In this document: in pieces, positions 1 through 50,660 of the stretch
Layout of the letters: each line of letters starts with the position of its first letter
Position numbering within the stretch: position 1 is the stretch's first letter
Assembly (NCBI GenBank): GCA_030917685.1
Contig: JAUPUG010000018.1
Location: forward strand, 1 to 50,660
Length of the DNA: 50,660 nucleotides
From: Patescibacteria group bacterium
GTDB taxonomy: Bacteria > Patescibacteriota > Minisyncoccia > Phycocordibacterales > CAIZLB01
Direction of reading: 5' to 3'
The notes under the pieces: generated by a model
The model's database searches: none
What the model was told of the DNA's origin: nothing
Seen by the model: only the letters and a program-made list of their open reading frames with translations
Made by a program: the position numbers and the translations under genes

Positions 1-63
1 GTTTTATTATGACGAAAGCGACCAATTCAATTAGACGATCCAGCCTTATAGCCAGTCGTCAAC

Positions 64-99
64 AGCCCCTTTGCCTACAAGCAAGGGGCTCGAATTTTT
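64..99 (+). terminator. Hairpin plus T-run (possible terminator of a plus-strand gene left of the window, convergent with smc)
   Basis: AGCCCCTTTGC ctaca GCAAGGGGCT followed by cgaaTTTTT. Confidence 0.4.
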
Positions 100-124
100 A
101 CACACTTCTCTATCTTTATCTTTT

Positions 125-2653
125 TTACTTCGCCACAGCAACAGCCTCATCAAATGCGATAGACAAAAGCTTTGAATATCCTTCACCACCCATAGTTACT
201 CCATAAATTACTCCAGCTCGAGACATCGTCTCTCGGTTGTGAGTAATCAAAATAAGCTGTGAATGCTGCGAAAGCGCTTCAATCATATCTCCATACTTTT
301 TAGAGTTGGCTTCATCGAGTGCAGCGTCAGTTTCATCAAGGATAACGAATGGCGGTGGATTCACCTGTGACATAGCAAATAGAAGTGCTATAGAAGTAAG
401 TGCTCTTTCACCTCCTGAGAGCATTGTAAGGCCTTTAATACGCTTATGGGGCAAAGATACATGAATATCAATTCCCTCCTCAACTGGCTCAGCATCCATA
501 GCGGCTTCGAGTGCACCAGCATCTTTACTACTTGCCATTGCTTCCGACAAATCATCTAGCCCATCGTCTCCACCTTTTCGCTTTCGTCGCTTTTCCTCTT
601 TTACAAGTTTAAGTTCAGCAGAACCGCCTCCAAACATTAATCCAAAAAACTTATTGAACTCTTTGTTTATTTTCCCAATACCCTCTTTAAATAATTCATC
701 AAGCTTAGCATTAAGCTCTGTAATCAACGTTTTGAGAGCATCAGATGACGTAGCAAGATCTACCAACTCTTTTGCGAGAAATGCATCACGATCTTCTGCA
801 TCTTTATACTCTCTCATCACTTCATCTCCTCCACCTCCCCCCATTTCTTCAAGTCGGATTTTATTTTTTTCAATTTGTCGTCGTCGGTCAAGTTGTGCCT
901 GTCTTGGTTCATTAGTATCTACTGTATTTACATTCATCGCACTAGTTGCACCACTATTTACACCTCCATCCACATGAGCAGCTAAATCATATGCTTCATA
1001 GTGCACAGCTTCTCTTCCAACAAGCATTCCAGCCTCTTGTATTTCTCTTTTGAAATCTTCTTCTTCAACTCGAAGCCGTTCTTCTTTAGCTTTAATTATC
1101 TCAATTTGGCTATGCAATTCATTCTGCTTAGACATTATTCGAAGCACCGCTTTCTCACTCTCAACATTTTTATCTTTCTCTTTATCAATCTCAAGTTTAA
1201 TATCAGAATATCTTTTTGCCTGATCTTGCTCTTCAGTTGAAAAAGAACCGAGCTTTACTTCAAGGAGTTTCATTTCTTCTCCGATTCGCTCAATTTCAGA
1301 TTCTTCGTATTCTACTGGGTTTGAAGAGGTACCCTCAGCTTCTGATACTGTGCCAGACGAGTCAGCGACTCCCACACCACCATGCTTATGGTATTGAACA
1401 AATGCATGCAAAGTTTCTTTTATTTCACCAAGTAAGGTTCGAGCAGTATCAATCCGTGCCTCTACAGCAACTCCATCAAAGTCACCTGAGCCCGCAAGAG
1501 ATTCAACAGCAACCGCAACTTTTATTTCTACATCTTTTGTAACAGATTCAACCTCACGAAGATACACTTGTTTTGTATCAATAGCTGGTGTTTCAGTCGC
1601 TTCTTTGAGTTTCTTATCTATTACACGCTTCAAATATGAAATTTCACCTTCAAGTCTACCGATTTCTCGCACACACAAATCCTTCTTTTTTCGAGTTTCC
1701 TGAATCTCAGATTCAAGTGCAAAGAGTTCACTACTTTTGCCACCCATACCGTTGTTTTCAAGACTCTGTTTTGCAGCGTCAAGAATACTCTTGTGGTGTG
1801 AAAGCTCCTTTTGCAATTCATGTAATTCTTCGGTTGGAGCATGTCGAAGTGTGGCGAGTCTTGTCTTCTCACTCACAAGGTAGGCATTTTCACGCGCAAA
1901 ATATTCTCGGTACAGACCAGTAAGTTCACCACGGAGCGCTACAGATTTTTCTATTTTTTCTACTTGCTTACGCAAAAATTTTATATGAGGCGCAATCTCA
2001 CGTCGAGGTGATTGTATTTGGTTCATATGTACAGCTGTTTTTTCAAGCTTCTTTTCACTTTCATCTTTTTTGTACTGATACACCTTAAGTCCGAGTGCGT
2101 CTTCTATCATTTCTCTTCGCTCACGAGGAATAGCAGACAAAAGCCGATCAGCTTCTCCTTGTGAAATAATATGATGTCCAGACGAGCCTATATTTGCATG
2201 CGCTAAAAGTTCTGCAACATCTTTGAGTCGCACTGATGTTCCGTTTATAAAATATTCGTTTACGCTGTCTCGATGCACCACACGTTCAATTGATACTTCA
2301 TCAAAATCAATATTGAACATTCTGTTTGTATTATCAAATACTACTTTTACAGATGCTCGGTTTGCGCGCGCACTATCCTTTCCGCCATTAAAAATGAGGT
2401 CTTCACCTTTCTTACCACGCATAGACTTTATTGACTGCTCTCCGAGCACAAAACGAAAAGACTCCGCCACGTTTGATTTTCCAGAACCGTTTGGACCTAC
2501 GATAGAGGTAATTGCAGAATTAAATACGAGAGATCCTTTTTTTGCAAAAGACTTAAAGCCATTTATTTCCAACGATTTGAGACGTGAAATAGAGTTATGA
2601 GCCGAGCTTGATGTGGCACCATGTGAAGAATGTGGGTCGCTAGACATACCCAT
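125..2653 (-). CDS. smc: SMC-family chromosome partition ATPase, unusually short (842 aa)
   Basis: N-terminal Walker A GPNGSGKSN and SMC head motif FRFVLGEQSIKSMRG. Long charged heptad-like middle. C-terminal LSGGE signature and Walker B FVILDETDAALD. Directly downstream of rnc, the rnc-smc order seen in Bacillus. ATG at 2647 is an alternative start. Confidence 0.85.
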   Translation of the reverse strand: MGMSSDPHSSHGATSSSAHNSISRLKSLEINGFKSFAKKGSLVFNSAITSIVGPNGSGKSNVAESFRFVLGEQSIKSMRGKKGEDLIFNGGKDSARANRASVKVVFDNTNRMFNIDFDEVSIERVVHRDSVNEYFINGTSVRLKDVAELLAHANIGSSGHHIISQGEADRLLSAIPRERREMIEDALGLKVYQYKKDESEKKLEKTAVHMNQIQSPRREIAPHIKFLRKQVEKIEKSVALRGELTGLYREYFARENAYLVSEKTRLATLRHAPTEELHELQKELSHHKSILDAAKQSLENNGMGGKSSELFALESEIQETRKKKDLCVREIGRLEGEISYLKRVIDKKLKEATETPAIDTKQVYLREVESVTKDVEIKVAVAVESLAGSGDFDGVAVEARIDTARTLLGEIKETLHAFVQYHKHGGVGVADSSGTVSEAEGTSSNPVEYEESEIERIGEEMKLLEVKLGSFSTEEQDQAKRYSDIKLEIDKEKDKNVESEKAVLRIMSKQNELHSQIEIIKAKEERLRVEEEDFKREIQEAGMLVGREAVHYEAYDLAAHVDGGVNSGATSAMNVNTVDTNEPRQAQLDRRRQIEKNKIRLEEMGGGGGDEVMREYKDAEDRDAFLAKELVDLATSSDALKTLITELNAKLDELFKEGIGKINKEFNKFFGLMFGGGSAELKLVKEEKRRKRKGGDDGLDDLSEAMASSKDAGALEAAMDAEPVEEGIDIHVSLPHKRIKGLTMLSGGERALTSIALLFAMSQVNPPPFVILDETDAALDEANSKKYGDMIEALSQHSQLILITHNRETMSRAGVIYGVTMGGEGYSKLLSIAFDEAVAVAK

Positions 2654-2742
2654 ATACTATATCAAATTTTCATCAAAAAAACCTCAATAAAATATGGCGA
2701 AATGAGGATAAAAGACCAATAAACTCAATCAGACGAGCCCAA

Positions 2743-3429
2743 TTACCAACCTTTCTGCTTCAAAGCCTTTTCAGCCGCATCCTGTTCTGCCTCTTGCTTT
2801 GACTTCCCTTCTCCCATTACGATCATTTCTTCCCGTAGAAATACACCAACAGTAAATACCTTGTTGTGGTCTGGACCGCTTTCCTTTAGTAACTTGTATA
2901 ACGGTGTTGCGCCAACTTTTTCCTGCGCCTCCTCTTGGAATCTACTTTTAGCATCAATGAAACTTCTATTCTCAACAATTCCATCAATTAATCCAAACAA
3001 TTGGTCAGCGATAAACTTCGCAGCCATATCATAACCTTGATCAATATATAATGCACCAACGAGAGATTCAAATGTGTTAGCGAGAATTACCTGTCGGGCT
3101 CTTCCTGTATCCTTTGATTCGCCTTTAGACAAAAGCAAGAATGAGTTCATACCAATCTTTTCTGCGGAGCCCGCGAGAGTCACTGAATTTACGAGAGATG
3201 AACGATATGCAGTCAATTCACCTTCATCTTTTTCTGGGTATTTTTTATACAAATAATCAGTAATAACAAGCTCAAGTACGGCATCACCCAAGAACTCAAG
3301 TCGTTCATTGTGCTCGAGCTTTATTGACCGGTTTTCGTTGAGGTAAGAACGGTGAATAAACGCCTGTTTGAGCAGTTCTTTGTTCTTAAATTCTATACCG
3401 ATGCTTGTTTCGAATACTCCAAAATCCAT
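2743..3429 (-). CDS. rnc: Ribonuclease III
   Basis: RNase III signature ERLEFLGDAVLE. C-terminal dsRNA-binding-like segment (GPDHNKVFTVGV...GKSKQEAEQDAAEKAL). Typical length of 228 aa. Confidence 0.95.
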   Translation of the reverse strand: MDFGVFETSIGIEFKNKELLKQAFIHRSYLNENRSIKLEHNERLEFLGDAVLELVITDYLYKKYPEKDEGELTAYRSSLVNSVTLAGSAEKIGMNSFLLLSKGESKDTGRARQVILANTFESLVGALYIDQGYDMAAKFIADQLFGLIDGIVENRSFIDAKSRFQEEAQEKVGATPLYKLLKESGPDHNKVFTVGVFLREEMIVMGEGKSKQEAEQDAAEKALKQKGW

Positions 3430-3440
3430 AATAGTTAGGG

Positions 3441-4361
3441 CTACGATACCACATTTTGCCGTTTTAACAAGATTTGGATAGCCTTGGTCACTATTGGCAA
3501 AATATCATCATAAAAATTGAGGGTGAGAATATCTTTTACATTAAACCACTTAGCATCAGTCAAACCACCACTAGTTCCAAGCGTAAGTGGTGTATATTCT
3601 GCTTTACCAAGAAAATACGCTACTTGTTTTCGCAACTTTCCCTCTTCTGGATGTGAAGCTATGTACTCATTGTTTGCAAGCTCGTCTTCTATGACAATAT
3701 CAATACCCATCTCTTCTTTTATTTCTCGAATCACACCTTCTTTTACAGACTCGCCAGCTTCAAGTTTCCCTTTTGACAAAGTCCAATGACCGAACACATC
3801 GTGTACGAGAGCAAGATACATTTCACCTTCGTGGAAAGCATAGACAACAGCACCACCTAGAACTTTGATGGGCATTTCTTCATATGGAACTTCTTTTTTC
3901 TTTTCTTTCTCTTTTCGAGTAGATATTTCTTCTTTTCCAGGTTCACCCATCTCTTTATACACAGCACCAAGCACCCCGTTTACAAATTTTCCAGATGTTT
4001 CCCCACCAAATGATTTTGCAAGTTCAATTGCTTCATTAATCGCCACCTTTGCAGGTACTTCTTTTCTATCTCCAAAAATGAGCTCAAAGAGACCGATTCG
4101 TAGTACATTTCTATCCACCATAGCTATTTTGTCTATAGGCCATTCTGGGGCTGCTTTTTCAATAATAGTATCAATATCCTTTCTTTTCTTAAGGACACCA
4201 TCAGCCAGGTTTTTTACAAATGAAAAATCACCCATACCAGGCGCAAATTCATCAACATGCCGGTGAAGTATTTCTTCTATTGTGTTGTCGGGAGCACTAC
4301 GAAAGTCTCGCTCGAAGAGTGATTGGAGAACTATTGATCTAGATAAGTGCCGATTTGCCAT
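3441..4361 (-). CDS. nusB: NusB antitermination factor fused to a C-terminal Nudix hydrolase domain
   Basis: N-terminal half is NusB-like (SRSIVLQSLFERDF, AINEAIELAKSFGGETSGKFVNGVLG). A Lys/Glu-rich linker follows. The C-terminal half carries the Nudix box GKLEAGESVKEGVIREIKEEMGI (about nt 3700-3775). The ORF track opens at TTG 4370; the first ATG is at 4361. Confidence 0.8.
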   Translation of the reverse strand: MANRHLSRSIVLQSLFERDFRSAPDNTIEEILHRHVDEFAPGMGDFSFVKNLADGVLKKRKDIDTIIEKAAPEWPIDKIAMVDRNVLRIGLFELIFGDRKEVPAKVAINEAIELAKSFGGETSGKFVNGVLGAVYKEMGEPGKEEISTRKEKEKKKEVPYEEMPIKVLGGAVVYAFHEGEMYLALVHDVFGHWTLSKGKLEAGESVKEGVIREIKEEMGIDIVIEDELANNEYIASHPEEGKLRKQVAYFLGKAEYTPLTLGTSGGLTDAKWFNVKDILTLNFYDDILPIVTKAIQILLKRQNVVS

Positions 4362-4444
4362 AAGGTACAATTGTGTTTAGTGCGATGAGTATGAGCAAGT
4401 ATGCGATGGAACGCAGTACTATGAATAAATCTGATTCGAATTTA

Positions 4445-4473
4445 ATTATAGGATAGGATGCCACAAATAGCAA
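4445..4473 (-). promoter_or_regulatory. Promoter TTGCTA-17-TATAAT upstream of nusB fusion gene
   Basis: Read on the minus strand, between the terminator at 4498..4531 and the nusB start. Confidence 0.5.
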
Positions 4474-4497
4474 ATCAATCACTTGAATTCTACAAAC

Positions 4498-4531
4498 AAA
4501 AAAGCCCCACACTTTCATGTAGGGCTTTTTT
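4498..4531 (-). terminator. Rho-independent terminator after surface-protein gene (bidirectional shape)
   Basis: AAAAAAGCCCCACA ctttca TGTAGGGCTTTTTT. The roughly 10-bp stem has one mismatch and A/T runs on both sides. Confidence 0.7.
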
Positions 4532-4583
4532 GTAATGTTGTGTCTCAAGTATCCAAAGGATACACACGCTGAGTAGTCGATGC

Positions 4584-5921
4584 TTACCCAATAATCCCCT
4601 TCTTCTGCATGTTAGCAAGCTTGAAGGCATTGATTTTGTTAGCAAAGGCACCATTCTTCTTTCGTGAGATCATGTATGCTGCGAATATACTCCAGAGCAC
4701 TAGACCTACTGAGAAGAGAGTCATCTTGAGACCGAATCCTACACCTGTAGCTGGAACCTGTGAGAGGAATACTCCTGACACTGGTGTTCCAAGGTTTTGA
4801 TCTCGAATAACTGTTACGTTAGACTGATTTGCAAGTACACCATTGATGTTTGTATTACATGTTGCAGTAATTGACTGACCATTTCCATACATAGTTACAG
4901 TAGCAGTCTTGTATCCAGGTGTGTTGTATGACCGTGAGATTGACTGACCGTTTCCATAGAGGTTATCAGAACCTGTCCATGAATATGAGTAACTTCCGTA
5001 GTATCCGTTTGTATTGTTTACATAAGCTGTCCAAGTAACGTTCTGGTTGATACCAGCGTTTGTTGGGTTAGCTACACAGTACGCACCAGAGACAACAGCA
5101 GTATCCTGAATATTTACTCCACAAGTTCGTGTAATAGAGTCAGAACCAGATCGGATAGTAACTGTAGCTGTCTTGTATCCAGAGTATGAATATCGTCCAG
5201 TAAAGTTCTGAGCATTTGAGTTAATACCATTGTCTCCTGTCCATGAGTATGAGTAACTTCCGTTACCACCTGATGCAGATGCAGAGAATGAAATATCCTG
5301 GTTTATATATCCAACTGTTGGACTAATAACACAATTACCATTGAGTGCTGGTGTTGGGGCTGGAGTATTTGTACCAGTTCCACCTCCATACACAATCAAG
5401 TTGATTCGTGCATCGTTGTTGTTGATGTTTGTCGGGTTGAATGTATTACTTACGTTGTTATTGTTCTCGTTTGCATTAGCATTCGCATTGTTGTTTGTAT
5501 TTGAACTATACACGTATTGCATCTGTGGAGCAGATGATCCACCGCTTGTACCACCTCGTGATGGAGTGTTGTATACATAGTCGTATACAGGTGAAGGAGT
5601 GTATGAGTATCCACCACCTCCGTAAGAAGGTGTTGAATATCCACCATAGTAAGAAGGAGTTGAGTTATATCCATAATCATTATAACCGTAGTCATAATCA
5701 CCACTGTATCCAGAATAACCATAGTCGTAGTCACCACTATAGCCTGAATTACCGTAGTCATAATCACCACTGTAACCTGAACTGAAGTCGCCCCAATAGC
5801 CGTCTGTACTCGCACTAGCGAAATATGCAGGGGTTAAAAGAACCGCAAACGCAAGGAAAGCTGTTAATATAGCCTTATTTATAATATTCTTCTGGTTTTT
5901 TGGGTTATTAATGATTTTCAT
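4584..5921 (-). CDS. Cell-surface protein: signal/TM N-terminus, GYSGDYDYG repeats, Asn-rich linker, two PKD-like domains, C-terminal VPATG-TM-RKK module
   Basis: N-terminal hydrophobic segment AILTAFLAFAVLLTPAYFASA. Two repeats resemble PKD domains (FSASASGGNGSYSYSWTGDNG / GSYSYSWTGSDN). C-terminus reads SQVPATG, then a 25-aa hydrophobic stretch, then SRKK. Paralogous to the C-terminus of 45637..46938. Confidence 0.8.
   Translation of the reverse strand: MKIINNPKNQKNIINKAILTAFLAFAVLLTPAYFASASTDGYWGDFSSGYSGDYDYGNSGYSGDYDYGYSGYSGDYDYGYNDYGYNSTPSYYGGYSTPSYGGGGYSYTPSPVYDYVYNTPSRGGTSGGSSAPQMQYVYSSNTNNNANANANENNNNVSNTFNPTNINNNDARINLIVYGGGTGTNTPAPTPALNGNCVISPTVGYINQDISFSASASGGNGSYSYSWTGDNGINSNAQNFTGRYSYSGYKTATVTIRSGSDSITRTCGVNIQDTAVVSGAYCVANPTNAGINQNVTWTAYVNNTNGYYGSYSYSWTGSDNLYGNGQSISRSYNTPGYKTATVTMYGNGQSITATCNTNINGVLANQSNVTVIRDQNLGTPVSGVFLSQVPATGVGFGLKMTLFSVGLVLWSIFAAYMISRKKNGAFANKINAFKLANMQKKGIIG
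5686..5784 (-). repeat. Three tandem 33-nt repeats encoding SGYSGDYDYG(N/Y)
   Basis: The unit ccgtagtcataatcaccactgta.cc.ga... recurs three times in frame within the surface-protein gene. Confidence 0.8.
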
Positions 5922-5930
5922 ATGTTTATA

Positions 5931-5958
5931 ATTATATACTATTTAATAAATATGTCAA
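5931..5958 (-). promoter_or_regulatory. Promoter TTGACA-16-TATAAT, -10 box 9 nt from ATG (leaderless layout)
   Basis: Minus strand reads TTGACA (5958-5953), TATAAT (5936-5931), then 9 nt, then the ATG at 5921. Confidence 0.65.
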
Positions 5959-6022
5959 TAGATGTATTGCTAAATCAGATTCATATTGTCTTGTATGTCG
6001 AGCCTACTATTACATAGTCTAC

Positions 6023-6051
6023 TTGACTTGTCAAGCCAATTGAGGTATAAT
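6023..6051 (+). promoter_or_regulatory. Promoter TTGACT-17-TATAAT for YkuD gene
   Basis: TTGACT at 6023-6028, a 17-nt spacer, TATAAT at 6046-6051. The ATG at 6116 leaves a C/A-rich leader of about 58 nt without an SD. Confidence 0.65.
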
Positions 6052-6115
6052 GTATACGTTCAATTCAGACATCACCCACCACCCCGCACAACAATACCCT
6101 CAATCAGATCACACC

Positions 6116-6919
6116 ATGAACACCAAAGTTCTTCACATCATCGCCCTTTTCGTCACGCTTCAACTCGCGACGGCAATGGCGCAATCCCAGGTAGTCCCGA
6201 AGGCTACCAACAAGGCTGTTTTCATCGATTTCACTACTCAGACAGCAGTGCTCGCTGAAATCCGCCCTGGACCATCTCCTGATGGCAAACAAGTCGTCAG
6301 GACGATGAAAATCTCCAGCGGACGCTTCGGTATGGATACCCCTCCATCTCCGCCAGACGGCTGGCTCATTGGAGAGAAATATCCGAAGCGTTGGTCCACA
6401 AAATACGGATGCTGGATGCCCCACGCTGTCAACCTCGGAATTAAAAACTCCGCAGGTCAAGATGACGGCGATTACGCACATGAAGGAAGAGTCCCAAATG
6501 GTGGCTATGCAGCCTCTCACGGATGCCTGCGACTGCAGACAAAGGATGCTCCATTTTTCTACCAATGGGTCGAAACAGGAGTGACCCGAGTCTTCACGAC
6601 CGGCTCCGCCAGGGAATACCTCGAGAAAAACTTCGACGGGTGGAAACTGCTGGAGTTTAATCTTGATGGCAGCATTAAGGGTTTCATCCGAAATCCCGAC
6701 GGCACCCTCACTGACGCCTTCATGGATTATGCCCGCAAAGGTAAAATCGATGTCAACAGGCAGGATGCGAATGGAAACATCGTTTCTGCCGACAAAGGCG
6801 TTATGGGATTCGAGTTCTTCGACAAGCCATGGAAACAAGGCGTGCCAAAAGCAGAATTCGAGAAAGCCCAGATGGCAACCTTCAAGAAAGCCTTCGGACC
6901 GCTCTACCAAGGGCAGTAA
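6116..6919 (+). CDS. L,D-transpeptidase (YkuD) domain protein with signal peptide
   Basis: YkuD catalytic motif HEG...ASHGCLRLQTKDA...V..GVTRV. Signal-like N-terminus MNTKVLHIIALFVTLQLATAMA. The ORF-track start at 6050 overlaps the -10 box, so the ATG at 6116 is preferred. High-GC segment. Confidence 0.7.
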   Translation: MNTKVLHIIALFVTLQLATAMAQSQVVPKATNKAVFIDFTTQTAVLAEIRPGPSPDGKQVVRTMKISSGRFGMDTPPSPPDGWLIGEKYPKRWSTKYGCWMPHAVNLGIKNSAGQDDGDYAHEGRVPNGGYAASHGCLRLQTKDAPFFYQWVETGVTRVFTTGSAREYLEKNFDGWKLLEFNLDGSIKGFIRNPDGTLTDAFMDYARKGKIDVNRQDANGNIVSADKGVMGFEFFDKPWKQGVPKAEFEKAQMATFKKAFGPLYQGQ

Positions 6920-6939
6920 CCTCTTTATGAGGATCACAA

Positions 6940-6973
6940 ATGCCGCAACCCCACCATAGGTTGCGGCATTTTT
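6940..6973 (+). terminator. Rho-independent terminator after YkuD gene
   Basis: ATGCCGCAACC ccaccata GGTTGCGGCAT followed by TTTT. Confidence 0.8.
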
Positions 6974-7057
6974 ACGTGTAAAATTTTTGAGTCATCTAGA
7001 TAACTAATCTATAAAATATAAGTTAATGTGCGGGCGACCAATAGATAAAAATGGGAA

Positions 7058-7101
7058 TAAAAAAAACTCCGCGCTACGATTTTCACGTAGACACGGAGGT
7101 T
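7058..7101 (-). terminator. Rho-independent terminator after 7121..7651
   Basis: Minus strand reads AACCTCCGTGTCTACG tgaaaat CGTAGCGCGGAGTT followed by TTTTTT. Confidence 0.65.
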
Positions 7102-7120
7102 CGAGGATATCGAACAGTTT

Positions 7121-7651
7121 TTAACGACGGGCATGACCTTGTTGAAGGCCCGCCAGAACGTCAGCCGGAATGGTTGGGTCTGGATTCCAAGGGGCTTGTG
7201 GGTCCCCGTAGAATTTAGCCTTTTGTCCGTTGCGAACCCAGATCGGATTGACACCCGAGCGGAATTTTGCTTGGACTGCTGGCGGCCAGTTTTCGAAGCC
7301 GTCTGGCATGATCCTGGTCACTTTGGGCGATGAGACTTTCATCGCATCGGCAAAGTTAGCAGGCATGGCGAGAGGTTCGTGACCAGAGGCTGAAGCTTGC
7401 GAGCCAGCACTCCGATCTCCACCGTGACCCAGATTCCATCCCTGCGAAGGGGTGAAACTGGACCGGGGGGAACAGCCTGACATGCCGAGGATCAGCAAGA
7501 CTGTCAGGACAACTGCCAGAACTGCAAGGCAGATCCAGCCGATGTTGATCGCCCACTTCTTGGCGTCAAAGCCAGTAGTAGGCGCTGCGGTGGTGCAGGT
7601 TGCAGGGGCGGCAGCAGGAGCTGCGGTGGGGAGGAGGGCGGGTGTGCTCAT
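7121..7651 (-). CDS. Hypothetical exported or lipoprotein-like protein (Pro/Ala/Thr-rich N-terminus, one TM ending LILGMSGC)
   Basis: Longest ORF in a 55-60% GC segment. It is framed by a consensus promoter (7729..7757) and a hairpin/T-run terminator (7058..7101) in the correct orientation. The track start at 7738 lies inside the -10 box, so the ATG at 7651 is preferred. No family motif recognised. Confidence 0.55.
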   Translation of the reverse strand: MSTPALLPTAAPAAAPATCTTAAPTTGFDAKKWAINIGWICLAVLAVVLTVLLILGMSGCSPRSSFTPSQGWNLGHGGDRSAGSQASASGHEPLAMPANFADAMKVSSPKVTRIMPDGFENWPPAVQAKFRSGVNPIWVRNGQKAKFYGDPQAPWNPDPTIPADVLAGLQQGHARR

Positions 7652-7728
7652 GGGGTGCGGATGTTTGGGGGTTTTGATTTGGAACTGAAAGGTGCAATGT
7701 TCAGAGTGAGGATCACTTGAACATACAT

Positions 7729-7757
7729 ATACTATCACAGTATATATTTAATGTCAA
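7729..7757 (-). promoter_or_regulatory. Promoter TTGACA-17-TAGTAT for 7121..7651
   Basis: Minus strand reads TTGACA (7757-7752), a 17-nt spacer, then TAGTAT (7734-7729). Confidence 0.6.
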
Positions 7758-7925
7758 GTAGCTTAATTTGACCTATTTTAACAGAGTAAGACTGACAAGA
7801 TTCCTATTTATTGACCCCTGGTAAAAAACATCAAAGCAAAAACCCTTCAGATTTCTCCTCAGGGTATTGCACGAATTCTTTAATTTGGTTTTAACTTAGA
7901 GTACGACTGACGCTTCATATGAACA

Positions 7926-10900
7926 CTATGCGGCAACAGTAGGTACATCTGGAGTTGATGGAGCTACTGTAGGTGTCTCCCCTTTTCCAGATTTCCGTTT
8001 ATGTAATTCCCCACCTATATTCTTATATTCTTTTAATCCATTAATTAATTTTGAAGCATCAAGTATCTCAATTCCTGAATCACCAGCAGTACGATATTTT
8101 ATACCAAGCCAGAAGAGTGCTTTTTTAATTGTTGGGTCACTTGATTTTGTCCCCCAAACGTCCATTCGTTTGATTGATCTATTGAGAACATCTTGTATTT
8201 GCGCTGTGAATTCTCGAACTGCTTCTGGATCGTCGAAATCAACTTCGGCCTTCGACTCATCCCAATTCACCTTTCTCACACTATTATCTGTAGCACTGAA
8301 TCCACTATCCCACATTTCTATTGGAGCCTTACCTTCACGGAGGGTTGCTTCTGCTCGTCGTGAAGAAGTATATAATCGTGAATTTTTAGGCCCAGCATAC
8401 GCTACAGCTGTTCGATCTGAAGCATCTTTTCGTGATGTCTTCAATCTAGCACCCATTATTGAGTCTTCTCCAATTGCACTATTTGAATATCCACCCACGG
8501 CAGCGTAGGACTTCGCCCTCATTGCAAAATTTGCTCCCGAAGAATTTATATTATATTTCTTGAATCTCGACTGTACCTCGAGGTATTGGAAAAATCTAAT
8601 ACCCACCTGTAAAAGAGGTTTTCGAATATACGAATCTGGATCGAAATCAAGCTGACCCATATATGAATCTACATCCTTGTTGGTATCGAACTTTTCAATA
8701 AAGTTTGAAATATATTCTGGGGCAATACCTTTATTATCAGCATCGTTACTTACAAGTGATAATTCTGGTGCGCCTTCTCCTCTATCTCTTTGTCTAACTA
8801 ACACTGCATCATTTAGTAACTTTCTAACATAACCGATTTTTGCTCTTTCTCGTGGGACGACCTCATACATGAGTCTAACATTCATATCTGGATAATCTTT
8901 TTTGAATCTCTCAATTTCTTTCAACGTATCATCTGGCTTCACTGGAACACCAAGCTTATCTCGATCGGGATGGTTTACAAAAAGTACAAGTTCAAAAGAA
9001 TCCTTATCTGCTGTCTGTTTTGTATAAGATTCAAGAGAGTTATAAATACTTTCTCCTTCCTGGTGACCAGCAACAGGAATACATACTGCCAATCTGCATT
9101 TTTTATCCATAGGCCCCGCATCGGCTGCCATCTTTTTTAGAAGCTCTAGATGCTCTTTTTCATTAGAATTCAAATAATCATCGATTTCTTTTTTCTCATC
9201 CAACTCAGCAGAAGGATTCTCCTGAAGAGTTTTTGAAAGCCAAGTCTTCCGAGTCCTATCAATCATCTCTAGCTCACCACCCTCTACTCCACTGCCATAC
9301 ATAAAGTAATCTGAAGGTACTGCTATTGGCTTTTTATTACCAAGCCTTTCAAGAGGCTGTCTGCCAAATACTGGAATAAATGGAGGAGGCACCATATTTC
9401 TCTCAGGCTCTAATAGGTCGAACCGAGTTACAGTCTGAGGTACTGGCATTGAATCGGGATTGAAGCTTATAAACTTCGTTCGTGTTCCAACCAAACTCTT
9501 TACAGTCGAAAGACCTTTACCTTCATCAGTAGCCATGATTCTGAAATGCTCTAAACCGTCAGTTCCCGCACCCTGAGCATGTCCTACTTCGGCAAATTTT
9601 CCAATGAACTTAAGTTGCGGACCATCCTTTGTATCAACCGTTTTGAAGAACGTCTTTGCGATTTCGCTATTTGGGTCAATGATTGCATTACCATTCGCAT
9701 CGATAGGAACTTCGACGGGGTTAAACTGAGTGTCTCGAGAAAGTGAGAGCAGTAACTTTAACTTGCCTTGTGCGAGTGCATTCTTGATATCTACCGACAA
9801 TTCTCCGTGATGAGATCCACCAGCCTTCATTCCACCAATGCTGTATACAAAATTTCCATCCGCATCTATTCCTGACTTGTGATGACCACCCCATCCAAGC
9901 TTCAGTTCGTTTTTATCCGCACGAACTGTGTCATTGTCATACCAACCGTCTCGATGAATACGCTTGAATACGTCGGGATTATTTTCTACATACTGTTCTG
10001 ATGATAGGTTTTCTGAAACACCTGACTTCGCGAGATCTACTTCAGGTAGCATTGTTGTACCTGTACGCACGAGTACACCATGTTCACGAAGCATATCAAT
10101 AGACGCCTGATCTAACTGACCATTTTCAAATTTTACAGGATGAGGAAGTTCCTCTCCATCAATACTGAATCGATATATTGAAGGCGTTCCACCTGGGATT
10201 GGCTCCAAAGAAATTCCGTCTGGGAATTCGATAAGTTCCTTACCAGGAAGAACATCAATATGCTGTTCAACCAAGCTATCATCAATAGCTCTGCCTGCAA
10301 TATATTCCCTAAGAGCCTCAAGCACGGTTGCGTTCGGTTCATTATCATTTACCTCATTTCCAGTGAGAGACTCGACTCCTCTTTCCAAAAGACCCTGTTG
10401 GTCATCACTTGCGATAGCCATAATCTCCTGTACTCCCGCGCCGATAATTAGACCACTCGCTAAGCCTTTCAAAGCAGCAGCAGCGACTCTTCTTCTCTTC
10501 ATAAGTGAGAACATTTTGTTCTTCTGTTCAATACCGGACTCACCTGTCATAAATGCACCATTTCGAGATTCTAAAGCCGAGCCAAAGAACTCGTCGAAAT
10601 TTCTTGATCCAGACACTGGCACCGAACCAGCAGACGTATCCAAGATTCCAGACTCATACGCATCTCTCAATATCACCTTTGCTTGTGCCCTTGAAATATC
10701 AAGTTTAAGTCGTTCCTGTTCAACGCTTTTCGAATCTGTATAACTCAACAAATCAAGATCATGATTATCTGAAATCTGGATTCTGGATTCTGCTTGCAAT
10801 AATAGGCACATCGCATTATTGAATGCATCTGGCGAATCAATATTTTTGATATTTTCCAAAATCTGATCAGCGATATCTCCAGCATGTACTGTTTCGTATC

Positions 10901-11918
10901 GAACTTTTTCCATTTCCTCTCTACGATCCAATCCATTCTTTATAGATTTTCCTCCTTTTGCCATCATTCTAGAATGTTGTTTTCGCTCGTCTTCCACTTT
11001 GTGGCTTTCTCTCATCGCCCCAAAGGCTGACCCAAGGAGTGCTGACATACCAAAAGTACCCCATGCCAGAGCCTTACTTCGAGCAGCACTTTGACTTACT
11101 TTACCAATTACTGATCCTGCTATTGCAACTGCAGATGCAATAGTTGTTTCATCTACAAATCTTCCAACAAAACTATTTCTTATATATTCGGTGACCTTAT
11201 CAAAATTATTATATTGAGCTTCTGTTCTTACACCCAATCGCGCCTCGCCATATACTATCTCTACTTCTTTATCTAATTCTTCAATCGTAATATCGTGCTT
11301 AAACTTTTCCTTTAGTTCTTTTGCAACCTCGAGAAGATTGTCAGCAAATCTCACATTACTTACTTTCTCGTCGGTACCAGAATGTAGTGCTGTAATACGA
11401 CGTTTTTCCTCAGCAAACGCCTCATCAGTGAATGTATTGTGCTTATCATTAATATATTCAAGGACAAGCTCTTTAACATTAGAAACTAAGCTCCCCTCTA
11501 GGACTGTATCCTTCTCATCGTATGTTGATCTACTCTCTCCAGTATGCATAACGTCTTCATCTCTTAACTCTGAAGCAAAACGATCCAGTACAGCACTCAT
11601 GGCTTGTTGGTGCGCATTTTCTGAAGCTTCCTCATCAGAATATAGATTACCAGTCTCAAGAATTCTTTGACGCGCAAGACTTATTTCCTTTTGTCGATAA
11701 TATTCTCGAGCTAAATTGTGTTTCCAAATTTTCTTAAAAAAACCTCTTACGCCCGTAAGCTCACTCTTATCTTCTACTAAACGTTCTTCTGCTATATCTC
11801 TCGCTTGCTGTTCTATTGAATCTCCAGTGTCAACAATGACCAACTTCCTTTTTTTGGGATTTATCTCATCGAATTCTTCATGGTCTGCATCTCCGCTTAG
11901 ATATACTCGTTCGCTCAT
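7926..11918 (-). CDS. Giant (1330 aa) protein with two hydrophobic segments and a C-terminal GT-A (family-2-like) glycosyltransferase domain
   Basis: GT-A-like motifs at about nt 8440-9100: CRLAVCIPVAGHQEGESIYNSLESYTKQ, DxD-like SNDADN, GANFAMRAKSYAAVGGY, GEDSIMGARL. Hydrophobic stretches at about nt 11000-11160 and 10420-10500. The first roughly 930 aa have no motif I recognise. Confidence 0.75.
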   Translation of the reverse strand: MSERVYLSGDADHEEFDEINPKKRKLVIVDTGDSIEQQARDIAEERLVEDKSELTGVRGFFKKIWKHNLAREYYRQKEISLARQRILETGNLYSDEEASENAHQQAMSAVLDRFASELRDEDVMHTGESRSTYDEKDTVLEGSLVSNVKELVLEYINDKHNTFTDEAFAEEKRRITALHSGTDEKVSNVRFADNLLEVAKELKEKFKHDITIEELDKEVEIVYGEARLGVRTEAQYNNFDKVTEYIRNSFVGRFVDETTIASAVAIAGSVIGKVSQSAARSKALAWGTFGMSALLGSAFGAMRESHKVEDERKQHSRMMAKGGKSIKNGLDRREEMEKVRYETVHAGDIADQILENIKNIDSPDAFNNAMCLLLQAESRIQISDNHDLDLLSYTDSKSVEQERLKLDISRAQAKVILRDAYESGILDTSAGSVPVSGSRNFDEFFGSALESRNGAFMTGESGIEQKNKMFSLMKRRRVAAAALKGLASGLIIGAGVQEIMAIASDDQQGLLERGVESLTGNEVNDNEPNATVLEALREYIAGRAIDDSLVEQHIDVLPGKELIEFPDGISLEPIPGGTPSIYRFSIDGEELPHPVKFENGQLDQASIDMLREHGVLVRTGTTMLPEVDLAKSGVSENLSSEQYVENNPDVFKRIHRDGWYDNDTVRADKNELKLGWGGHHKSGIDADGNFVYSIGGMKAGGSHHGELSVDIKNALAQGKLKLLLSLSRDTQFNPVEVPIDANGNAIIDPNSEIAKTFFKTVDTKDGPQLKFIGKFAEVGHAQGAGTDGLEHFRIMATDEGKGLSTVKSLVGTRTKFISFNPDSMPVPQTVTRFDLLEPERNMVPPPFIPVFGRQPLERLGNKKPIAVPSDYFMYGSGVEGGELEMIDRTRKTWLSKTLQENPSAELDEKKEIDDYLNSNEKEHLELLKKMAADAGPMDKKCRLAVCIPVAGHQEGESIYNSLESYTKQTADKDSFELVLFVNHPDRDKLGVPVKPDDTLKEIERFKKDYPDMNVRLMYEVVPRERAKIGYVRKLLNDAVLVRQRDRGEGAPELSLVSNDADNKGIAPEYISNFIEKFDTNKDVDSYMGQLDFDPDSYIRKPLLQVGIRFFQYLEVQSRFKKYNINSSGANFAMRAKSYAAVGGYSNSAIGEDSIMGARLKTSRKDASDRTAVAYAGPKNSRLYTSSRRAEATLREGKAPIEMWDSGFSATDNSVRKVNWDESKAEVDFDDPEAVREFTAQIQDVLNRSIKRMDVWGTKSSDPTIKKALFWLGIKYRTAGDSGIEILDASKLINGLKEYKNIGGELHKRKSGKGETPTVAPSTPDVPTVAA

Positions 11919-11934
11919 GGTATTTTAATTAATA

Positions 11935-12243
11935 TTAGGCGCGATTTAATCCTAAATAAGTATTTCTAAAACTGAGCAGGGTCTGAGCTACGACTGAATC
12001 AATATCAGGTATAACCTCTTTACAGAACTTCTGCACATCATCATCTGAACCGGTTTCAAGTATGTCTTGAAATTCACCCAATTTTGTTTGGGGCACTCTT
12101 CTTAAAATACTTGCATTAATTAAATCTTCAACTCTTTGATACAAATCGGACTTCATCTGATTTAAAACTTCATCGCTTACGCCTACTATCTTCTTTTCTG
12201 AAATGAGTCTGCCGATAAATTCTTCAATTAATCTTTGATTCAT
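11935..12243 (-). CDS. Small helical acidic protein (102 aa), hypothetical
   Basis: Clean ORF 16 nt upstream of the giant gene on the same strand. From memory it resembles a small helical family common in CPR genomes (possibly DUF5663). Not verified. Confidence 0.65.
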   Translation of the reverse strand: MNQRLIEEFIGRLISEKKIVGVSDEVLNQMKSDLYQRVEDLINASILRRVPQTKLGEFQDILETGSDDDVQKFCKEVIPDIDSVVAQTLLSFRNTYLGLNRA

Positions 12244-12324
12244 AAAGTTAAATATAATTTATATAGTTCCAATTATATCATATAAATCAAGATTGCACGC
12301 GGGACAAATCTGGACTTAAAAACC

Positions 12325-12555
12325 CTAACTTTTAGTGGCAAATTTCAAAATTGCCCAATTTAATTGATCATCAAATTGACTTAATTCTGCTTCTATTTCT
12401 TTGTCTTCCGCAGATTCATCGAGAGATGCATTTTTAGTGTCATCCTCTTCAATCTTTTTTATAATATCGCCTGTGGCGTTATTAAATTGGCTTCGAATAT
12501 CCTTAAGTTTCTGGATATCATTGCTAATATTTGTTTGTAGATCTTGAATATTCAT
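12325..12555 (-). CDS. Small acidic hypothetical protein (76 aa)
   Basis: ORF begins 13 nt after the stop of the 486-aa gene on the same strand. Composition is helical and acidic. No motif recognised. Confidence 0.55.
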   Translation of the reverse strand: MNIQDLQTNISNDIQKLKDIRSQFNNATGDIIKKIEEDDTKNASLDESAEDKEIEAELSQFDDQLNWAILKFATKS

Positions 12556-12568
12556 AATGTGAATTTAA

Positions 12569-14029
12569 TTAAAGCGCAATTGATTCTGGCAATTTTCTTA
12601 TAATTTTATTTAGAATATCGCTTTTTAATTGACCTTTTAATGGTTCAATATTTCCAGCTTGTGAATATGTTTTAATCATATCTTTAATTGTAAGGGCAAC
12701 AGCTTCCCCTTCATCACTGAGTATTTCAGCAAATTCTTCTATCAAAGGCTCAGCCTCTTTTAACTTTTCAAGGAGATCTGCTGCAGTCGGAGTAAGCATA
12801 TTACTTAGTTTATGTAAGTCACGGAAATACGCAGTAAACTTTTCCATTCCCACTTCTCTACTTTCTACTCCAGGATCTGTTTCTACTTCCTCGTGCACTT
12901 CTGTTTCAGAGCCATCTGCAGCTTCGGCTCGAAGCCCACCTGCATTAGCATAAATTGCATTTCCTTCAACTACCGCTGTTGATTCGACATTATCTATGTT
13001 TTCTGAGTCATTTTCAGGAAGTTCACCATTACCCGCAGCATCGTCTATTGTCTCAATTGCTTCTGCTGGTTCACCTTTTTTAGACAAACCCATACTATCT
13101 TTTAAGGATTGCCATTTTTGTGCTCTCGCATCTATCTTCGCAATCTGTTTACTTAGTTTAACCTTAGTCTTTTCAGCATTAGCTATCGATTTTTCAGTCA
13201 AAGATTTCTCTTGTTTGAGTTCAGCTAATTGTGATTCAATCATCCGAATATCATCTTTCAATACACCTAACTCTTTTGCTTTAGCTAGAGCATCTGTGTA
13301 TGTTTCAATATTTTGGGATACTTCCGTTAAGGCAGCATTAGCACCTTCTATTTGCTCAGAGAGCGTGATCATGCTCTCTTTCTTTTCAGCATATCCTGTC
13401 TTTTCATGTATTGAATCAATGCGCGCGTCTATTCTTCCAGAGAAAGCTCCCTCTGCCGCTTCGATGTTGGCGGACAAGGTCTCTATTTCGGAGGCACGCA
13501 AATCTCTCTCTCTGGCTGACTCTTTAGCTTTTTCTTCCTCTGCTAGAATTTCTTGGTCCCGCTCAGCAGCTTTTAAATCTCTGTTTTTTTCAAAAACAGC
13601 TATCAATCCAGGATTCTTCATACTTTTCAAGGCCTCATCAAAGTTACCAACTTCAGTTTTTTTGAGTTCACTAAATATACCAACATTTCTAGTGTGATTA
13701 TCTATTTGATATCCTATATCTGAAATTTCTTTTCGCTTTAAATTAATGAGATTATTGCTATTGTCTCTTGATTTTAAAAACCTCCACTTCTCAATAGTAC
13801 TCATTCTAAGACTCTCTACGACATCATCTTTCCAATTAATAGCTATATCCTTTAACTCTCCAAATTTTTCATCCACTAGATCAGCATGATTATTAAAATC
13901 CAACATTCTTCCGGCAAACTCTACACCTCTATTTGCTACGATTTTCACCTTTTCGAGAATAGGACTTTCATTCTCTGGCTTCTCATCAAAATCATTTGAT
14001 GCAAATTTTTCTGCAGTGATAGTTGTCAT
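12569..14029 (-). CDS. Acidic coiled-coil protein (486 aa), hypothetical
   Basis: Long ORF rich in E/K/A/L heptad-like sequence (AELKQEKSLTEKSIANAEKTKVKLSKQIAKIDARAQKW). No TM segment or signal peptide. First gene behind the promoter at 14049..14076. Confidence 0.75.
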   Translation of the reverse strand: MTTITAEKFASNDFDEKPENESPILEKVKIVANRGVEFAGRMLDFNNHADLVDEKFGELKDIAINWKDDVVESLRMSTIEKWRFLKSRDNSNNLINLKRKEISDIGYQIDNHTRNVGIFSELKKTEVGNFDEALKSMKNPGLIAVFEKNRDLKAAERDQEILAEEEKAKESARERDLRASEIETLSANIEAAEGAFSGRIDARIDSIHEKTGYAEKKESMITLSEQIEGANAALTEVSQNIETYTDALAKAKELGVLKDDIRMIESQLAELKQEKSLTEKSIANAEKTKVKLSKQIAKIDARAQKWQSLKDSMGLSKKGEPAEAIETIDDAAGNGELPENDSENIDNVESTAVVEGNAIYANAGGLRAEAADGSETEVHEEVETDPGVESREVGMEKFTAYFRDLHKLSNMLTPTAADLLEKLKEAEPLIEEFAEILSDEGEAVALTIKDMIKTYSQAGNIEPLKGQLKSDILNKIIRKLPESIAL

Positions 14030-14048
14030 GTGTTTGTATTACTCACAA

Positions 14049-14076
14049 ATTATATATCAGATATCTGTATATTGAA
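14049..14076 (-). promoter_or_regulatory. Promoter TTCAAT-16-TATAAT (TG-extended) for the four-gene operon
   Basis: Minus strand reads ...TTCAATatacagatatcTGATATATAAT, followed by a 19-nt leader to the ATG at 14029. Confidence 0.5.
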
Positions 14077-14110
14077 ATAGATTACATGGAGATATAAAAA
14101 ACAAGTAAAC

Positions 14111-14175
14111 AAAAACTCCGAGCTTCTCAGATAGTACACAATGATTGAAAGTGTAAAATCTTTTGAAACTCGGAG
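14111..14175 (-). terminator. Possible terminator with long structured loop after lipoprotein gene
   Basis: Minus strand reads CTCCGAG ... CTCGGAG, a 7-bp closing helix, followed by TTTTTG. The loop is about 46 nt, so this is a weak call. Confidence 0.35.
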
Positions 14176-14204
14176 AGGTTTGGAAACAGTGGACCGTATG
14201 AAGT

Positions 14205-14630
14205 CTACCGACAACGACGTTCCCAACGTCCTGTGAAGAAGTTGAAGAACAGAGGTTCAGGAGGCAACGGACGTCCCATCGGTGGACAGAAGTTTGCCTG
14301 GCCTGGACCCGCCCAGTTTTGACGATGCTGCAACGGGAACCCAAACATTGGAGATGGCTGTTGCCAACCCCGTTGTGGATAGCAACCGTGTTGCACTGGT
14401 ACTGGATGCCGGATGACCCTGCTTTGGCTGTAGATGCCGGGGTGTCCGGTTCTACAACCTGGGTCAAGCACAATGTTCCTTTGGAATGTGTGTTGACCTG
14501 GAAGGCCGGTAATTGGCCTGTAGTGTTCGGGCTGGCCTGGACCAAAAGTACCGCAGCGGATAAATCCGTCTGATGCACATGATGAGAGCAGCGCACAAGC
14601 GACTGTAAGACAAAGAGCTAAGTATTTCAT
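14205..14630 (-). CDS. Putative lipoprotein (141 aa), Pro/Gly/His/Gln/Arg/Trp-rich
   Basis: N-terminus MKYLALCLTVACALLSSC is a signal peptide with lipobox L-S-S-C. The ORF directly follows the promoter at 14691..14718. GC is about 52-53%. The overlapping 179-aa ORF in another frame lacks these signals. Confidence 0.55.
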   Translation of the reverse strand: MKYLALCLTVACALLSSCASDGFIRCGTFGPGQPEHYRPITGLPGQHTFQRNIVLDPGCRTGHPGIYSQSRVIRHPVPVQHGCYPQRGWQQPSPMFGFPLQHRQNWAGPGQANFCPPMGRPLPPEPLFFNFFTGRWERRCR

Positions 14631-14690
14631 GATTTCTTGGTGGGGTTTCGGGGTTTTGTGTGAGGAGTTCTGAATATCTGACTCATGTAT

Positions 14691-14718
14691 TATATAACAT
14701 AATATGCCTATATGTCAA
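14691..14718 (-). promoter_or_regulatory. Promoter TTGACA-16-TATATA for lipoprotein gene
   Basis: Minus strand reads TTGACA (14718-14713), a 16-nt spacer, then TATATA (14696-14691). A C/A-rich leader of about 60 nt follows. Confidence 0.55.
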
Positions 14719-14757
14719 GTAGGCTTTTTTGCACCAATATTTACACTCTTATCTATA

Positions 14758-15552
14758 CTAGTTCACAAACTCTGCGACCACCACAAATCTATCTGATTTT
14801 GAACCGAAACTATTACACGTAGAAAGCGTCAATAAATGCGCTTTAGTATCAAATGTTACCAATGTTTCGTCTTTGTCTACCTTATCAACTGAACGTACAC
14901 GGTATGTAAATCTCTTCCCTTCTGATTCAACATAAATAATGTCACCTGAATTTAAATTCTTTAATTCATTAAAAACTTTATATGCTTTGTTAATAACCAC
15001 AGCGTGACCTGTACTATGTCCAAAAATAAACATGTTACCGGTATTGATTGTACCCGAGCCTGGATAATACACTGGGCCTTTTTGCAGATCAGCATCTAGC
15101 ACAGCAGTCGATGTGTTTCGTGGAATGTACACTTTTGTATCTACAGCAATAGACGGGATAATAAGTCGAGTCGGTAAGCCAACTGTAGTTTTCTGTGTAT
15201 TAGTAGTTGGTCGATTATTAATCTGAGCATTTGTTACACCATTATTACCGCCAGTATTGTTTCCAGTACTATTCAAGATACCTAAAGCAGATTCTGAGAA
15301 TGGCAGTCCGAGTGGATTGTCGTTTTGAGAATTAGGACCAAAACCTGCTTGTGCCGACTGTTCTGTGTTGGTTCCCAGCACTCCACCCGCTATTCTATCT
15401 GAAAGAGTCTGACCATTTGATTGCTCAGTAAACTCACTTGGCAGGAGTCCAAAGAGAGCTAAAAACCCCGCAGAACCAAGAAAAATAAGCATAAACCAGC
15501 CTATAAAAGAGGCTTCCTTAGGGGAAAATAGTATGTTTAGGGGGTTTTTCAT
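14758..15552 (-). CDS. Sortase-family transpeptidase with N-terminal membrane anchor
   Basis: Catalytic triad context: GNMFIFGHSTGH (His), LLTLSTCNSF (TLxTC Cys), SDRFVVVAEF (Arg). N-terminal TM segment FIGWFMLIFLGSAGFLALFGLL. Confidence 0.85.
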   Translation of the reverse strand: MKNPLNILFSPKEASFIGWFMLIFLGSAGFLALFGLLPSEFTEQSNGQTLSDRIAGGVLGTNTEQSAQAGFGPNSQNDNPLGLPFSESALGILNSTGNNTGGNNGVTNAQINNRPTTNTQKTTVGLPTRLIIPSIAVDTKVYIPRNTSTAVLDADLQKGPVYYPGSGTINTGNMFIFGHSTGHAVVINKAYKVFNELKNLNSGDIIYVESEGKRFTYRVRSVDKVDKDETLVTFDTKAHLLTLSTCNSFGSKSDRFVVVAEFVN

Positions 15553-15617
15553 TGCATTTGTACGGTGATTCCGCGAATCTTTATGGGGTCAATGCGAAAT
15601 CCTGCTGTATAACCGTC

Positions 15618-15647
15618 ATTATACGCCCTGCCCCCTATATTTGACAA
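15618..15647 (-). promoter_or_regulatory. Promoter TTGTCA-18-TATAAT for sortase gene
   Basis: Minus strand reads TTGTCA (15647-15642) and TATAAT (15623-15618). Its -35 overlaps the plus-strand -35 by 5 nt. Confidence 0.5.
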
Positions 15648-15670
15648 GTAGGTATTGTATATGATATAAT
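15641..15670 (+). promoter_or_regulatory. Promoter TTGACA-18-TATAAT, -10 box 9 nt from ATG (leaderless layout) for CARDB protein gene
   Basis: TTGACA at 15641-15646, TATAAT at 15665-15670, then 9 nt, then the ATG at 15680. Confidence 0.6.
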
Positions 15671-15679
15671 ACTTACATT

Positions 15680-17020
15680 ATGAAAACACTTCTTAGAGTA
15701 ATCGTCATAGGCGCTATTTTATTAATACTTGTCTTTTTGAGTATTGGTATCGTAAAAATCGTACCAAAGGCTCTATCTTCACTTGCTTCTGCAACTGTAT
15801 CAATCGGCTCTATCTTTGATGGAGGCGAAAATGCTACTTCTACTAATAATGGTGCGAATGGAAATTCAAATGGAACTGTAATCCCTAACGGAAACGGTTT
15901 TATCGTAGTTTCAAGTTCAACACAAAATGGGACAAACCCAAATGGAACAGGTTCAAATAGTGGAAATGCTACAACTTCCCTTTTGGATTTAATTACTCCA
16001 AAGTTTGGAACATACCCTTCAAACAACTATGTACCAACTCCAGCTGGTCAACCTACAAACAAGGAAATACTCGAAGCTGAGAAAAAAGCTCTTGCAGCAA
16101 AAAATGCAGGCACAAGTGGTTCAAACAATACAAACAATACTGGTGCATATACAAACACATCAAATGCATCACGAGCTTGTGTAGCTGGTGAACAGCCTGA
16201 CCTTGCAATCTCAATCTTGAGTCGTGGGATTATCAGTAAAACAACTGGTCAGTACATTGAAACAAATAGCTTTACAACAAGTGACACTGTTTCTATTAAA
16301 TTCAAAGTTGAAAACCGAGGACTATGTAATACAGGTTCATGGAACTTTAAAGCTGAAATGCCATCTAATAATGCAACTGATCAACTTCGAACAGTTTCAA
16401 ATGCAGGTGCAATTCCAGCTGGACGAGCAGTAACAGGTCAAGCTAACTTTGATTCACCTCGAGCTGGTTCTTCAAATGTTGTATTCACAGTTACAGACAA
16501 CAGTGGACGAGATGGTAATACATCTAACAACGTAGTCACATCTGCACTTGTAGTGACAAACACAGGTACAGGTACTGGCGGAAACGGTGAAGTTATTACA
16601 ACTGGTGATGGACGAGCTGACTTGTCAGTGCGAATCCTTCAGACTGGTATTCTCTCTTACAACAATCAATTTGTTCCAACAAGTACTGTAAATGGTACAA
16701 CAGGTGCATTCGGAGGAAACTTCCGAACTAATGACCGAGTAGCAGTACAGTTTGAAATTACAAACCAAGGACGGACAGCGTCTGGTATGTGGAACTTCCG
16801 AGCTGAACTTACTGGTAATGGATATCCTTCAAAAAATTATGAGAACCCACAGTATGAAAGTTCTATTCCAGCAGGAGGACGAGCTGTCTATACAATTGCA
16901 TTCGATAATATACAGATTGGATCAAACACAATCACTATCTTCCTCGATCACTTGAACCAAGTAAATGAATTCAACGAAGGAAACAATATTGGAAGTGTTG
17001 GGTTTAATGTGAACTACTAA
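15680..17020 (+). CDS. Membrane-anchored protein with Asn/Gly/Thr-rich linker and two CARDB-like domains
   Basis: N-terminal TM segment VIVIGAILLILVFLSIGIV. Two repeats begin PDLAISIL / ADLSVRIL. The second ends in the CARDB-typical LDHLNQVNEFNEGNN. A hairpin terminator follows at 17055..17089. Confidence 0.7.
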   Translation: MKTLLRVIVIGAILLILVFLSIGIVKIVPKALSSLASATVSIGSIFDGGENATSTNNGANGNSNGTVIPNGNGFIVVSSSTQNGTNPNGTGSNSGNATTSLLDLITPKFGTYPSNNYVPTPAGQPTNKEILEAEKKALAAKNAGTSGSNNTNNTGAYTNTSNASRACVAGEQPDLAISILSRGIISKTTGQYIETNSFTTSDTVSIKFKVENRGLCNTGSWNFKAEMPSNNATDQLRTVSNAGAIPAGRAVTGQANFDSPRAGSSNVVFTVTDNSGRDGNTSNNVVTSALVVTNTGTGTGGNGEVITTGDGRADLSVRILQTGILSYNNQFVPTSTVNGTTGAFGGNFRTNDRVAVQFEITNQGRTASGMWNFRAELTGNGYPSKNYENPQYESSIPAGGRAVYTIAFDNIQIGSNTITIFLDHLNQVNEFNEGNNIGSVGFNVNY

Positions 17021-17054
17021 TAATCAGGTACAAAACCTGTGCTGTTAATTAAGA

Positions 17055-17089
17055 AAAGAACCTCGAGAAAATCGTGGTTCTTTTCTTTT
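17055..17089 (+). terminator. Rho-independent terminator after CARDB protein gene
   Basis: AAAAGAACCTCGA gaaaa TCGTGGTTCTTTT, followed by a further T-run. Confidence 0.7.
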
Positions 17090-17167
17090 ATAAAAATCAT
17101 TGGCAAATTTAAGAATATTAACCATGGATTGGTAAATTACTATGTGTTTGCACGTTATCTGACGTTC

Positions 17168-17195
17168 TTGACTTTATCTATAAGTATGTTACTAT
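17168..17195 (+). promoter_or_regulatory. Promoter TTGACT-16-TACTAT
   Basis: TTGACT at 17168-17173, a 16-nt spacer, TACTAT at 17190-17195, upstream of the 17273/17333 ORF. Confidence 0.5.
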
Positions 17196-17332
17196 ATTAA
17201 ACGGAATATTCTTACACCTGGAATATCCATGCTCGGCACCAGACCTCTGGAAGCCAGTCTGGGTTTCCGAGGTTGGTCATTCAGGACCTGCTAAGCACAT
17301 TAACATCAGAAGGTGCGTTAAAAACACTCGTT

Positions 17333-18121
17333 ATGAAAGTAACATCCGAAAAGAAAATGGCTCTTGCACTCAGCTTGCTCGGCCGCAGATTCAGCTGCCA
17401 CAATGTGGTCAAAAAGAACAAAGGACATCACCTCAGTAATCCTGAGGCTGCGTATCTCATGTGTTGGCCTGTGTTGAATAATATCTTGTGGATGAAAATC
17501 CTCGGATCATTATGCATCATCACCATCCTAACCTACGCAATTCTTACTTACATGCAAATCGAAAATCGTGGGTTGAACATACTATGCTCCGGAACGATTT
17601 TGATTAGTTTAGTCGGTTGCGTTTGCAATGGACTAGCATGGATCGTCAATGGTGGACCGCTGCTCCGTAAAACTGGAACACTCAAGGTCGCGAAGACCTG
17701 GGTTCCGTTTCGGAAGCTCATACTGAGAAGTGGACTTACCTATCATGTCACAAAACTTCTCTTTCCAATCGAGAGCTCTCAATCAAATCAAGAGGAAAAT
17801 GATGCAAAGATGCTATGTGTACTTGAGAGCTGGGACAGATCTCAGTTCCAGATGGAGATTAACTTAATCTGTACACAAATCAATGACGCCTTCGAAGACT
17901 GTATGATTTCACTAGCTGAATCATCGGTCGTAGCTAGTCACGCCTTGAACCTCAAGGACCATGAGAAACACAAACGCATGCTTGGACGGGTTTTATATCT
18001 CTTCACACATCATTATTCTTGTGGACAAGTTCGTGAAAAAGACGTCCGTCACTACTTAAATGTAGCCGATAAGAACGTCAGCAAAAAGAAGGCAGATCGG
18101 CTCAATCCGCTTCACGCCTAA
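17333..18121 (+). CDS. Hypothetical membrane protein (about 262 aa)
   Basis: ORF with hydrophobic segments (ILGSLCIITILTYAILTY, ILCSGTILISLVGCVCNGLAWIV). Own promoter at 17168..17195 and a strong terminator at 18145..18176. Start is uncertain: TTG 17273 in the track, ATG at 17333 or 17357. Confidence 0.5.
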   Translation: MKVTSEKKMALALSLLGRRFSCHNVVKKNKGHHLSNPEAAYLMCWPVLNNILWMKILGSLCIITILTYAILTYMQIENRGLNILCSGTILISLVGCVCNGLAWIVNGGPLLRKTGTLKVAKTWVPFRKLILRSGLTYHVTKLLFPIESSQSNQEENDAKMLCVLESWDRSQFQMEINLICTQINDAFEDCMISLAESSVVASHALNLKDHEKHKRMLGRVLYLFTHHYSCGQVREKDVRHYLNVADKNVSKKKADRLNPLHA

Positions 18122-18144
18122 CAGTCCTTAACAGGGAAACACCA

Positions 18145-18176
18145 ACACGGTGGAGAGAAATCTCCACCGTGTTTTA
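18145..18176 (+). terminator. Rho-independent terminator
   Basis: ACACGGTGGAGA gaaa TCTCCACCGTGT followed by TTT. Confidence 0.8.
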
Positions 18177-18229
18177 GCGTATTTCAATGTTCAAACTCAT
18201 AAGAGAACATTTATCCGAGTGATTTAAAT

Positions 18230-20443
18230 TTAAATATCCAACCGTGCTGTCTTCGCATTTGTCTGGATGAATGTCTTTCGTGAAGGTACATCGTTACCCA
18301 TCAATACTTCGATGATCTTATCAGCTTCTTCGGCATCTTCGATAGCAACCTGCTTGAGCACACGCTTTGTGATGTCCATAGTAGTTTCACCGAGTTCTTC
18401 TGCATTCATTTCTCCAAGACCTTTGTATCGCTGTACTCGAGGTGGTTTACCTGCACCCTTTGCATCTTTAGCGTCTTTTCCTTTTTTACCTTTAGGGCCT
18501 TTTGCGTCTGCACCCTCCTCACCTTCTGAGTTCTCTTCGTCTTCATTTTCACCTTCAGCATTTACGCTAGCGTCCTCTGATTCATCTGAAATCTCTACCG
18601 CATCCACATCGAATCCAAGACTCTTGATGTAAGCGTTCTTTGTTTCGTCAGCATAGAAATAGCTAACCTCTTTTCCTTTTGTAACTTTATATAGTGGTGG
18701 TTGAGCGATATATACAAAGCCTCCATCGATAAGTGGTCGGAAGTATCGATACATAAGTGTAAGGATAAGTGTACGAATGTGTGCGCCGTCCACGTCGGCA
18801 TCTGTAGCGATAATGATTTTGTGGTATCGAAGTTTGCTGATATCAAATGTATCACCAATAGCTGTACCGAGTGCGACTACGAGGTTACGAATCTGCTCTG
18901 ATGCGAGCATTTTGTCGAGTCGAGCTCGTTCGATGTTTAGAATCTTTCCTCGTAATGGAAGAATAGCCTGAGTACGTCGGTCACGTCCCATCTTTGCTGT
19001 ACCTCCCGCTGAGTCTCCCTCCACAATGAAGAGTTCTGATTCTTCTGCTCGTTTACTCTGACAGTCGGCAAGCTTTCCAGGAAGTGTCATGCCTTCGAGT
19101 GCACCTTTTCGCAGTACTGAGTCTTTTGCGGCTTTAGCAGCTTTTCGTGCGCGTAGAGCCAAAAGACCCTTTCCAATGATAGCCTTTGCGTCATCTGGAT
19201 TCTCTTCCATGAAAGCACTAAATGCTTCTGAGAATACTGATGCCGTAGCACCCTGGGCTTCTGTTGAACCGAGCTTAGCTTTTGTCTGCCCTTCAAATTG
19301 AATTTCAGGAAGCTTTACAGAAACTACAGCGACGAGACCTTCGAGCACGTCATCTCCTGTAAGATTATCTTCTGAATCTTTGATGATACCGTTCTTCTTT
19401 GCATACTGGTTGATAGTACGAGTAAGTGCCATTTTGAAACCCTGAACGTGAGTACCGCCTTCACTGTTGTATGTGTTGTTAGCGAAAGCAACAATCTTTG
19501 TATTGATATCGTCTACATATTGGAGAGCCATTTCTACATATACACTTTTGTTTCGAGCCTGACTCTGTTGAGCCTCAGCATCTACTTCACCTTTTCCTAC
19601 AGTGTGCTCTTTATCGATATGGAAAATATTTTTGTGAACTGGCTTTTGTGTTCGGTTATAGAATGCAACAAGTGATCGAAGACCTCCTTCGAAATAGAAA
19701 GTCATTGATGGAACATCGAGACCAGCTTCTTTTATAAAATACACTTCATCATTTTTTGGATCGATGATTTTCTCCATCGCCTTCTCATCATAGGCACGAG
19801 CATCTACCACGTTGATCTCAACACCTCGCACGAGATACGCCTGTTGTCGAAGGTGATTTACAATCTTATTCCAATCGAAGTTGATTCCTTCTTTAAAGAT
19901 TTCAACGTCTGGTTTAAACATTACAATAGAACCATGCTTTTTTGATGAGCCAATTTTCTTTGTAGGAGCTTTTGGCTTACCGATACCGTACTCTTGCATG
20001 TGAAGACCACCATCCTGATGCACTGTAACTTTTGTATGAACTGAAAGAGCATTCACTACAGATGCACCCACACCGTGCAAGCCTCCTGAAACTTTGTAAG
20101 CTTCATTGTCGAACTTTCCTCCGGCGTGGAGTACGGTCATAATAGTCTCAAGAGCTGAAACTTTTGTCTTTGGGTGAATACCTACTGGAATACCATTTCC
20201 ATCGTCAGCAACTCGTACATAGCCATCTGGAAGCAATGCAACTTCGATATGAGAACATCGTCCTGCCATAGCCTCATCTCGGGCGTTATCAAAAATTTCC
20301 CAAATAAGGTGATGGAGACCTTCTGGACCTGTTGTACCAATATACATACCCGGTCGCTTTCGCACTGGTTCGAGACCTTCTAGGACTGTAATGGACGAAG
20401 CGTCGTATACATCTTTATTTTTCTTTTTTTCTTCTTTTGCCAT
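18230..20443 (-). CDS. gyrB: DNA gyrase subunit B
   Basis: Canonical GyrB motifs: YDASSITVLEGLEPVRKRPGMYIG, GLHGVGASVVNALS, EGDSAGG (Toprim), PLRGKILNIERA, RYKGLGEM. Carries an acidic/Lys-rich insertion (nt 18446..18592). Confidence 0.97.
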   Translation of the reverse strand: MAKEEKKKNKDVYDASSITVLEGLEPVRKRPGMYIGTTGPEGLHHLIWEIFDNARDEAMAGRCSHIEVALLPDGYVRVADDGNGIPVGIHPKTKVSALETIMTVLHAGGKFDNEAYKVSGGLHGVGASVVNALSVHTKVTVHQDGGLHMQEYGIGKPKAPTKKIGSSKKHGSIVMFKPDVEIFKEGINFDWNKIVNHLRQQAYLVRGVEINVVDARAYDEKAMEKIIDPKNDEVYFIKEAGLDVPSMTFYFEGGLRSLVAFYNRTQKPVHKNIFHIDKEHTVGKGEVDAEAQQSQARNKSVYVEMALQYVDDINTKIVAFANNTYNSEGGTHVQGFKMALTRTINQYAKKNGIIKDSEDNLTGDDVLEGLVAVVSVKLPEIQFEGQTKAKLGSTEAQGATASVFSEAFSAFMEENPDDAKAIIGKGLLALRARKAAKAAKDSVLRKGALEGMTLPGKLADCQSKRAEESELFIVEGDSAGGTAKMGRDRRTQAILPLRGKILNIERARLDKMLASEQIRNLVVALGTAIGDTFDISKLRYHKIIIATDADVDGAHIRTLILTLMYRYFRPLIDGGFVYIAQPPLYKVTKGKEVSYFYADETKNAYIKSLGFDVDAVEISDESEDASVNAEGENEDEENSEGEEGADAKGPKGKKGKDAKDAKGAGKPPRVQRYKGLGEMNAEELGETTMDITKRVLKQVAIEDAEEADKIIEVLMGNDVPSRKTFIQTNAKTARLDI

Positions 20444-20598
20444 GTGGTTTTTATTACCTGATTAGTATAGCAAATTTTGTGATTTTGAGACGTATTGACA
20501 CAGTATACGGGTGTTGTATTCTTTTGGTGTCCTTTGACAGATCAACACATAAAATTAAACTCAGCTCAGAAACAACAGACCATCAGAAAACACAGCCT

Positions 20599-21156
20599 AT
20601 GAATCCAGAAACTAACCCAGCAAGGCCAGAATCTGCCCTGGAAACGCTCATGGAACAAGCCCTAGCAATCATCGTCGTCCCCACGTGGGCAAACGATGAC
20701 ATGCACAATAAGAAGGTCGAACGCACCAGGATGCTTCTATGCCTCCTTGTCCAGACTCTTGAAATGTATTTCAAAGATACCGGCGTATCACCTGTAGCAA
20801 ACTATTGCACTATCGCTCATGAATCAAATGAGCGTGCAAGAGCTACTACAGCGTTAATCAATGAGACAGTGAGTATCATTGCTAGAGCAGATACCAATGC
20901 CCCAATCGATATGGAATCATTACAAAGAGGTAGCCAAGAATCAATCGCCTCTGTCTTTTTGGAGCTTCTTGGAAAACATTATAGATTCCTCTTTTTAGTT
21001 GCTGACAGTGGCACCCCGCCAATACTATCACTACGAAAACTCTTCCCAGATCTTTCTAGCCGTACACGCTATTTAGGCATTGCAGGAGAATGCTTTGTTT
21101 ATTATCCGAGTGCAGCATATTGCGATGCAATCGCGTTACCTGGAATGAAGGCCTGA
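20599..21156 (+). CDS. Hypothetical cytoplasmic protein (185 aa)
   Basis: ORF in a locally higher-GC stretch (about 55% in line 20641-20700). The ATG at 20599 is preferred because the track start at 20437 overlaps the gyrB start codon and promoter region. Terminator at 21186..21218. Confidence 0.5.
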   Translation: MNPETNPARPESALETLMEQALAIIVVPTWANDDMHNKKVERTRMLLCLLVQTLEMYFKDTGVSPVANYCTIAHESNERARATTALINETVSIIARADTNAPIDMESLQRGSQESIASVFLELLGKHYRFLFLVADSGTPPILSLRKLFPDLSSRTRYLGIAGECFVYYPSAAYCDAIALPGMKA

Positions 21157-21185
21157 CGAAGCAATTAAATTCTCAATTCTACGTC

Positions 21186-21218
21186 GCCGTACCCCTCAAA
21201 AGGTACGGCTTCTTTTTT
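21186..21218 (+). terminator. Rho-independent terminator
   Basis: GCCGTACC cctcaaaa GGTACGGC followed by TTCTTTTTT. Confidence 0.75.
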
Positions 21219-21244
21219 CATTAACATTAAATTTAGTACCAAAA

Positions 21245-22579
21245 CTACATTAACCTTTCAACTATCTCCCACGTCTTTGCCCCATGACTTCCCTTGCACA
21301 AAATCACATCGTCAGACTGAGAGTTTTTCTTTACATACTCTATACATTCAACATTATCCTTTACGTATGTTAATCGGGTTTGAATATCAATATTCTCAAA
21401 AGTGTCAACGATACCAACAAGCATTAACTCAGAAACACCGTATTCATTACACACATTTACAATTCGCTTATAACCAGTATGCAGATAGTCACCTAACTCT
21501 TTGAGTACTCCAAGACATACAATTTTTCGTTCTTTTGGAAAAAGTTCTTTCATCGCTTTTATGGCCGCGATAACAGAGTCAGGGTTACCATTGTAGGTAT
21601 CGTCGATGATTGTCACTGGAATACTTTCTACTGATTCAGGATTTTTGATTTCAGTTTTAATGATACTAAATCTCCCCTTATCATTTTTTGTTTCAGCAAG
21701 TCCTTTTAGAATTTGTTCCGCTGTAAGTCCGAACTCGTGTGCTATAGTCGTCACAAGTAGTGCATCAGCAACAATATGTGGAGCCTGAATGCCGATTTGA
21801 TTTAATTTTGATTGGAAATTTAAAAACTCAACGTCGAGGCACTCTATATGCTTAATATCTACTGCAGATTTTCGTGCTTGAGTCCGCGATAGTAGATATT
21901 CAGCATATTGATCATTCTTTGGTACTACATACAAACCATTTTTTGGCAGAGCCAAAGCAATAGCTCCCTCTTCATCAGCAATAGCCTCTAGTGTTCCAAA
22001 AAACTCAATATGAGCAGCTCCAATGCTTGTAGTAATACCGTAAGTTGGCTTTGCAATATCACAAAGCATTTTAATTTCTCCTGGGTGATTTGATCCAAGC
22101 TCCAATACAGCAATTTCGTGAGCTTGCGTTATGGCGAGAATCGACAGAGGAAGTCCTATGAAATTGTTCAAATTACCTTTGGTATAAGCGACTTTTTCGA
22201 TACCGAACTCATCGGCGCCATATTTTTGAGCCAACACACTTGCCATGAAATTTTTTGTAGTTGTCTTTCCATTGCATCCAGTGATAGCGATGACGGGAAT
22301 AGTTAAAGTATCTCGATATTCTGTTGCGAGTTGTTGCAATGCTTTCACAGTATCTTCGACTTTTAACAATCTCGATTCTTCTCCTAAATTTAAGTTTACA
22401 AAGCCGGCATCGACAACACAAAGAGAAGCACCTTTTTCGAGCGCTTGCCCAACAAAGTCATGACCATCAAACTGTTCGCCTTTTATGGCAAAAAATACAT
22501 CACCCGGTTTAATGGTACGAGTATCTGTCGAAATACGAGTTTCGCCAGTCTTAAGTTTTGAGATTATTTGATCGAACAT
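21245..22579 (-). CDS. murF: UDP-N-acetylmuramoyl-tripeptide--D-alanyl-D-alanine ligase
   Basis: MurF-like N-terminus (ISTDTRTIKPGDVFFAIKGEQFDGHDFVGQALEKGA). Mur ligase P-loop VIAITGCNGKTTTKN. Length of 444 aa. Confidence 0.85.
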   Translation of the reverse strand: MFDQIISKLKTGETRISTDTRTIKPGDVFFAIKGEQFDGHDFVGQALEKGASLCVVDAGFVNLNLGEESRLLKVEDTVKALQQLATEYRDTLTIPVIAITGCNGKTTTKNFMASVLAQKYGADEFGIEKVAYTKGNLNNFIGLPLSILAITQAHEIAVLELGSNHPGEIKMLCDIAKPTYGITTSIGAAHIEFFGTLEAIADEEGAIALALPKNGLYVVPKNDQYAEYLLSRTQARKSAVDIKHIECLDVEFLNFQSKLNQIGIQAPHIVADALLVTTIAHEFGLTAEQILKGLAETKNDKGRFSIIKTEIKNPESVESIPVTIIDDTYNGNPDSVIAAIKAMKELFPKERKIVCLGVLKELGDYLHTGYKRIVNVCNEYGVSELMLVGIVDTFENIDIQTRLTYVKDNVECIEYVKKNSQSDDVILCKGSHGAKTWEIVERLM

Positions 22580-22620
22580 ACAAGTCCATTCTACATCAGA
22601 TATTCAACCCAGCGAAGATT

Positions 22621-23490
22621 TTACTTATTTAGAGTTGCTTCAATACACATAAACATTGGAATCTCTTTTCGAGCATCATCTTCAGCTTTTGCTCTAGGCC
22701 CTCCCTGACTCTTTTTGTGTGAAGACCACTCTTCGAGACGTGTAATCGAAAAGCCATGTTTTGATAATAATTTCATGAAAACTTGAAGTGGTCTGTGGTA
22801 CGAAATAGTATATTTCTTTTCCCGTGCACGTTCTTTTGGAATACCTGGATTCATGTCTATTTTAATAGTTCCTTCACTCAAGTACTGATACACAACTCTT
22901 CCTTGTCGGTCTCGATTTGTACTGCTTGGTCGATCGTCATAAAACCAATCTGATGATTGTGGAATACGGAAAGATGGGTGATTAATAACCAAAACTAAAC
23001 GCCCGAAAGTAACCGCTGGACTATCTTTAATATCTCTTTTATTTTTTATAGAAAGACCAACAATATCTTGTTTTTTTGGTCGTCGAAGTATTCGTGCAAT
23101 TTCTTCAAATGTCTTATCAAGCTCTTTGATATTTTGCGCAGCAAGAATACACATAGCAGTATCTACAGTTGATGACTGGATAGCACTTAGATCATCTGCT
23201 CCTGACACATGAAATTTGGCATTGTTGAGTTTTTTCTGTGCAAATCGATCTTCGGCTTTAGATACAAGCTCTCTTGAGATATCAACACCAACTACTCGTG
23301 CCTTCTGCAAAGCAACCGCTTCAGAAAAATACCCCTGACCACATGCAATATCAGCAATATAGTCACCAGCTCGTGGATTTACGATTCGTAGAATATTAGG
23401 CAAAATAACGTTCTTTTGGTAAGAATCTTCACTTCCGAGATAATCGTCGTACCAGTCAGCTACTTTTCCCCAAGATGTGTCGTGTTTCAT
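22621..23490 (-). CDS. Class I SAM-dependent methyltransferase
   Basis: Motif I DIACGQGYFSE and post-I VVGVDIS. The ATG at 23490 sits 10 nt from a TATATT box. The track start at 23520 adds 10 atypical residues. Confidence 0.7.
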   Translation of the reverse strand: MKHDTSWGKVADWYDDYLGSEDSYQKNVILPNILRIVNPRAGDYIADIACGQGYFSEAVALQKARVVGVDISRELVSKAEDRFAQKKLNNAKFHVSGADDLSAIQSSTVDTAMCILAAQNIKELDKTFEEIARILRRPKKQDIVGLSIKNKRDIKDSPAVTFGRLVLVINHPSFRIPQSSDWFYDDRPSSTNRDRQGRVVYQYLSEGTIKIDMNPGIPKERAREKKYTISYHRPLQVFMKLLSKHGFSITRLEEWSSHKKSQGGPRAKAEDDARKEIPMFMCIEATLNK

Positions 23491-23632
23491 AATTGAGTGC
23501 AATATAACACAATATTGCATATATTGCTAATATAACTATTGTGTTGTATTATTCGGATTAGTAAGAGCTTGTATCTCTACAAGATCTTTGAAAAAACAAC
23601 ACTCCGAACTCAACAAGACAATCCTCATCATT

Positions 23633-24043
23633 ATGAACCGCCTCATCAACCTATTGCTCGGTTTACCACCAGCGATTGACTATAGTCGCGAAAAAACCCT
23701 CAGCACAGAACCTCCCAAATCAATCGTCCATGAAAGGAACATTCCGGCCGCCTTTATCTATCTGATTTTGGCAGCAGGAATTGTTCTCTACATGACAATT
23801 CATGAGAAAGACCACCAGACTTTACAATCTGCATCAGTAGGCTGTACCGCGTGGTTTAATACCCTGGCAGAGTTTGTGTCAGAGGCAAAAATACTCGCGG
23901 CATGCATCCGGGTGGTCGGGTTCATTATAGGTTTTGGCCTGTTTTGGGCCTTACCCGCCTTCATTCTTATCGTCGCCTTGATACGGTCATTCCTTGAGGC
24001 GTTTCCACGTTTCAAAAATGATCCAATCATACCTCGAGGGTGA
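23633..24043 (+). CDS. Hypothetical small membrane protein (136 aa)
   Basis: Two hydrophobic segments (AAFIYLILAAGIVLYMTI; VVGFIIGFGLFWALPAFILIVALI). About 52% GC locally. Strong hairpin terminator at 24072..24107. The track start is a TTG at 23588. Confidence 0.5.
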   Translation: MNRLINLLLGLPPAIDYSREKTLSTEPPKSIVHERNIPAAFIYLILAAGIVLYMTIHEKDHQTLQSASVGCTAWFNTLAEFVSEAKILAACIRVVGFIIGFGLFWALPAFILIVALIRSFLEAFPRFKNDPIIPRG

Positions 24044-24071
24044 CTCGTTCTTCATCACGGTGCAAAATCAC

Positions 24072-24107
24072 AAAGCGCTCGAAACTGCAAAGTTTCGAGC
24101 GCTTTTC
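24072..24107 (+). terminator. Rho-independent terminator between convergent genes
   Basis: AAAGCGCTCGAAACT gcaa AGTTTCGAGCGCTTT, a 15-bp stem followed by T residues. Confidence 0.75.
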
Positions 24108-24150
24108 TATTAACTTTTTTACTAAACTCTTTAAAAAGTTTTGCGAAAAA

Positions 24151-24606
24151 TTACTTCTGTACAGCCTTCACCGCGTCTTGTGCAACTTTAACAGTAGCCT
24201 TCTTTGCTTTTGAAACTGTTTTCTTTGCAACTTTCTTTCCAGCATTAAGCTCTCGCTTAATATTTTTCCAATGTGATTTAAGCTCTTTTGCAACAGCTGA
24301 TAGTTCAGTAGTATCGATAGATTTTACTCTTTCGTACTTTTTCATTACAGCGTCGATTGCCTGCTGATATAGATTTTCATCTACTTCTTTAATCTTTTCG
24401 ATTCGCTCTAGCACTTCTCCTTTCGCTTTGAGCGCCCAACCTTTTACCTGCTTAATCTTTTTCTGTGCAGCTTTATTTCCATGTATAAAATATGCACCTG
24501 CAGCAGCTGCTACAAGGCCTCCAATAATAGCGATACTTGTGTGCGATCCAGACTGTGTTGCTTTTGATGAACCTTTCGTTACTGACTTAGCGCTTTTGTT
24601 TGCCAT
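24151..24606 (-). CDS. Lys-rich membrane-anchored helical protein (YtxH-like, tentative)
   Basis: One TM segment (SIAIIGGLVAAAAGAYFI) followed by Lys/Ala/Glu-rich helical sequence. Last gene of a same-strand run. Confidence 0.55.
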   Translation of the reverse strand: MANKSAKSVTKGSSKATQSGSHTSIAIIGGLVAAAAGAYFIHGNKAAQKKIKQVKGWALKAKGEVLERIEKIKEVDENLYQQAIDAVMKKYERVKSIDTTELSAVAKELKSHWKNIKRELNAGKKVAKKTVSKAKKATVKVAQDAVKAVQK

Positions 24607-24748
24607 AATAGTAAAAATAAAAATATATTAAAATAATCCTAAATAATGCATATGACCATGCGCTATAAAGTATAGCACAGTTGTGAGTGTGGTTGTGCCA
24701 ATAGGTCGACCCATTATCAATACGTACTATCCAAAGCTTACCGATGTA

Positions 24749-25087
24749 CTACTCTTCGTCTTCTGTCACGTGTTTCTTCGCACGGCTTTTACGACTCGTC
24801 TTTTCAGCAGTAGCTGTAAATTTGTCAGCAAATCTATTGAGAATAAAGCCTGTCACAAACTTCCAAAAAGCAGACACTTTTACCCCCTCTTCTTTTACCT
24901 TTCCTCGAAGATCTGCAATATCTTCTATAACATTTTCACTCTCTTCTTTAATTGTATTTGCAATAGATGAAATTGTCCGGGCGATTTTGACACCGTACGC
25001 CACTAGAACGACGAGCAGTAAGGTAAGTACAATGACCGCGATTGATGTAATGAAGAAGAAAATATCAGCTTGTATGAGTGTATCCAT
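24749..25087 (-). CDS. Hypothetical single-TM protein (112 aa)
   Basis: N-terminal TM segment FFFITSIAVIVLTLLLVVLVAYGV, then a charged helical tail. Starts 8 nt after the stop of the upstream gene. The two overlapping plus-strand ORFs lack comparable signals. Confidence 0.55.
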   Translation of the reverse strand: MDTLIQADIFFFITSIAVIVLTLLLVVLVAYGVKIARTISSIANTIKEESENVIEDIADLRGKVKEEGVKVSAFWKFVTGFILNRFADKFTATAEKTSRKSRAKKHVTEDEE

Positions 25088-25095
25088 AGTTAGTA

Positions 25096-25893
25096 TTATA
25101 CATTAAAAATTCTTTTAAAGAATGAGCCTCTACTTCCAGGTAATGGACCGTATTTGTTTGGAGCTGGATTACCCTTTACAGTAACAAGTACAATGAACAG
25201 CACTAGTAGTGCAATTTCAATAGCCAGAAATCCAAACTCAAAGACTTGTCCATAGGACGGCAAGAACCAAAGGAGAAATAGAAGTGCCAACCCTCCAGGC
25301 AGTCCTAGATTATGTAGACGACGAACAATCAATGAGAGTGAGATAATAGTAATAGGTGCCAACATAACAGGAGCAAGCATCAATAGATAGTTGTTCGTAT
25401 CAGAAGCAATAGTTGAAAGTATAAGAGCCCATAATTCAGGAGCTACTTGGGCTAGCAATAGAGCACTGAAAGCCAATGTGACATATCCAATTCCAAAAAA
25501 GAAAAGGAAGCCAATTACAAAATCTTTTCTTCGGAGTCGACCAGCAAAGAGTCCTTTATGTACATATCCTTCATCTGAACCATCGGTATTTTTAGAAATA
25601 GTGCGACCAAACAAATTCAAAGAATGATGTCTTTGAATGCCAACTTTTGAGCCAGCATGATCTTTTTTATGCTTTGAGAGTGGAGGTAAAAAATTATTGA
25701 TAGCGACCAAGTCTTGATGTATATCTTGATGCACTTTTCTAACATATTCAAAAGCCGTATCAATATGTTCGGCAGAAAAACCAGCACGCATCAGCATTTG
25801 CTTTATATCTCTAGGATGAACTGATTGCTCAAGTTTGGTCTTGATAAACGAAATTAATCCTTTTTCTGGTGTGTGTTTTGTAAAATGTAACAT
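25096..25893 (-). CDS. DUF805-like integral membrane protein with N-terminal soluble extension
   Basis: GRLRRKDFVIGFLFFF and VRRLHNLGLPGG match the DUF805 pattern (GR..R..yw / RRLHD.G) as I recall it. Four hydrophobic segments. Confidence 0.6.
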   Translation of the reverse strand: MLHFTKHTPEKGLISFIKTKLEQSVHPRDIKQMLMRAGFSAEHIDTAFEYVRKVHQDIHQDLVAINNFLPPLSKHKKDHAGSKVGIQRHHSLNLFGRTISKNTDGSDEGYVHKGLFAGRLRRKDFVIGFLFFFGIGYVTLAFSALLLAQVAPELWALILSTIASDTNNYLLMLAPVMLAPITIISLSLIVRRLHNLGLPGGLALLFLLWFLPSYGQVFEFGFLAIEIALLVLFIVLVTVKGNPAPNKYGPLPGSRGSFFKRIFNV

Positions 25894-25956
25894 GCGTAAG
25901 TTGCGTGAATAGTTATATACAAAATATATTCAATCACGATTGTACTAATGATATAT

Positions 25957-26457
25957 CTATTGTCTCTTTGTGACAATATAGTTGAAGTCTTTTTCTAACA
26001 CTGGCTGGATTGATAGTCGGCTCCCTTTTTGGCAGACCATCATGTTTTTGAGTTTAGGGTCTAATTTAATCTCAGAAAGAGTAAATGGAGTCTCAAACTT
26101 TTTGACAAAAGAAAAATCAACAAGCATCCACGTAGGTATATATTCTGTATTACTTTTTTCTGCTAATTTCTTTTTAGAGACTGATGTTGGATCAAAATGT
26201 TCATCCTTTGGCTCATGCGCTGTTGCATCAGGATATGGAAGACTTGAAACTTTCGCTACTCCATATACACCATTAGGATTTTTCTTATCGGTAGAACTTG
26301 AATGATAAAATAGGGCTAAATCACCAATCTTCATATGGTCACGCATAAAATTACGTGCTTGAAAATTACGCACACCCGCCCAAGGAGTTTTTCCATCTCG
26401 TTGTAAATCATCGATAGAATAACAATCTCCTTCAGATTTTATAAGCCAGAATTTCAT
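25957..26457 (-). CDS. EVE (PUA-like) domain protein
   Basis: MKFWLIKSEGDCYSIDDL...WAGVRNFQARNFMRDHMKIGDLALFYHS matches the EVE/DUF55 N-terminal pattern. Confidence 0.7.
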   Translation of the reverse strand: MKFWLIKSEGDCYSIDDLQRDGKTPWAGVRNFQARNFMRDHMKIGDLALFYHSSSTDKKNPNGVYGVAKVSSLPYPDATAHEPKDEHFDPTSVSKKKLAEKSNTEYIPTWMLVDFSFVKKFETPFTLSEIKLDPKLKNMMVCQKGSRLSIQPVLEKDFNYIVTKRQ

Positions 26458-26523
26458 TATGTGTTACAAGGGCTAGTACGTATTTAGTACAGATGCTAGC
26501 TGGTTTGCTAATAAGCTGGACTG

Positions 26524-27801
26524 CTATTTTTCTAATAGTGAAAAGCTTACAATTCTTACATTGTTTGCAGTATCAATACTTGCAACAGCTACAGCTGTAT
26601 ATGAAGATTGACCATTTGAATACTGAACAACAGCTCGATCTGGGCCATCAAAAGTCACATCAGTGACCTCATACGATGAGCTCGACTTTGGTATAGCTAG
26701 CTTATTGATATTTGCAGCGATGTATGAACCAACAATATCTCTTTGTGATTGGTTAAAAGGTGTAACTACTCGAGTTACCTTTGGAGGCGTCTTTACAGCG
26801 ACTGGTTTTGCAGGAGTTGTTGGTGTTGCCTGTGTTATTGGTTTTGCAGGTACAGATGTGTTTGGTTTTTGAGCAGTGCTAGTCCCAACTGTAGGCTTAG
26901 CTACAACTGGAAACATTGATGGTTTATTTGTAGTCGTTGCAGGCTGAGCTGATGCATCTTTATTTGATACAGTCTTCTCCGTATTATCTTTGCTTGGCAA
27001 ATACAATGCTGTGTACCAATAGTAACCGCCACCAGCCAAAAGTAATAGCACGACTATCATACTGATAATAAGAGCAAGTGTACCCTTGTGACTTTTTGGT
27101 GCTTTATACTGATTATTGAGGAGTGCATTTACTTCATTTCCAAGCTTTGCTGCAGTAATATTCGCAGATGGAGCTGGCGGAATACCACTAGCAGAAGAAT
27201 TAAAAGACTGCGCCACATTTGCACTTGTTGGATTCGTATTTACTTGATTATTTTGAAGTGGACTTCCGACTTTATAGCCAGAAGTAAAACCCACTGGTGG
27301 AACAGGTGATGAAGATGCAGGCGAAACGGGCGAAAAAGACAGAGATGAAAGGGATGCTGTCGCTGGTGGTGTATATGGTTTTGGCGTTGATGTTGGTGTT
27401 GGTGTTGGTGTTGGAGCTGTATATGGTTTAAAAACTGATGACACTGGCGCAACAGGTTGTGATTGTGGCACACTTGCATATGGAGCAACCGCTGGAGGTG
27501 TAGATACTGGAGGAGGAGTCTGCTTGTCAATATTTGGATTCATTAGACGATCAAGAGCAGATGGAGCATGAGCAGAAAATGGAGTTGAAGTTTGACTCGA
27601 ATTTTGATTTAAAGTTTGCGCCGAAAAAGAATTTGCGGTAGGCAAATTGGCAGGAGGAGTAGCGATCGGTGATGGAGCTGTTGCGTTCACTCTAGGTGTA
27701 GATGTAAGCGGCTGTCCTGGTTTTGGCATACCACGGAATACGGGCTCAAGAGGCTCATTATTTGAAGCGTTAATATTGTTTGTGTTTCTTGTTGGTTCCA
27801 T
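26524..27801 (-). CDS. Pro/Ser/Thr-rich bitopic membrane protein (425 aa)
   Basis: About 235 aa of low-complexity P/S/T/A/N sequence including PTPTPTPTSTPKP. One TM segment (LALIISMIVVLLLLAGGGYYWY). A C-terminal domain of about 90 aa. Starts 19 nt after the lexA stop. Confidence 0.7.
   Translation of the reverse strand: MEPTRNTNNINASNNEPLEPVFRGMPKPGQPLTSTPRVNATAPSPIATPPANLPTANSFSAQTLNQNSSQTSTPFSAHAPSALDRLMNPNIDKQTPPPVSTPPAVAPYASVPQSQPVAPVSSVFKPYTAPTPTPTPTSTPKPYTPPATASLSSLSFSPVSPASSSPVPPVGFTSGYKVGSPLQNNQVNTNPTSANVAQSFNSSASGIPPAPSANITAAKLGNEVNALLNNQYKAPKSHKGTLALIISMIVVLLLLAGGGYYWYTALYLPSKDNTEKTVSNKDASAQPATTTNKPSMFPVVAKPTVGTSTAQKPNTSVPAKPITQATPTTPAKPVAVKTPPKVTRVVTPFNQSQRDIVGSYIAANINKLAIPKSSSSYEVTDVTFDGPDRAVVQYSNGQSSYTAVAVASIDTANNVRIVSFSLLEK
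27386..27415 (-). repeat. Hexanucleotide (TGTTGG)n microsatellite encoding (PT)n
   Basis: gttgatgttggtgttggtgttggtgttgga lies within the Pro-rich membrane protein gene. Confidence 0.8.
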
Positions 27802-27820
27802 AATACCTACTAGTATACCA

Positions 27821-28399
27821 CTATCTGAATTTTCGTATAACTGCTTTTACCACAGCTGCAATTTTCATATCATACTCAGGATAAATGTCTTTGAAGTTTT
27901 TGTTTGCAGGTTGCAGGTAAGGACGGCCCTTTTTATCGATACGATAATATTTCATAGTCCATCCTCCATCAACTTCTGCAATAACTATCTCACCAACTCG
28001 TGCACTAGTGCGTCGCTCAACTAAGACCATATCACTCTCAGCGATATGAGCTTCTATCATCGACTCACCTTTTACCTCAAGCATGTATGTAGAGTCTTTT
28101 GAATCACCGAGCAGGAAATCTTCTATACTCGTTGCATCGAGCATCTCTTCTTCAGCCACTGTCGGCATACCAGCTTCGACGAGTCCGAGGAGTGGCACAT
28201 CTCCGTGTAGTCTAGATGGAGTCAACTTCCCTTTTGAATCTTTTTCAAAAATCCCTTCTTCAACAAGTTTATTGATGAGCTTATAGACTGCATTCTTAGA
28301 CTTGAAGCCGACAAGATTCATGATCTCGCTATAGCCCGGCACTCGTTTGTGCGCCTTGTAGAAGTCTACTATTTTCTTTTTGTATGAGTCGTATGACAT
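27821..28399 (-). CDS. lexA: LexA repressor (S24 peptidase)
   Basis: N-terminal wHTH (GYSEIMNLVGFKSKNAVYKLINKLVEEG). Cleavage region LGLVEAGMP. Catalytic Ser in VKGESM. Lys in GWTMKYY. Length of 192 aa. Confidence 0.9.
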   Translation of the reverse strand: MSYDSYKKKIVDFYKAHKRVPGYSEIMNLVGFKSKNAVYKLINKLVEEGIFEKDSKGKLTPSRLHGDVPLLGLVEAGMPTVAEEEMLDATSIEDFLLGDSKDSTYMLEVKGESMIEAHIAESDMVLVERRTSARVGEIVIAEVDGGWTMKYYRIDKKGRPYLQPANKNFKDIYPEYDMKIAAVVKAVIRKFR

Positions 28400-28510
28400 A
28401 TTTGTGAGACTGCACAGAAATTAATTCATATGCGATGTATCTATTGTATCAGAATTCTATGTAAGAACCTGCGGTCGAACCACCAGACTTTTCTAAGGCG
28501 TTAAAGTGGA

Positions 28511-28714
28511 CTAGAAAAGAAAGCTAGCCATTGCAAATGTTCGTGCAAGTGAAGCTTCACTTTCGATTCGTCGAAGTTGTGATACGAGTGCTCGGTGTCG
28601 TGTAGATTCTTTTTCATAAGAAATTCCTTTTACAATCTTCTGGTCAATCTTTTTGTTAATTGATCGGAGCTCTCTATTGATTGCAAACATAAGTGTCATT
28701 CTTTTCATATTCAT
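28511..28714 (-). CDS. Small basic hypothetical protein (67 aa) downstream of a LexA-box promoter
   Basis: This is the only ORF between the promoter at 28784..28813 and lexA, and it is on the same strand. No family recognised. Coding status is not proven. Confidence 0.4.
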   Translation of the reverse strand: MNMKRMTLMFAINRELRSINKKIDQKIVKGISYEKESTRHRALVSQLRRIESEASLARTFAMASFLF

Positions 28715-28783
28715 TTTGATTAGTGATTATCTTGTTTTTAAATTTTTGGCGCCGGTCTCTGCGTCCTGTTTCTGTATGTTTAT

Positions 28784-28813
28784 AGTATAGGTGAACTATG
28801 GTTCACCTGTCAA
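28784..28813 (-). promoter_or_regulatory. Sigma-70-type promoter (TTGACA-18-TATACT) for small ORF/lexA operon
   Basis: Minus strand reads TTGACA (28813-28808), an 18-nt spacer containing the LexA box, then TATACT (28789-28784). Confidence 0.6.
28791..28806. promoter_or_regulatory. Cheo-type LexA (SOS) box: GTGAACTATGGTTCAC
   Basis: Perfect 16-bp palindrome containing GAAC-N4-GTTC, the Gram-positive LexA/DinR consensus core. It lies in the spacer of the minus-strand promoter upstream of the small ORF and lexA. Confidence 0.7.
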
Positions 28814-28880
28814 GAAAACAATAAAAGGGGAGTGTGTATAACTTTAGAATATGTGTTAAATTAAGAGTGTAATCGAACTC

Positions 28881-30077
28881 ATGAATACTCCTTACGAAGT
28901 TGCCCTACAAAAAAATATTTGGAAATATACAATTGCCGCAGTCGCAAACAAAAGAATTTTTGTAGCAATAATCGGCGCATACTATTTGACCGTCCAAGAC
29001 GTTACCCTTCAGACTATCGGTCTCATTACCCTATTTAGTAGTCTCTCTAGTTTTTTGTTTGAAATACCCAGTGGATATGTCTCTGATAAAATTGGGCACA
29101 AACAAGCGCTTGTTGTTTCTCGAGTATTGTTGTTAATTTCCTCAATATGTTTCTTTACGGCAGAGAACGTAACCATGCTTATCGTCGCAGCGGTCGCCAT
29201 GAGTGCAGGATTTGCATTCAATAGTGGCACAGGTAGCGCATTCATGCACGAGACCTTGTCTGAGCTTAAACGTGATCATGAGTATTCAGCTGTTATGGGA
29301 AAAGTAAGTGCTGTCGGTTTTGCGGTGCCGGTTATCCTAACTGTATTAGTTCCCTTCCTTGTTTCGATTTCATATAAGATACCCTTTTTGTTAATGGCAA
29401 TAGTAGATTGCATCGGACTCATCGCGGTCATGAGTCTGACAAAGCCAAGGATGAGCCAAGCCCATGTTGAAGAGGTGCAAGCTTCTAATTTTAAACAAGT
29501 GATGCAGGAAGCATTTCGGATGCAGTATTTTACAATCGCTTTCTTTTCAGGAATCATAGGCGCTATGTTGCTTAGTGTCAGCGCATTCCGATCTCCATAT
29601 CAGATCTTTGTTGGGACGCCAGTTATATGGCTTGGAGTTATCGTTGGAATCGGAAGACTTTTAGCCTCGCTCATGCTAGCCAACAGTAAGAAAATAGAAA
29701 AATATTTTACATTCAAAAGCTTCTTTCGCGTAGAATATTTAATACACACCACCATAATATTCTGCCTCGGCCTAACTCAAAATGTATATCTTGTTACGTT
29801 ACTCCTCATTGCAAGCAGTGCATTCCATTGGGGTCTGAACAAGATTGATGAAGGGTACCAACTAAAGGTTATGGGTAAAACAAAATTCAAAGCGACGCTC
29901 CTATCTGTAGGCTCACAAATCGAGAGTCTCCTTCAGGCGGCATTTGCTTTCACGCTTGGCTGGATAATCCAAAAATATTCCTTTGCAGTGGGATATATGA
30001 GCATTTCTCTTTTCTGTTTCGTAATTCTAACATTCTTGTATATACGAATGGAGAGGATATATAAAGAAGTAATATAG
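28881..30077 (+). CDS. MFS transporter
   Basis: About 12 hydrophobic segments. MFS motif-A-like PSGYVSDKIGHKQAL after TM2. Confidence 0.75.
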   Translation: MNTPYEVALQKNIWKYTIAAVANKRIFVAIIGAYYLTVQDVTLQTIGLITLFSSLSSFLFEIPSGYVSDKIGHKQALVVSRVLLLISSICFFTAENVTMLIVAAVAMSAGFAFNSGTGSAFMHETLSELKRDHEYSAVMGKVSAVGFAVPVILTVLVPFLVSISYKIPFLLMAIVDCIGLIAVMSLTKPRMSQAHVEEVQASNFKQVMQEAFRMQYFTIAFFSGIIGAMLLSVSAFRSPYQIFVGTPVIWLGVIVGIGRLLASLMLANSKKIEKYFTFKSFFRVEYLIHTTIIFCLGLTQNVYLVTLLLIASSAFHWGLNKIDEGYQLKVMGKTKFKATLLSVGSQIESLLQAAFAFTLGWIIQKYSFAVGYMSISLFCFVILTFLYIRMERIYKEVI

Positions 30078-30079
30078 TT

Positions 30080-31996
30080 TTACTCAAGATTTTCTAAGAC
30101 ATCTTTCAATCGGCATGAGCCTACTACATGCATTTCATTCATTGATCTTGTAAGTGCAATATAGAGGAGATCTTTGTATATTTGATGTTTCTCTTCCTTG
30201 AAACTTGGGTGTGTAGAGTATCTTTGCGCTAGATCAAACATCTCGTTAGAAACTCCTACTAGACAGACAATATCGAACTCAACACCTTGAGATTCTGCAA
30301 TTGTGAGAAATTTTACGCCGGTAATAGTACTCACACCCGCACTAGTGCCAGCGCCCGCATCTTTAAATCGCTCCTTAAATTTTGCGAGAAGTTCTGAATT
30401 AAAACTCAAGATACCAATACTTTTTTCAGCAGATTTATTTTTCAAAATATGTTCCACATATTCAAAGACTTTAGTATCTGCATCACGATCACTCCCCGAC
30501 TCTTCAAATACTTTTTCTTGGACAACTGGACCTTCTTTGAGTGCTTCTGGTATCTCTACTTTGTAACCCAAACCTCTCGCATATTCTAAAATTTGTTTGG
30601 TGTTTCGATATACCTTATGAAGCCTGATTTGTCTGTCGAGTGCAATGTTTTCGCTGAAATCCTCCCATTTCTTAGTAGTGCCATGTTGGATTTTTTGTGA
30701 AAGATCCCCAACATAGATTATAGATTCTGTTTTTGAACTAACACACGATTTAAAGAGTTGTAACTGTTCAGGTAAATAGTTTTGAAATTCATCAACCACC
30801 ACAAGCGAGTAGTCCAACATATCAACACGAGTATGTTTAACAATTTTACCCATTCTCATTACTCGATTCGATTCAGTCTCTATCTTGAGTTTTTCTTTAT
30901 GTTTTTTAAAGATCATAAGCGCAAGGGTAATATCCAAACGATCAAGCGTTCGTCTTTTTATTTGTTCTTCAAAGCTATTCTTCAATGATCCAGAATTACT
31001 CTTTGAATATAGATTTTGGAGTGTGTAAAAAATATTCTTACTCCAAGTTATTGGCGTACCATGCATATTGAGCTTTTCACCACCATCTACGATACTATTC
31101 TTTATGTTCAATTTATCTAGTTCACATTCGGTATTTTGAACATATGTTACATTGTCTAATTTTAATATTGCACTTGCCCATTCAAAAAAAGTTGTAATTT
31201 TAACGTTATGAATTCCAAGGTCTGGCAACAAGTGTGAAAAATATTCTTTCGTACCAGAGTCCTGTACAAACACGATAATTGAATTGCTTGGATATAAATC
31301 CATGCTTTCCGGTGATTGAACAAGATATGCTACACGGTGCAGAGCGAGCGTAGTCTTTCCGGAGCCAGCTGGACCAGCTATCGCAAATGGACCAAAGTGA
31401 GAAGCACGGATTACATCATCTTGAGCCTTTTCCATTATCTCGACAATTTCTGGCAATACAAAAGCACCCTTCTTGGCAGAAAAGTGTTCTTGATAAATTA
31501 GTTCTCTCGGATGCTCTTCTGTTTCATGAGCATAGAACACAACCTTGCCATTAACAATCATGTACTGCTCTTTTTCATGAATAGTAATTTCTTTTATCGT
31601 GCCGTTTGGGAGCTTGAATGATGTTTGACCAGGATTAGCAAAACGAACCACCGCGATTGGCGCGACCCATGAATATATATTTTGTTCAGAGAATTCATAT
31701 TTGCCGAAATGAATTTCTTTCTTATTTCGAAATCGTACATCAACTGTATTGTGAGCAATCACACATTTGAAGAAAAAAGGAGAGGATTCAATAGCTTGAA
31801 GTTCTTTGTGTCGAGCCAATGCAGTCAAACGCAAGATCATCGCATGCTCTCGTTCGCCTTTTCGAAGCTTCAAAATTTCGGTTTCAGGTTTAAAAGCAAT
31901 CGGCTTTATTTTCTCATACTGTTCAGCGACAGCCTGCTTCACTGAATCAATTTTTGTATATAACTTTTCTAGCAACTCTTCTTTGAAGGTCTTCAT
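30080..31996 (-). CDS. UvrD/Rep-superfamily helicase, HelD-like
   Basis: N-terminal helical region, then SPFFFKCVI...IHFGKYEF...IYSWVAPIAVVRF, which resembles the HelD pattern pYFgRidf...yIGk...dWRaPia. Walker A AGPAGSGKTTLALHRVAYL. Also VVDEFQN and C-terminal LYIALTRSMNEM. Confidence 0.65.
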   Translation of the reverse strand: MKTFKEELLEKLYTKIDSVKQAVAEQYEKIKPIAFKPETEILKLRKGEREHAMILRLTALARHKELQAIESSPFFFKCVIAHNTVDVRFRNKKEIHFGKYEFSEQNIYSWVAPIAVVRFANPGQTSFKLPNGTIKEITIHEKEQYMIVNGKVVFYAHETEEHPRELIYQEHFSAKKGAFVLPEIVEIMEKAQDDVIRASHFGPFAIAGPAGSGKTTLALHRVAYLVQSPESMDLYPSNSIIVFVQDSGTKEYFSHLLPDLGIHNVKITTFFEWASAILKLDNVTYVQNTECELDKLNIKNSIVDGGEKLNMHGTPITWSKNIFYTLQNLYSKSNSGSLKNSFEEQIKRRTLDRLDITLALMIFKKHKEKLKIETESNRVMRMGKIVKHTRVDMLDYSLVVVDEFQNYLPEQLQLFKSCVSSKTESIIYVGDLSQKIQHGTTKKWEDFSENIALDRQIRLHKVYRNTKQILEYARGLGYKVEIPEALKEGPVVQEKVFEESGSDRDADTKVFEYVEHILKNKSAEKSIGILSFNSELLAKFKERFKDAGAGTSAGVSTITGVKFLTIAESQGVEFDIVCLVGVSNEMFDLAQRYSTHPSFKEEKHQIYKDLLYIALTRSMNEMHVVGSCRLKDVLENLE

Positions 31997-32189
31997 ATTT
32001 TATTAAAAGTGTTATCTAAATAATGCATATTTTGACCCGGGAAGGCTCAAAATATTTTGTGAAGACGGCTCACTTTGAGCGAGGAGAATATTAAGGGAGA
32101 AATATTACTGCTTATTAATATATATCAATATTTCAGTTGGGGCAAGCGTGGGACTGAGTTCAAGTTAAGTTTGAAGCTTTGTGCACCAC

Positions 32190-32984
32190 CTATGAGATTT
32201 TAACCAACCACTTCTCGAAAAACCCAATTAACTGAGCTTCAGTTTCTGGTGTATTCATTTCATGATCTGCGCTTGCAATAATATGTAATTCTTTATTCTC
32301 AATCACTGTCCCTAATGCATCAAAAAGTAACTGCTGATGTTTTGGCGGAGTTGATGTGTCATTTTCTCCTACGACCATGAGTACTGGTACTTTTATTTTG
32401 TCAGCATCAATCAAGTTGTCATATTTCATCCGATCTTCCATGTGTGACCACTTTAGAGTTTTTATCTCACCATTTGACCTCTTCTTTTCCTGATATCCAA
32501 GTGTCTGCCATTTTTCTATTTCTTCTTTTGTTCGAGCTTCGATGCTGAGCTTGCCTGAGATGGTTGCCGCAAGTGGAGCAACCGCAAGCACTCGTGTTGG
32601 ATATTTTTCTGTATACAAAGTGACCCCCATACCTCCGAGGCTGTGTCCAATCAAAATAAATGGTTCTTTATAATACTGATTACCCCTTGCCCACTCGATG
32701 ACATCTTCTAAATCTTCGTAGTAATTTGTAAAAGTCGCATCAGCATAATCACCGTCACTTTCTCCAAAGGAATTTGTTGGATCGAAGCTAACAACAGCGA
32801 ATCCGTTCGTAGTTAGGATTTGAGCAAACTTTCTGAATCTTGATTTATTATGATGCGCACCCAGCCCTGGCATTATAAAAGCGAGGCCTTTTTGAAAATT
32901 GTTTTCGCCTAAAACAGGCATGTCGATACACACTCTTACGTTCAAATTATTTCGATTTTTGATGAATATTTTTTCTGTATGCAT
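32190..32984 (-). CDS. Alpha/beta-fold hydrolase
   Basis: Nucleophile elbow GHSLGG. C-terminal ASADHEM supplies the catalytic His context. Length of 264 aa. Confidence 0.75.
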   Translation of the reverse strand: MHTEKIFIKNRNNLNVRVCIDMPVLGENNFQKGLAFIMPGLGAHHNKSRFRKFAQILTTNGFAVVSFDPTNSFGESDGDYADATFTNYYEDLEDVIEWARGNQYYKEPFILIGHSLGGMGVTLYTEKYPTRVLAVAPLAATISGKLSIEARTKEEIEKWQTLGYQEKKRSNGEIKTLKWSHMEDRMKYDNLIDADKIKVPVLMVVGENDTSTPPKHQQLLFDALGTVIENKELHIIASADHEMNTPETEAQLIGFFEKWLVKIS

Positions 32985-32985
32985 C

Positions 32986-33759
32986 TTAAATTTTAATCAA
33001 TTCAAATATTATAAATTCTGGAATCTTTTGCAATCGTTTATAAGATTCTGGCTTTATTTCTTTCATTCCTTCTAGCGGTAATGGCTCCACTATTGTTTTA
33101 ATCAAAAATCCTGCTTCATGTATTGCCTTCGAAATTTGTCCTATGGATAACTGCCAAATAGTTACTGTATCTTTTCCAAAAGCATCATTTACTTTTTTCT
33201 TTGACATATAATCACCCACGACAGTAACTGCCTTTGTGAGTTTATTTTTTCTAACTTCAATCTTATAACCCCAAGATTCATCTGTATCTGCTGTTTCTGC
33301 TACAAATCTAACAGGATGATTACACGAAAATAGAAATTCAGAATTTGGCTTTAATACTCTATAAGCCTCTTTCATGGCTATTGTCCAATCTTCCAGATAA
33401 TGAATAGCAAGGCTCGAATACGCAAAATCAAAGCTTTCATCTGCAAACTCCAACTTCTCCATATTCATAGTTTTGAATTCACAATCTGGATATGTTTTTG
33501 ATGCAATTTTTATAAGCTCTGAAGAAAGATCGATTCCTAATGACACTTCAGCTCCTTTTGATTTTAGATAATTACTATCTTCTCCACTACCACACCCAAT
33601 ACTCAGGACCTTCTTACCTTGTAAGTCTGGTAACAATGCGTACATTGCAGGTTTTTCATAATACGAATGGTATACAGAATCATCAGGATTGCGAACATGG
33701 TCTGTGTATTTTTCGGCTCTATTTTGATACCAGTTTAATGTTTTATCATCTGTAGACAT
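32986..33759 (-). CDS. Class I SAM-dependent methyltransferase
   Basis: Motif I VLSIGCGSGEDS and post-I LGIDLS. Its stop lies 1 nt before the start of the hydrolase gene. Confidence 0.75.
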   Translation of the reverse strand: MSTDDKTLNWYQNRAEKYTDHVRNPDDSVYHSYYEKPAMYALLPDLQGKKVLSIGCGSGEDSNYLKSKGAEVSLGIDLSSELIKIASKTYPDCEFKTMNMEKLEFADESFDFAYSSLAIHYLEDWTIAMKEAYRVLKPNSEFLFSCNHPVRFVAETADTDESWGYKIEVRKNKLTKAVTVVGDYMSKKKVNDAFGKDTVTIWQLSIGQISKAIHEAGFLIKTIVEPLPLEGMKEIKPESYKRLQKIPEFIIFELIKI

Positions 33760-33768
33760 GATGAGCTA

Positions 33769-33777
33769 ATAGTAGCA
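33769..33777 (-). promoter_or_regulatory. Extended -10 (TGcTACTAT) 9 nt from the methyltransferase ATG
   Basis: Minus strand reads TGCTACTAT, then tagctcatc, then the ATG at 33759. Confidence 0.45.
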
Positions 33778-33795
33778 TGTGACATTAGGACTGCA

Positions 33796-33833
33796 CAAAA
33801 AAACACAAAAGACCCACTTTCGTGAGTCCTTTT
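33796..33833 (-). terminator. Rho-independent terminator after DEAD-box helicase gene
   Basis: Minus strand reads AAAGGACTCAC gaaa GTGGGTCTTT followed by tgtgTTTTTTT. Confidence 0.65.
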
Positions 33834-33916
33834 GCTTATCTAAATTTTATAGAAAATTCAGCTTGTATTTTTACCGCACTGGCACCATGCAAACATGAGC
33901 CAACAGCACATTAATC

Positions 33917-35728
33917 TTAATGTCCCGCAACAAACGTAAGAGCCTTACCAACAGCACCTCCACGACCTGTTCGGCCGATTCGGTGAACATAGTCATCGTA
34001 TGTCATTGGAAGCTCGTAGTTGATTACGTGAGACACGTTTTTAACGTCGATTCCTCGAGCAGCAACGTCAGTCGCTACAAGAATGTTCAATGCGTCACTC
34101 TTGAATGATGCAAGAGCCTTCTGTCGCTGGTAGTGATTTTTATCACCGTGAATAGAAGCAGCTTTGTGACCAAGTTTAATGAGGTCTTCAGTGATTCGCT
34201 CTACACCACTCTTAGTCTGTCCGAAGATGAGAACCTTTTTGAATTCTTCTCGGTCAGTAAGAAGTCCGTGAAGCTTTTCCATTTTGTTTTCACCTCGTCC
34301 AACTCGTACAACGTCCTGATCAACACTCTTTGAAGTATCGCCAGTTTTTACTGAAATTGTAACAGGCTCGTTAAGGAATTCATGAACAAGATTCTGGATT
34401 TCTTTTGACATTGTCGCTGTAAAGAAAAGAGTTTGTCTTGTCTTTGGCATCTGTCCGATGATAAATCGCATTTCATTAATGAATCCCATATCAAGCATTC
34501 GGTCAGCTTCATCAAGAACCACGTTAGTGAATTTTGAGAAGTTGATATATTTTCGTTCACCAAGATCTTTTAGACGTCCAGGTGTACCGATAATAAAGTT
34601 GTTGAAATATTTGAGGTCCATAATCTGCTTTCGAATATGAGCTCCACCTACACAACACACTGAGTAAATCTTTGTATCTCGAATAAGAATAAGAAGTTCT
34701 TCTTCAATTTGCACAGCGAGTTCTCGCGTAGGTGCCATGATAAGAATTTCTTCTTTAGGATTATTGATAACTTTGTTTACAAGTGGAATAAGAAAGGCCA
34801 TAGTCTTTCCAGTACCAGTATTCGCGATACCGATAACATCTTTTCCTTCAAGAACTACTGGAATAGCCTGATCTTGAATAGGACTTGGATTTACATAACC
34901 CTTGAGTGCAATTCGTTTTTTGATATCTTCTGCGATATCAAAATCATTAAAAGTATGAGTTGGTTTGTATGCAGCAGCTTTTTTAGCTTCGTCAGTGATG
35001 TGAGATGTGTCTGCAATCTTGTTGATGAATTTACTTACGTCAATATGCTGACCTCGTCCACCACCTCGTGAACCTCCACGTCCTCCGCCAAATCCTCCTC
35101 GTCCGCCAGATGAGTATCCACCACGACCTCCTGATGAATAACCTCCGCCAGAACTATATCCACCTCGTCCACCTGAAGAGTAACCTCCACGCGATCCACC
35201 GTATGAAGATGATCCTCCTGAAGAGTATCCACCTCTCGAAGGAGCTGATGAATAAGAAGAACCTCCAGAACTATATCCTGAAGATCTTGGTGCAGACGAA
35301 TATCCACCCTGTGAAGAGCTTGATCGGCCTGAACCGTATGAAGTCTGTGAGCCACTGTATGATGGTCGTGAAGACGAATATGAAGAACCTCCAGAACGTG
35401 GAGATGATGGGTAAGAAGAACCAGATCTTGAAGGCGCACCTGCACCTGAAGATCGAGAACTTGTTCCATATGAAGTTTGTGATCCACTATATGATGGTCG
35501 TGATGATCCACCAGATGAGTATGAAGATCCAGATGAATATCCTCCTCGTGAAGAAGAAGTTTCTGATGATCCTGGTCGACTACTTGGTCGAGCATTTTTC
35601 ATAGAAGATTTTGGTACAAATTGTTTTGCAAACGAAAAAGCGTCTGCTTTAGGAGCTGGTCGAAAAGTTGGTTTTGGTCCCCGTGAGGCTCCTGCTCCAC
35701 GAGAAAAACTTGATTTATTATTGTTCAT
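33917..35728 (-). CDS. DEAD-box RNA helicase with about 235-aa N-terminal Ser/Gly/Tyr/Arg low-complexity region
   Basis: Q motif PSPIQ. Motif I ANTGTGKTMAF. Motif II VLDEADRML. Motif III TATM. Motif VI HRIGRTGRGG. N-terminus consists of SYSGSQTSYG, GGYSSGGRGGYSSGG and RGG repeats. Confidence 0.92.
   Translation of the reverse strand: MNNNKSSFSRGAGASRGPKPTFRPAPKADAFSFAKQFVPKSSMKNARPSSRPGSSETSSSRGGYSSGSSYSSGGSSRPSYSGSQTSYGTSSRSSGAGAPSRSGSSYPSSPRSGGSSYSSSRPSYSGSQTSYGSGRSSSSQGGYSSAPRSSGYSSGGSSYSSAPSRGGYSSGGSSSYGGSRGGYSSGGRGGYSSGGGYSSGGRGGYSSGGRGGFGGGRGGSRGGGRGQHIDVSKFINKIADTSHITDEAKKAAAYKPTHTFNDFDIAEDIKKRIALKGYVNPSPIQDQAIPVVLEGKDVIGIANTGTGKTMAFLIPLVNKVINNPKEEILIMAPTRELAVQIEEELLILIRDTKIYSVCCVGGAHIRKQIMDLKYFNNFIIGTPGRLKDLGERKYINFSKFTNVVLDEADRMLDMGFINEMRFIIGQMPKTRQTLFFTATMSKEIQNLVHEFLNEPVTISVKTGDTSKSVDQDVVRVGRGENKMEKLHGLLTDREEFKKVLIFGQTKSGVERITEDLIKLGHKAASIHGDKNHYQRQKALASFKSDALNILVATDVAARGIDVKNVSHVINYELPMTYDDYVHRIGRTGRGGAVGKALTFVAGH
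35020..35600 (-). repeat. Low-complexity coding repeats (SYSG / GGYSSGGRGG units)
   Basis: Degenerate short repeats run throughout the 5' third of the DEAD-box gene. They generate long spurious ORFs in the other frames. Confidence 0.8.
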
Positions 35729-36093
35729 TTTATGTAGTGTAAGGCGTTAGTTCTCGCCTGATTACAAAACATAGGCGTCGTGATTAGATTTCTGTATCTA
35801 CCTCTTTAATCGGGTATATTGAATCTAAAAGTAATAAATGACGCAAAGTGGCCATATAGGCCAGTAGGCAAAAACTTAGATATAACTTACTCCTACAGGG
35901 TACACTACGATACAATATTTGTCAAATAGCAATATGTGTGTTAAAAAGGAGCCTTGTCCCCTGAGCGACTTGTCATATGCACCCTATTTAGGAAACACAT
36001 CTGACACAGTCCCGAAGGAGTTGAAAGGGTAATATATAAGCGAAAGCACACAATGTGTCTAGCAAGAGCAATCAACAACACCAGACCAAGACT

Positions 36094-36270
36094 ATGGCCA
36101 AAAAAGCAGCAAAAAAGGCAAGTAAAAAAGCAGCAAGCGAGAAGGTAATTAAAAGAAGGCTTCGGAAAGAACGAGGTCTTCTGGTTCTCGTAATCCACCT
36201 GCACTTGCTCGACCAAGAAGACCCGAGCGAGAACCAAAATGCAAAAAAGAAAGGAAGGGGTAAAAAATGA
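36094..36270 (+). CDS. Possible small basic protein (58 aa), uncertain
   Basis: MAKKAAKKASKKAASEK... The ORF's TGA stop overlaps the ATG of the next ORF (ATGA at 36267-36270). The region also folds into a long inverted repeat, so it may be non-coding. Confidence 0.3.
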   Translation: MAKKAAKKASKKAASEKVIKRRLRKERGLLVLVIHLHLLDQEDPSENQNAKKKGRGKK

Positions 36271-36596
36271 GTACTCCGACTGATTCCCTTCCTTATCCAC
36301 TCTTCAAGCTCTCGGTCGCGATAATCGTTGACGAGAGTCTCAGAGAGCTCAAGAAAGAGATTTTCCGAATCGTTGATCTTCGTCTGGTGTACACACCATC
36401 AGACAACATCGAGACCTCCAATGTTGTCATCTCTGACAACCTCGAGGTTCTTCTCGGGAGCAGTTCAAACTCTGTTCGCATCTTGCTCTGTGATGAAACC
36501 ATAAAAGCAGCACAGAAGGACGTCTCGGGAGTAAATCTTATGACTCCTGAGGAGGTATCTGGCTACTTTAAAGGTGTACGTTACACCACCGAGTAA
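36267..36596 (+). CDS. Hypothetical protein (109 aa)
   Basis: ORF preceded by a purine-rich GGAAGGGG 7 nt upstream of the ATG, one of the few SD-like sites in the window. Followed by the terminator at 36624..36680. No family recognised. Confidence 0.55.
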   Translation: MSTPTDSLPYPLFKLSVAIIVDESLRELKKEIFRIVDLRLVYTPSDNIETSNVVISDNLEVLLGSSSNSVRILLCDETIKAAQKDVSGVNLMTPEEVSGYFKGVRYTTE

Positions 36597-36623
36597 TCTG
36601 GAATACATCTTAGCTCAAAACTC

Positions 36624-36680
36624 ACAACCTATGCATAATTTACAATTCGAAAGAAAAGTAGACGCATAGGTTGTTTTTTA
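36624..36680 (+). terminator. Hairpin (11-bp stem, 29-nt loop) plus T-run
   Basis: ACAACCTATGC ... GCATAGGTTGT followed by TTTTT. Confidence 0.5.
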
Positions 36681-36734
36681 TTTCAAAAATGGGAGATTCG
36701 AGTAATTCATCCTTCTGTTAAATGATTGTGAATT

Positions 36735-37337
36735 CTAAAAAATCGCGAACCTCATCCCCTTTCGTATTTGCATATAATTCGGAATAGTTTGTTCGATTAA
36801 TTTCCAAAATTCTGGACCATGATTAAATTCTACCAAGTGACAGAGCTCATGAACTACAACATAGTCTATTTCCTCAGAACGAAGCAATGCCAACTTGTGA
36901 CTAAAATTTAAATTACCTCTACGCGAACAGCTTCCCCATCTAGTTGAAACTTTTTTGACTCGTACATTTTTATATGAAAAATTATAAAATTGATTGAAGT
37001 GAGCGAGACGTTCGAGGACGATAGCCAAAGTTTTCGCCTTTAATTCTTTTTCAGATAATTTTGATGCAGATTGTGATTCGTTTGGAGTTCCATCAACACC
37101 ATCATAACCGCGTGCAATTTTTATTTTTTCTTGAAGTTTTCTATATTTTTCTCTTTGCACTTCTATCCATTCTTTTTTTGTGGCAATAAAATATTCAGCT
37201 TTTTTGATAAGTAAGTTTTGAAAAATAGACGAACGGCGAAAAGGCACGGTCACTACACAAGAGCCATCACGCTTTACTGTGAGACTGATACGTTTAGCTC
37301 GGCGATTTACTTTAATTGTGTAACTTCTTTCGTCCAT
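36735..37337 (-). CDS. YgjP-like (DUF45/M48-type) zinc metallopeptidase
   Basis: HExxH in VVVHELCHLVEFNHGPEFW. N-terminal YTIKVNRRAKRISLTVKRDGSCVVTVP is typical of the family. The track start at 37382 is a TTG; the ATG at 37337 lies 7 nt from a TAAAAT box. Confidence 0.75.
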   Translation of the reverse strand: MDERSYTIKVNRRAKRISLTVKRDGSCVVTVPFRRSSIFQNLLIKKAEYFIATKKEWIEVQREKYRKLQEKIKIARGYDGVDGTPNESQSASKLSEKELKAKTLAIVLERLAHFNQFYNFSYKNVRVKKVSTRWGSCSRRGNLNFSHKLALLRSEEIDYVVVHELCHLVEFNHGPEFWKLIEQTIPNYMQIRKGMRFAIF

Positions 37338-37478
37338 ATCTGTAATTTTATTTTCTGGTCCAATGTGTAAATATAAAATCAAAAATCCCCGGATACACTA
37401 GTGTACCACGGGGACATTTCTTGATTTATCCTCGATATATGTCACAACACCACCTTGAGAGTCCTTCTCGAGCACAAT

Positions 37479-37874
37479 TCAATTGTTCAGTCTCCAGCGA
37501 ATTCTACACCCAGCATGTCGCACATAGTGAAACAGGAACAATGCGATTTGAACACTAAGAGGAGCTGTTACTACGAAGATGATCCTCCTTAAAGTACTCA
37601 TATTCAAAATATACTCAAAACTGGGGATTACTACCCCAAATGAGAAATAAGTGATATATGAGACATAGATACCGATCAATACCAGCAACACCGGTATTGC
37701 AATAGCCCATGTTAAAAGCAAAAAGAATCCGCCGAGGATCCCAAAGATATTGTCGTCATCATAACTTTCATAATCACCTTGATGTGCGAGCCTCGCACTC
37801 AGATTGTCAGCATTTCTGTCAGCCGTCTGATTGATGGCCAGAATCAAGTTTCCCAAAAACCGAAGAATTTTCAT
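37479..37874 (-). CDS. Hypothetical membrane protein (131 aa)
   Basis: Three hydrophobic segments. Consensus promoter at 37958..37986 upstream. The first ATG is at 37874; the track uses TTG 37886. Confidence 0.55.
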   Translation of the reverse strand: MKILRFLGNLILAINQTADRNADNLSARLAHQGDYESYDDDNIFGILGGFFLLLTWAIAIPVLLVLIGIYVSYITYFSFGVVIPSFEYILNMSTLRRIIFVVTAPLSVQIALFLFHYVRHAGCRIRWRLNN

Positions 37875-37957
37875 AATTGAAGTCAAGTTTTAAATTGAAC
37901 GAACTATCGAGAATCGCTGTGAGACTGGCCTTGGACCACCCACATTTCTCAAACAGA

Positions 37958-37986
37958 ATAGTACAAATAGCCAAGAGACCTGTCAA
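37958..37986 (-). promoter_or_regulatory. Promoter TTGACA-17-TACTAT abutting the ABC-F stop codon
   Basis: Minus strand reads TTGACA (37986-37981), a 17-nt spacer, then TACTAT (37963-37958). A leader of about 83 nt runs to the ATG at 37874. Confidence 0.6.
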
Positions 37987-39582
37987 TTACTCTTCCTTAA
38001 TCTTCGCCTCTGGCACCATACCACTCACCTTCACATCCCCACTCATTTCATCGAGTAGCTCGCCCAGCTCTTTCCATCTTGGAGTTACAGTTTGATTGCC
38101 GATTACCCAGAAAAGTTCAGGTGCAAACTCTTGGATGAATTCATAATCGTGACTTACAAGCAAAATAGTACTCTTTGAAACCTTACATGAATGCAATAAA
38201 ACTTCCCATGTCACTTCATCAATATGGTTTGTAGGCTCATCAAGAATGAGAAAATCTGGTTTTTGTCCGAATACGATGGCAAATCGAAGTCGCATTCGTT
38301 CACCTCCAGAAAGTGAACCGATTTTCGTTTGCATTTTTTTGAGATCGAAACGCATAGCACCGAGCGCAGAACGTGCTTCTACATCGAAACAGTTGAGCTT
38401 TTTCATAACCACATCAACAGGATTTGCATCTGCATCAAATTGCATATGCTGGTCGAAGTACGCAAAAGTTACAGGCTTTTCCGGAACACGAGAAGTTGGA
38501 TCATACGCACCCATTGCCCATGTCACAGTTCCTTCAGTCGGTACAAGGTCTCCAGTTAAAGACTTTAGAAAAGTAGACTTCCCTGCACCATTTCGTCCAA
38601 GAAGTGCAATATGAGAACCACTTCGTACTTCAAGTGATACATCTTTAAATGTAAATGCTTTTGCATCTGGATATTTGAACCCAAGCTTTGTTGTTCTCAT
38701 CAAAAGTTTTCCATCATGAAAACCTTCACCTCCTTGGGCAATCTTTACTCGTGCTTTCTTATCATCAGGACGTCCAGTATCTTTGTGGCTCGCCTTCAGC
38801 TCATTGAGTTCTTTTAATTTTCTCTGGTACGCAGAAACTTCTTTTCCTCGAATTGCCTTTTGTTTCAAAATGACAATTGTATTTTGCAATTGCTTAATAC
38901 GTTTTGTCTCTGTATCAAAGGCTCTTTGCATTCCTCCGATTCGTTCCATTTTACTTTCGATATAATCATCGTATCCACCTTCTGAAATATGTACCTGACC
39001 ACCAGCAAGCTCTGCAACTTTTGTTGCAATAGAGTCAATCAAGAGTCGATCGTGAGAAATAAATACAACACCACCTCGATAATCTTGGAGCATCTGAATG
39101 AGGACCATACGACTTACTATGTCAATGTGGTTTTCTGGTTCATCGAGTAATATGAAATCTGGATTTCCGGCAAAAGCAACTGAAAGCATGAGAATCTTTT
39201 GTTGTCCTCCTGAAAATGATCCACAAGTCGCATCAGCTTCAATTTTCTCCAGATCAAATCCTAACTCTTTTGAAATACTAAAAACTCGCTTAGTCAGACC
39301 AACTCCAATACTTTCATTAATATATTCAGCAACTGTCTTGTGCGTACTATCATGAGGAAATTCCTGTGGAATGTATACAGCTCGAATATGACCACTTTTT
39401 TCAACAACCCCAGCGTCTGCCTCTATCTCCCCACAAAGAATCTTGAGAAGCGTAGACTTTCCAGCCCCGTTTTCACCTAGGATACAGAGACGTTCATTCT
39501 CGGTACATTTTAAAGATACTCCTGAGAAGATAGTCCGATCTCCATAGGCATATTCGATTTTCTTGAGGTTGATGTATTTCAC
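37987..39582 (-). CDS. ABC-F family ATPase (two ABC cassettes, no TM domain)
   Basis: Two Walker A sites (GENGAGKSTLLK, GRNGAGKSTFLK). Two signature motifs (FSGGQQK, LSGGERMR). Charged inter-domain linker. GTG start. Confidence 0.9.
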   Translation of the reverse strand: MKYINLKKIEYAYGDRTIFSGVSLKCTENERLCILGENGAGKSTLLKILCGEIEADAGVVEKSGHIRAVYIPQEFPHDSTHKTVAEYINESIGVGLTKRVFSISKELGFDLEKIEADATCGSFSGGQQKILMLSVAFAGNPDFILLDEPENHIDIVSRMVLIQMLQDYRGGVVFISHDRLLIDSIATKVAELAGGQVHISEGGYDDYIESKMERIGGMQRAFDTETKRIKQLQNTIVILKQKAIRGKEVSAYQRKLKELNELKASHKDTGRPDDKKARVKIAQGGEGFHDGKLLMRTTKLGFKYPDAKAFTFKDVSLEVRSGSHIALLGRNGAGKSTFLKSLTGDLVPTEGTVTWAMGAYDPTSRVPEKPVTFAYFDQHMQFDADANPVDVVMKKLNCFDVEARSALGAMRFDLKKMQTKIGSLSGGERMRLRFAIVFGQKPDFLILDEPTNHIDEVTWEVLLHSCKVSKSTILLVSHDYEFIQEFAPELFWVIGNQTVTPRWKELGELLDEMSGDVKVSGMVPEAKIKEE

Positions 39583-39754
39583 GTGTTTTGTATTTATACA
39601 CTAACTTAGGGAAGAGATAAAGACTCACCTACTTGGCCAAATATATACGCAAGAGCTTAAGTAGATAACTTACCTCACATTTTGTATACGTCGTAGTATA
39701 ATAATACCTGTACATTATTAAGTAATAGTTCCACAGATAATTTAATTTATATTT

Positions 39755-40732
39755 ATGAAAGTTTTACATTCAACCAAAGCGGGTCTGTATAGTGCAAGTA
39801 TTGTGACATCTGTCATATTCGCACTCATACTCGGAGGATTTCAAGTAGTACAAGCTGAGACAGATGATCGACCAGCTGGAGCACCTTCCACTCCACCAAA
39901 ACCAGCCCTTCGAAAAGAAGCCGCGGGGGAAAGAAAAGAAATTCGAAAAGATGCACAGGAAGTTCGAAAAGACATTCGACAAGTAGCAACTTCAACTCGA
40001 CGGACAATTCTTCAAACTGGGAAGTCGGAGGCAAAAGACATTCGAGAAGACAGCAAGGATGCTCGAAAAGCAATTATTGAAACAAACGGACGAAGCTCTA
40101 CAACTTCTGCACTACTACGAGCTGAACAATTAAAGAAACAAGCAGAGCTTAAGAATAACCGAGCAAGTACAACAAGTGCTCTCCGTGAAAACAGAGCGAG
40201 CACCACTTCAGCACTCAAAGCAAACCGAGAGGAATTGGATAAGAATATAAAGGAGAAACGAGATGAACTTAAGAAAAAACTCGATACACTCAAGAAAGAA
40301 AAGAAGCAGAAACTCGACGACAAGAAAAAGAATGTAGTTAATACAGCTTTGAAAAATATATTTGCTAGATTTGGAGAGAGAATGGAACAACTTACAGCTA
40401 TTGATGGCCGACTGAGTGCAAAAGTTACAGAATTACAGTCAAAAGGAACAGATGTGGCTTCTACTGTAACTCTATTATCTTCTGCAAAGACTGCATTACA
40501 GAAAGCACAGACAGACGTTGCTGCAACAAAAGCCCTCGCTTCAGAACAGACAGCAACATCTACTTCAAAAGAGGTACTCAAGAGTCTTGTAAATACTGCT
40601 GAAACAAGTGTTAAAACTGCAAAAGATTCTTACAAGAAAGTTGCAGAAAGTCTTAAGCCGTATCTAGGTACAACCTTATCAAACTCTTCAACATCCGCAT
40701 CGACTTCAACAGCATCATCAACTTCAATCTAA
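39755..40732 (+). CDS. Secreted or membrane-anchored Lys-rich coiled-coil protein
   Basis: N-terminal hydrophobic segment VTSVIFALILGGFQVVQA. Repeated (N)RASTTSAL units. Long K/E-rich helices. Ser/Thr tail. Confidence 0.7.
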   Translation: MKVLHSTKAGLYSASIVTSVIFALILGGFQVVQAETDDRPAGAPSTPPKPALRKEAAGERKEIRKDAQEVRKDIRQVATSTRRTILQTGKSEAKDIREDSKDARKAIIETNGRSSTTSALLRAEQLKKQAELKNNRASTTSALRENRASTTSALKANREELDKNIKEKRDELKKKLDTLKKEKKQKLDDKKKNVVNTALKNIFARFGERMEQLTAIDGRLSAKVTELQSKGTDVASTVTLLSSAKTALQKAQTDVAATKALASEQTATSTSKEVLKSLVNTAETSVKTAKDSYKKVAESLKPYLGTTLSNSSTSASTSTASSTSI

Positions 40733-40757
40733 TTACTAATAGAAATATACAAACACC

Positions 40758-41096
40758 ATGGATCCAATCACAAACAATCAAATGAATTCTATGTACCAGT
40801 CTCCACTCGGTCAACAGCCTGTACATCGAACTTCAATCGTCTCAATCATTATCCTATTATTGATAGCTATAATCGTTGCAGTTTTAGGCTTTGGACGTAT
40901 TAGTAGTATGAAAGAGGAGCAAGCAAAGATGATACAAAAAGATGCTGAACAAGCGCAGATAATGCAAAAGCAAGCACAAAACCAAGCTGCACTTGACGCT
41001 CAAGTTGAGGCTGACGCTAATATTTTGACAGATTTAGAAAACATATCTTCTGATACAAATGATGAGGATATGAAAGATCTTGAATCTGCGTTTTAG
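40758..41096 (+). CDS. Small single-TM protein (112 aa)
   Basis: TM segment IVSIIILLLIAIIVAVLGF followed by a Q/A/E-rich helix. Lies 25 nt downstream of the previous gene. Confidence 0.6.
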   Translation: MDPITNNQMNSMYQSPLGQQPVHRTSIVSIIILLLIAIIVAVLGFGRISSMKEEQAKMIQKDAEQAQIMQKQAQNQAALDAQVEADANILTDLENISSDTNDEDMKDLESAF

Positions 41097-41098
41097 AT

Positions 41099-42919
41099 TT
41101 AACGCGAACCAGTTAAGAAATCCCTTATACGCTCGTCGATTCTGACATCCTGAGCACGTAGGGGATTTTTTAGTGTAATACCTTGGAGACTTCTCACTCG
41201 TGAAAGTGCCACATAGGCCTGTCCATGAGCGAATGTTCCTTTTCCGAAATCGATAATAGCCGTATCAAATGTCTTACCTTGACTCTTGTGTATTGTAACT
41301 GCCCAAGCAAGTTTGATAGGTATCTGTGTATATTTTCCTACAACCTCAGAGTCGAGTTGATCGTGCAGTTCGTCATATTCATAACGGACCATCTCCCATG
41401 TATCGCCAATCACCTCCTCTACTCGCCCATCCTCAAAACGAACACGGACTGACGCATCCATGAGTTTTTCAACAGTACCAATATCTCCGTTGACCCATTT
41501 TCCACTTGGATCATTTTTGAGCGTCATCACTTGTGCACCAAGTTTGAGCACTAGCTGTTCTGGCGCCGGAGCATTCTTTTGTTCGAATCTTCCAACCAAA
41601 GCGCCTTTATATGTTTTTGATGGAGTTTTAATTTCTTCTAACTTTTCAGTGTTAATCTTATCAGCCAAAGCATTTGTAGTTACCAAATATACTGTGAGTT
41701 TTTTAATACTCGCATCAGCGATATCTGAATTTCCAACCGCAGAGACACCCGCCGAGTCAGTCAATGTCTTCATTCCAAAACTGAGTCCTTTAATGCCACT
41801 CAAATCGAATTCTTTCTTTAGGTCTTGAATAAGTTCCTCTTTTTTCGACATCATCTTTTCCTTCACTACAATGTTTCCCTCCTCATCTCGTTCTTCATCA
41901 TCAATAGGTATGCCTTCATCATTTACATATAATGAATCTGACACTACGATATCTGCCGTCTGCACGTCCGTCATTGTCACTTTTTTGCCATTCACCTCAA
42001 GACACATTCGATTTATATATTCAACATGTTGCATATCTGCTTCACCTGTTCTTATCTTATCAAGAATATCTATAAACACTGAATCTTGCTGACGATACAC
42101 CTGCGTCAATTCAATTACTTGAAATCCTCCCTGCTTGTAAGCAGGAGCATCAAAAAAGTATGGACTTTCGTACTTTGTCTCAAAAATATATCCTTCTCCA
42201 GGACCTACCACCGGCGGAAGTTGGAACAAATCTCCGATAACAACTATCTGTACTCCGCCAAATGGCTCTGCAGGATTCTTACCATTTAAACGCAGGAATC
42301 TATCGATACAATCAAACAGGTCTGCACGCACCATAGATATCTCATCAATAATAAGCATATCAATCTTCTTATACATTTTTTGATCTACTTCTGCTGTAAT
42401 TTTCTTCACGTCTTGCACCGTCATGCCGATTTTAAATTTGAAAAACCCATGGATTGTTTGACCACGTACATTGAGTGCAGCAACGCCTGTTGGTGCAACC
42501 ACTACTACATTTTTCTTTGTAGTGTTTCTAAAATATCCAAGCAATGTCGACTTACCAGTACCAGCTCGCCCTGTAATAAAAAGATTCTCGCCAGAGTTTT
42601 CCAAAGTGTCTATAACATCTTTTGATTCATCAGACAGCTTAAGATTTTTGTAAAATTCTTTCTCAGCTTCTTCTTTTTTGATTTTTTGTTTTTGTCCTTG
42701 ATCTTTATCAATTTCAAATGACATGCCGTCTATAATCTTCTTTCGAGCATCAACCTTAGCGTATTTTGAGAATTTTGCACCGAAACTCGAACTTGCCGAT
42801 GCGCCTGTTTTCGCACCAAAATCACCTCTCCGTGCAGCAAAACTTGCTGAAGGGATTTTTTTGCTCGGCCATTTTGAGTTTGGGTTCGAGTTTGAAGATG
42901 AAGAATTTCCGAAGGTCAT
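41099..42919 (-). CDS. Pif1/RecD-like SF1B DNA helicase
   Basis: Walker A ITGRAGTGKSTLL. Motifs APTGVAALNVRGQTIHGFF, LIIDEISMV, PFGGVQIVVIGDLFQLPPV, TIHKSQGKTFD and YVALSRVRSLQGI. Confidence 0.85.
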   Translation of the reverse strand: MTFGNSSSSNSNPNSKWPSKKIPSASFAARRGDFGAKTGASASSSFGAKFSKYAKVDARKKIIDGMSFEIDKDQGQKQKIKKEEAEKEFYKNLKLSDESKDVIDTLENSGENLFITGRAGTGKSTLLGYFRNTTKKNVVVVAPTGVAALNVRGQTIHGFFKFKIGMTVQDVKKITAEVDQKMYKKIDMLIIDEISMVRADLFDCIDRFLRLNGKNPAEPFGGVQIVVIGDLFQLPPVVGPGEGYIFETKYESPYFFDAPAYKQGGFQVIELTQVYRQQDSVFIDILDKIRTGEADMQHVEYINRMCLEVNGKKVTMTDVQTADIVVSDSLYVNDEGIPIDDEERDEEGNIVVKEKMMSKKEELIQDLKKEFDLSGIKGLSFGMKTLTDSAGVSAVGNSDIADASIKKLTVYLVTTNALADKINTEKLEEIKTPSKTYKGALVGRFEQKNAPAPEQLVLKLGAQVMTLKNDPSGKWVNGDIGTVEKLMDASVRVRFEDGRVEEVIGDTWEMVRYEYDELHDQLDSEVVGKYTQIPIKLAWAVTIHKSQGKTFDTAIIDFGKGTFAHGQAYVALSRVRSLQGITLKNPLRAQDVRIDERIRDFLTGSR

Positions 42920-42929
42920 AATTGTTCAT

Positions 42930-42938
42930 ATAATACCA
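42930..42938 (-). promoter_or_regulatory. Extended -10 (TGgTATTAT) 10 nt from the Pif1-like gene ATG
   Basis: Minus strand reads TGGTATTAT, then atgaacaatt, then the ATG at 42919. Confidence 0.45.
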
Positions 42939-42953
42939 TGTGACCACATACAC

Positions 42954-42993
42954 AAAACAGCACCGACGCATCAGTTTGCGTGGTGCTGTTTTT
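42954..42993 (-). terminator. Rho-independent terminator after DoxX gene (bidirectional shape)
   Basis: AAAACAGCACCGACGCA tcagtt TGCGTGGTGCTGTTTT. Confidence 0.75.
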
Positions 42994-43055
42994 GGAATCC
43001 CTATCGCATGTATGGAATATCTATTGTGTATCCTTTGGATACTTCATATACAGTT

Positions 43056-43532
43056 TTACTTCTTGTCACATCCTGTGCAAACACATCCCGTGTCAGTAGC
43101 TGCGCAAACACCGTCTTTTACAGGACATCCACAAGATGAGCCAACACTGTATCGTCCTGGACCTGTATATAGAAGACCAACTGATACTGCAAAGAGGGTA
43201 AGTACAAATTCGTAGCCTCCTTTACCTGCTGAAAATCCATTTGGACCGTGAACTTTAACTATTGCTACAAGCATTGTAATAGCGAGGAGTGCAGATGCAA
43301 TCTTTGATCCATAACCGACGATAAGTGAAATACCTCCAAGGAATTCTATCCAAGCGACAGCATAAGCGAGAAAAGGTGCAAATCCGAGTGATCCAAAGAA
43401 TCCAACGACACCTTCCATGCCTTGCAACTTCTGATATCCGTGCATAACAAAGATAGCACCGATGATTACTCGAATAACTAGAAGACCGAAATCTTTATTA
43501 TGGGACATACTTTTGAGTTCAACTTTTTTCAT
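43056..43532 (-). CDS. DoxX-family membrane protein with Cys-rich C-terminal tail
   Basis: DoxX-like start GLLVIRVIIGAIFVMHGYQKL and four hydrophobic segments. Tail GSSCGCPVKDGVCAATDTGCVCTGCDKK contains seven Cys. Confidence 0.7.
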   Translation of the reverse strand: MKKVELKSMSHNKDFGLLVIRVIIGAIFVMHGYQKLQGMEGVVGFFGSLGFAPFLAYAVAWIEFLGGISLIVGYGSKIASALLAITMLVAIVKVHGPNGFSAGKGGYEFVLTLFAVSVGLLYTGPGRYSVGSSCGCPVKDGVCAATDTGCVCTGCDKK

Positions 43533-43641
43533 GTTTTTGTGATTTGGCTTTTTGAGCCTTTTCCTTATTAACTTAATATACCTACCATTATAACATAAAA
43601 ATTATAAGTATGAGCGTTGTTTTTTTGATATTATACGAAGC

Positions 43642-44250
43642 ATGGAGGATGCACAAAAAATAAACGTATACATAGATGGAAACAATTTGTATCGTGCTGC
43701 TAAAGAACTCGGATTTGATTTAGACTACAAAAAATTCAGAGGGTGGCTTCGTCAAAAATATAAACCTCAATCTGTCTATCTATTTATAGGTCTTATACCT
43801 GAGCGAAGTACTTTTTACCAGCATCTGCAGGAATGTGGTTTTATCTTAATTTTTAAACAGACTGTATCCATAAAGGGTACCGTCAAGGGAAATTGCGATG
43901 CTGAATTAGTCCTTAAGAGTGTCTCTGATTTTTACACAAAGACTTTTGACTCTTGTATCCTCATAACAGGCGATGGAGATTTTGGATGCCTAGTTGAGTT
44001 TTTAAGAGATTCAAATGCTCTTTCTAAAGTGTTATCACCGAGTGAAAAGCGGTGCTCAATATTAATCAAAAATAAAAATATTGAAATTACTTTTTTAGAT
44101 AGCCATTATCATAAGTTTTCAGATATGACCGTAGTTACATCTATACCAGAGAAAGTTCAAGAAACTGTGCAAAATGTTTTAAAAAATGGAAATAACATAC
44201 AAGAAAAAACCCCCGGTGCAGACGTATCTACACAAGGGTTTTCTTCGTAA
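43642..44250 (+). CDS. NYN (LabA-like) domain protein
   Basis: VYIDGNNLYRAAKELG at the N-terminus and ILITGDGDFGCLVEFL later match the acidic-residue pattern of the NYN/PIN-like domain. Confidence 0.7.
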   Translation: MEDAQKINVYIDGNNLYRAAKELGFDLDYKKFRGWLRQKYKPQSVYLFIGLIPERSTFYQHLQECGFILIFKQTVSIKGTVKGNCDAELVLKSVSDFYTKTFDSCILITGDGDFGCLVEFLRDSNALSKVLSPSEKRCSILIKNKNIEITFLDSHYHKFSDMTVVTSIPEKVQETVQNVLKNGNNIQEKTPGADVSTQGFSS

Positions 44251-44281
44251 TTATGTTTAAATAATATCAATTATAAATTTT

Positions 44282-45640
44282 ATGTCAAATAGATTAAATA
44301 AAACACCAGAAACATCTCAAAGCCTCCTCTGGGACGTGGTAATCATAGGGGGTGGACCATCTGGCATGATGGCGGCAGGACGCGCCGCAGAGCTTGGTGC
44401 AAAAGTTCTCATTCTCGAGAAGAATGAATCTCTTGGCAAGAAACTTCTCATCACAGGCGGAGGACGATGCAATGTAACAAATTCAGAATTTGATACTCGA
44501 GTACTTTTAGCAAAATTCAAAGATGAGGGTAAATTTTTATTCTCCCCTTTTTCACAATATGGTGTTAAAGAAACTTTGGATTTTTTTCACAGGCACGGCA
44601 TGGATACAAAAGTTGAAAATGAAAAGCGAACATTTCCAACAAGCGACAGTGCAGGATCTGTACTCGAAGTCTTGAAAAAATATATGGCAAGTGGACACGT
44701 AGTGATTCAGTCTAATGCTGAAGTAAGTGGTTTTATTGTTGATCGAGACACTAAAGATGTTACCCCGACCATCACAGGTGTAAAGATCAGAGGTAACGAT
44801 ACAGTTTCCGGTAAAAAATTTGTATTGGCAACTGGTGGAAAGTCTCGTCCTGAGACCGGTTCAACAGGTGACGGCTTTGCATGGGCAAAGCAACTTGGTC
44901 ACACAGTAGTAGAGCCGAGTGCATCACTTGTTCCGCTCAAGGTAAAAGATGTTTGGATTAAGAATCTTGCAGGTATTGCACTCAGCGAAGTTAAGATAAC
45001 CATTTTGCAAAATAGGGCCAGACAAAATAAGCCCATAAAAGGAAAAATACTTTTCACACATGTGGGAGTAAGTGGACCTACAGTTCTCAATCTCAGTAAA
45101 GACGTTGGTGAACTTCTTAAATACGGAGATGTGTTCATTTCAGTTGATGTACTACCAAATATTGATCAAGCTACTCTTGATACAAAACTCAACACGTTAT
45201 TTCGTACTGAGATTAATAAAAAATTGAAAAATTGTTTAGGGATGATTGGAGGTGTACATGAGGCTGACAATAGCCCAGTTCTACCTACTGCACTTATAAA
45301 GTCCGTAATAGAGATTTCAGGTGTAGACGGAGAAACACCAGCACATAGCATTACAAAAGAAGACCGACGAAAAATTCTTGCAACCCTGAAAGGTTTAACA
45401 ATGCAAATCAGTGGACTACTCGGAACTGATAAAGCAATTGTTACTTCTGGTGGAGTTGTACTGACTGAAATTGAGCCGAAGACAATGCAATCAAGAATAC
45501 ACCCCAACCTATATCTCGTTGGTGATATGCTCAATATTGATAGACCTTCTGGTGGATATAGTCTACAGCTTTGTTGGACTACTGGACATGTTGCTGGGAG
45601 TGATATTGGAAATTCCGTGAGAAATGTAACGCAAGACTAA
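44282..45640 (+). CDS. HI0933/BaiN-like FAD-dependent oxidoreductase
   Basis: Dinucleotide-binding VVIIGGGPSGMMAAGRAAELGAKVLILEK followed by the family-typical KLLITGGGRCNVTN. C-terminal GDMLNIDRPSGGY. Confidence 0.85.
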   Translation: MSNRLNKTPETSQSLLWDVVIIGGGPSGMMAAGRAAELGAKVLILEKNESLGKKLLITGGGRCNVTNSEFDTRVLLAKFKDEGKFLFSPFSQYGVKETLDFFHRHGMDTKVENEKRTFPTSDSAGSVLEVLKKYMASGHVVIQSNAEVSGFIVDRDTKDVTPTITGVKIRGNDTVSGKKFVLATGGKSRPETGSTGDGFAWAKQLGHTVVEPSASLVPLKVKDVWIKNLAGIALSEVKITILQNRARQNKPIKGKILFTHVGVSGPTVLNLSKDVGELLKYGDVFISVDVLPNIDQATLDTKLNTLFRTEINKKLKNCLGMIGGVHEADNSPVLPTALIKSVIEISGVDGETPAHSITKEDRRKILATLKGLTMQISGLLGTDKAIVTSGGVVLTEIEPKTMQSRIHPNLYLVGDMLNIDRPSGGYSLQLCWTTGHVAGSDIGNSVRNVTQD

Positions 45641-46938
45641 ACCAGCCCCTTTTTCTTCATGTTAGCCAATTTGAAAACTTCAGCTTTAGAAAGTTCTTTT
45701 TTTCGAGCAATCATAAATGCTGCAAACATACTCCAAAGTAATAGTCCGAGAGTAAATAGAGCCATCTTGAGACCAAAACTAATACCAGTTGATGGAACCT
45801 GCGAGAGGAACACTCCAGAAACCGAACTACCAACACTTGAACCGCTGGTGTATGAACTACCGTATAATCCTCCAGAATAATTTGTGTATGTAGTAGCTGG
45901 ATATGTGTAAGTTACAGGATTTGTATAAGTTGTAGGATATGAATAAGTATATCCACCACTGTAGTAATTATATCCATTGTACCCGTTGTAGTTATTATAA
46001 TTATTGTAGTTTCCGTTATAATAATTTCCTGAAACTGTTGCATACAAACTCGCACAAGATGTACCACTGTATTGTGTACAAATATTGATTGTTGCAGACC
46101 CTGGATTATTTCCATACACAGTAACAGTGTTACCACTTATACTTGCTGAAAAGTACTGTGATCCTGGATTATTCGAAATATAGTATGTCTGTGCACCGTA
46201 GTAATTCTGATTGTAATAATTGCCTGAATTGTTGTTGTTAATATACACAGTCTGAGTTTGTCCTGGAGCTACAGTTATAGAACTTTGACTTAGATATATT
46301 GAGTTATTGCCATTATTACCACCCCAAGATGAGTTAACAGTAACAGCGAGCGGAGCACAAGTTGTTGTAGTGCCCAATGAGCACACATTTATATTCACAT
46401 AACCTGTAGTTAAAGCGTTCAAAGTAAGAACACTGCCAGAAACAGAAGCGCCTACAACAGATGAGTTTGAATTTGAATTTACATAATAATTATTACCGCT
46501 GCCACCACTGATACTTACTGAAGTAGACTGCCCTTGGTTCATTATTACATTTGACTGACTGAGATATATACTGCCACCAGTTGTAGATGGCCAAGTAGCT
46601 GTTGAAGATTGCTGCCCATTGACTACGACATACACACTAGCGCCCGCTGGAATATTGTATGCTCCGGTGTTTAATGTATTACTAAAATACCCACTACTGT
46701 TTGTAGTACCAATCGATCCGACTGAATTACTGATTGATGAGCCGATTTGATAGTAGTACAGATTCACAACCTGATTTGGGTCGCCGTTAACAGATATCTG
46801 TATTGAGTTTGTACCAGACTGGGCAAAAGCTAGCGTCGGAGTCGCAGCGTGGGCGATTTGAGGAAAAGTGCTCGAAATAAGGCCAAAACCGAGTACAAAA
46901 ATGGCTATGAATAAAGATATTTTGCGTGTGTTCTTCAT
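45637..46938 (-). CDS. Cell-surface protein: signal peptide, Ig-like repeats, Asn/Tyr-rich region, C-terminal VPSTG-TM-RKK module
   Basis: Signal-like MKNTRKISLFIAIFVLGFGLISSTFPQIAHA. Two repeats start SIYLSQS..., resembling Big_2/Ig-like domains. The C-terminal 61 aa are paralogous to those of 4584..5921. The ATG at 46938 sits 9 nt from a TATTAT box; the track uses GTG 46956. Confidence 0.8.
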   Translation of the reverse strand: MKNTRKISLFIAIFVLGFGLISSTFPQIAHAATPTLAFAQSGTNSIQISVNGDPNQVVNLYYYQIGSSISNSVGSIGTTNSSGYFSNTLNTGAYNIPAGASVYVVVNGQQSSTATWPSTTGGSIYLSQSNVIMNQGQSTSVSISGGSGNNYYVNSNSNSSVVGASVSGSVLTLNALTTGYVNINVCSLGTTTTCAPLAVTVNSSWGGNNGNNSIYLSQSSITVAPGQTQTVYINNNNSGNYYNQNYYGAQTYYISNNPGSQYFSASISGNTVTVYGNNPGSATINICTQYSGTSCASLYATVSGNYYNGNYNNYNNYNGYNGYNYYSGGYTYSYPTTYTNPVTYTYPATTYTNYSGGLYGSSYTSGSSVGSSVSGVFLSQVPSTGISFGLKMALFTLGLLLWSMFAAFMIARKKELSKAEVFKLANMKKKGLV

Positions 46939-46947
46939 AATGCCCGC

Positions 46948-46976
46948 ATAATACACCTATTAGACAACGTTTTCAA
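46948..46976 (-). promoter_or_regulatory. Promoter TTGAAA-17-TATTAT, -10 box 9 nt from ATG (leaderless layout)
   Basis: Minus strand reads TTGAAA (46976-46971), a 17-nt spacer, TATTAT (46953-46948), then 9 nt, then the ATG at 46938. Confidence 0.6.
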
Positions 46977-47130
46977 GGGAACACAAAAAACTCGCATATT
47001 TACATTGATTATTATAGAATCTTTCTAAGAGTTGGACATTTTTACCCCTTCGGGCTGTCTCTGCTACCACACAAAGCGAAACAGAGACTTGTTTAACTCT
47101 TCAATTTCACCAAACCGTTCTTTTAAACAT

Positions 47131-47514
47131 ATGACGATACAATCAGCAGACGACCCTCTTGTTGAGGTTTTTTTACTAAAGAAGCCAACCATAAAACGTG
47201 TGGCGCTTATGCAAGCAATCGCAAGATGGAAAAATCAGCCTTGTCCATCAATCAAAATCAGCACGGGGACACAACGGGCACTCATTTGCCTCTGTCCAAG
47301 ACATACCGAGAGAACTCCATCATTCAGGATGTCAATTGGCGGACATTTTTCTTGTTTTGGGTGCGGTTTCTCAGGCACTTGGATTGATCTAATTGACCTA
47401 TATTACAAGCCAACGAACATCGAGGAGCTTTTGCGCATAGCCTGTGAATTTATTAGGTATAACAAAAGCGAAGACGAAGATCAATTGACTTTTGATTTTG
47501 GATACAACAGTTAA
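47131..47514 (+). CDS. Stand-alone CHC2 (DnaG-type) zinc-finger protein (127 aa)
   Basis: CLCPRHTERTPSFRMSIGGHFSCFGCGFSGTWIDLI matches the primase zinc-finger pattern CPFH.EktPSF.v....y.CFGCG..Gd.i.F. No TOPRIM or helicase-binding region follows. Confidence 0.65.
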   Translation: MTIQSADDPLVEVFLLKKPTIKRVALMQAIARWKNQPCPSIKISTGTQRALICLCPRHTERTPSFRMSIGGHFSCFGCGFSGTWIDLIDLYYKPTNIEELLRIACEFIRYNKSEDEDQLTFDFGYNS

Positions 47515-47579
47515 CACCTTACAACAAGTTTGTCGGGTGTTTTCATTTATTCAAACGTCAAATGCTATAATTATTATAT

Positions 47580-48488
47580 ATGCATGAAATCATAAGTAGA
47601 CTAAAAATTACACTCAGATATATCGTGGTTGTACTATTAACACTAATTTTCTTTGTAATAATCATATATACGATTCTCGGTATATTTACATCACCATCAA
47701 ACACTCGTGATTGGAGTGTAGATCAGAGCTTACTCCCCTATGCAGAAATTAGTACAACAACTAGCAATCTCATTCACGTTAAAAATATAAGAAACTACAC
47801 ATACAAAAGTACTTCAGAATATACACCCAATTATTACGATAAGACGTTTGATATTTCTAAGCTTAAAAAAGTATATTACATCGTAGAACCTTTTACTGGA
47901 TTCAAAGGTTCTGCTCATACATTCCTTAGTTTTGAATTTGAGTCGGCAGAATCGACCCAGACATCATCAACGACATCACCTACAGTATCAAACGATTTTC
48001 TCACAGTATCTGTAGAAATACGTAAAGAAAAAGGTGAATCTTTTTCAGCCCTCAAAGGACTTTTTAATCAGTATGAAATAATGTATGTCTTGGCTGATGA
48101 ACGGGATGCAATCAAACTTCGCTCTAACTTCCGAAAAGACGATGTGTATGTGTACCCGATCAAGACTACAAAAGAAAAAGCTTCTGCTTTGTTTTTAAAT
48201 ATTATTGAACGGGTCAACACACTCCATAAGATACCTGAATTTTACAATACAGCGTATAACACTTGTACGACCAACATAATGAGGCATGCAAACACCATAA
48301 CTCCATCAAAAATTCCATTCTCATACAAAGTACTTCTCCCTGCTTACTCAGACGAACTAGCATTTGATCTAGGTATGATTGATACTACTGCAAAAAGTCT
48401 TGAAGAGGCGCGCTTAAAATATAAGATAAACGAAAAGGCACTGCTTTATGCTGATGATGTAGATTTCTCAAATAAAATAAGAGAATAG
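47580..48488 (+). CDS. DUF4105 (Lnb N-terminal-like) domain protein with N-terminal TM
   Basis: TRDWSVDQ...IHVKNIRNYTY...SAHTFLSFEF...SVEIRKEKGESFS...YEIMYVLADERDAIKLR...FYNTAYNTCTTNI matches the DUF4105 pattern as I recall it. Confidence 0.6.
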   Translation: MHEIISRLKITLRYIVVVLLTLIFFVIIIYTILGIFTSPSNTRDWSVDQSLLPYAEISTTTSNLIHVKNIRNYTYKSTSEYTPNYYDKTFDISKLKKVYYIVEPFTGFKGSAHTFLSFEFESAESTQTSSTTSPTVSNDFLTVSVEIRKEKGESFSALKGLFNQYEIMYVLADERDAIKLRSNFRKDDVYVYPIKTTKEKASALFLNIIERVNTLHKIPEFYNTAYNTCTTNIMRHANTITPSKIPFSYKVLLPAYSDELAFDLGMIDTTAKSLEEARLKYKINEKALLYADDVDFSNKIRE

Positions 48489-48503
48489 TATATACTCTAA
48501 TTC

Positions 48504-49424
48504 ATGCCATCAATTATCCTTGCTATCGGAGCGTCTATTTTCAAAACATTCTCTACCCTCTCAGAGAAACAGGTACTTGTACGTAGCGAACCAGCAGCAT
48601 TTACAGCATCTGCTTCATTAGTTATCGCCTTCATCTCCTTGCCTCTCCTATATTTTGTTGACTATTCACATGTAGGAAACTATGCGCTGACCATGACAGC
48701 CCTATGCGCAGCCTTCTCTACCGTGTCTGCCTTCTCATCTGCGTATGTACTCAAGCATCTTGATATTAGTGAATCTGCGACACTCTTTGCACTAAGCCCT
48801 ATCGTGATTACATTCCTTGCAGTGATTTTTCTCGGCGAACAATTAGCAACGATTCAATTTATCGGTATCGGGATATCGTGTATTGGAATATTTATTCTTG
48901 AAGGACACAGACACAGCGCTAAACAAGAGGCACACATAACCCCACTCGGTAGTAACCCTGCTCACATAGAACTCCCTCTTAAACATAGTACGAAGTCTGT
49001 TTTGTATATCGCATTACTAGTTTCACTTATTTGCTTTTCATCTTCAGCAGTACTTGATAGATACATAGTTCACCACCTAGGAGTTGATCCGCTTTTCTTT
49101 CTTGTTATCGTTCAATTTTTCATACTACTTTGTTTTCTTATCATAGACATATTTAGTCGACGTGGTGGCGCAGTTGAATCATTTGATATACAGATTCTCA
49201 AGAGACGTTCTTTTTGGGCACACATATTTTTTGTGGTAATTCACAGAATCTTTCACATGTTTGCAGTACAAGGAATGGGAGCAAGTCTTCTTCACGCTAT
49301 CAAACAGTCTTCAGTTGTATTTACAACTATTCTTGGAGGAAAGCTATTTGTAGAAAAACATATGGTCCGAAGAACTATAGCATGTGTATGCGTGGTACTT
49401 GGAGTGGTGTTGGCTATTGTATAG
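48504..49424 (+). CDS. EamA/DMT-family transporter
   Basis: About 10 hydrophobic segments arranged in two halves. EamA-like LKHLDISESATLFALSPIVITFLAVIFLGEQL. Confidence 0.65.
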   Translation: MPSIILAIGASIFKTFSTLSEKQVLVRSEPAAFTASASLVIAFISLPLLYFVDYSHVGNYALTMTALCAAFSTVSAFSSAYVLKHLDISESATLFALSPIVITFLAVIFLGEQLATIQFIGIGISCIGIFILEGHRHSAKQEAHITPLGSNPAHIELPLKHSTKSVLYIALLVSLICFSSSAVLDRYIVHHLGVDPLFFLVIVQFFILLCFLIIDIFSRRGGAVESFDIQILKRRSFWAHIFFVVIHRIFHMFAVQGMGASLLHAIKQSSVVFTTILGGKLFVEKHMVRRTIACVCVVLGVVLAIV

Positions 49425-49433
49425 CTACTCATG

Positions 49434-49715
49434 CTATATAGAACTTGATGCAGTAATTCTTACATCGAAATCGTGGTGTTCAAGTGCATTTTGAGATATT
49501 AATGTATCGACACGTTTGTTTGTTTTGCGTACATCTTTTTCTAACATCTCGTACTTATTTTCAATATCGTTAAATCTCATTCCTAAGATTTCCAATAAAT
49601 CAGTTTTAAACTGCATCATAAAACCTACAGTCACGTACTCCGTACCATCAGGACCGTACGCTGGAAAAGTTGCTGTGGTGCTCTTACTATTTCTATTTTC
49701 GTCTTTGTGAACCAT
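49434..49715 (-). CDS. Hypothetical protein (93 aa)
   Basis: Isolated ORF with charged helical sequence. No motif recognised. Confidence 0.4.
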   Translation of the reverse strand: MVHKDENRNSKSTTATFPAYGPDGTEYVTVGFMMQFKTDLLEILGMRFNDIENKYEMLEKDVRKTNKRVDTLISQNALEHHDFDVRITASSSI

Positions 49716-49883
49716 ATATTTAATATTAATACTTTTAATAGCATTAGTATACGTATGAGGGATAAATTTTATATCAAGAAATAATCAATAAATTAGGCTT
49801 GAATTTACTCTCGAAAAGTTATACACAAGTTTCTTTTTGTATTTTTAAATTTTTTGTTGAAATATTTTGATACCTAGAAAAAC

Positions 49884-50660
49884 CTAACTCTCCCTCTTGT
49901 TATGCATCAATAAATCCATAGCATTTTCAAAAGACCCCGCAGGTGTAACCTTGCCGCCACCAACGAAGAATATTTCATCTGCATCTTTAATAGTATTAAG
50001 GCGGTGTGCAATAATCACTTTTGTAGTATGTGACGGAAGTCTACGTAGTGCTTCTTCAAGCAGACTTTCTGTCACAGTATCGATATTTGCCGTCGCTTCA
50101 TCGAGAATCAACAAATCAGGCTGTCTAACAATAGCTCTCATGAATGCGATAAGTTGTTTTTGACCAAGACTCATACCATCACCCGCACCTTTTATGACTG
50201 TGTCTAACCCATTCTCAAAAGACTTGAGTAACGGATCGAAGCTTTTAATTTGATTTTCAATTTCAAGGAATAACTTGTTAGTGCTGTCCTCGGAAGCAAT
50301 AGGATTTCCATATAAAATATTTTCACGAACAGTACCACTAAACAGGAATGGCTCTTGCAATATGAAACCGATTTTCTGTGTGCGTTCCTCAGGAGTATAT
50401 GTCCGAATATCCTGACCCATCAAGCGCACCTCTCCGAGAGTAGGATCGAACAGACGAGCCAACATAGATGCCGTGGTAGTCTTTCCTCCTCCAGTTGGAC
50501 CAACAAGTGCATATGTCTTACCCTTGAGGAGATCAAACGTCGCATTTCCAATTACCCATTTTTTGTCCGCCAGGTCCTTCTCGGGTGTCACTATGTCTGC
50601 AGTCATGGTTCTATTTTCTACAGTAGAATAACTAAAAGATACATCTTTAAATGAAAGAAG
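49884..50660 (-). CDS. ABC exporter ATP-binding domain (5'-truncated by window edge)
   Basis: Walker A GPTGGGKTT, signature MSLGQKQ, Walker B LLILDEATANID, H-loop IAHRL. The reading frame stays open to nt 50660 (LLSFKDVSFSY...), so the gene continues beyond the window. Confidence 0.85.
   Translation of the reverse strand, partial: LLSFKDVSFSYSTVENRTMTADIVTPEKDLADKKWVIGNATFDLLKGKTYALVGPTGGGKTTTASMLARLFDPTLGEVRLMGQDIRTYTPEERTQKIGFILQEPFLFSGTVRENILYGNPIASEDSTNKLFLEIENQIKSFDPLLKSFENGLDTVIKGAGDGMSLGQKQLIAFMRAIVRQPDLLILDEATANIDTVTESLLEEALRRLPSHTTKVIIAHRLNTIKDADEIFFVGGGKVTPAGSFENAMDLLMHNKRES

Follow-up and report, generated by a model that had tools for sequence, protein, structure and literature searches.

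A Patescibacteria-specific two-gene module that pairs a DUF5663 protein with a giant predicted glycosyltransferase of exchangeable C-terminal cassette

GT2 glycosyltransferases of the PcManGT/Dpm1-like, TarS, TarP and RmlT type share the GT-A fold, and several of them have a beta-rich accessory or oligomerisation domain in addition to the catalytic one. Polymorphic toxin systems offer a second point of reference, as the LXG-Lap pairs, the prePAAR-Eag pairs and the CdiA/Rhs toxins have a layout similar to that of the two-gene module described here, in which a DUF5663 gene precedes a gene for a giant protein. The module lies in a 50,660-nucleotide stretch of DNA from a Patescibacteria group bacterium (the window), within a group of four genes for which the original prediction could name no characterised counterpart. 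Our searches of the four genes against Pfam, NCBIfam, PADLOC, PHROGs, PDB sequences and Foldseek agree with that statement, having returned only DUF5663 and a GT2 fold.

Organization of the locus and its conserved pair

Four open reading frames follow one another on the minus strand and encode a 486-aa acidic coiled-coil protein (12569-14029; pI 4.76), a 76-aa acidic protein (12325-12555; pI 4.28), a 102-aa acidic DUF5663 protein (11935-12243; pI 4.78) and a 1330-aa giant with a GT-A domain at its C-terminus (7926-11918). The gaps between them (13, 81 and 16 nt, from the coordinates) are as originally predicted, the first three products are acidic as had been claimed, and none of these three has an enzymatic family match, in keeping with their reported lack of enzymatic motifs. 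The promoter that had been placed 5' of the 486-aa gene (14049..14076, minus strand) was borne out in its -10 TATAAT (14054-14049), and the whole stretch is near-invariant in the relatives L009 and L066 (91% mean column identity), but its -35 TTCAAT (14076-14071) is weak, which explains why the site is absent from the list of a consensus scanner. An extended -10, TGaTATAAT (12272..12280, minus strand), does occur inside the 81-nt gap ahead of the DUF5663 gene, as had been noted, and reads TGaTACAAT in both relatives; it is a possible internal promoter for the DUF5663-giant pair. Since neither site was listed as a promoter by the scanner and the region holds 17 promoter-like sites against 19.1 in shuffles (i.e. 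no excess), both promoter calls are based on conservation and not on statistics. A terminator-like hairpin with a T-run (14117..14131, minus strand), of which the stem region is kept in the relatives, closes the 141-aa lipoprotein gene that lies upstream and thereby marks the 5' boundary of the unit. The flanking genes are of higher GC (0.51-0.56 vs ~0.39) and encode products with signal or lipobox-like N-termini, and a sortase gene (14758-15552) lies nearby, all as described before, but these flanks and the sortase are syntenic in the near-relatives L009 and L066 only.

The 102-aa protein matches Pfam DUF5663 (PF18908; E 6e-7, 30.4 bits vs a cut-off of 23.7), and a DUF5663 gene lies directly 5' of the giant on the same strand in all 48 of the 48 testable loci, which span many patescibacterial lineages, mostly with a gap of -17 to +35 nt. 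The DUF5663 orthologues next to giants are always acidic (net charge -4 to -16), and no neighbour other than DUF5663 is common to the giants of distant loci. The conserved unit is thus a patescibacteria-specific two-gene module composed of DUF5663 (~100 aa) and the giant (~1,300 aa), whereas the four-gene unit is confined to very close relatives, the whole quartet being syntenic in L009 and L066. Neighbourhood conservation, proposed earlier as a check on the quartet, therefore holds for the pair alone, and of the dedicated partners that had been assigned to the giant DUF5663 stands while the 486-aa and 76-aa proteins are not supported. The 486-aa protein has only four homologues among 5.8 billion proteins, all at least 76% identical, with weak coiled-coil matches in Pfam that all fall under the cut-off, and counterparts of its gene were found only in L009 and L066, with products of 470 and 498 aa, respectively. 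The 76-aa protein occurs only in the same two syntenic near-relatives (89-91% identical) and matched no family in Pfam or the other family searches, and the small ORFs 5' of DUF5663 in distant loci are unrelated to it. Neither protein is related to DUF5663, and neither gene is present in loci where the giant is 45% identical or less. In the lineage of the window, the genes for the 486-aa coiled-coil protein and the 76-aa protein were gained upstream of the pair; they are perhaps co-transcribed with it, yet stand outside the conserved machine.

DUF5663 is a family without assigned function, and our literature search found no paper using the term; nor was a published description found of the fixed pairing of DUF5663 with the N-terminal part of the giant. 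Two DUF5663 genes of Southlakia epibionticum are entered in published tables both as a core family and as Patescibacteria-enriched, and by Tn-seq they score as essential and growth-defective (PMC10633639 Tables S1/S2). These data concern DUF5663 paralogues, and for one of the two proteins the predicted fold is chaperone-like (PMC10633639 Table S2).

At E<=1e-3 the giant family comprises 945 cluster representatives, 538 of them reaching E<=1e-30, and among the matches listed all 150 relatives are at least 928 aa long. All homologues with a source name come from candidate-phyla-radiation lineages or are labelled 'bacterium', as do most genome matches, and they include Saccharibacteria, Paceibacterota and the Uhr-, Kaiser-, Nomura-, Moranii-, Magasanikii-, Komeili-, Davies-, Peri- and Berkelbacteria; the family is confined to Patescibacteria and looks vertically conserved. 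The pair adjoins IF-2 in two loci, and among the loci compared no glycan-pathway, acceptor, donor or flippase gene is consistently linked to it.

Architecture of the giant and exchange of its cassette

The giant consists of an N-terminal platform of ~845 aa, a conserved linker and a C-terminal GT2/GT-A cassette, all on the minus strand. The platform, for which no relative was found by sequence or by fold, is conserved over its full length at 30-45% identity across lineages and is found once per locus. It opens with a mixed helix/strand domain (aa 1-255; 11154..11918) that carries the motifs GFFKKIWKHNLAREYYRQKEI and GVRTEAQYN, is conserved by family alignment with its structure taken from an AlphaFold2 model, and has no Foldseek match in PDB or BFVD and no known family. 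The paired hydrophobic segments of the original prediction follow as Gly/Ala/Ser-rich helices with GxxxG-type spacing and a short basic loop between them (aa 256-302; 11013..11153), although the pair, at about aa 254-302, is only weakly hydrophobic (hydropathy peaks 1.33 and 1.22; pLDDT <50) and is joined by a third segment beyond a conserved helical region (aa 303-477; 10488..11012; invariant E304, R312, D389 and L390; pLDDT mostly 81-91). This third segment, VAAAALKGLASGLIIGAGVQEIMAIA (aa 478-503; 10410..10487), is the most hydrophobic (1.75), has KRRR just before it, and contains invariant G489, G493 and E498 and a nearly invariant Q497. In 234 family members this segment is preceded by a net charge of +4.1 and followed by one of -1.2, and it attains the classical hydropathy threshold of 1.6 in only 47%; no segment at all reaches 1.6 in 93 of 242 members (~40%), so membrane association is uncertain. 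The platform ends in a beta-rich central domain (aa 504-843; 9390..10409) with the motif WYDNDT..FDKNEL and invariant W659, T664, D668 and E671, for which a second AlphaFold2 model gave pLDDT values of 83-96 in most 10-residue blocks, with dips; it belongs to no known family, and the model containing it gave no significant Foldseek match. The giant carries neither a signal peptide nor any known secretion domain.

The constant platform meets the variable cassette at the linker PPPFIPVFGRQPLE (P..IP..GR.PLE; aa 844-857; 9348..9389), which is kept in every GT cassette class as well as in members with non-GT2 C-termini. The swappable cassette (aa 858-1330; 7929..9347) has its GT2/GT-A core at ~aa 940-1290 (nt 8049-9101), with a DxD motif D1059-A-D1061 (nt 8736-8744) that is invariant or nearly so in the family, onto whose known counterpart weak PDB profile alignments place the giant's DAD, and a likely catalytic-base motif, E1151-D1152. 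No Pfam GT2 model matches the giant of the window, and Pfam GT2 matches were obtained in 6 of 27 homologues; AlphaFold2 gave a pLDDT of ~95 over the GT-A domain, and Foldseek returned 148 PDB matches at E<=1e-3, of which the best 50 are all glycosyltransferases or polysaccharide synthases (PcManGT at 8e-10, hyaluronan synthases, TarS, TarP, RmlT and BcsA, extending to E 1.3e-5). The GT-A domain originally predicted is thus confirmed, at the level of sequence and model, as a GT2/GT-A cassette with an intact DxD and predicted glycosyltransferase activity, and in all of the motifs checked it agrees with the class-0 consensus.

Sequence comparison indicates that the GT cassette is decoupled from the platform and exchanged between lineages at the fixed linker. 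Contig L064 is 99-100% identical to the window at the nucleotide level from 12243 to ~9400 and then 63-79% through the cassette, and the groupings conflict, as the window shares its platform type with L064 and its cassette type with L066. In four more independent pairs, identity falls at the linker junction from 66-93% to 13-55%, the recombination breakpoint sitting just 3' of the linker, and family-wide the identities of platform and cassette give r=0.19 (13,203 pairs). DUF5663, by comparison, varies with the platform (r=0.81 for pairwise identities) and not with the GT cassette (r=0.26), and it stays with the platform where GT2 has been replaced (as in L005, L008, L027, L038, L049 and L055). 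In close strains the recombined block also takes in the downstream lipoprotein and YkuD genes, so that event was not a cassette-only swap. There are at least five cassette classes, 19-29% identical to one another and each with the DAD motif and the linker, and the C-terminal end is GT2 in 158 of 231 platform-bearing members. Some homologues have a Ser/Thr kinase, a J-domain (fusions in P0015 and P0016) or DUF362 appended after the GT, and P0042 has GT9 in place of GT2. Fusions of GT and Hanks-type kinase occur in both orders, in the giants P0012 and P0044 and in free ORFs (kinase then GT in L052, GT then kinase in L048), and GT-only extra ORFs lie directly 3' of the giants in L047, L048, L052 and L061.

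Possible functions of the module

The explanation that we favour, tentatively and at somewhat less than an even chance, is that the giant is a glycosyltransferase specific to Patescibacteria and probably associated with the membrane, which has DUF5663 as its dedicated partner and diversifies an acceptor. Its hydrophobic Gly-zipper-like helices would anchor the platform on the cytoplasmic face of the membrane, and DUF5663, synthesised together with the platform, would bind to it in the role of a dedicated subunit or chaperone. From a nucleotide sugar, the GT2 cassette would glycosylate an acceptor destined for the envelope, either a surface protein before its export or a lipid- or polymer-linked molecule, and the beta-rich domain may assist acceptor binding. 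Recombination at the linker would swap the cassette, so that related strains differ in their GT2 class and presumably in the surface glycans that they make. The envelope as target is suggested by the nearest GT2 structures and the cassette polymorphism. GT2, GT9, kinase and J-domains depend on nucleotide sugars, ATP or Hsp70, and their presence at the C-terminus of family members, together with the missing signal peptide, points to a cytoplasmic C-terminus. The charges around aa 478-503 count against this explanation, as the positive-inside rule, applied to a protein with its N-terminus in the cytoplasm and one or three membrane spans, would put the beta-rich domain and the GT outside the cell, where a nucleotide-sugar enzyme would not function.

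That same charge pattern, which predicts a C-terminus outside the producer's membrane, suits a host-directed effector with its chaperone, whereby the giant is exported or inserted and its C-terminal enzyme (GT2, in some members together with a kinase or J-domain) acts in the cytoplasm of the host cell that carries the epibiont, a foreign cytoplasm meeting the cofactor needs of the C-terminal domains equally well. The Gly-zipper helices would then serve insertion or translocation, DUF5663 would be a secretion or holding chaperone (compare the paralogue whose predicted fold is chaperone-like; PMC10633639 Table S2), and the cassette polymorphism would reflect an arms race with the host. A constant N-terminus, a junction motif, a polymorphic C-terminal enzyme, a small acidic protein just upstream and extra cassettes 3' of some giants all fit, but the loci compared contain neither a conserved immunity-like gene downstream nor a consistently adjacent secretion-system gene, the giant has no PADLOC match and, as noted above, no secretion signal, its C-terminal end is predominantly GT2 and not an assortment of unrelated toxin folds, and the conservation of the platform, full-length and once per locus, is more like that of a housekeeping gene; we regard an effector as unlikely. 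A slightly lower probability attaches to a cytoplasmic protein-modification hub, in which cytosolic or nascent proteins are the acceptors and the platform is a scaffold that recruits GT, kinase and Hsp70. The repeated GT-kinase fusions in both orders, the J-domain fusions, the lack of linked glycan-pathway genes, the IF-2 neighbours and the replacement of GT2 by GT9, a family that includes protein heptosyltransferases, are in its favour, whereas polymorphism between strains, as seen in the cassette, is usual for surface structures but not for housekeeping protein modification, the conserved Gly-zipper hydrophobic helices suggest a membrane location, and the closest structures are GT2 enzymes for envelope polymers and lipid-linked sugars.

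A four-gene machine, in which the 486-aa and 76-aa proteins serve the giant as scaffolds or chaperones, would accord with the common direction and short gaps of the genes, the conserved promoter-like region before the first of them with the hairpin further upstream, and the synteny of the quartet in L009 and L066. It is nonetheless improbable given the narrow distribution of both proteins, which are missing from the distant loci where DUF5663 is always present, their lack of relationship to DUF5663 and the conserved extended -10 that separates the two halves. Least probable is a processive exopolysaccharide synthase that polymerises and translocates a glycan like cellulose, hyaluronan and chitin synthases, in spite of the presence of all three among the top Foldseek matches and of a solitary giant gene without other pathway genes. 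The giant has three weak hydrophobic segments only, all N-terminal to the GT, and no multi-span channel; the QxxRW motif is absent, SRLYTSSRRA standing at the corresponding region; and the TM-scores, when normalised to the chains of the synthases, amount to just 0.21-0.37, which shows that what matches is the GT-A core without the membrane part of these enzymes.

Comparison with known systems

Like the large glucosylating toxins TcdA/TcdB (GT44) and the Legionella effector glycosyltransferases Lgt and SetA, the giant unites a GT-A domain and a hydrophobic-helix region in one very large protein, but the domain order is reversed, these proteins gave no sequence or profile match to the giant and are absent among the 50 listed Foldseek matches, and the giant family differs in being Patescibacteria-restricted and apparently vertically conserved. 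With polymorphic toxins (T7SS LXG/Lap; T6SS prePAAR/Eag; CdiA, Rhs) the giant shares a constant N-terminus, a junction motif and a recombining C-terminal enzyme, as well as some extra downstream cassettes, a small upstream acidic protein and Gly-rich hydrophobic helices. Unlike them, it has no LXG, PAAR, Rhs or CdiA domain and no immunity gene or linked secretion system, and its variable end is nearly always GT2 rather than one of diverse toxin folds. The PcManGT/TarS/TarP/RmlT-type GT2 enzymes are among the best Foldseek matches of the giant (E 8e-10 to 1e-5) and, with Dpm1-like enzymes, have the same GT-A fold, DxD and conserved acidic E-D motif. The giant departs from them in that it misses all Pfam GT2 models and has no linked teichoic-acid or polyprenol pathway genes, in that its GT is C-terminal to an 845-aa platform without known relative, and in that it has an obligate DUF5663 partner gene and a cassette that is exchanged at a fixed linker.

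Gene content and surroundings of the locus

The four minus-strand ORFs of the original prediction lie where it placed them and encode products of 486 aa (12569-14029, pI 4.76), 76 aa (12325-12555, pI 4.28), 102 aa (11935-12243, pI 4.78) and 1330 aa (7926-11918; hereafter the giant), with intergenic gaps of 13, 81 and 16 nt in that order, and the pI values agree with the acidity ascribed to the first three products. At the single clear promoter that had been called, a perfect -10 element (TATAAT, 14054-14049, minus strand) is combined with a weak -35 element. The -10 element lies 19 nt ahead of the first start codon (ATG), follows a terminator-like hairpin (14131-14117, minus strand) and falls in sequence that two related contigs keep almost unchanged. 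Because a consensus scanner scored no more promoter-like sites here than in shuffled sequence (17 vs. 19.1), our promoter calls are conservation-based and not statistical. The TG-extended element expected in the 81-nt gap is present (TGaTATAAT, 12280-12272, minus strand) and is kept as TGaTACAAT in both relatives. The secreted-protein genes of higher GC content said to bracket the run, and the nearby sortase, were likewise found; the flanking genes have a GC content of 0.51-0.56 compared to about 0.39, their products carry signal or lipobox-like N-termini, and a YkuD protein and PKD/CARDB surface proteins are also encoded close by.

Of the three GC-richer flanking genes (6050-7738 and 14205-14630), one specifies a YkuD L,D-transpeptidase bearing a signal peptide, another a lipobox protein rich in Pro, Ala and Thr, and the third a lipoprotein whose lipobox reads LSSC. 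Elsewhere in the window, a single ORF (3441-4370) encodes both NusB (aa 10-139) and a NUDIX hydrolase domain (aa 188-285), a fusion that also occurs in the close relative L009. No tRNA genes or Rfam matches were detected in the window.

The 102-aa protein belongs to Pfam family DUF5663 (PF18908; 30.4 bits against a cut-off of 23.7, E 6.1e-7), and a word-indexed homologue search with it returned four close relatives only. The 486-aa and 76-aa proteins gave only sub-threshold coiled-coil matches in profile libraries, and the idea that the 76-aa protein or the C-terminus of the 486-aa protein is a diverged DUF5663 copy was rejected (DUF5663 profile E above 0.1). A prophage or known defence-system origin was also rejected, as Pfam, NCBIfam, PADLOC and PHROGs yielded only DUF5663 and sub-threshold coiled-coil noise. 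The giant matched nothing in these four libraries or among PDB sequences. The term DUF5663 was not found in the literature searched, nor did we find a published description of an 845-aa platform, an obligate DUF5663 partner, cassette exchange at a fixed junction or restriction of such a system to Patescibacteria; those patescibacterial giants that appear in the Lipocone paper are of another kind. The earlier statement that the genes have no characterised counterpart therefore stands, with nothing beyond DUF5663 and the GT2 fold emerging from profile libraries, PDB sequences, Foldseek and literature.

A conserved pair of DUF5663 and giant genes

Homologues of the giant (n = 79) come, where the source is named, exclusively from the candidate phyla radiation or from entries labelled only "bacterium", the lineages including Minisyncoccia, Kaiser-, Uhr- and Moranbacteria, Parcubacteria and Saccharibacteria, and most align over the full length at 27-45% identity. 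A DUF5663 gene lies immediately upstream of the giant in all eight homologue neighbourhoods (identity 85% down to 29%), the distant loci among which share no other neighbour. A scan of GTDB species genomes based on a nine-sequence giant alignment added 53 loci, assigned to Saccharibacteria, Paceibacterota and Uhr-, Kaiser-, Nomura-, Moranii-, Magasanikii-, Komeili-, Buchanan-, Gribaldo-, Davies-, Peri- and Berkelbacteria, some bins having evidently unreliable labels. Wherever the giant N-terminus and enough upstream DNA were present (48 loci), a DUF5663 ortholog was found upstream on the same strand (48/48), with gaps mostly of -17 to +35 nt, and these orthologues are uniformly acidic (net charge -4 to -16). 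A HMMER pass over 1.84 billion cluster representatives, with aa 1-860 as the query, retrieved 945 relatives at E<=1e-3, of which 538 reached E<=1e-30, counted as representatives at 50% identity; all were at least 928 aa long among the 150 matches listed. In a Ca. Uhrbacteria MAG (L021, contig CALRGY010000005.1) the giant is only 35% identical, and the contig has no blastn similarity to the window.

The other two genes behave differently. Among 5.8 billion proteins the 486-aa protein has four homologues, all at least 76% identical, and the 76-aa protein was found only in the near-identical syntenic loci L009 and L066. These are also the only loci with the full quartet, their giants being 85% and 95% identical to that of the window, and none of the other loci read has the quartet. 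In distant loci, small ORFs preceding DUF5663 were considered as relatives of the 76-aa protein and rejected as unrelated; an ORF downstream of the giant of L005 equals the 486-aa protein in length but is unrelated to it. The original prediction of four genes forming one system thus fails beyond close relatives; neighbourhood conservation, its proposed check, bears out the DUF5663-giant pair but not the quartet, and of the small partner proteins it envisaged DUF5663 does accompany the giant, whereas the 486-aa and 76-aa proteins are restricted to close relatives. The conserved system consists of two genes, not four.

Two DUF5663 genes appear in Tn-seq data for the Saccharibacterium Southlakia epibionticum (PMC10633639, Tables S1, S2). 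Over three passages SEML1_0162 was scored GD/ES/ES (growth defect, then essential) and SEML1_0163 NE/GD/GD (non-essential, then growth defect), both are flagged as core and Patescibacteria-enriched families, and the predicted fold of SEML1_0163 matches the trigger-factor C-terminal domain and LTXXQ-motif family proteins (PMC10633639). The gene order is S1, IF-2, SEML1_0161 (767 aa, essential), SEML1_0162, SEML1_0163, fmt, def and priA (PMC10633639). The same synteny flanks the DUF5663-giant pair in the Saccharibacteria locus L007, making SEML1_0161 a lead as a candidate platform without a glycosyltransferase. Both the trigger-factor domain and the LTXXQ-motif proteins are chaperone folds. L007 additionally encodes a longer DUF5663 paralogue of about 145 aa just downstream of the giant (L007:12478-12915), and it is the S. 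epibionticum counterparts of such longer paralogues (SEML1_0162/0163) that are essential or growth-defective by Tn-seq (PMC10633639).

Domain layout of the giant and exchange of its cassette

Conservation extends along the entire giant, which comprises a platform (aa 1 to about 845), a linker and a C-terminal cassette. The platform begins with an N-terminal domain (aa 1-255; motifs GFFKKIWKHNLAREYYRQKEI and GVRTEAQYN), followed by two short, weakly hydrophobic Gly/Ala/Ser-rich helices with a basic joining loop (aa 256-302), a helical region (aa 303-477), the most hydrophobic helix (aa 478-503), preceded by KRRR and containing invariant G489, G493 and E498 and a nearly invariant Q497, and a beta-rich domain (aa 504-843) with the motif WYDNDT..FDKNEL and invariant W659, T664, D668 and E671. 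The paired hydrophobic segments of the original prediction therefore correspond to the weak pair at aa 254-302, with a stronger third segment at aa 478-503. Around the latter, charge falls from +4.1 before to -1.2 after (234 members), so that under the positive-inside rule the C-terminus is predicted to lie outside the cell; 93 of 242 family members lack any segment above the classical hydrophobicity threshold, and the giant has no signal peptide. For aa 1-900 the AlphaFold2 model reached moderate quality (pLDDT 70), and Foldseek found nothing better than E 0.3 in the PDB or 0.018 in BFVD, with negligible TM-scores; matches to pore-forming toxins, tape-measure proteins and Fabs were treated as noise.

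Beyond the linker (PPPFIPVFGRQPLE, aa 844-857, nt 9348-9389) lies the C-terminal domain (aa 858-1330; motifs VCIPVAGHQE, VNHPD, SNDAD and GED), where the anticipated GT-A domain was recovered. The AlphaFold2 model of aa 505-1330 has a pLDDT of 83, reaching about 95 over aa 890-1300, and gave 148 Foldseek matches in the PDB at E<=1e-3, the best 50 of which are all glycosyltransferases or polysaccharide synthases; PcManGT, hyaluronan synthases, AvpGT, TarS, TarP, RmlT, BcsA and K4CP are among the matches. The giant of the window does not match the GT models of Pfam or NCBIfam, and among 27 homologues PF00535 matches six (best E 1.7e-9) and PF13641 five. A family profile reached only E 0.14-0.33 against PDB sequences, three of the four hits being GT2-type glycosyltransferase chains, and this weak alignment places D1059-A1060-D1061 on the DAD (DxD motif) of the GT2 structure 6p61. 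The triad is nearly invariant in the 27 homologues (A1060 invariant) and invariant in the nine closer ones. Judged by model and motifs, the domain has the predicted GT-A fold and the DxD metal/nucleotide-sugar motif of the GT2 superfamily, and the enzyme looks catalytically intact. The catalytic domain is thus of a known kind.

The linker marks a junction at which this cassette is exchanged. P0002, the giant of the close relative L064, shares about 100% identity with the window protein over aa 1-850 but only 52-84% thereafter, and at the nucleotide level the match is 99-100% from 12243 to about 9400 and then 63-79% through the cassette, with dense mismatches from 9334 onward, just 3' of the linker codons. 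By platform, the window pairs with L064 and L066 pairs with L009; by cassette, the window pairs with L066 and L064 pairs with L009, a conflict that reflects recombination and not rate variation. The incongruent block of these strains includes the downstream lipoprotein and YkuD genes, so this event was larger than the cassette. Identity drops at these same columns of the alignment, from 66-93% to 13-55%, in four other independent pairs. Across 13,203 pairwise comparisons platform identity correlates only weakly with cassette identity (r = 0.19), some pairs being 75-82% identical in the platform and 26-28% in the cassette. At least five cassette classes can be told apart, with 19-29% identity between them, and each of the five largest keeps DAD and the linker (P..IP..GR.PLE). 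DUF5663 is retained with the platform whichever C-terminus follows, and its identity tracks that of the platform (r = 0.81), not the cassette (r = 0.26).

A GT2 cassette is present in 158 of 231 platform-bearing members; the other 73, some of which may be truncated ORFs, have no recognisable one. In the complete, non-GT2 protein P0042 the linker is followed by a GT9 domain and a PHA_gran_rgn domain, while the post-linker C-termini of L005, L049, L055 and L038 matched no Pfam family and that of L005 no PDB sequence. Some homologues carry a Ser/Thr kinase, a J-domain or DUF362 appended after the GT, and in L047, L048, L052 and L061 the giant is followed directly by GT-only ORFs starting at the post-linker position.

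Several further observations concern cassettes and their neighbours. In the YkuD and Pro/Ala/Thr-rich lipobox genes, as in the GT cassette, the window sides with L066 and not with L009, so both genes apparently belong to the same recombined block. Free-standing GT cassettes are fused to Hanks-type Ser/Thr kinases in either order (L052:4329-7112; L048:5366-7927), and in L005 a kinase gene lies two genes downstream of the giant on the opposite strand. ORFs without a Pfam family follow the non-GT2 giants of L008 (12807-16526, 1239 aa) and L005 (12398-13858, 486 aa) and might supply the missing activity in trans. GT cassettes 42-45% identical to that of the window also occur in other long proteins without a platform in L045 and L051, contigs labelled Woesearchaeota and Methanosarcinales; either the cassettes moved between episymbiotic bacteria and archaea, or the contigs are mis-binned.

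Candidate functions and comparison with known systems

For a conserved, tightly spaced pair with an intact GT2 module, a fixed exchange junction and co-variation between DUF5663 and the platform, we tentatively favour, with rather less than full conviction, a role for the giant as an envelope enzyme. The platform would be membrane-associated via Gly-zipper-like helices, with DUF5663 as its stoichiometric subunit or chaperone, and the cassette would glycosylate an envelope-destined acceptor from the cytoplasmic side, its exchange diversifying the glycan. GT2, GT9, kinase and J-domains require nucleotide sugars, ATP or Hsp70, and this need for cytosolic cofactors, together with the missing signal peptide, favours a cytoplasmic catalytic end. 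The charge pattern around aa 478-503 and the members with only weak segments speak against the envelope enzyme and keep alive a rather unlikely alternative, a host-directed effector with DUF5663 as its chaperone. Its C-terminus would be exported, as the charge pattern predicts, and the architecture resembles that of polymorphic toxins with small helical partners, but no immunity gene or linked secretion system was found, the variable end is mostly GT2 and platform conservation is housekeeping-like. An extension of this idea, which we consider improbable, makes the pair an ancient, patescibacteria-wide host-interaction device, with the platform C-terminus facing outward, a polymorphic head reaching into the host and DUF5663 as a holding chaperone. 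If so, the head (GT2, with or without a kinase or J-domain) would find nucleotide sugars, ATP and Hsp70 in the host cell, cassette swapping would track host range, and the pair would define a new class of contact-dependent effectors, offering a candidate molecular explanation for episymbiosis across the radiation. We regard a cytoplasmic protein-modification hub as similarly improbable, and the four-gene machine first proposed as still less likely, its 486-aa and 76-aa genes being confined to close relatives.

An anonymous four-ORF cluster has thus become a defined, widespread two-gene module. To our knowledge, almost nothing is known of how Patescibacteria build their envelopes or recognise hosts. 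They account for a large share of bacterial diversity (PMC10633639). Should the cassette set a surface glycan, it would be a candidate for what determines phage or host specificity between strains; should the head face outward, as the topology prediction has it, the giant would be a new kind of effector. The residues, boundaries and alleles named here make both alternatives testable.

Comparison with described systems shows partial likenesses. Processive GT2 synthases (BcsA, hyaluronan and chitin synthase) have a multi-span channel beside the GT and a QxxRW acceptor motif, whereas the giant has only three weak segments (aa 254-503) and reads SRLYTSSRRA in the corresponding region, which makes a processive synthase the least probable reading. 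Chaperone-effector pairs (T3SS class I, Eag, Lap) combine physical binding of the small partner to the large one with dependence on a secretion system; what the DUF5663-giant pair shows is gene adjacency and co-variation, and no secretion genes were linked to the giant in the neighbourhoods read. Polymorphic toxins (CdiA, Rhs, LXG) share with the giant a constant N-terminus, a junction motif and a variable C-terminus. They differ in carrying a known secretion trafficking domain (LXG, PAAR, TPS or Rhs core), whereas aa 1-860 of the giant matched none of these, nor any Pfam, NCBIfam or PADLOC family or known fold; in having a downstream immunity gene, whereas genes downstream of the giant differ in every distant locus and are sometimes convergent; and in the many unrelated folds of their C-termini, where the giants mostly carry GT2 and, among the alternatives checked, GT9 in one case and sequence of no known family in the others.

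Follow-up and report, generated by a model that had tools for sequence, protein, structure and literature searches.

A putative autoregulated SOS operon of Paceibacterota that pairs LexA with a small basic protein of an unnamed family

LexA operators of Gram-positive-type bacteria share the core GAAC-N4-GTTC, and an autoregulatory box that overlaps the lexA promoter is a classical arrangement. In Bacillus subtilis, where the regulator is also called DinR and its operator the Cheo box (CGAAC-N4-GTTCG), lexA is monocistronic and divergent from yneA. YneA of Bacillus, SosA of Staphylococcus, ChiZ (Rv2719c) of Mycobacterium, and SidA of Caulobacter are small SOS division inhibitors encoded beside lexA. 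Pseudomonas has a lexA-sulA operon, in which sulA is co-transcribed with lexA. Sda of B. subtilis and Kil of phage lambda are small cytoplasmic hairpins that are induced by DNA or replication stress and bind one target each, a sporulation kinase for Sda and FtsZ/ZipA for Kil; Sda is removed through its C-terminal residues. Other small proteins are partners linked to LexA-type repressors, such as DdrR with UmuDAb in Acinetobacter and gp7 of GIL01 with LexA, while DinI and RecX act with RecA. The ddrR gene is divergently transcribed, and gp7 is phage-encoded. Finally, prophages and integrative elements often carry an S24 repressor beside a small gene.

For the superphylum considered here, Sanchez-Osuna, Barbe and Erill reportedly described in 2017 an SOS network of Patescibacteria, with its LexA motif and regulon, by comparative genomics. 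This study of the Patescibacteria SOS network appears as reference 9 in the bibliography of PMC8565304 (Sanchez-Osuna et al., 2017, Environ Microbiol 19:3465). The superphylum and the regulator are the same as in the present case, and the operator part of our findings may already have been described there. The new element is the first cistron of the operon; the operator alone is ordinary.

The locus lies in a stretch of 50,660 nt (the window, meaning the whole stretch of DNA that was analyzed) from an uncultivated member of Patescibacteria (Candidatus Paceibacterota) with a very small genome. Comparison with related loci makes it likely that the locus, which encodes LexA and a small protein, is an SOS operon of Paceibacterota (Patescibacteria/CPR) under autoregulation. 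From the sequences we infer LexA binding, induction by damage, and co-transcription of the two genes. The features of the locus are as follows.

28808..28813, minus strand: -35 hexamer TTGACA of the operon promoter (promoter scan, 11/12 consensus positions together with the -10 hexamer; TTGACA or TTGCAG in 78 distinct related promoters)
28791..28806, no strand assigned: putative LexA operator (SOS box) GTGAAC-TATG-GTTCAC (16-mer rarity, conserved promoter position, and recA promoters)
28784..28789, minus strand: -10 hexamer TATACT (promoter scan; TATACT or TATAAT in relatives)
28511..28714, minus strand: first cistron, a 67-aa basic protein (pI 11) of an unnamed family (homologs, lexA adjacency, dN/dS)
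28400..28510, minus strand: gap of 111 nt between the small ORF and lexA, holding a possible extended -10 element
27821..28399, minus strand: lexA, encoding a repressor of 192 aa in which a putative winged-helix region precedes the S24 autopeptidase of the C-terminus (PF00717, TIGR00498, 3K2Z)
26524..27801, minus strand: gene for a Pro/Ser/Thr-rich 425-aa protein (ORF coordinates; homologs in some relatives)

A gene for an MFS protein has its ATG at 28881, 75 nt from the box. The coordinates assigned in a preliminary description to the box, the promoter, the 67-aa ORF, lexA, and the MFS start were all confirmed on re-reading.

The operator GTGAACTATGGTTCAC (28791-28806) contains a perfect GAAC-N4-GTTC core at 28793-28804, and the palindrome widens to AGGTGAAC-TATG-GTTCACCT at 28789-28808. 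On the minus strand, it occupies exactly the spacer of a promoter formed by TTGACA (28813..28808), 18 nt of spacer (28807..28790), and TATACT (28789..28784). This is the best promoter-like site found by the consensus promoter scan within 27700-29000. The perfect 16-mer GTGAAC-N4-GTTCAC occurs once in the 50.6-kb window, against 0.00 expected from 100 shuffles, and no other copy with up to two mismatches is present there. The bare 12-mer GAAC-N4-GTTC is not rare (two occurrences in the window versus 0.7 expected), and its other copy, at 14247, falls within an ORF. The proposal of a perfect LexA-type box inside the spacer of a consensus promoter is thus borne out by the 11/12 promoter and the single 16-mer.

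The site stands well beyond chance because it is conserved across related loci. A LexA-alignment scan with one genome per species returned 80 loci, all from Patescibacteria and mostly labeled Candidatus Paceibacterota, Parcubacteria, Taylorbacteria, or Zambryskibacteria; their LexA proteins are 57 to 92% identical to that of the window. The sets compared comprise 84 loci anchored on LexA and six anchored on the small protein (L001-L003 and L095-L097). GTGAAC-N4-GTTCAC is found at the same promoter position, with the same gene pair downstream, in about 90 related loci. It lies between the -35 hexamer (TTGACA or TTGCAG) and the -10 hexamer (TATACT or TATAAT) in 75 loci at the first pass and in five more when a wider window is allowed. 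The operator is perfect in about 80 of the 82 intact loci, the exceptions being L067 and L078, each with one mismatch (GTGTAC); in three further loci, the contig stops short of the promoter region. In all six loci anchored on the small protein, a perfect operator precedes the small gene and an S24 gene follows it immediately; the surrounding genes are unrelated.

When the 78 distinct perfect sites are compared, N4 holds 0.17-0.49 bits, the promoter hexamers approximately 0.7-1.7 bits, and the sequence beyond the promoter approximately 0 bits. The arms are invariant in this set by the choice of perfect sites, and the telling count is that of about 80 perfect operators in 82 intact loci. By this comparative evidence, the conserved palindrome is a clear phylogenetic footprint of a putative operator.

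In comparison with the Cheo box of B. subtilis, the palindromic GAAC-N4-GTTC core and its overlap with the lexA promoter, with the autoregulation that this implies, are shared. However, the arms are longer here (GTGAAC/GTTCAC, often GGTGAAC/GTTCACC), and the operator fits exactly between the -35 and -10 hexamers. Furthermore, lexA is not monocistronic as in B. subtilis, but is the second gene, behind the small one.

The same operator is found at recA, as in Gram-positive-type SOS systems. A metagenome pattern requiring the 16-mer and then, 231-291 nt further on, codons for the RecA Walker A motif (GPESSGKTT) identified the operator upstream of recA on seven metagenome contigs (L085-L091). In L091, the recA promoter reads TTTGACAG-GTGAACAGCTGTTCAC-TATACT, a layout identical to that of the lexA operon, TTGACA-G-GTGAAC-N4-GTTCAC-TATACT. 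The six other contigs (L085-L090) have one perfect operator just upstream of the -35 hexamer TTGACA and a second one, perfect or with one mismatch, in the spacer. An eighth case with the same double operator was reached by protein similarity in a marine sediment metagenome (L099). MBU1017651.1, recorded as recombinase RecA [Patescibacteria group bacterium], is an exact match for the RecA protein of L085; the operator-bearing recA contigs can be placed to "Patescibacteria group" only. The recA loci of other CPR lineages (L092-L094 and L098) have no operator, and recA itself was not found in any LexA-anchored locus.

On this evidence, the palindrome is common to the lexA and recA promoters in Patescibacteria, a distribution diagnostic of an SOS box, and it behaves as one. 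Around lexA in the relatives (1.3 Mb), no further boxes exceed chance; a single stray site with at most one mismatch lies off the lexA promoters (L083:14519), versus roughly three expected by our own estimate. The expectation that the motif would recur at other SOS genes held for recA promoters on Patescibacteria contigs, but not in the window or around the lexA genes of relatives. Since no extra sites beyond chance are present in the latter two, a regulon is not demonstrable in the genome of the window or in its closest relatives.

The product of lexA has an S24 domain at residues 69-184 (PF00717, E 3.8e-22). The NCBIfam lexA model TIGR00498 aligns with residues 11-191 over model positions 16-202 and gives 102.9 bits, not reaching the cutoff of 110.95; a narrow miss of this kind is expected for a deep-branching CPR lineage. 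The best match among PDB sequences is Thermotoga maritima LexA (3K2Z), covering residues 12 to 190, followed by E. coli and other LexA proteins. All 81 orthologs compared have the cleavage site A76-G77 (VEAG) and S113, and 80 of them have K150. The stretch G31-F-K-S-x-N-A-x-x-K40 (GFKSKNAVxK), where the recognition helix is expected, is likewise invariant. The N-terminus has no match to the Pfam LexA_DNA_bind domain (PF01726) at E<=0.01, which we read as probable divergence of a deep lineage and not as absence of the domain. The likeness to the B. subtilis and T. maritima repressors extends to a putative winged-helix N-terminal region, the S24 domain, the Ala-Gly site, and the Ser/Lys dyad. 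Judged by these residues, the 192-aa protein is a canonical LexA, with the cleavage site and the putative DNA-reading residues intact.

The near-invariant arms of the operator go in step with the invariant recognition helix of LexA. This correspondence bears on the identity of the cognate regulator. The palindrome might instead be the operator of another factor, possibly of the small protein, which would then autoregulate the operon. Such a role would suit a protein that is very basic, predicted to be helical, and always encoded directly behind the palindrome. However, the small protein diverges to about 30% identity, while the recognition helix of LexA is as invariant as the operator arms, and the two-helix hairpin contains no recognized DNA-reading motif. 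Moreover, GAAC-N4-GTTC is the established core of LexA operators in Gram-positive-type bacteria, and the presence of the same 16-mer in recA promoters is an SOS-box signature. We consider control by a regulator other than LexA improbable.

Under the LexA reading, a LexA dimer bound to the 16-bp palindrome in the -35/-10 spacer would block RNA polymerase. DNA damage would activate RecA and lead to self-cleavage of LexA at Ala76-Gly77, so that repression is lifted. The promoter would then fire, a single transcript yielding the small protein and fresh LexA, and the new LexA would shut the system off again.

Another scenario is a mobile element or a prophage immunity module, in which a CI-like S24 repressor and a small partner would have no part in cellular SOS regulation. 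S24 repressors with small neighbors are indeed common in prophages and integrative elements, the LexA score falls just below the NCBIfam cutoff, and the genes upstream of the pair vary between loci. Nevertheless, at least 80 genomes, each of a different species within one phylum, have the pair, with a single copy at each locus. Its neighbors are housekeeping genes such as gyrB, murC-like, SMC, RNase III, and cysS, and elsewhere in the window SMC, RNase III, NusB, GyrB, a Mur ligase, and a sortase represent ordinary chromosomal genes. No integrase or phage genes lie nearby, no PHROG match was obtained, and the two genes are co-directional rather than divergent. The best PDB sequence matches are cellular LexA proteins aligned over their full length, and the same operator is present at recA. 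A phage or mobile-element origin of the module is therefore highly improbable.

The small ORF shows the marks of a protein-coding gene. In pairs with unsaturated synonymous sites, dN/dS is 0.05-0.2. Homologs with as little as about 30% identity retain the frame, the length (mostly 57-78 aa), and the core motif E-x4-N-x2-I-D-x2-I-x2-G-x2-Y-x6-H. A profile search against 1.84 billion cluster representatives retrieved at least 309 clusters (50% identity) at E<=0.001, nearly all of 50-100 aa. A second database yielded 433 homologous proteins, of which the named ones are "hypothetical protein" from Patescibacteria. A homolog detected with the small-protein HMM adjoins lexA on the same strand in 84 of 84 LexA-anchored loci, and the same adjacency holds for all six loci anchored on the small protein, so that the proposed conservation of the 67-aa ORF beside lexA in relatives is confirmed. 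In one locus, from a Sungiibacteriota MAG (L067), the order is swapped to operator, lexA, and small gene; thus, the linkage of the small gene with lexA survives rearrangement.

An untranslated leader or a chance ORF is rejected by dN/dS and by the conservation of the ORF. By these conservation patterns, the small ORF is a real gene, under selection and translated, and it invariably accompanies lexA. Its characterization in the preliminary description as an unknown basic protein agrees with the lack of a family match. The family has no name in the protein-family libraries searched, and its annotated database members are labeled "hypothetical protein". The small protein has no match in Pfam, NCBIfam, PHROGs, or a PDB sequence profile; in 45 family members, no Pfam domain, including LysM and SulA, was detected even at E<=1. 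Taken together, the comparative data (about 90 loci, the strict pairing, the LexA residues, and the recA promoters) lend strong support to the idea of an autoregulated module of the small gene and lexA, with a novel SOS gene as its first cistron.

The AlphaFold2 model of the small protein consists of two long antiparallel helices (residues 3-29 and 34-66) that form a predicted hairpin. The mean pLDDT is 85, with residues 11-40 above 90 and the tail at only about 58-70. A Foldseek search against the PDB returned generic helical hairpins only, such as the arm of seryl-tRNA synthetase and D-63 of SSV1, none of them at E<=0.001. The invariant polar residues N20, D24, Y33, and H40 cluster near the predicted tip of the hairpin. 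The pI is 11 for the protein in the window, and the family median is 10.7. The C-terminal tail of 12-16 residues is conserved, hydrophobic, aromatic, and Ser-rich, of the type W-F-x-R/K-S-F-x-F-x-S-x-F-L-F. Its terminal [ST]-F-[LMI]-[FL] loosely recalls a sliding-clamp-binding motif, albeit one without Gln, and the resemblance is speculation only. No transmembrane segment was detected in 82 family members, where the maximum Kyte-Doolittle mean over 19 residues is at most 0.93. Overall, the predictions describe a soluble protein of high basicity, folded as a helical hairpin and ending in a hydrophobic tail at the C-terminus.

The small gene resembles yneA, sosA, chiZ, sidA, and sulA in being a small, fast-evolving gene that adjoins lexA under a LexA box. 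The products are nevertheless different. The protein has neither the transmembrane helix nor the LysM domain of the YneA, SosA, ChiZ, and SidA inhibitors, and the class of membrane-anchored division inhibitors is excluded by the lack of a transmembrane segment. Unlike SulA (PF03846), it has no Pfam match and is predicted to be a two-helix hairpin. The gene position differs as well, being upstream of lexA on the same strand, and not divergent or downstream as for other lexA-adjacent inhibitors. The predicted two-helix hairpin with a distinct C-terminal tail is reminiscent of Sda and Kil, but the likeness is one of shape and logic only, with no sequence similarity and no matching Pfam family, and their targets are not indicated here. 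The genetic linkage to a LexA-type repressor is also seen for DdrR and gp7, but the small protein matches no family in Pfam or PHROGs.

By analogy with these systems, we commit to the view that the small protein would be SOS-induced and would act by binding a partner. Our preferred candidate function, put forward tentatively, is that of an SOS checkpoint effector that would act in the cytoplasm and be short-lived, comparable in its role to SulA, Kil, or Sda. The conserved tip of the hairpin would then bind the target, and the tail would serve as a degron, for turnover, or as a docking peptide. This guess is based on the analogy with sulA, yneA, sosA, and chiZ beside lexA and with the hairpin proteins Sda and Kil. 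The small protein shows no LysM or SulA domain, no transmembrane segment, and no informative fold match, and its link to division or replication consists only of its genomic position and its control by the box.

A different partner is conceivable, namely LexA or RecA themselves. The small protein would then be an accessory factor, and the regulatory reading would be unchanged. As a co-repressor, it might stabilize the binding of LexA to the operator; otherwise, it might modulate the RecA filament or the rate at which LexA cleaves itself. The strict pairing, observed from either anchor gene over hundreds of clusters, with short gaps, and kept when the order is swapped, fits such a role, as does the stoichiometric co-production typical of interacting partners. 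The very basic pI (about 11; median of the family 10.7) would permit DNA contact, and the invariant N20, D24, Y33, and H40 near the hairpin tip suggest one specific conserved partner. On the other hand, no likeness in sequence or fold to known accessory factors was detected with Pfam, PHROGs, PDB sequences, or Foldseek, and the LexA of the window has all canonical residues, so that a helper should be unneeded. An accessory role is somewhat doubtful. In our division of the possible functions, the checkpoint effector comes first as a tentative suggestion, the LexA or RecA accessory factor is only slightly less probable, and the remaining probability belongs to something else. Membership in any of these known groups has no support from sequence.

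The organization downstream of the first cistron shows some features specific to the window and its closest relatives. In relatives, a median of about 14 nt separates the small gene from lexA, and therefore a joint transcript starting at the promoter with the operator is the simplest interpretation. The 111 nt of the window are unusually long. They contain TGATACAAT (28451..28443), an extended -10-like element that was not flagged by the consensus promoter scan and is common to L001 and L006 only. In the subclade of the window, lexA may thereby have a further promoter that lacks an operator. The 425-aa gene starts 19 nt past lexA, and its product has no Pfam domain. Homologs of this protein are encoded downstream of lexA in L001, L003, and L005-L007 only. 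The gene is possibly co-transcribed with lexA, as part of the unit perhaps in this subclade only. No structured RNA was identified by Rfam in the leader or the gap.

Two side proposals about the neighborhood were not upheld. One concerned a one-mismatch copy of the box in the gap, GAACctgcGGTC at 28465-28476. The copy exists but is at chance level, since the window has 15 sites with at most one mismatch versus 19.3 expected, and it is missing from the gap in the closest relatives, L001 and L006. The other suggested that the MFS gene is affected by the box. None of the 84 related loci has an MFS homolog, and no plus-strand promoter overlapping the box was found; L001, which has no MFS gene, shares the stretch from the box to the MFS start.

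In summary, the small proteins may represent a new phylum-wide SOS family and an obligate LexA partner in Paceibacterota. This broader interpretation is offered with some reserve. As a soluble hairpin checkpoint factor whose C-terminal tail serves for docking or as a degron, the protein could account for most, perhaps nearly all, of what a minimal SOS response produces in these reduced genomes; or it could be a second repressor subunit that tunes LexA binding or cleavage. The second promoter in the gap, if real, would make lexA partly independent of the small gene in the genome of the window. Where a genome has shrunk to about 1 Mb and lost most of its regulation, a gene that stays with the SOS repressor throughout is probably central to how the cell responds to damage. 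The small protein is a clonable candidate for arrest or adjustment of the CPR cell cycle after DNA damage, or for a previously unseen LexA partner, and either idea is accessible to experiments in surrogate hosts, with no need to culture the bacterium itself.

Linkage of the small basic-protein gene to lexA is retained in spite of rearrangement in L067, a related locus from Candidatus Sungiibacteriota (JACOYX010000016.1, positions 9949-10987). Here the order is reversed: the operator, which carries one mismatch (GTGTAC), is followed by lexA and then, approximately 210 nt downstream of it, by the small gene.

The region between the window's operator and lexA contains two further elements:
28443-28451, minus strand: extended -10-like element TGATACAAT, in the unusually long 111-nt gap ahead of lexA
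28748-28765: GC-rich hairpin GGCGCCGGTC...GCGTC, in what is predicted to be the 5' leader of the 67-aa ORF
The -10-like element is kept in the closest relatives only (L001 and L006) and may constitute a second lexA promoter, one that lacks an operator. The hairpin, scored as terminator-like on the plus strand in the promoter and terminator scan, is kept in L006 and partly in L001; no Rfam match was found for it.

Two genes downstream of lexA are candidates for inclusion in the SOS operon:
26524-27801, minus strand: 425-aa Pro/Ser/Thr-rich protein
25957-26457, minus strand: EVE (PUA-like) domain protein
The gene for the 425-aa protein, which has one hydrophobic segment and no detected Pfam domain, starts 19 nt past the lexA stop codon, and its transcription together with the SOS operon is possible; only the nearest relatives keep it in this position downstream of lexA. 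An EVE gene is found downstream of lexA in eight related loci, including L009, L015, and L002 (4810-5268). In L002 it starts 9 nt past lexA, and thus may be part of the SOS operon in some lineages. In 12 loci the EVE gene is followed by a DUF805 gene.

The window also contains three helicase genes, none of which has a LexA box:
30080-31996, minus strand: HelD/UvrD-like helicase
33917-35728, minus strand: DEAD-box helicase
41099-42919, minus strand: PIF1-like helicase
In the related locus L097, the small-gene/lexA pair has a PIF1 helicase gene and a DoxX gene as its immediate neighbours; the window has these two gene types as well, but 13 kb from the pair. The sole other perfect GAAC-N4-GTTC core of the window, GAACAGAGGTTC (14247-14258), was judged a chance match; it lies within an ORF (14057-14596, minus strand) and lacks the GT/AC extension. 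The large minus-strand ORFs of 1330 aa (7926-11918), 486 aa (12569-14029), and 445 aa (4584-5921) yielded no Pfam domain at E<=1e-6, which is typical for CPR genomes.

A double arrangement of operators is observed at recA in metagenome contigs L085-L090, found by the operator and the RecA Walker A pattern, and L099, found by protein similarity. Each recA promoter has two operators spaced by 14 nt (for example, L086:3481-3526). The first, a perfect GTGAACAAAAGTTCAC, is immediately upstream of the -35 element TTGACA, and the second, perfect or with one mismatch, occupies the -35/-10 spacer. An exact RecA match assigns one of these contigs to 'Patescibacteria group'. The two-operator layout suggests that repression of recA is cooperative, or tighter than that of lexA.
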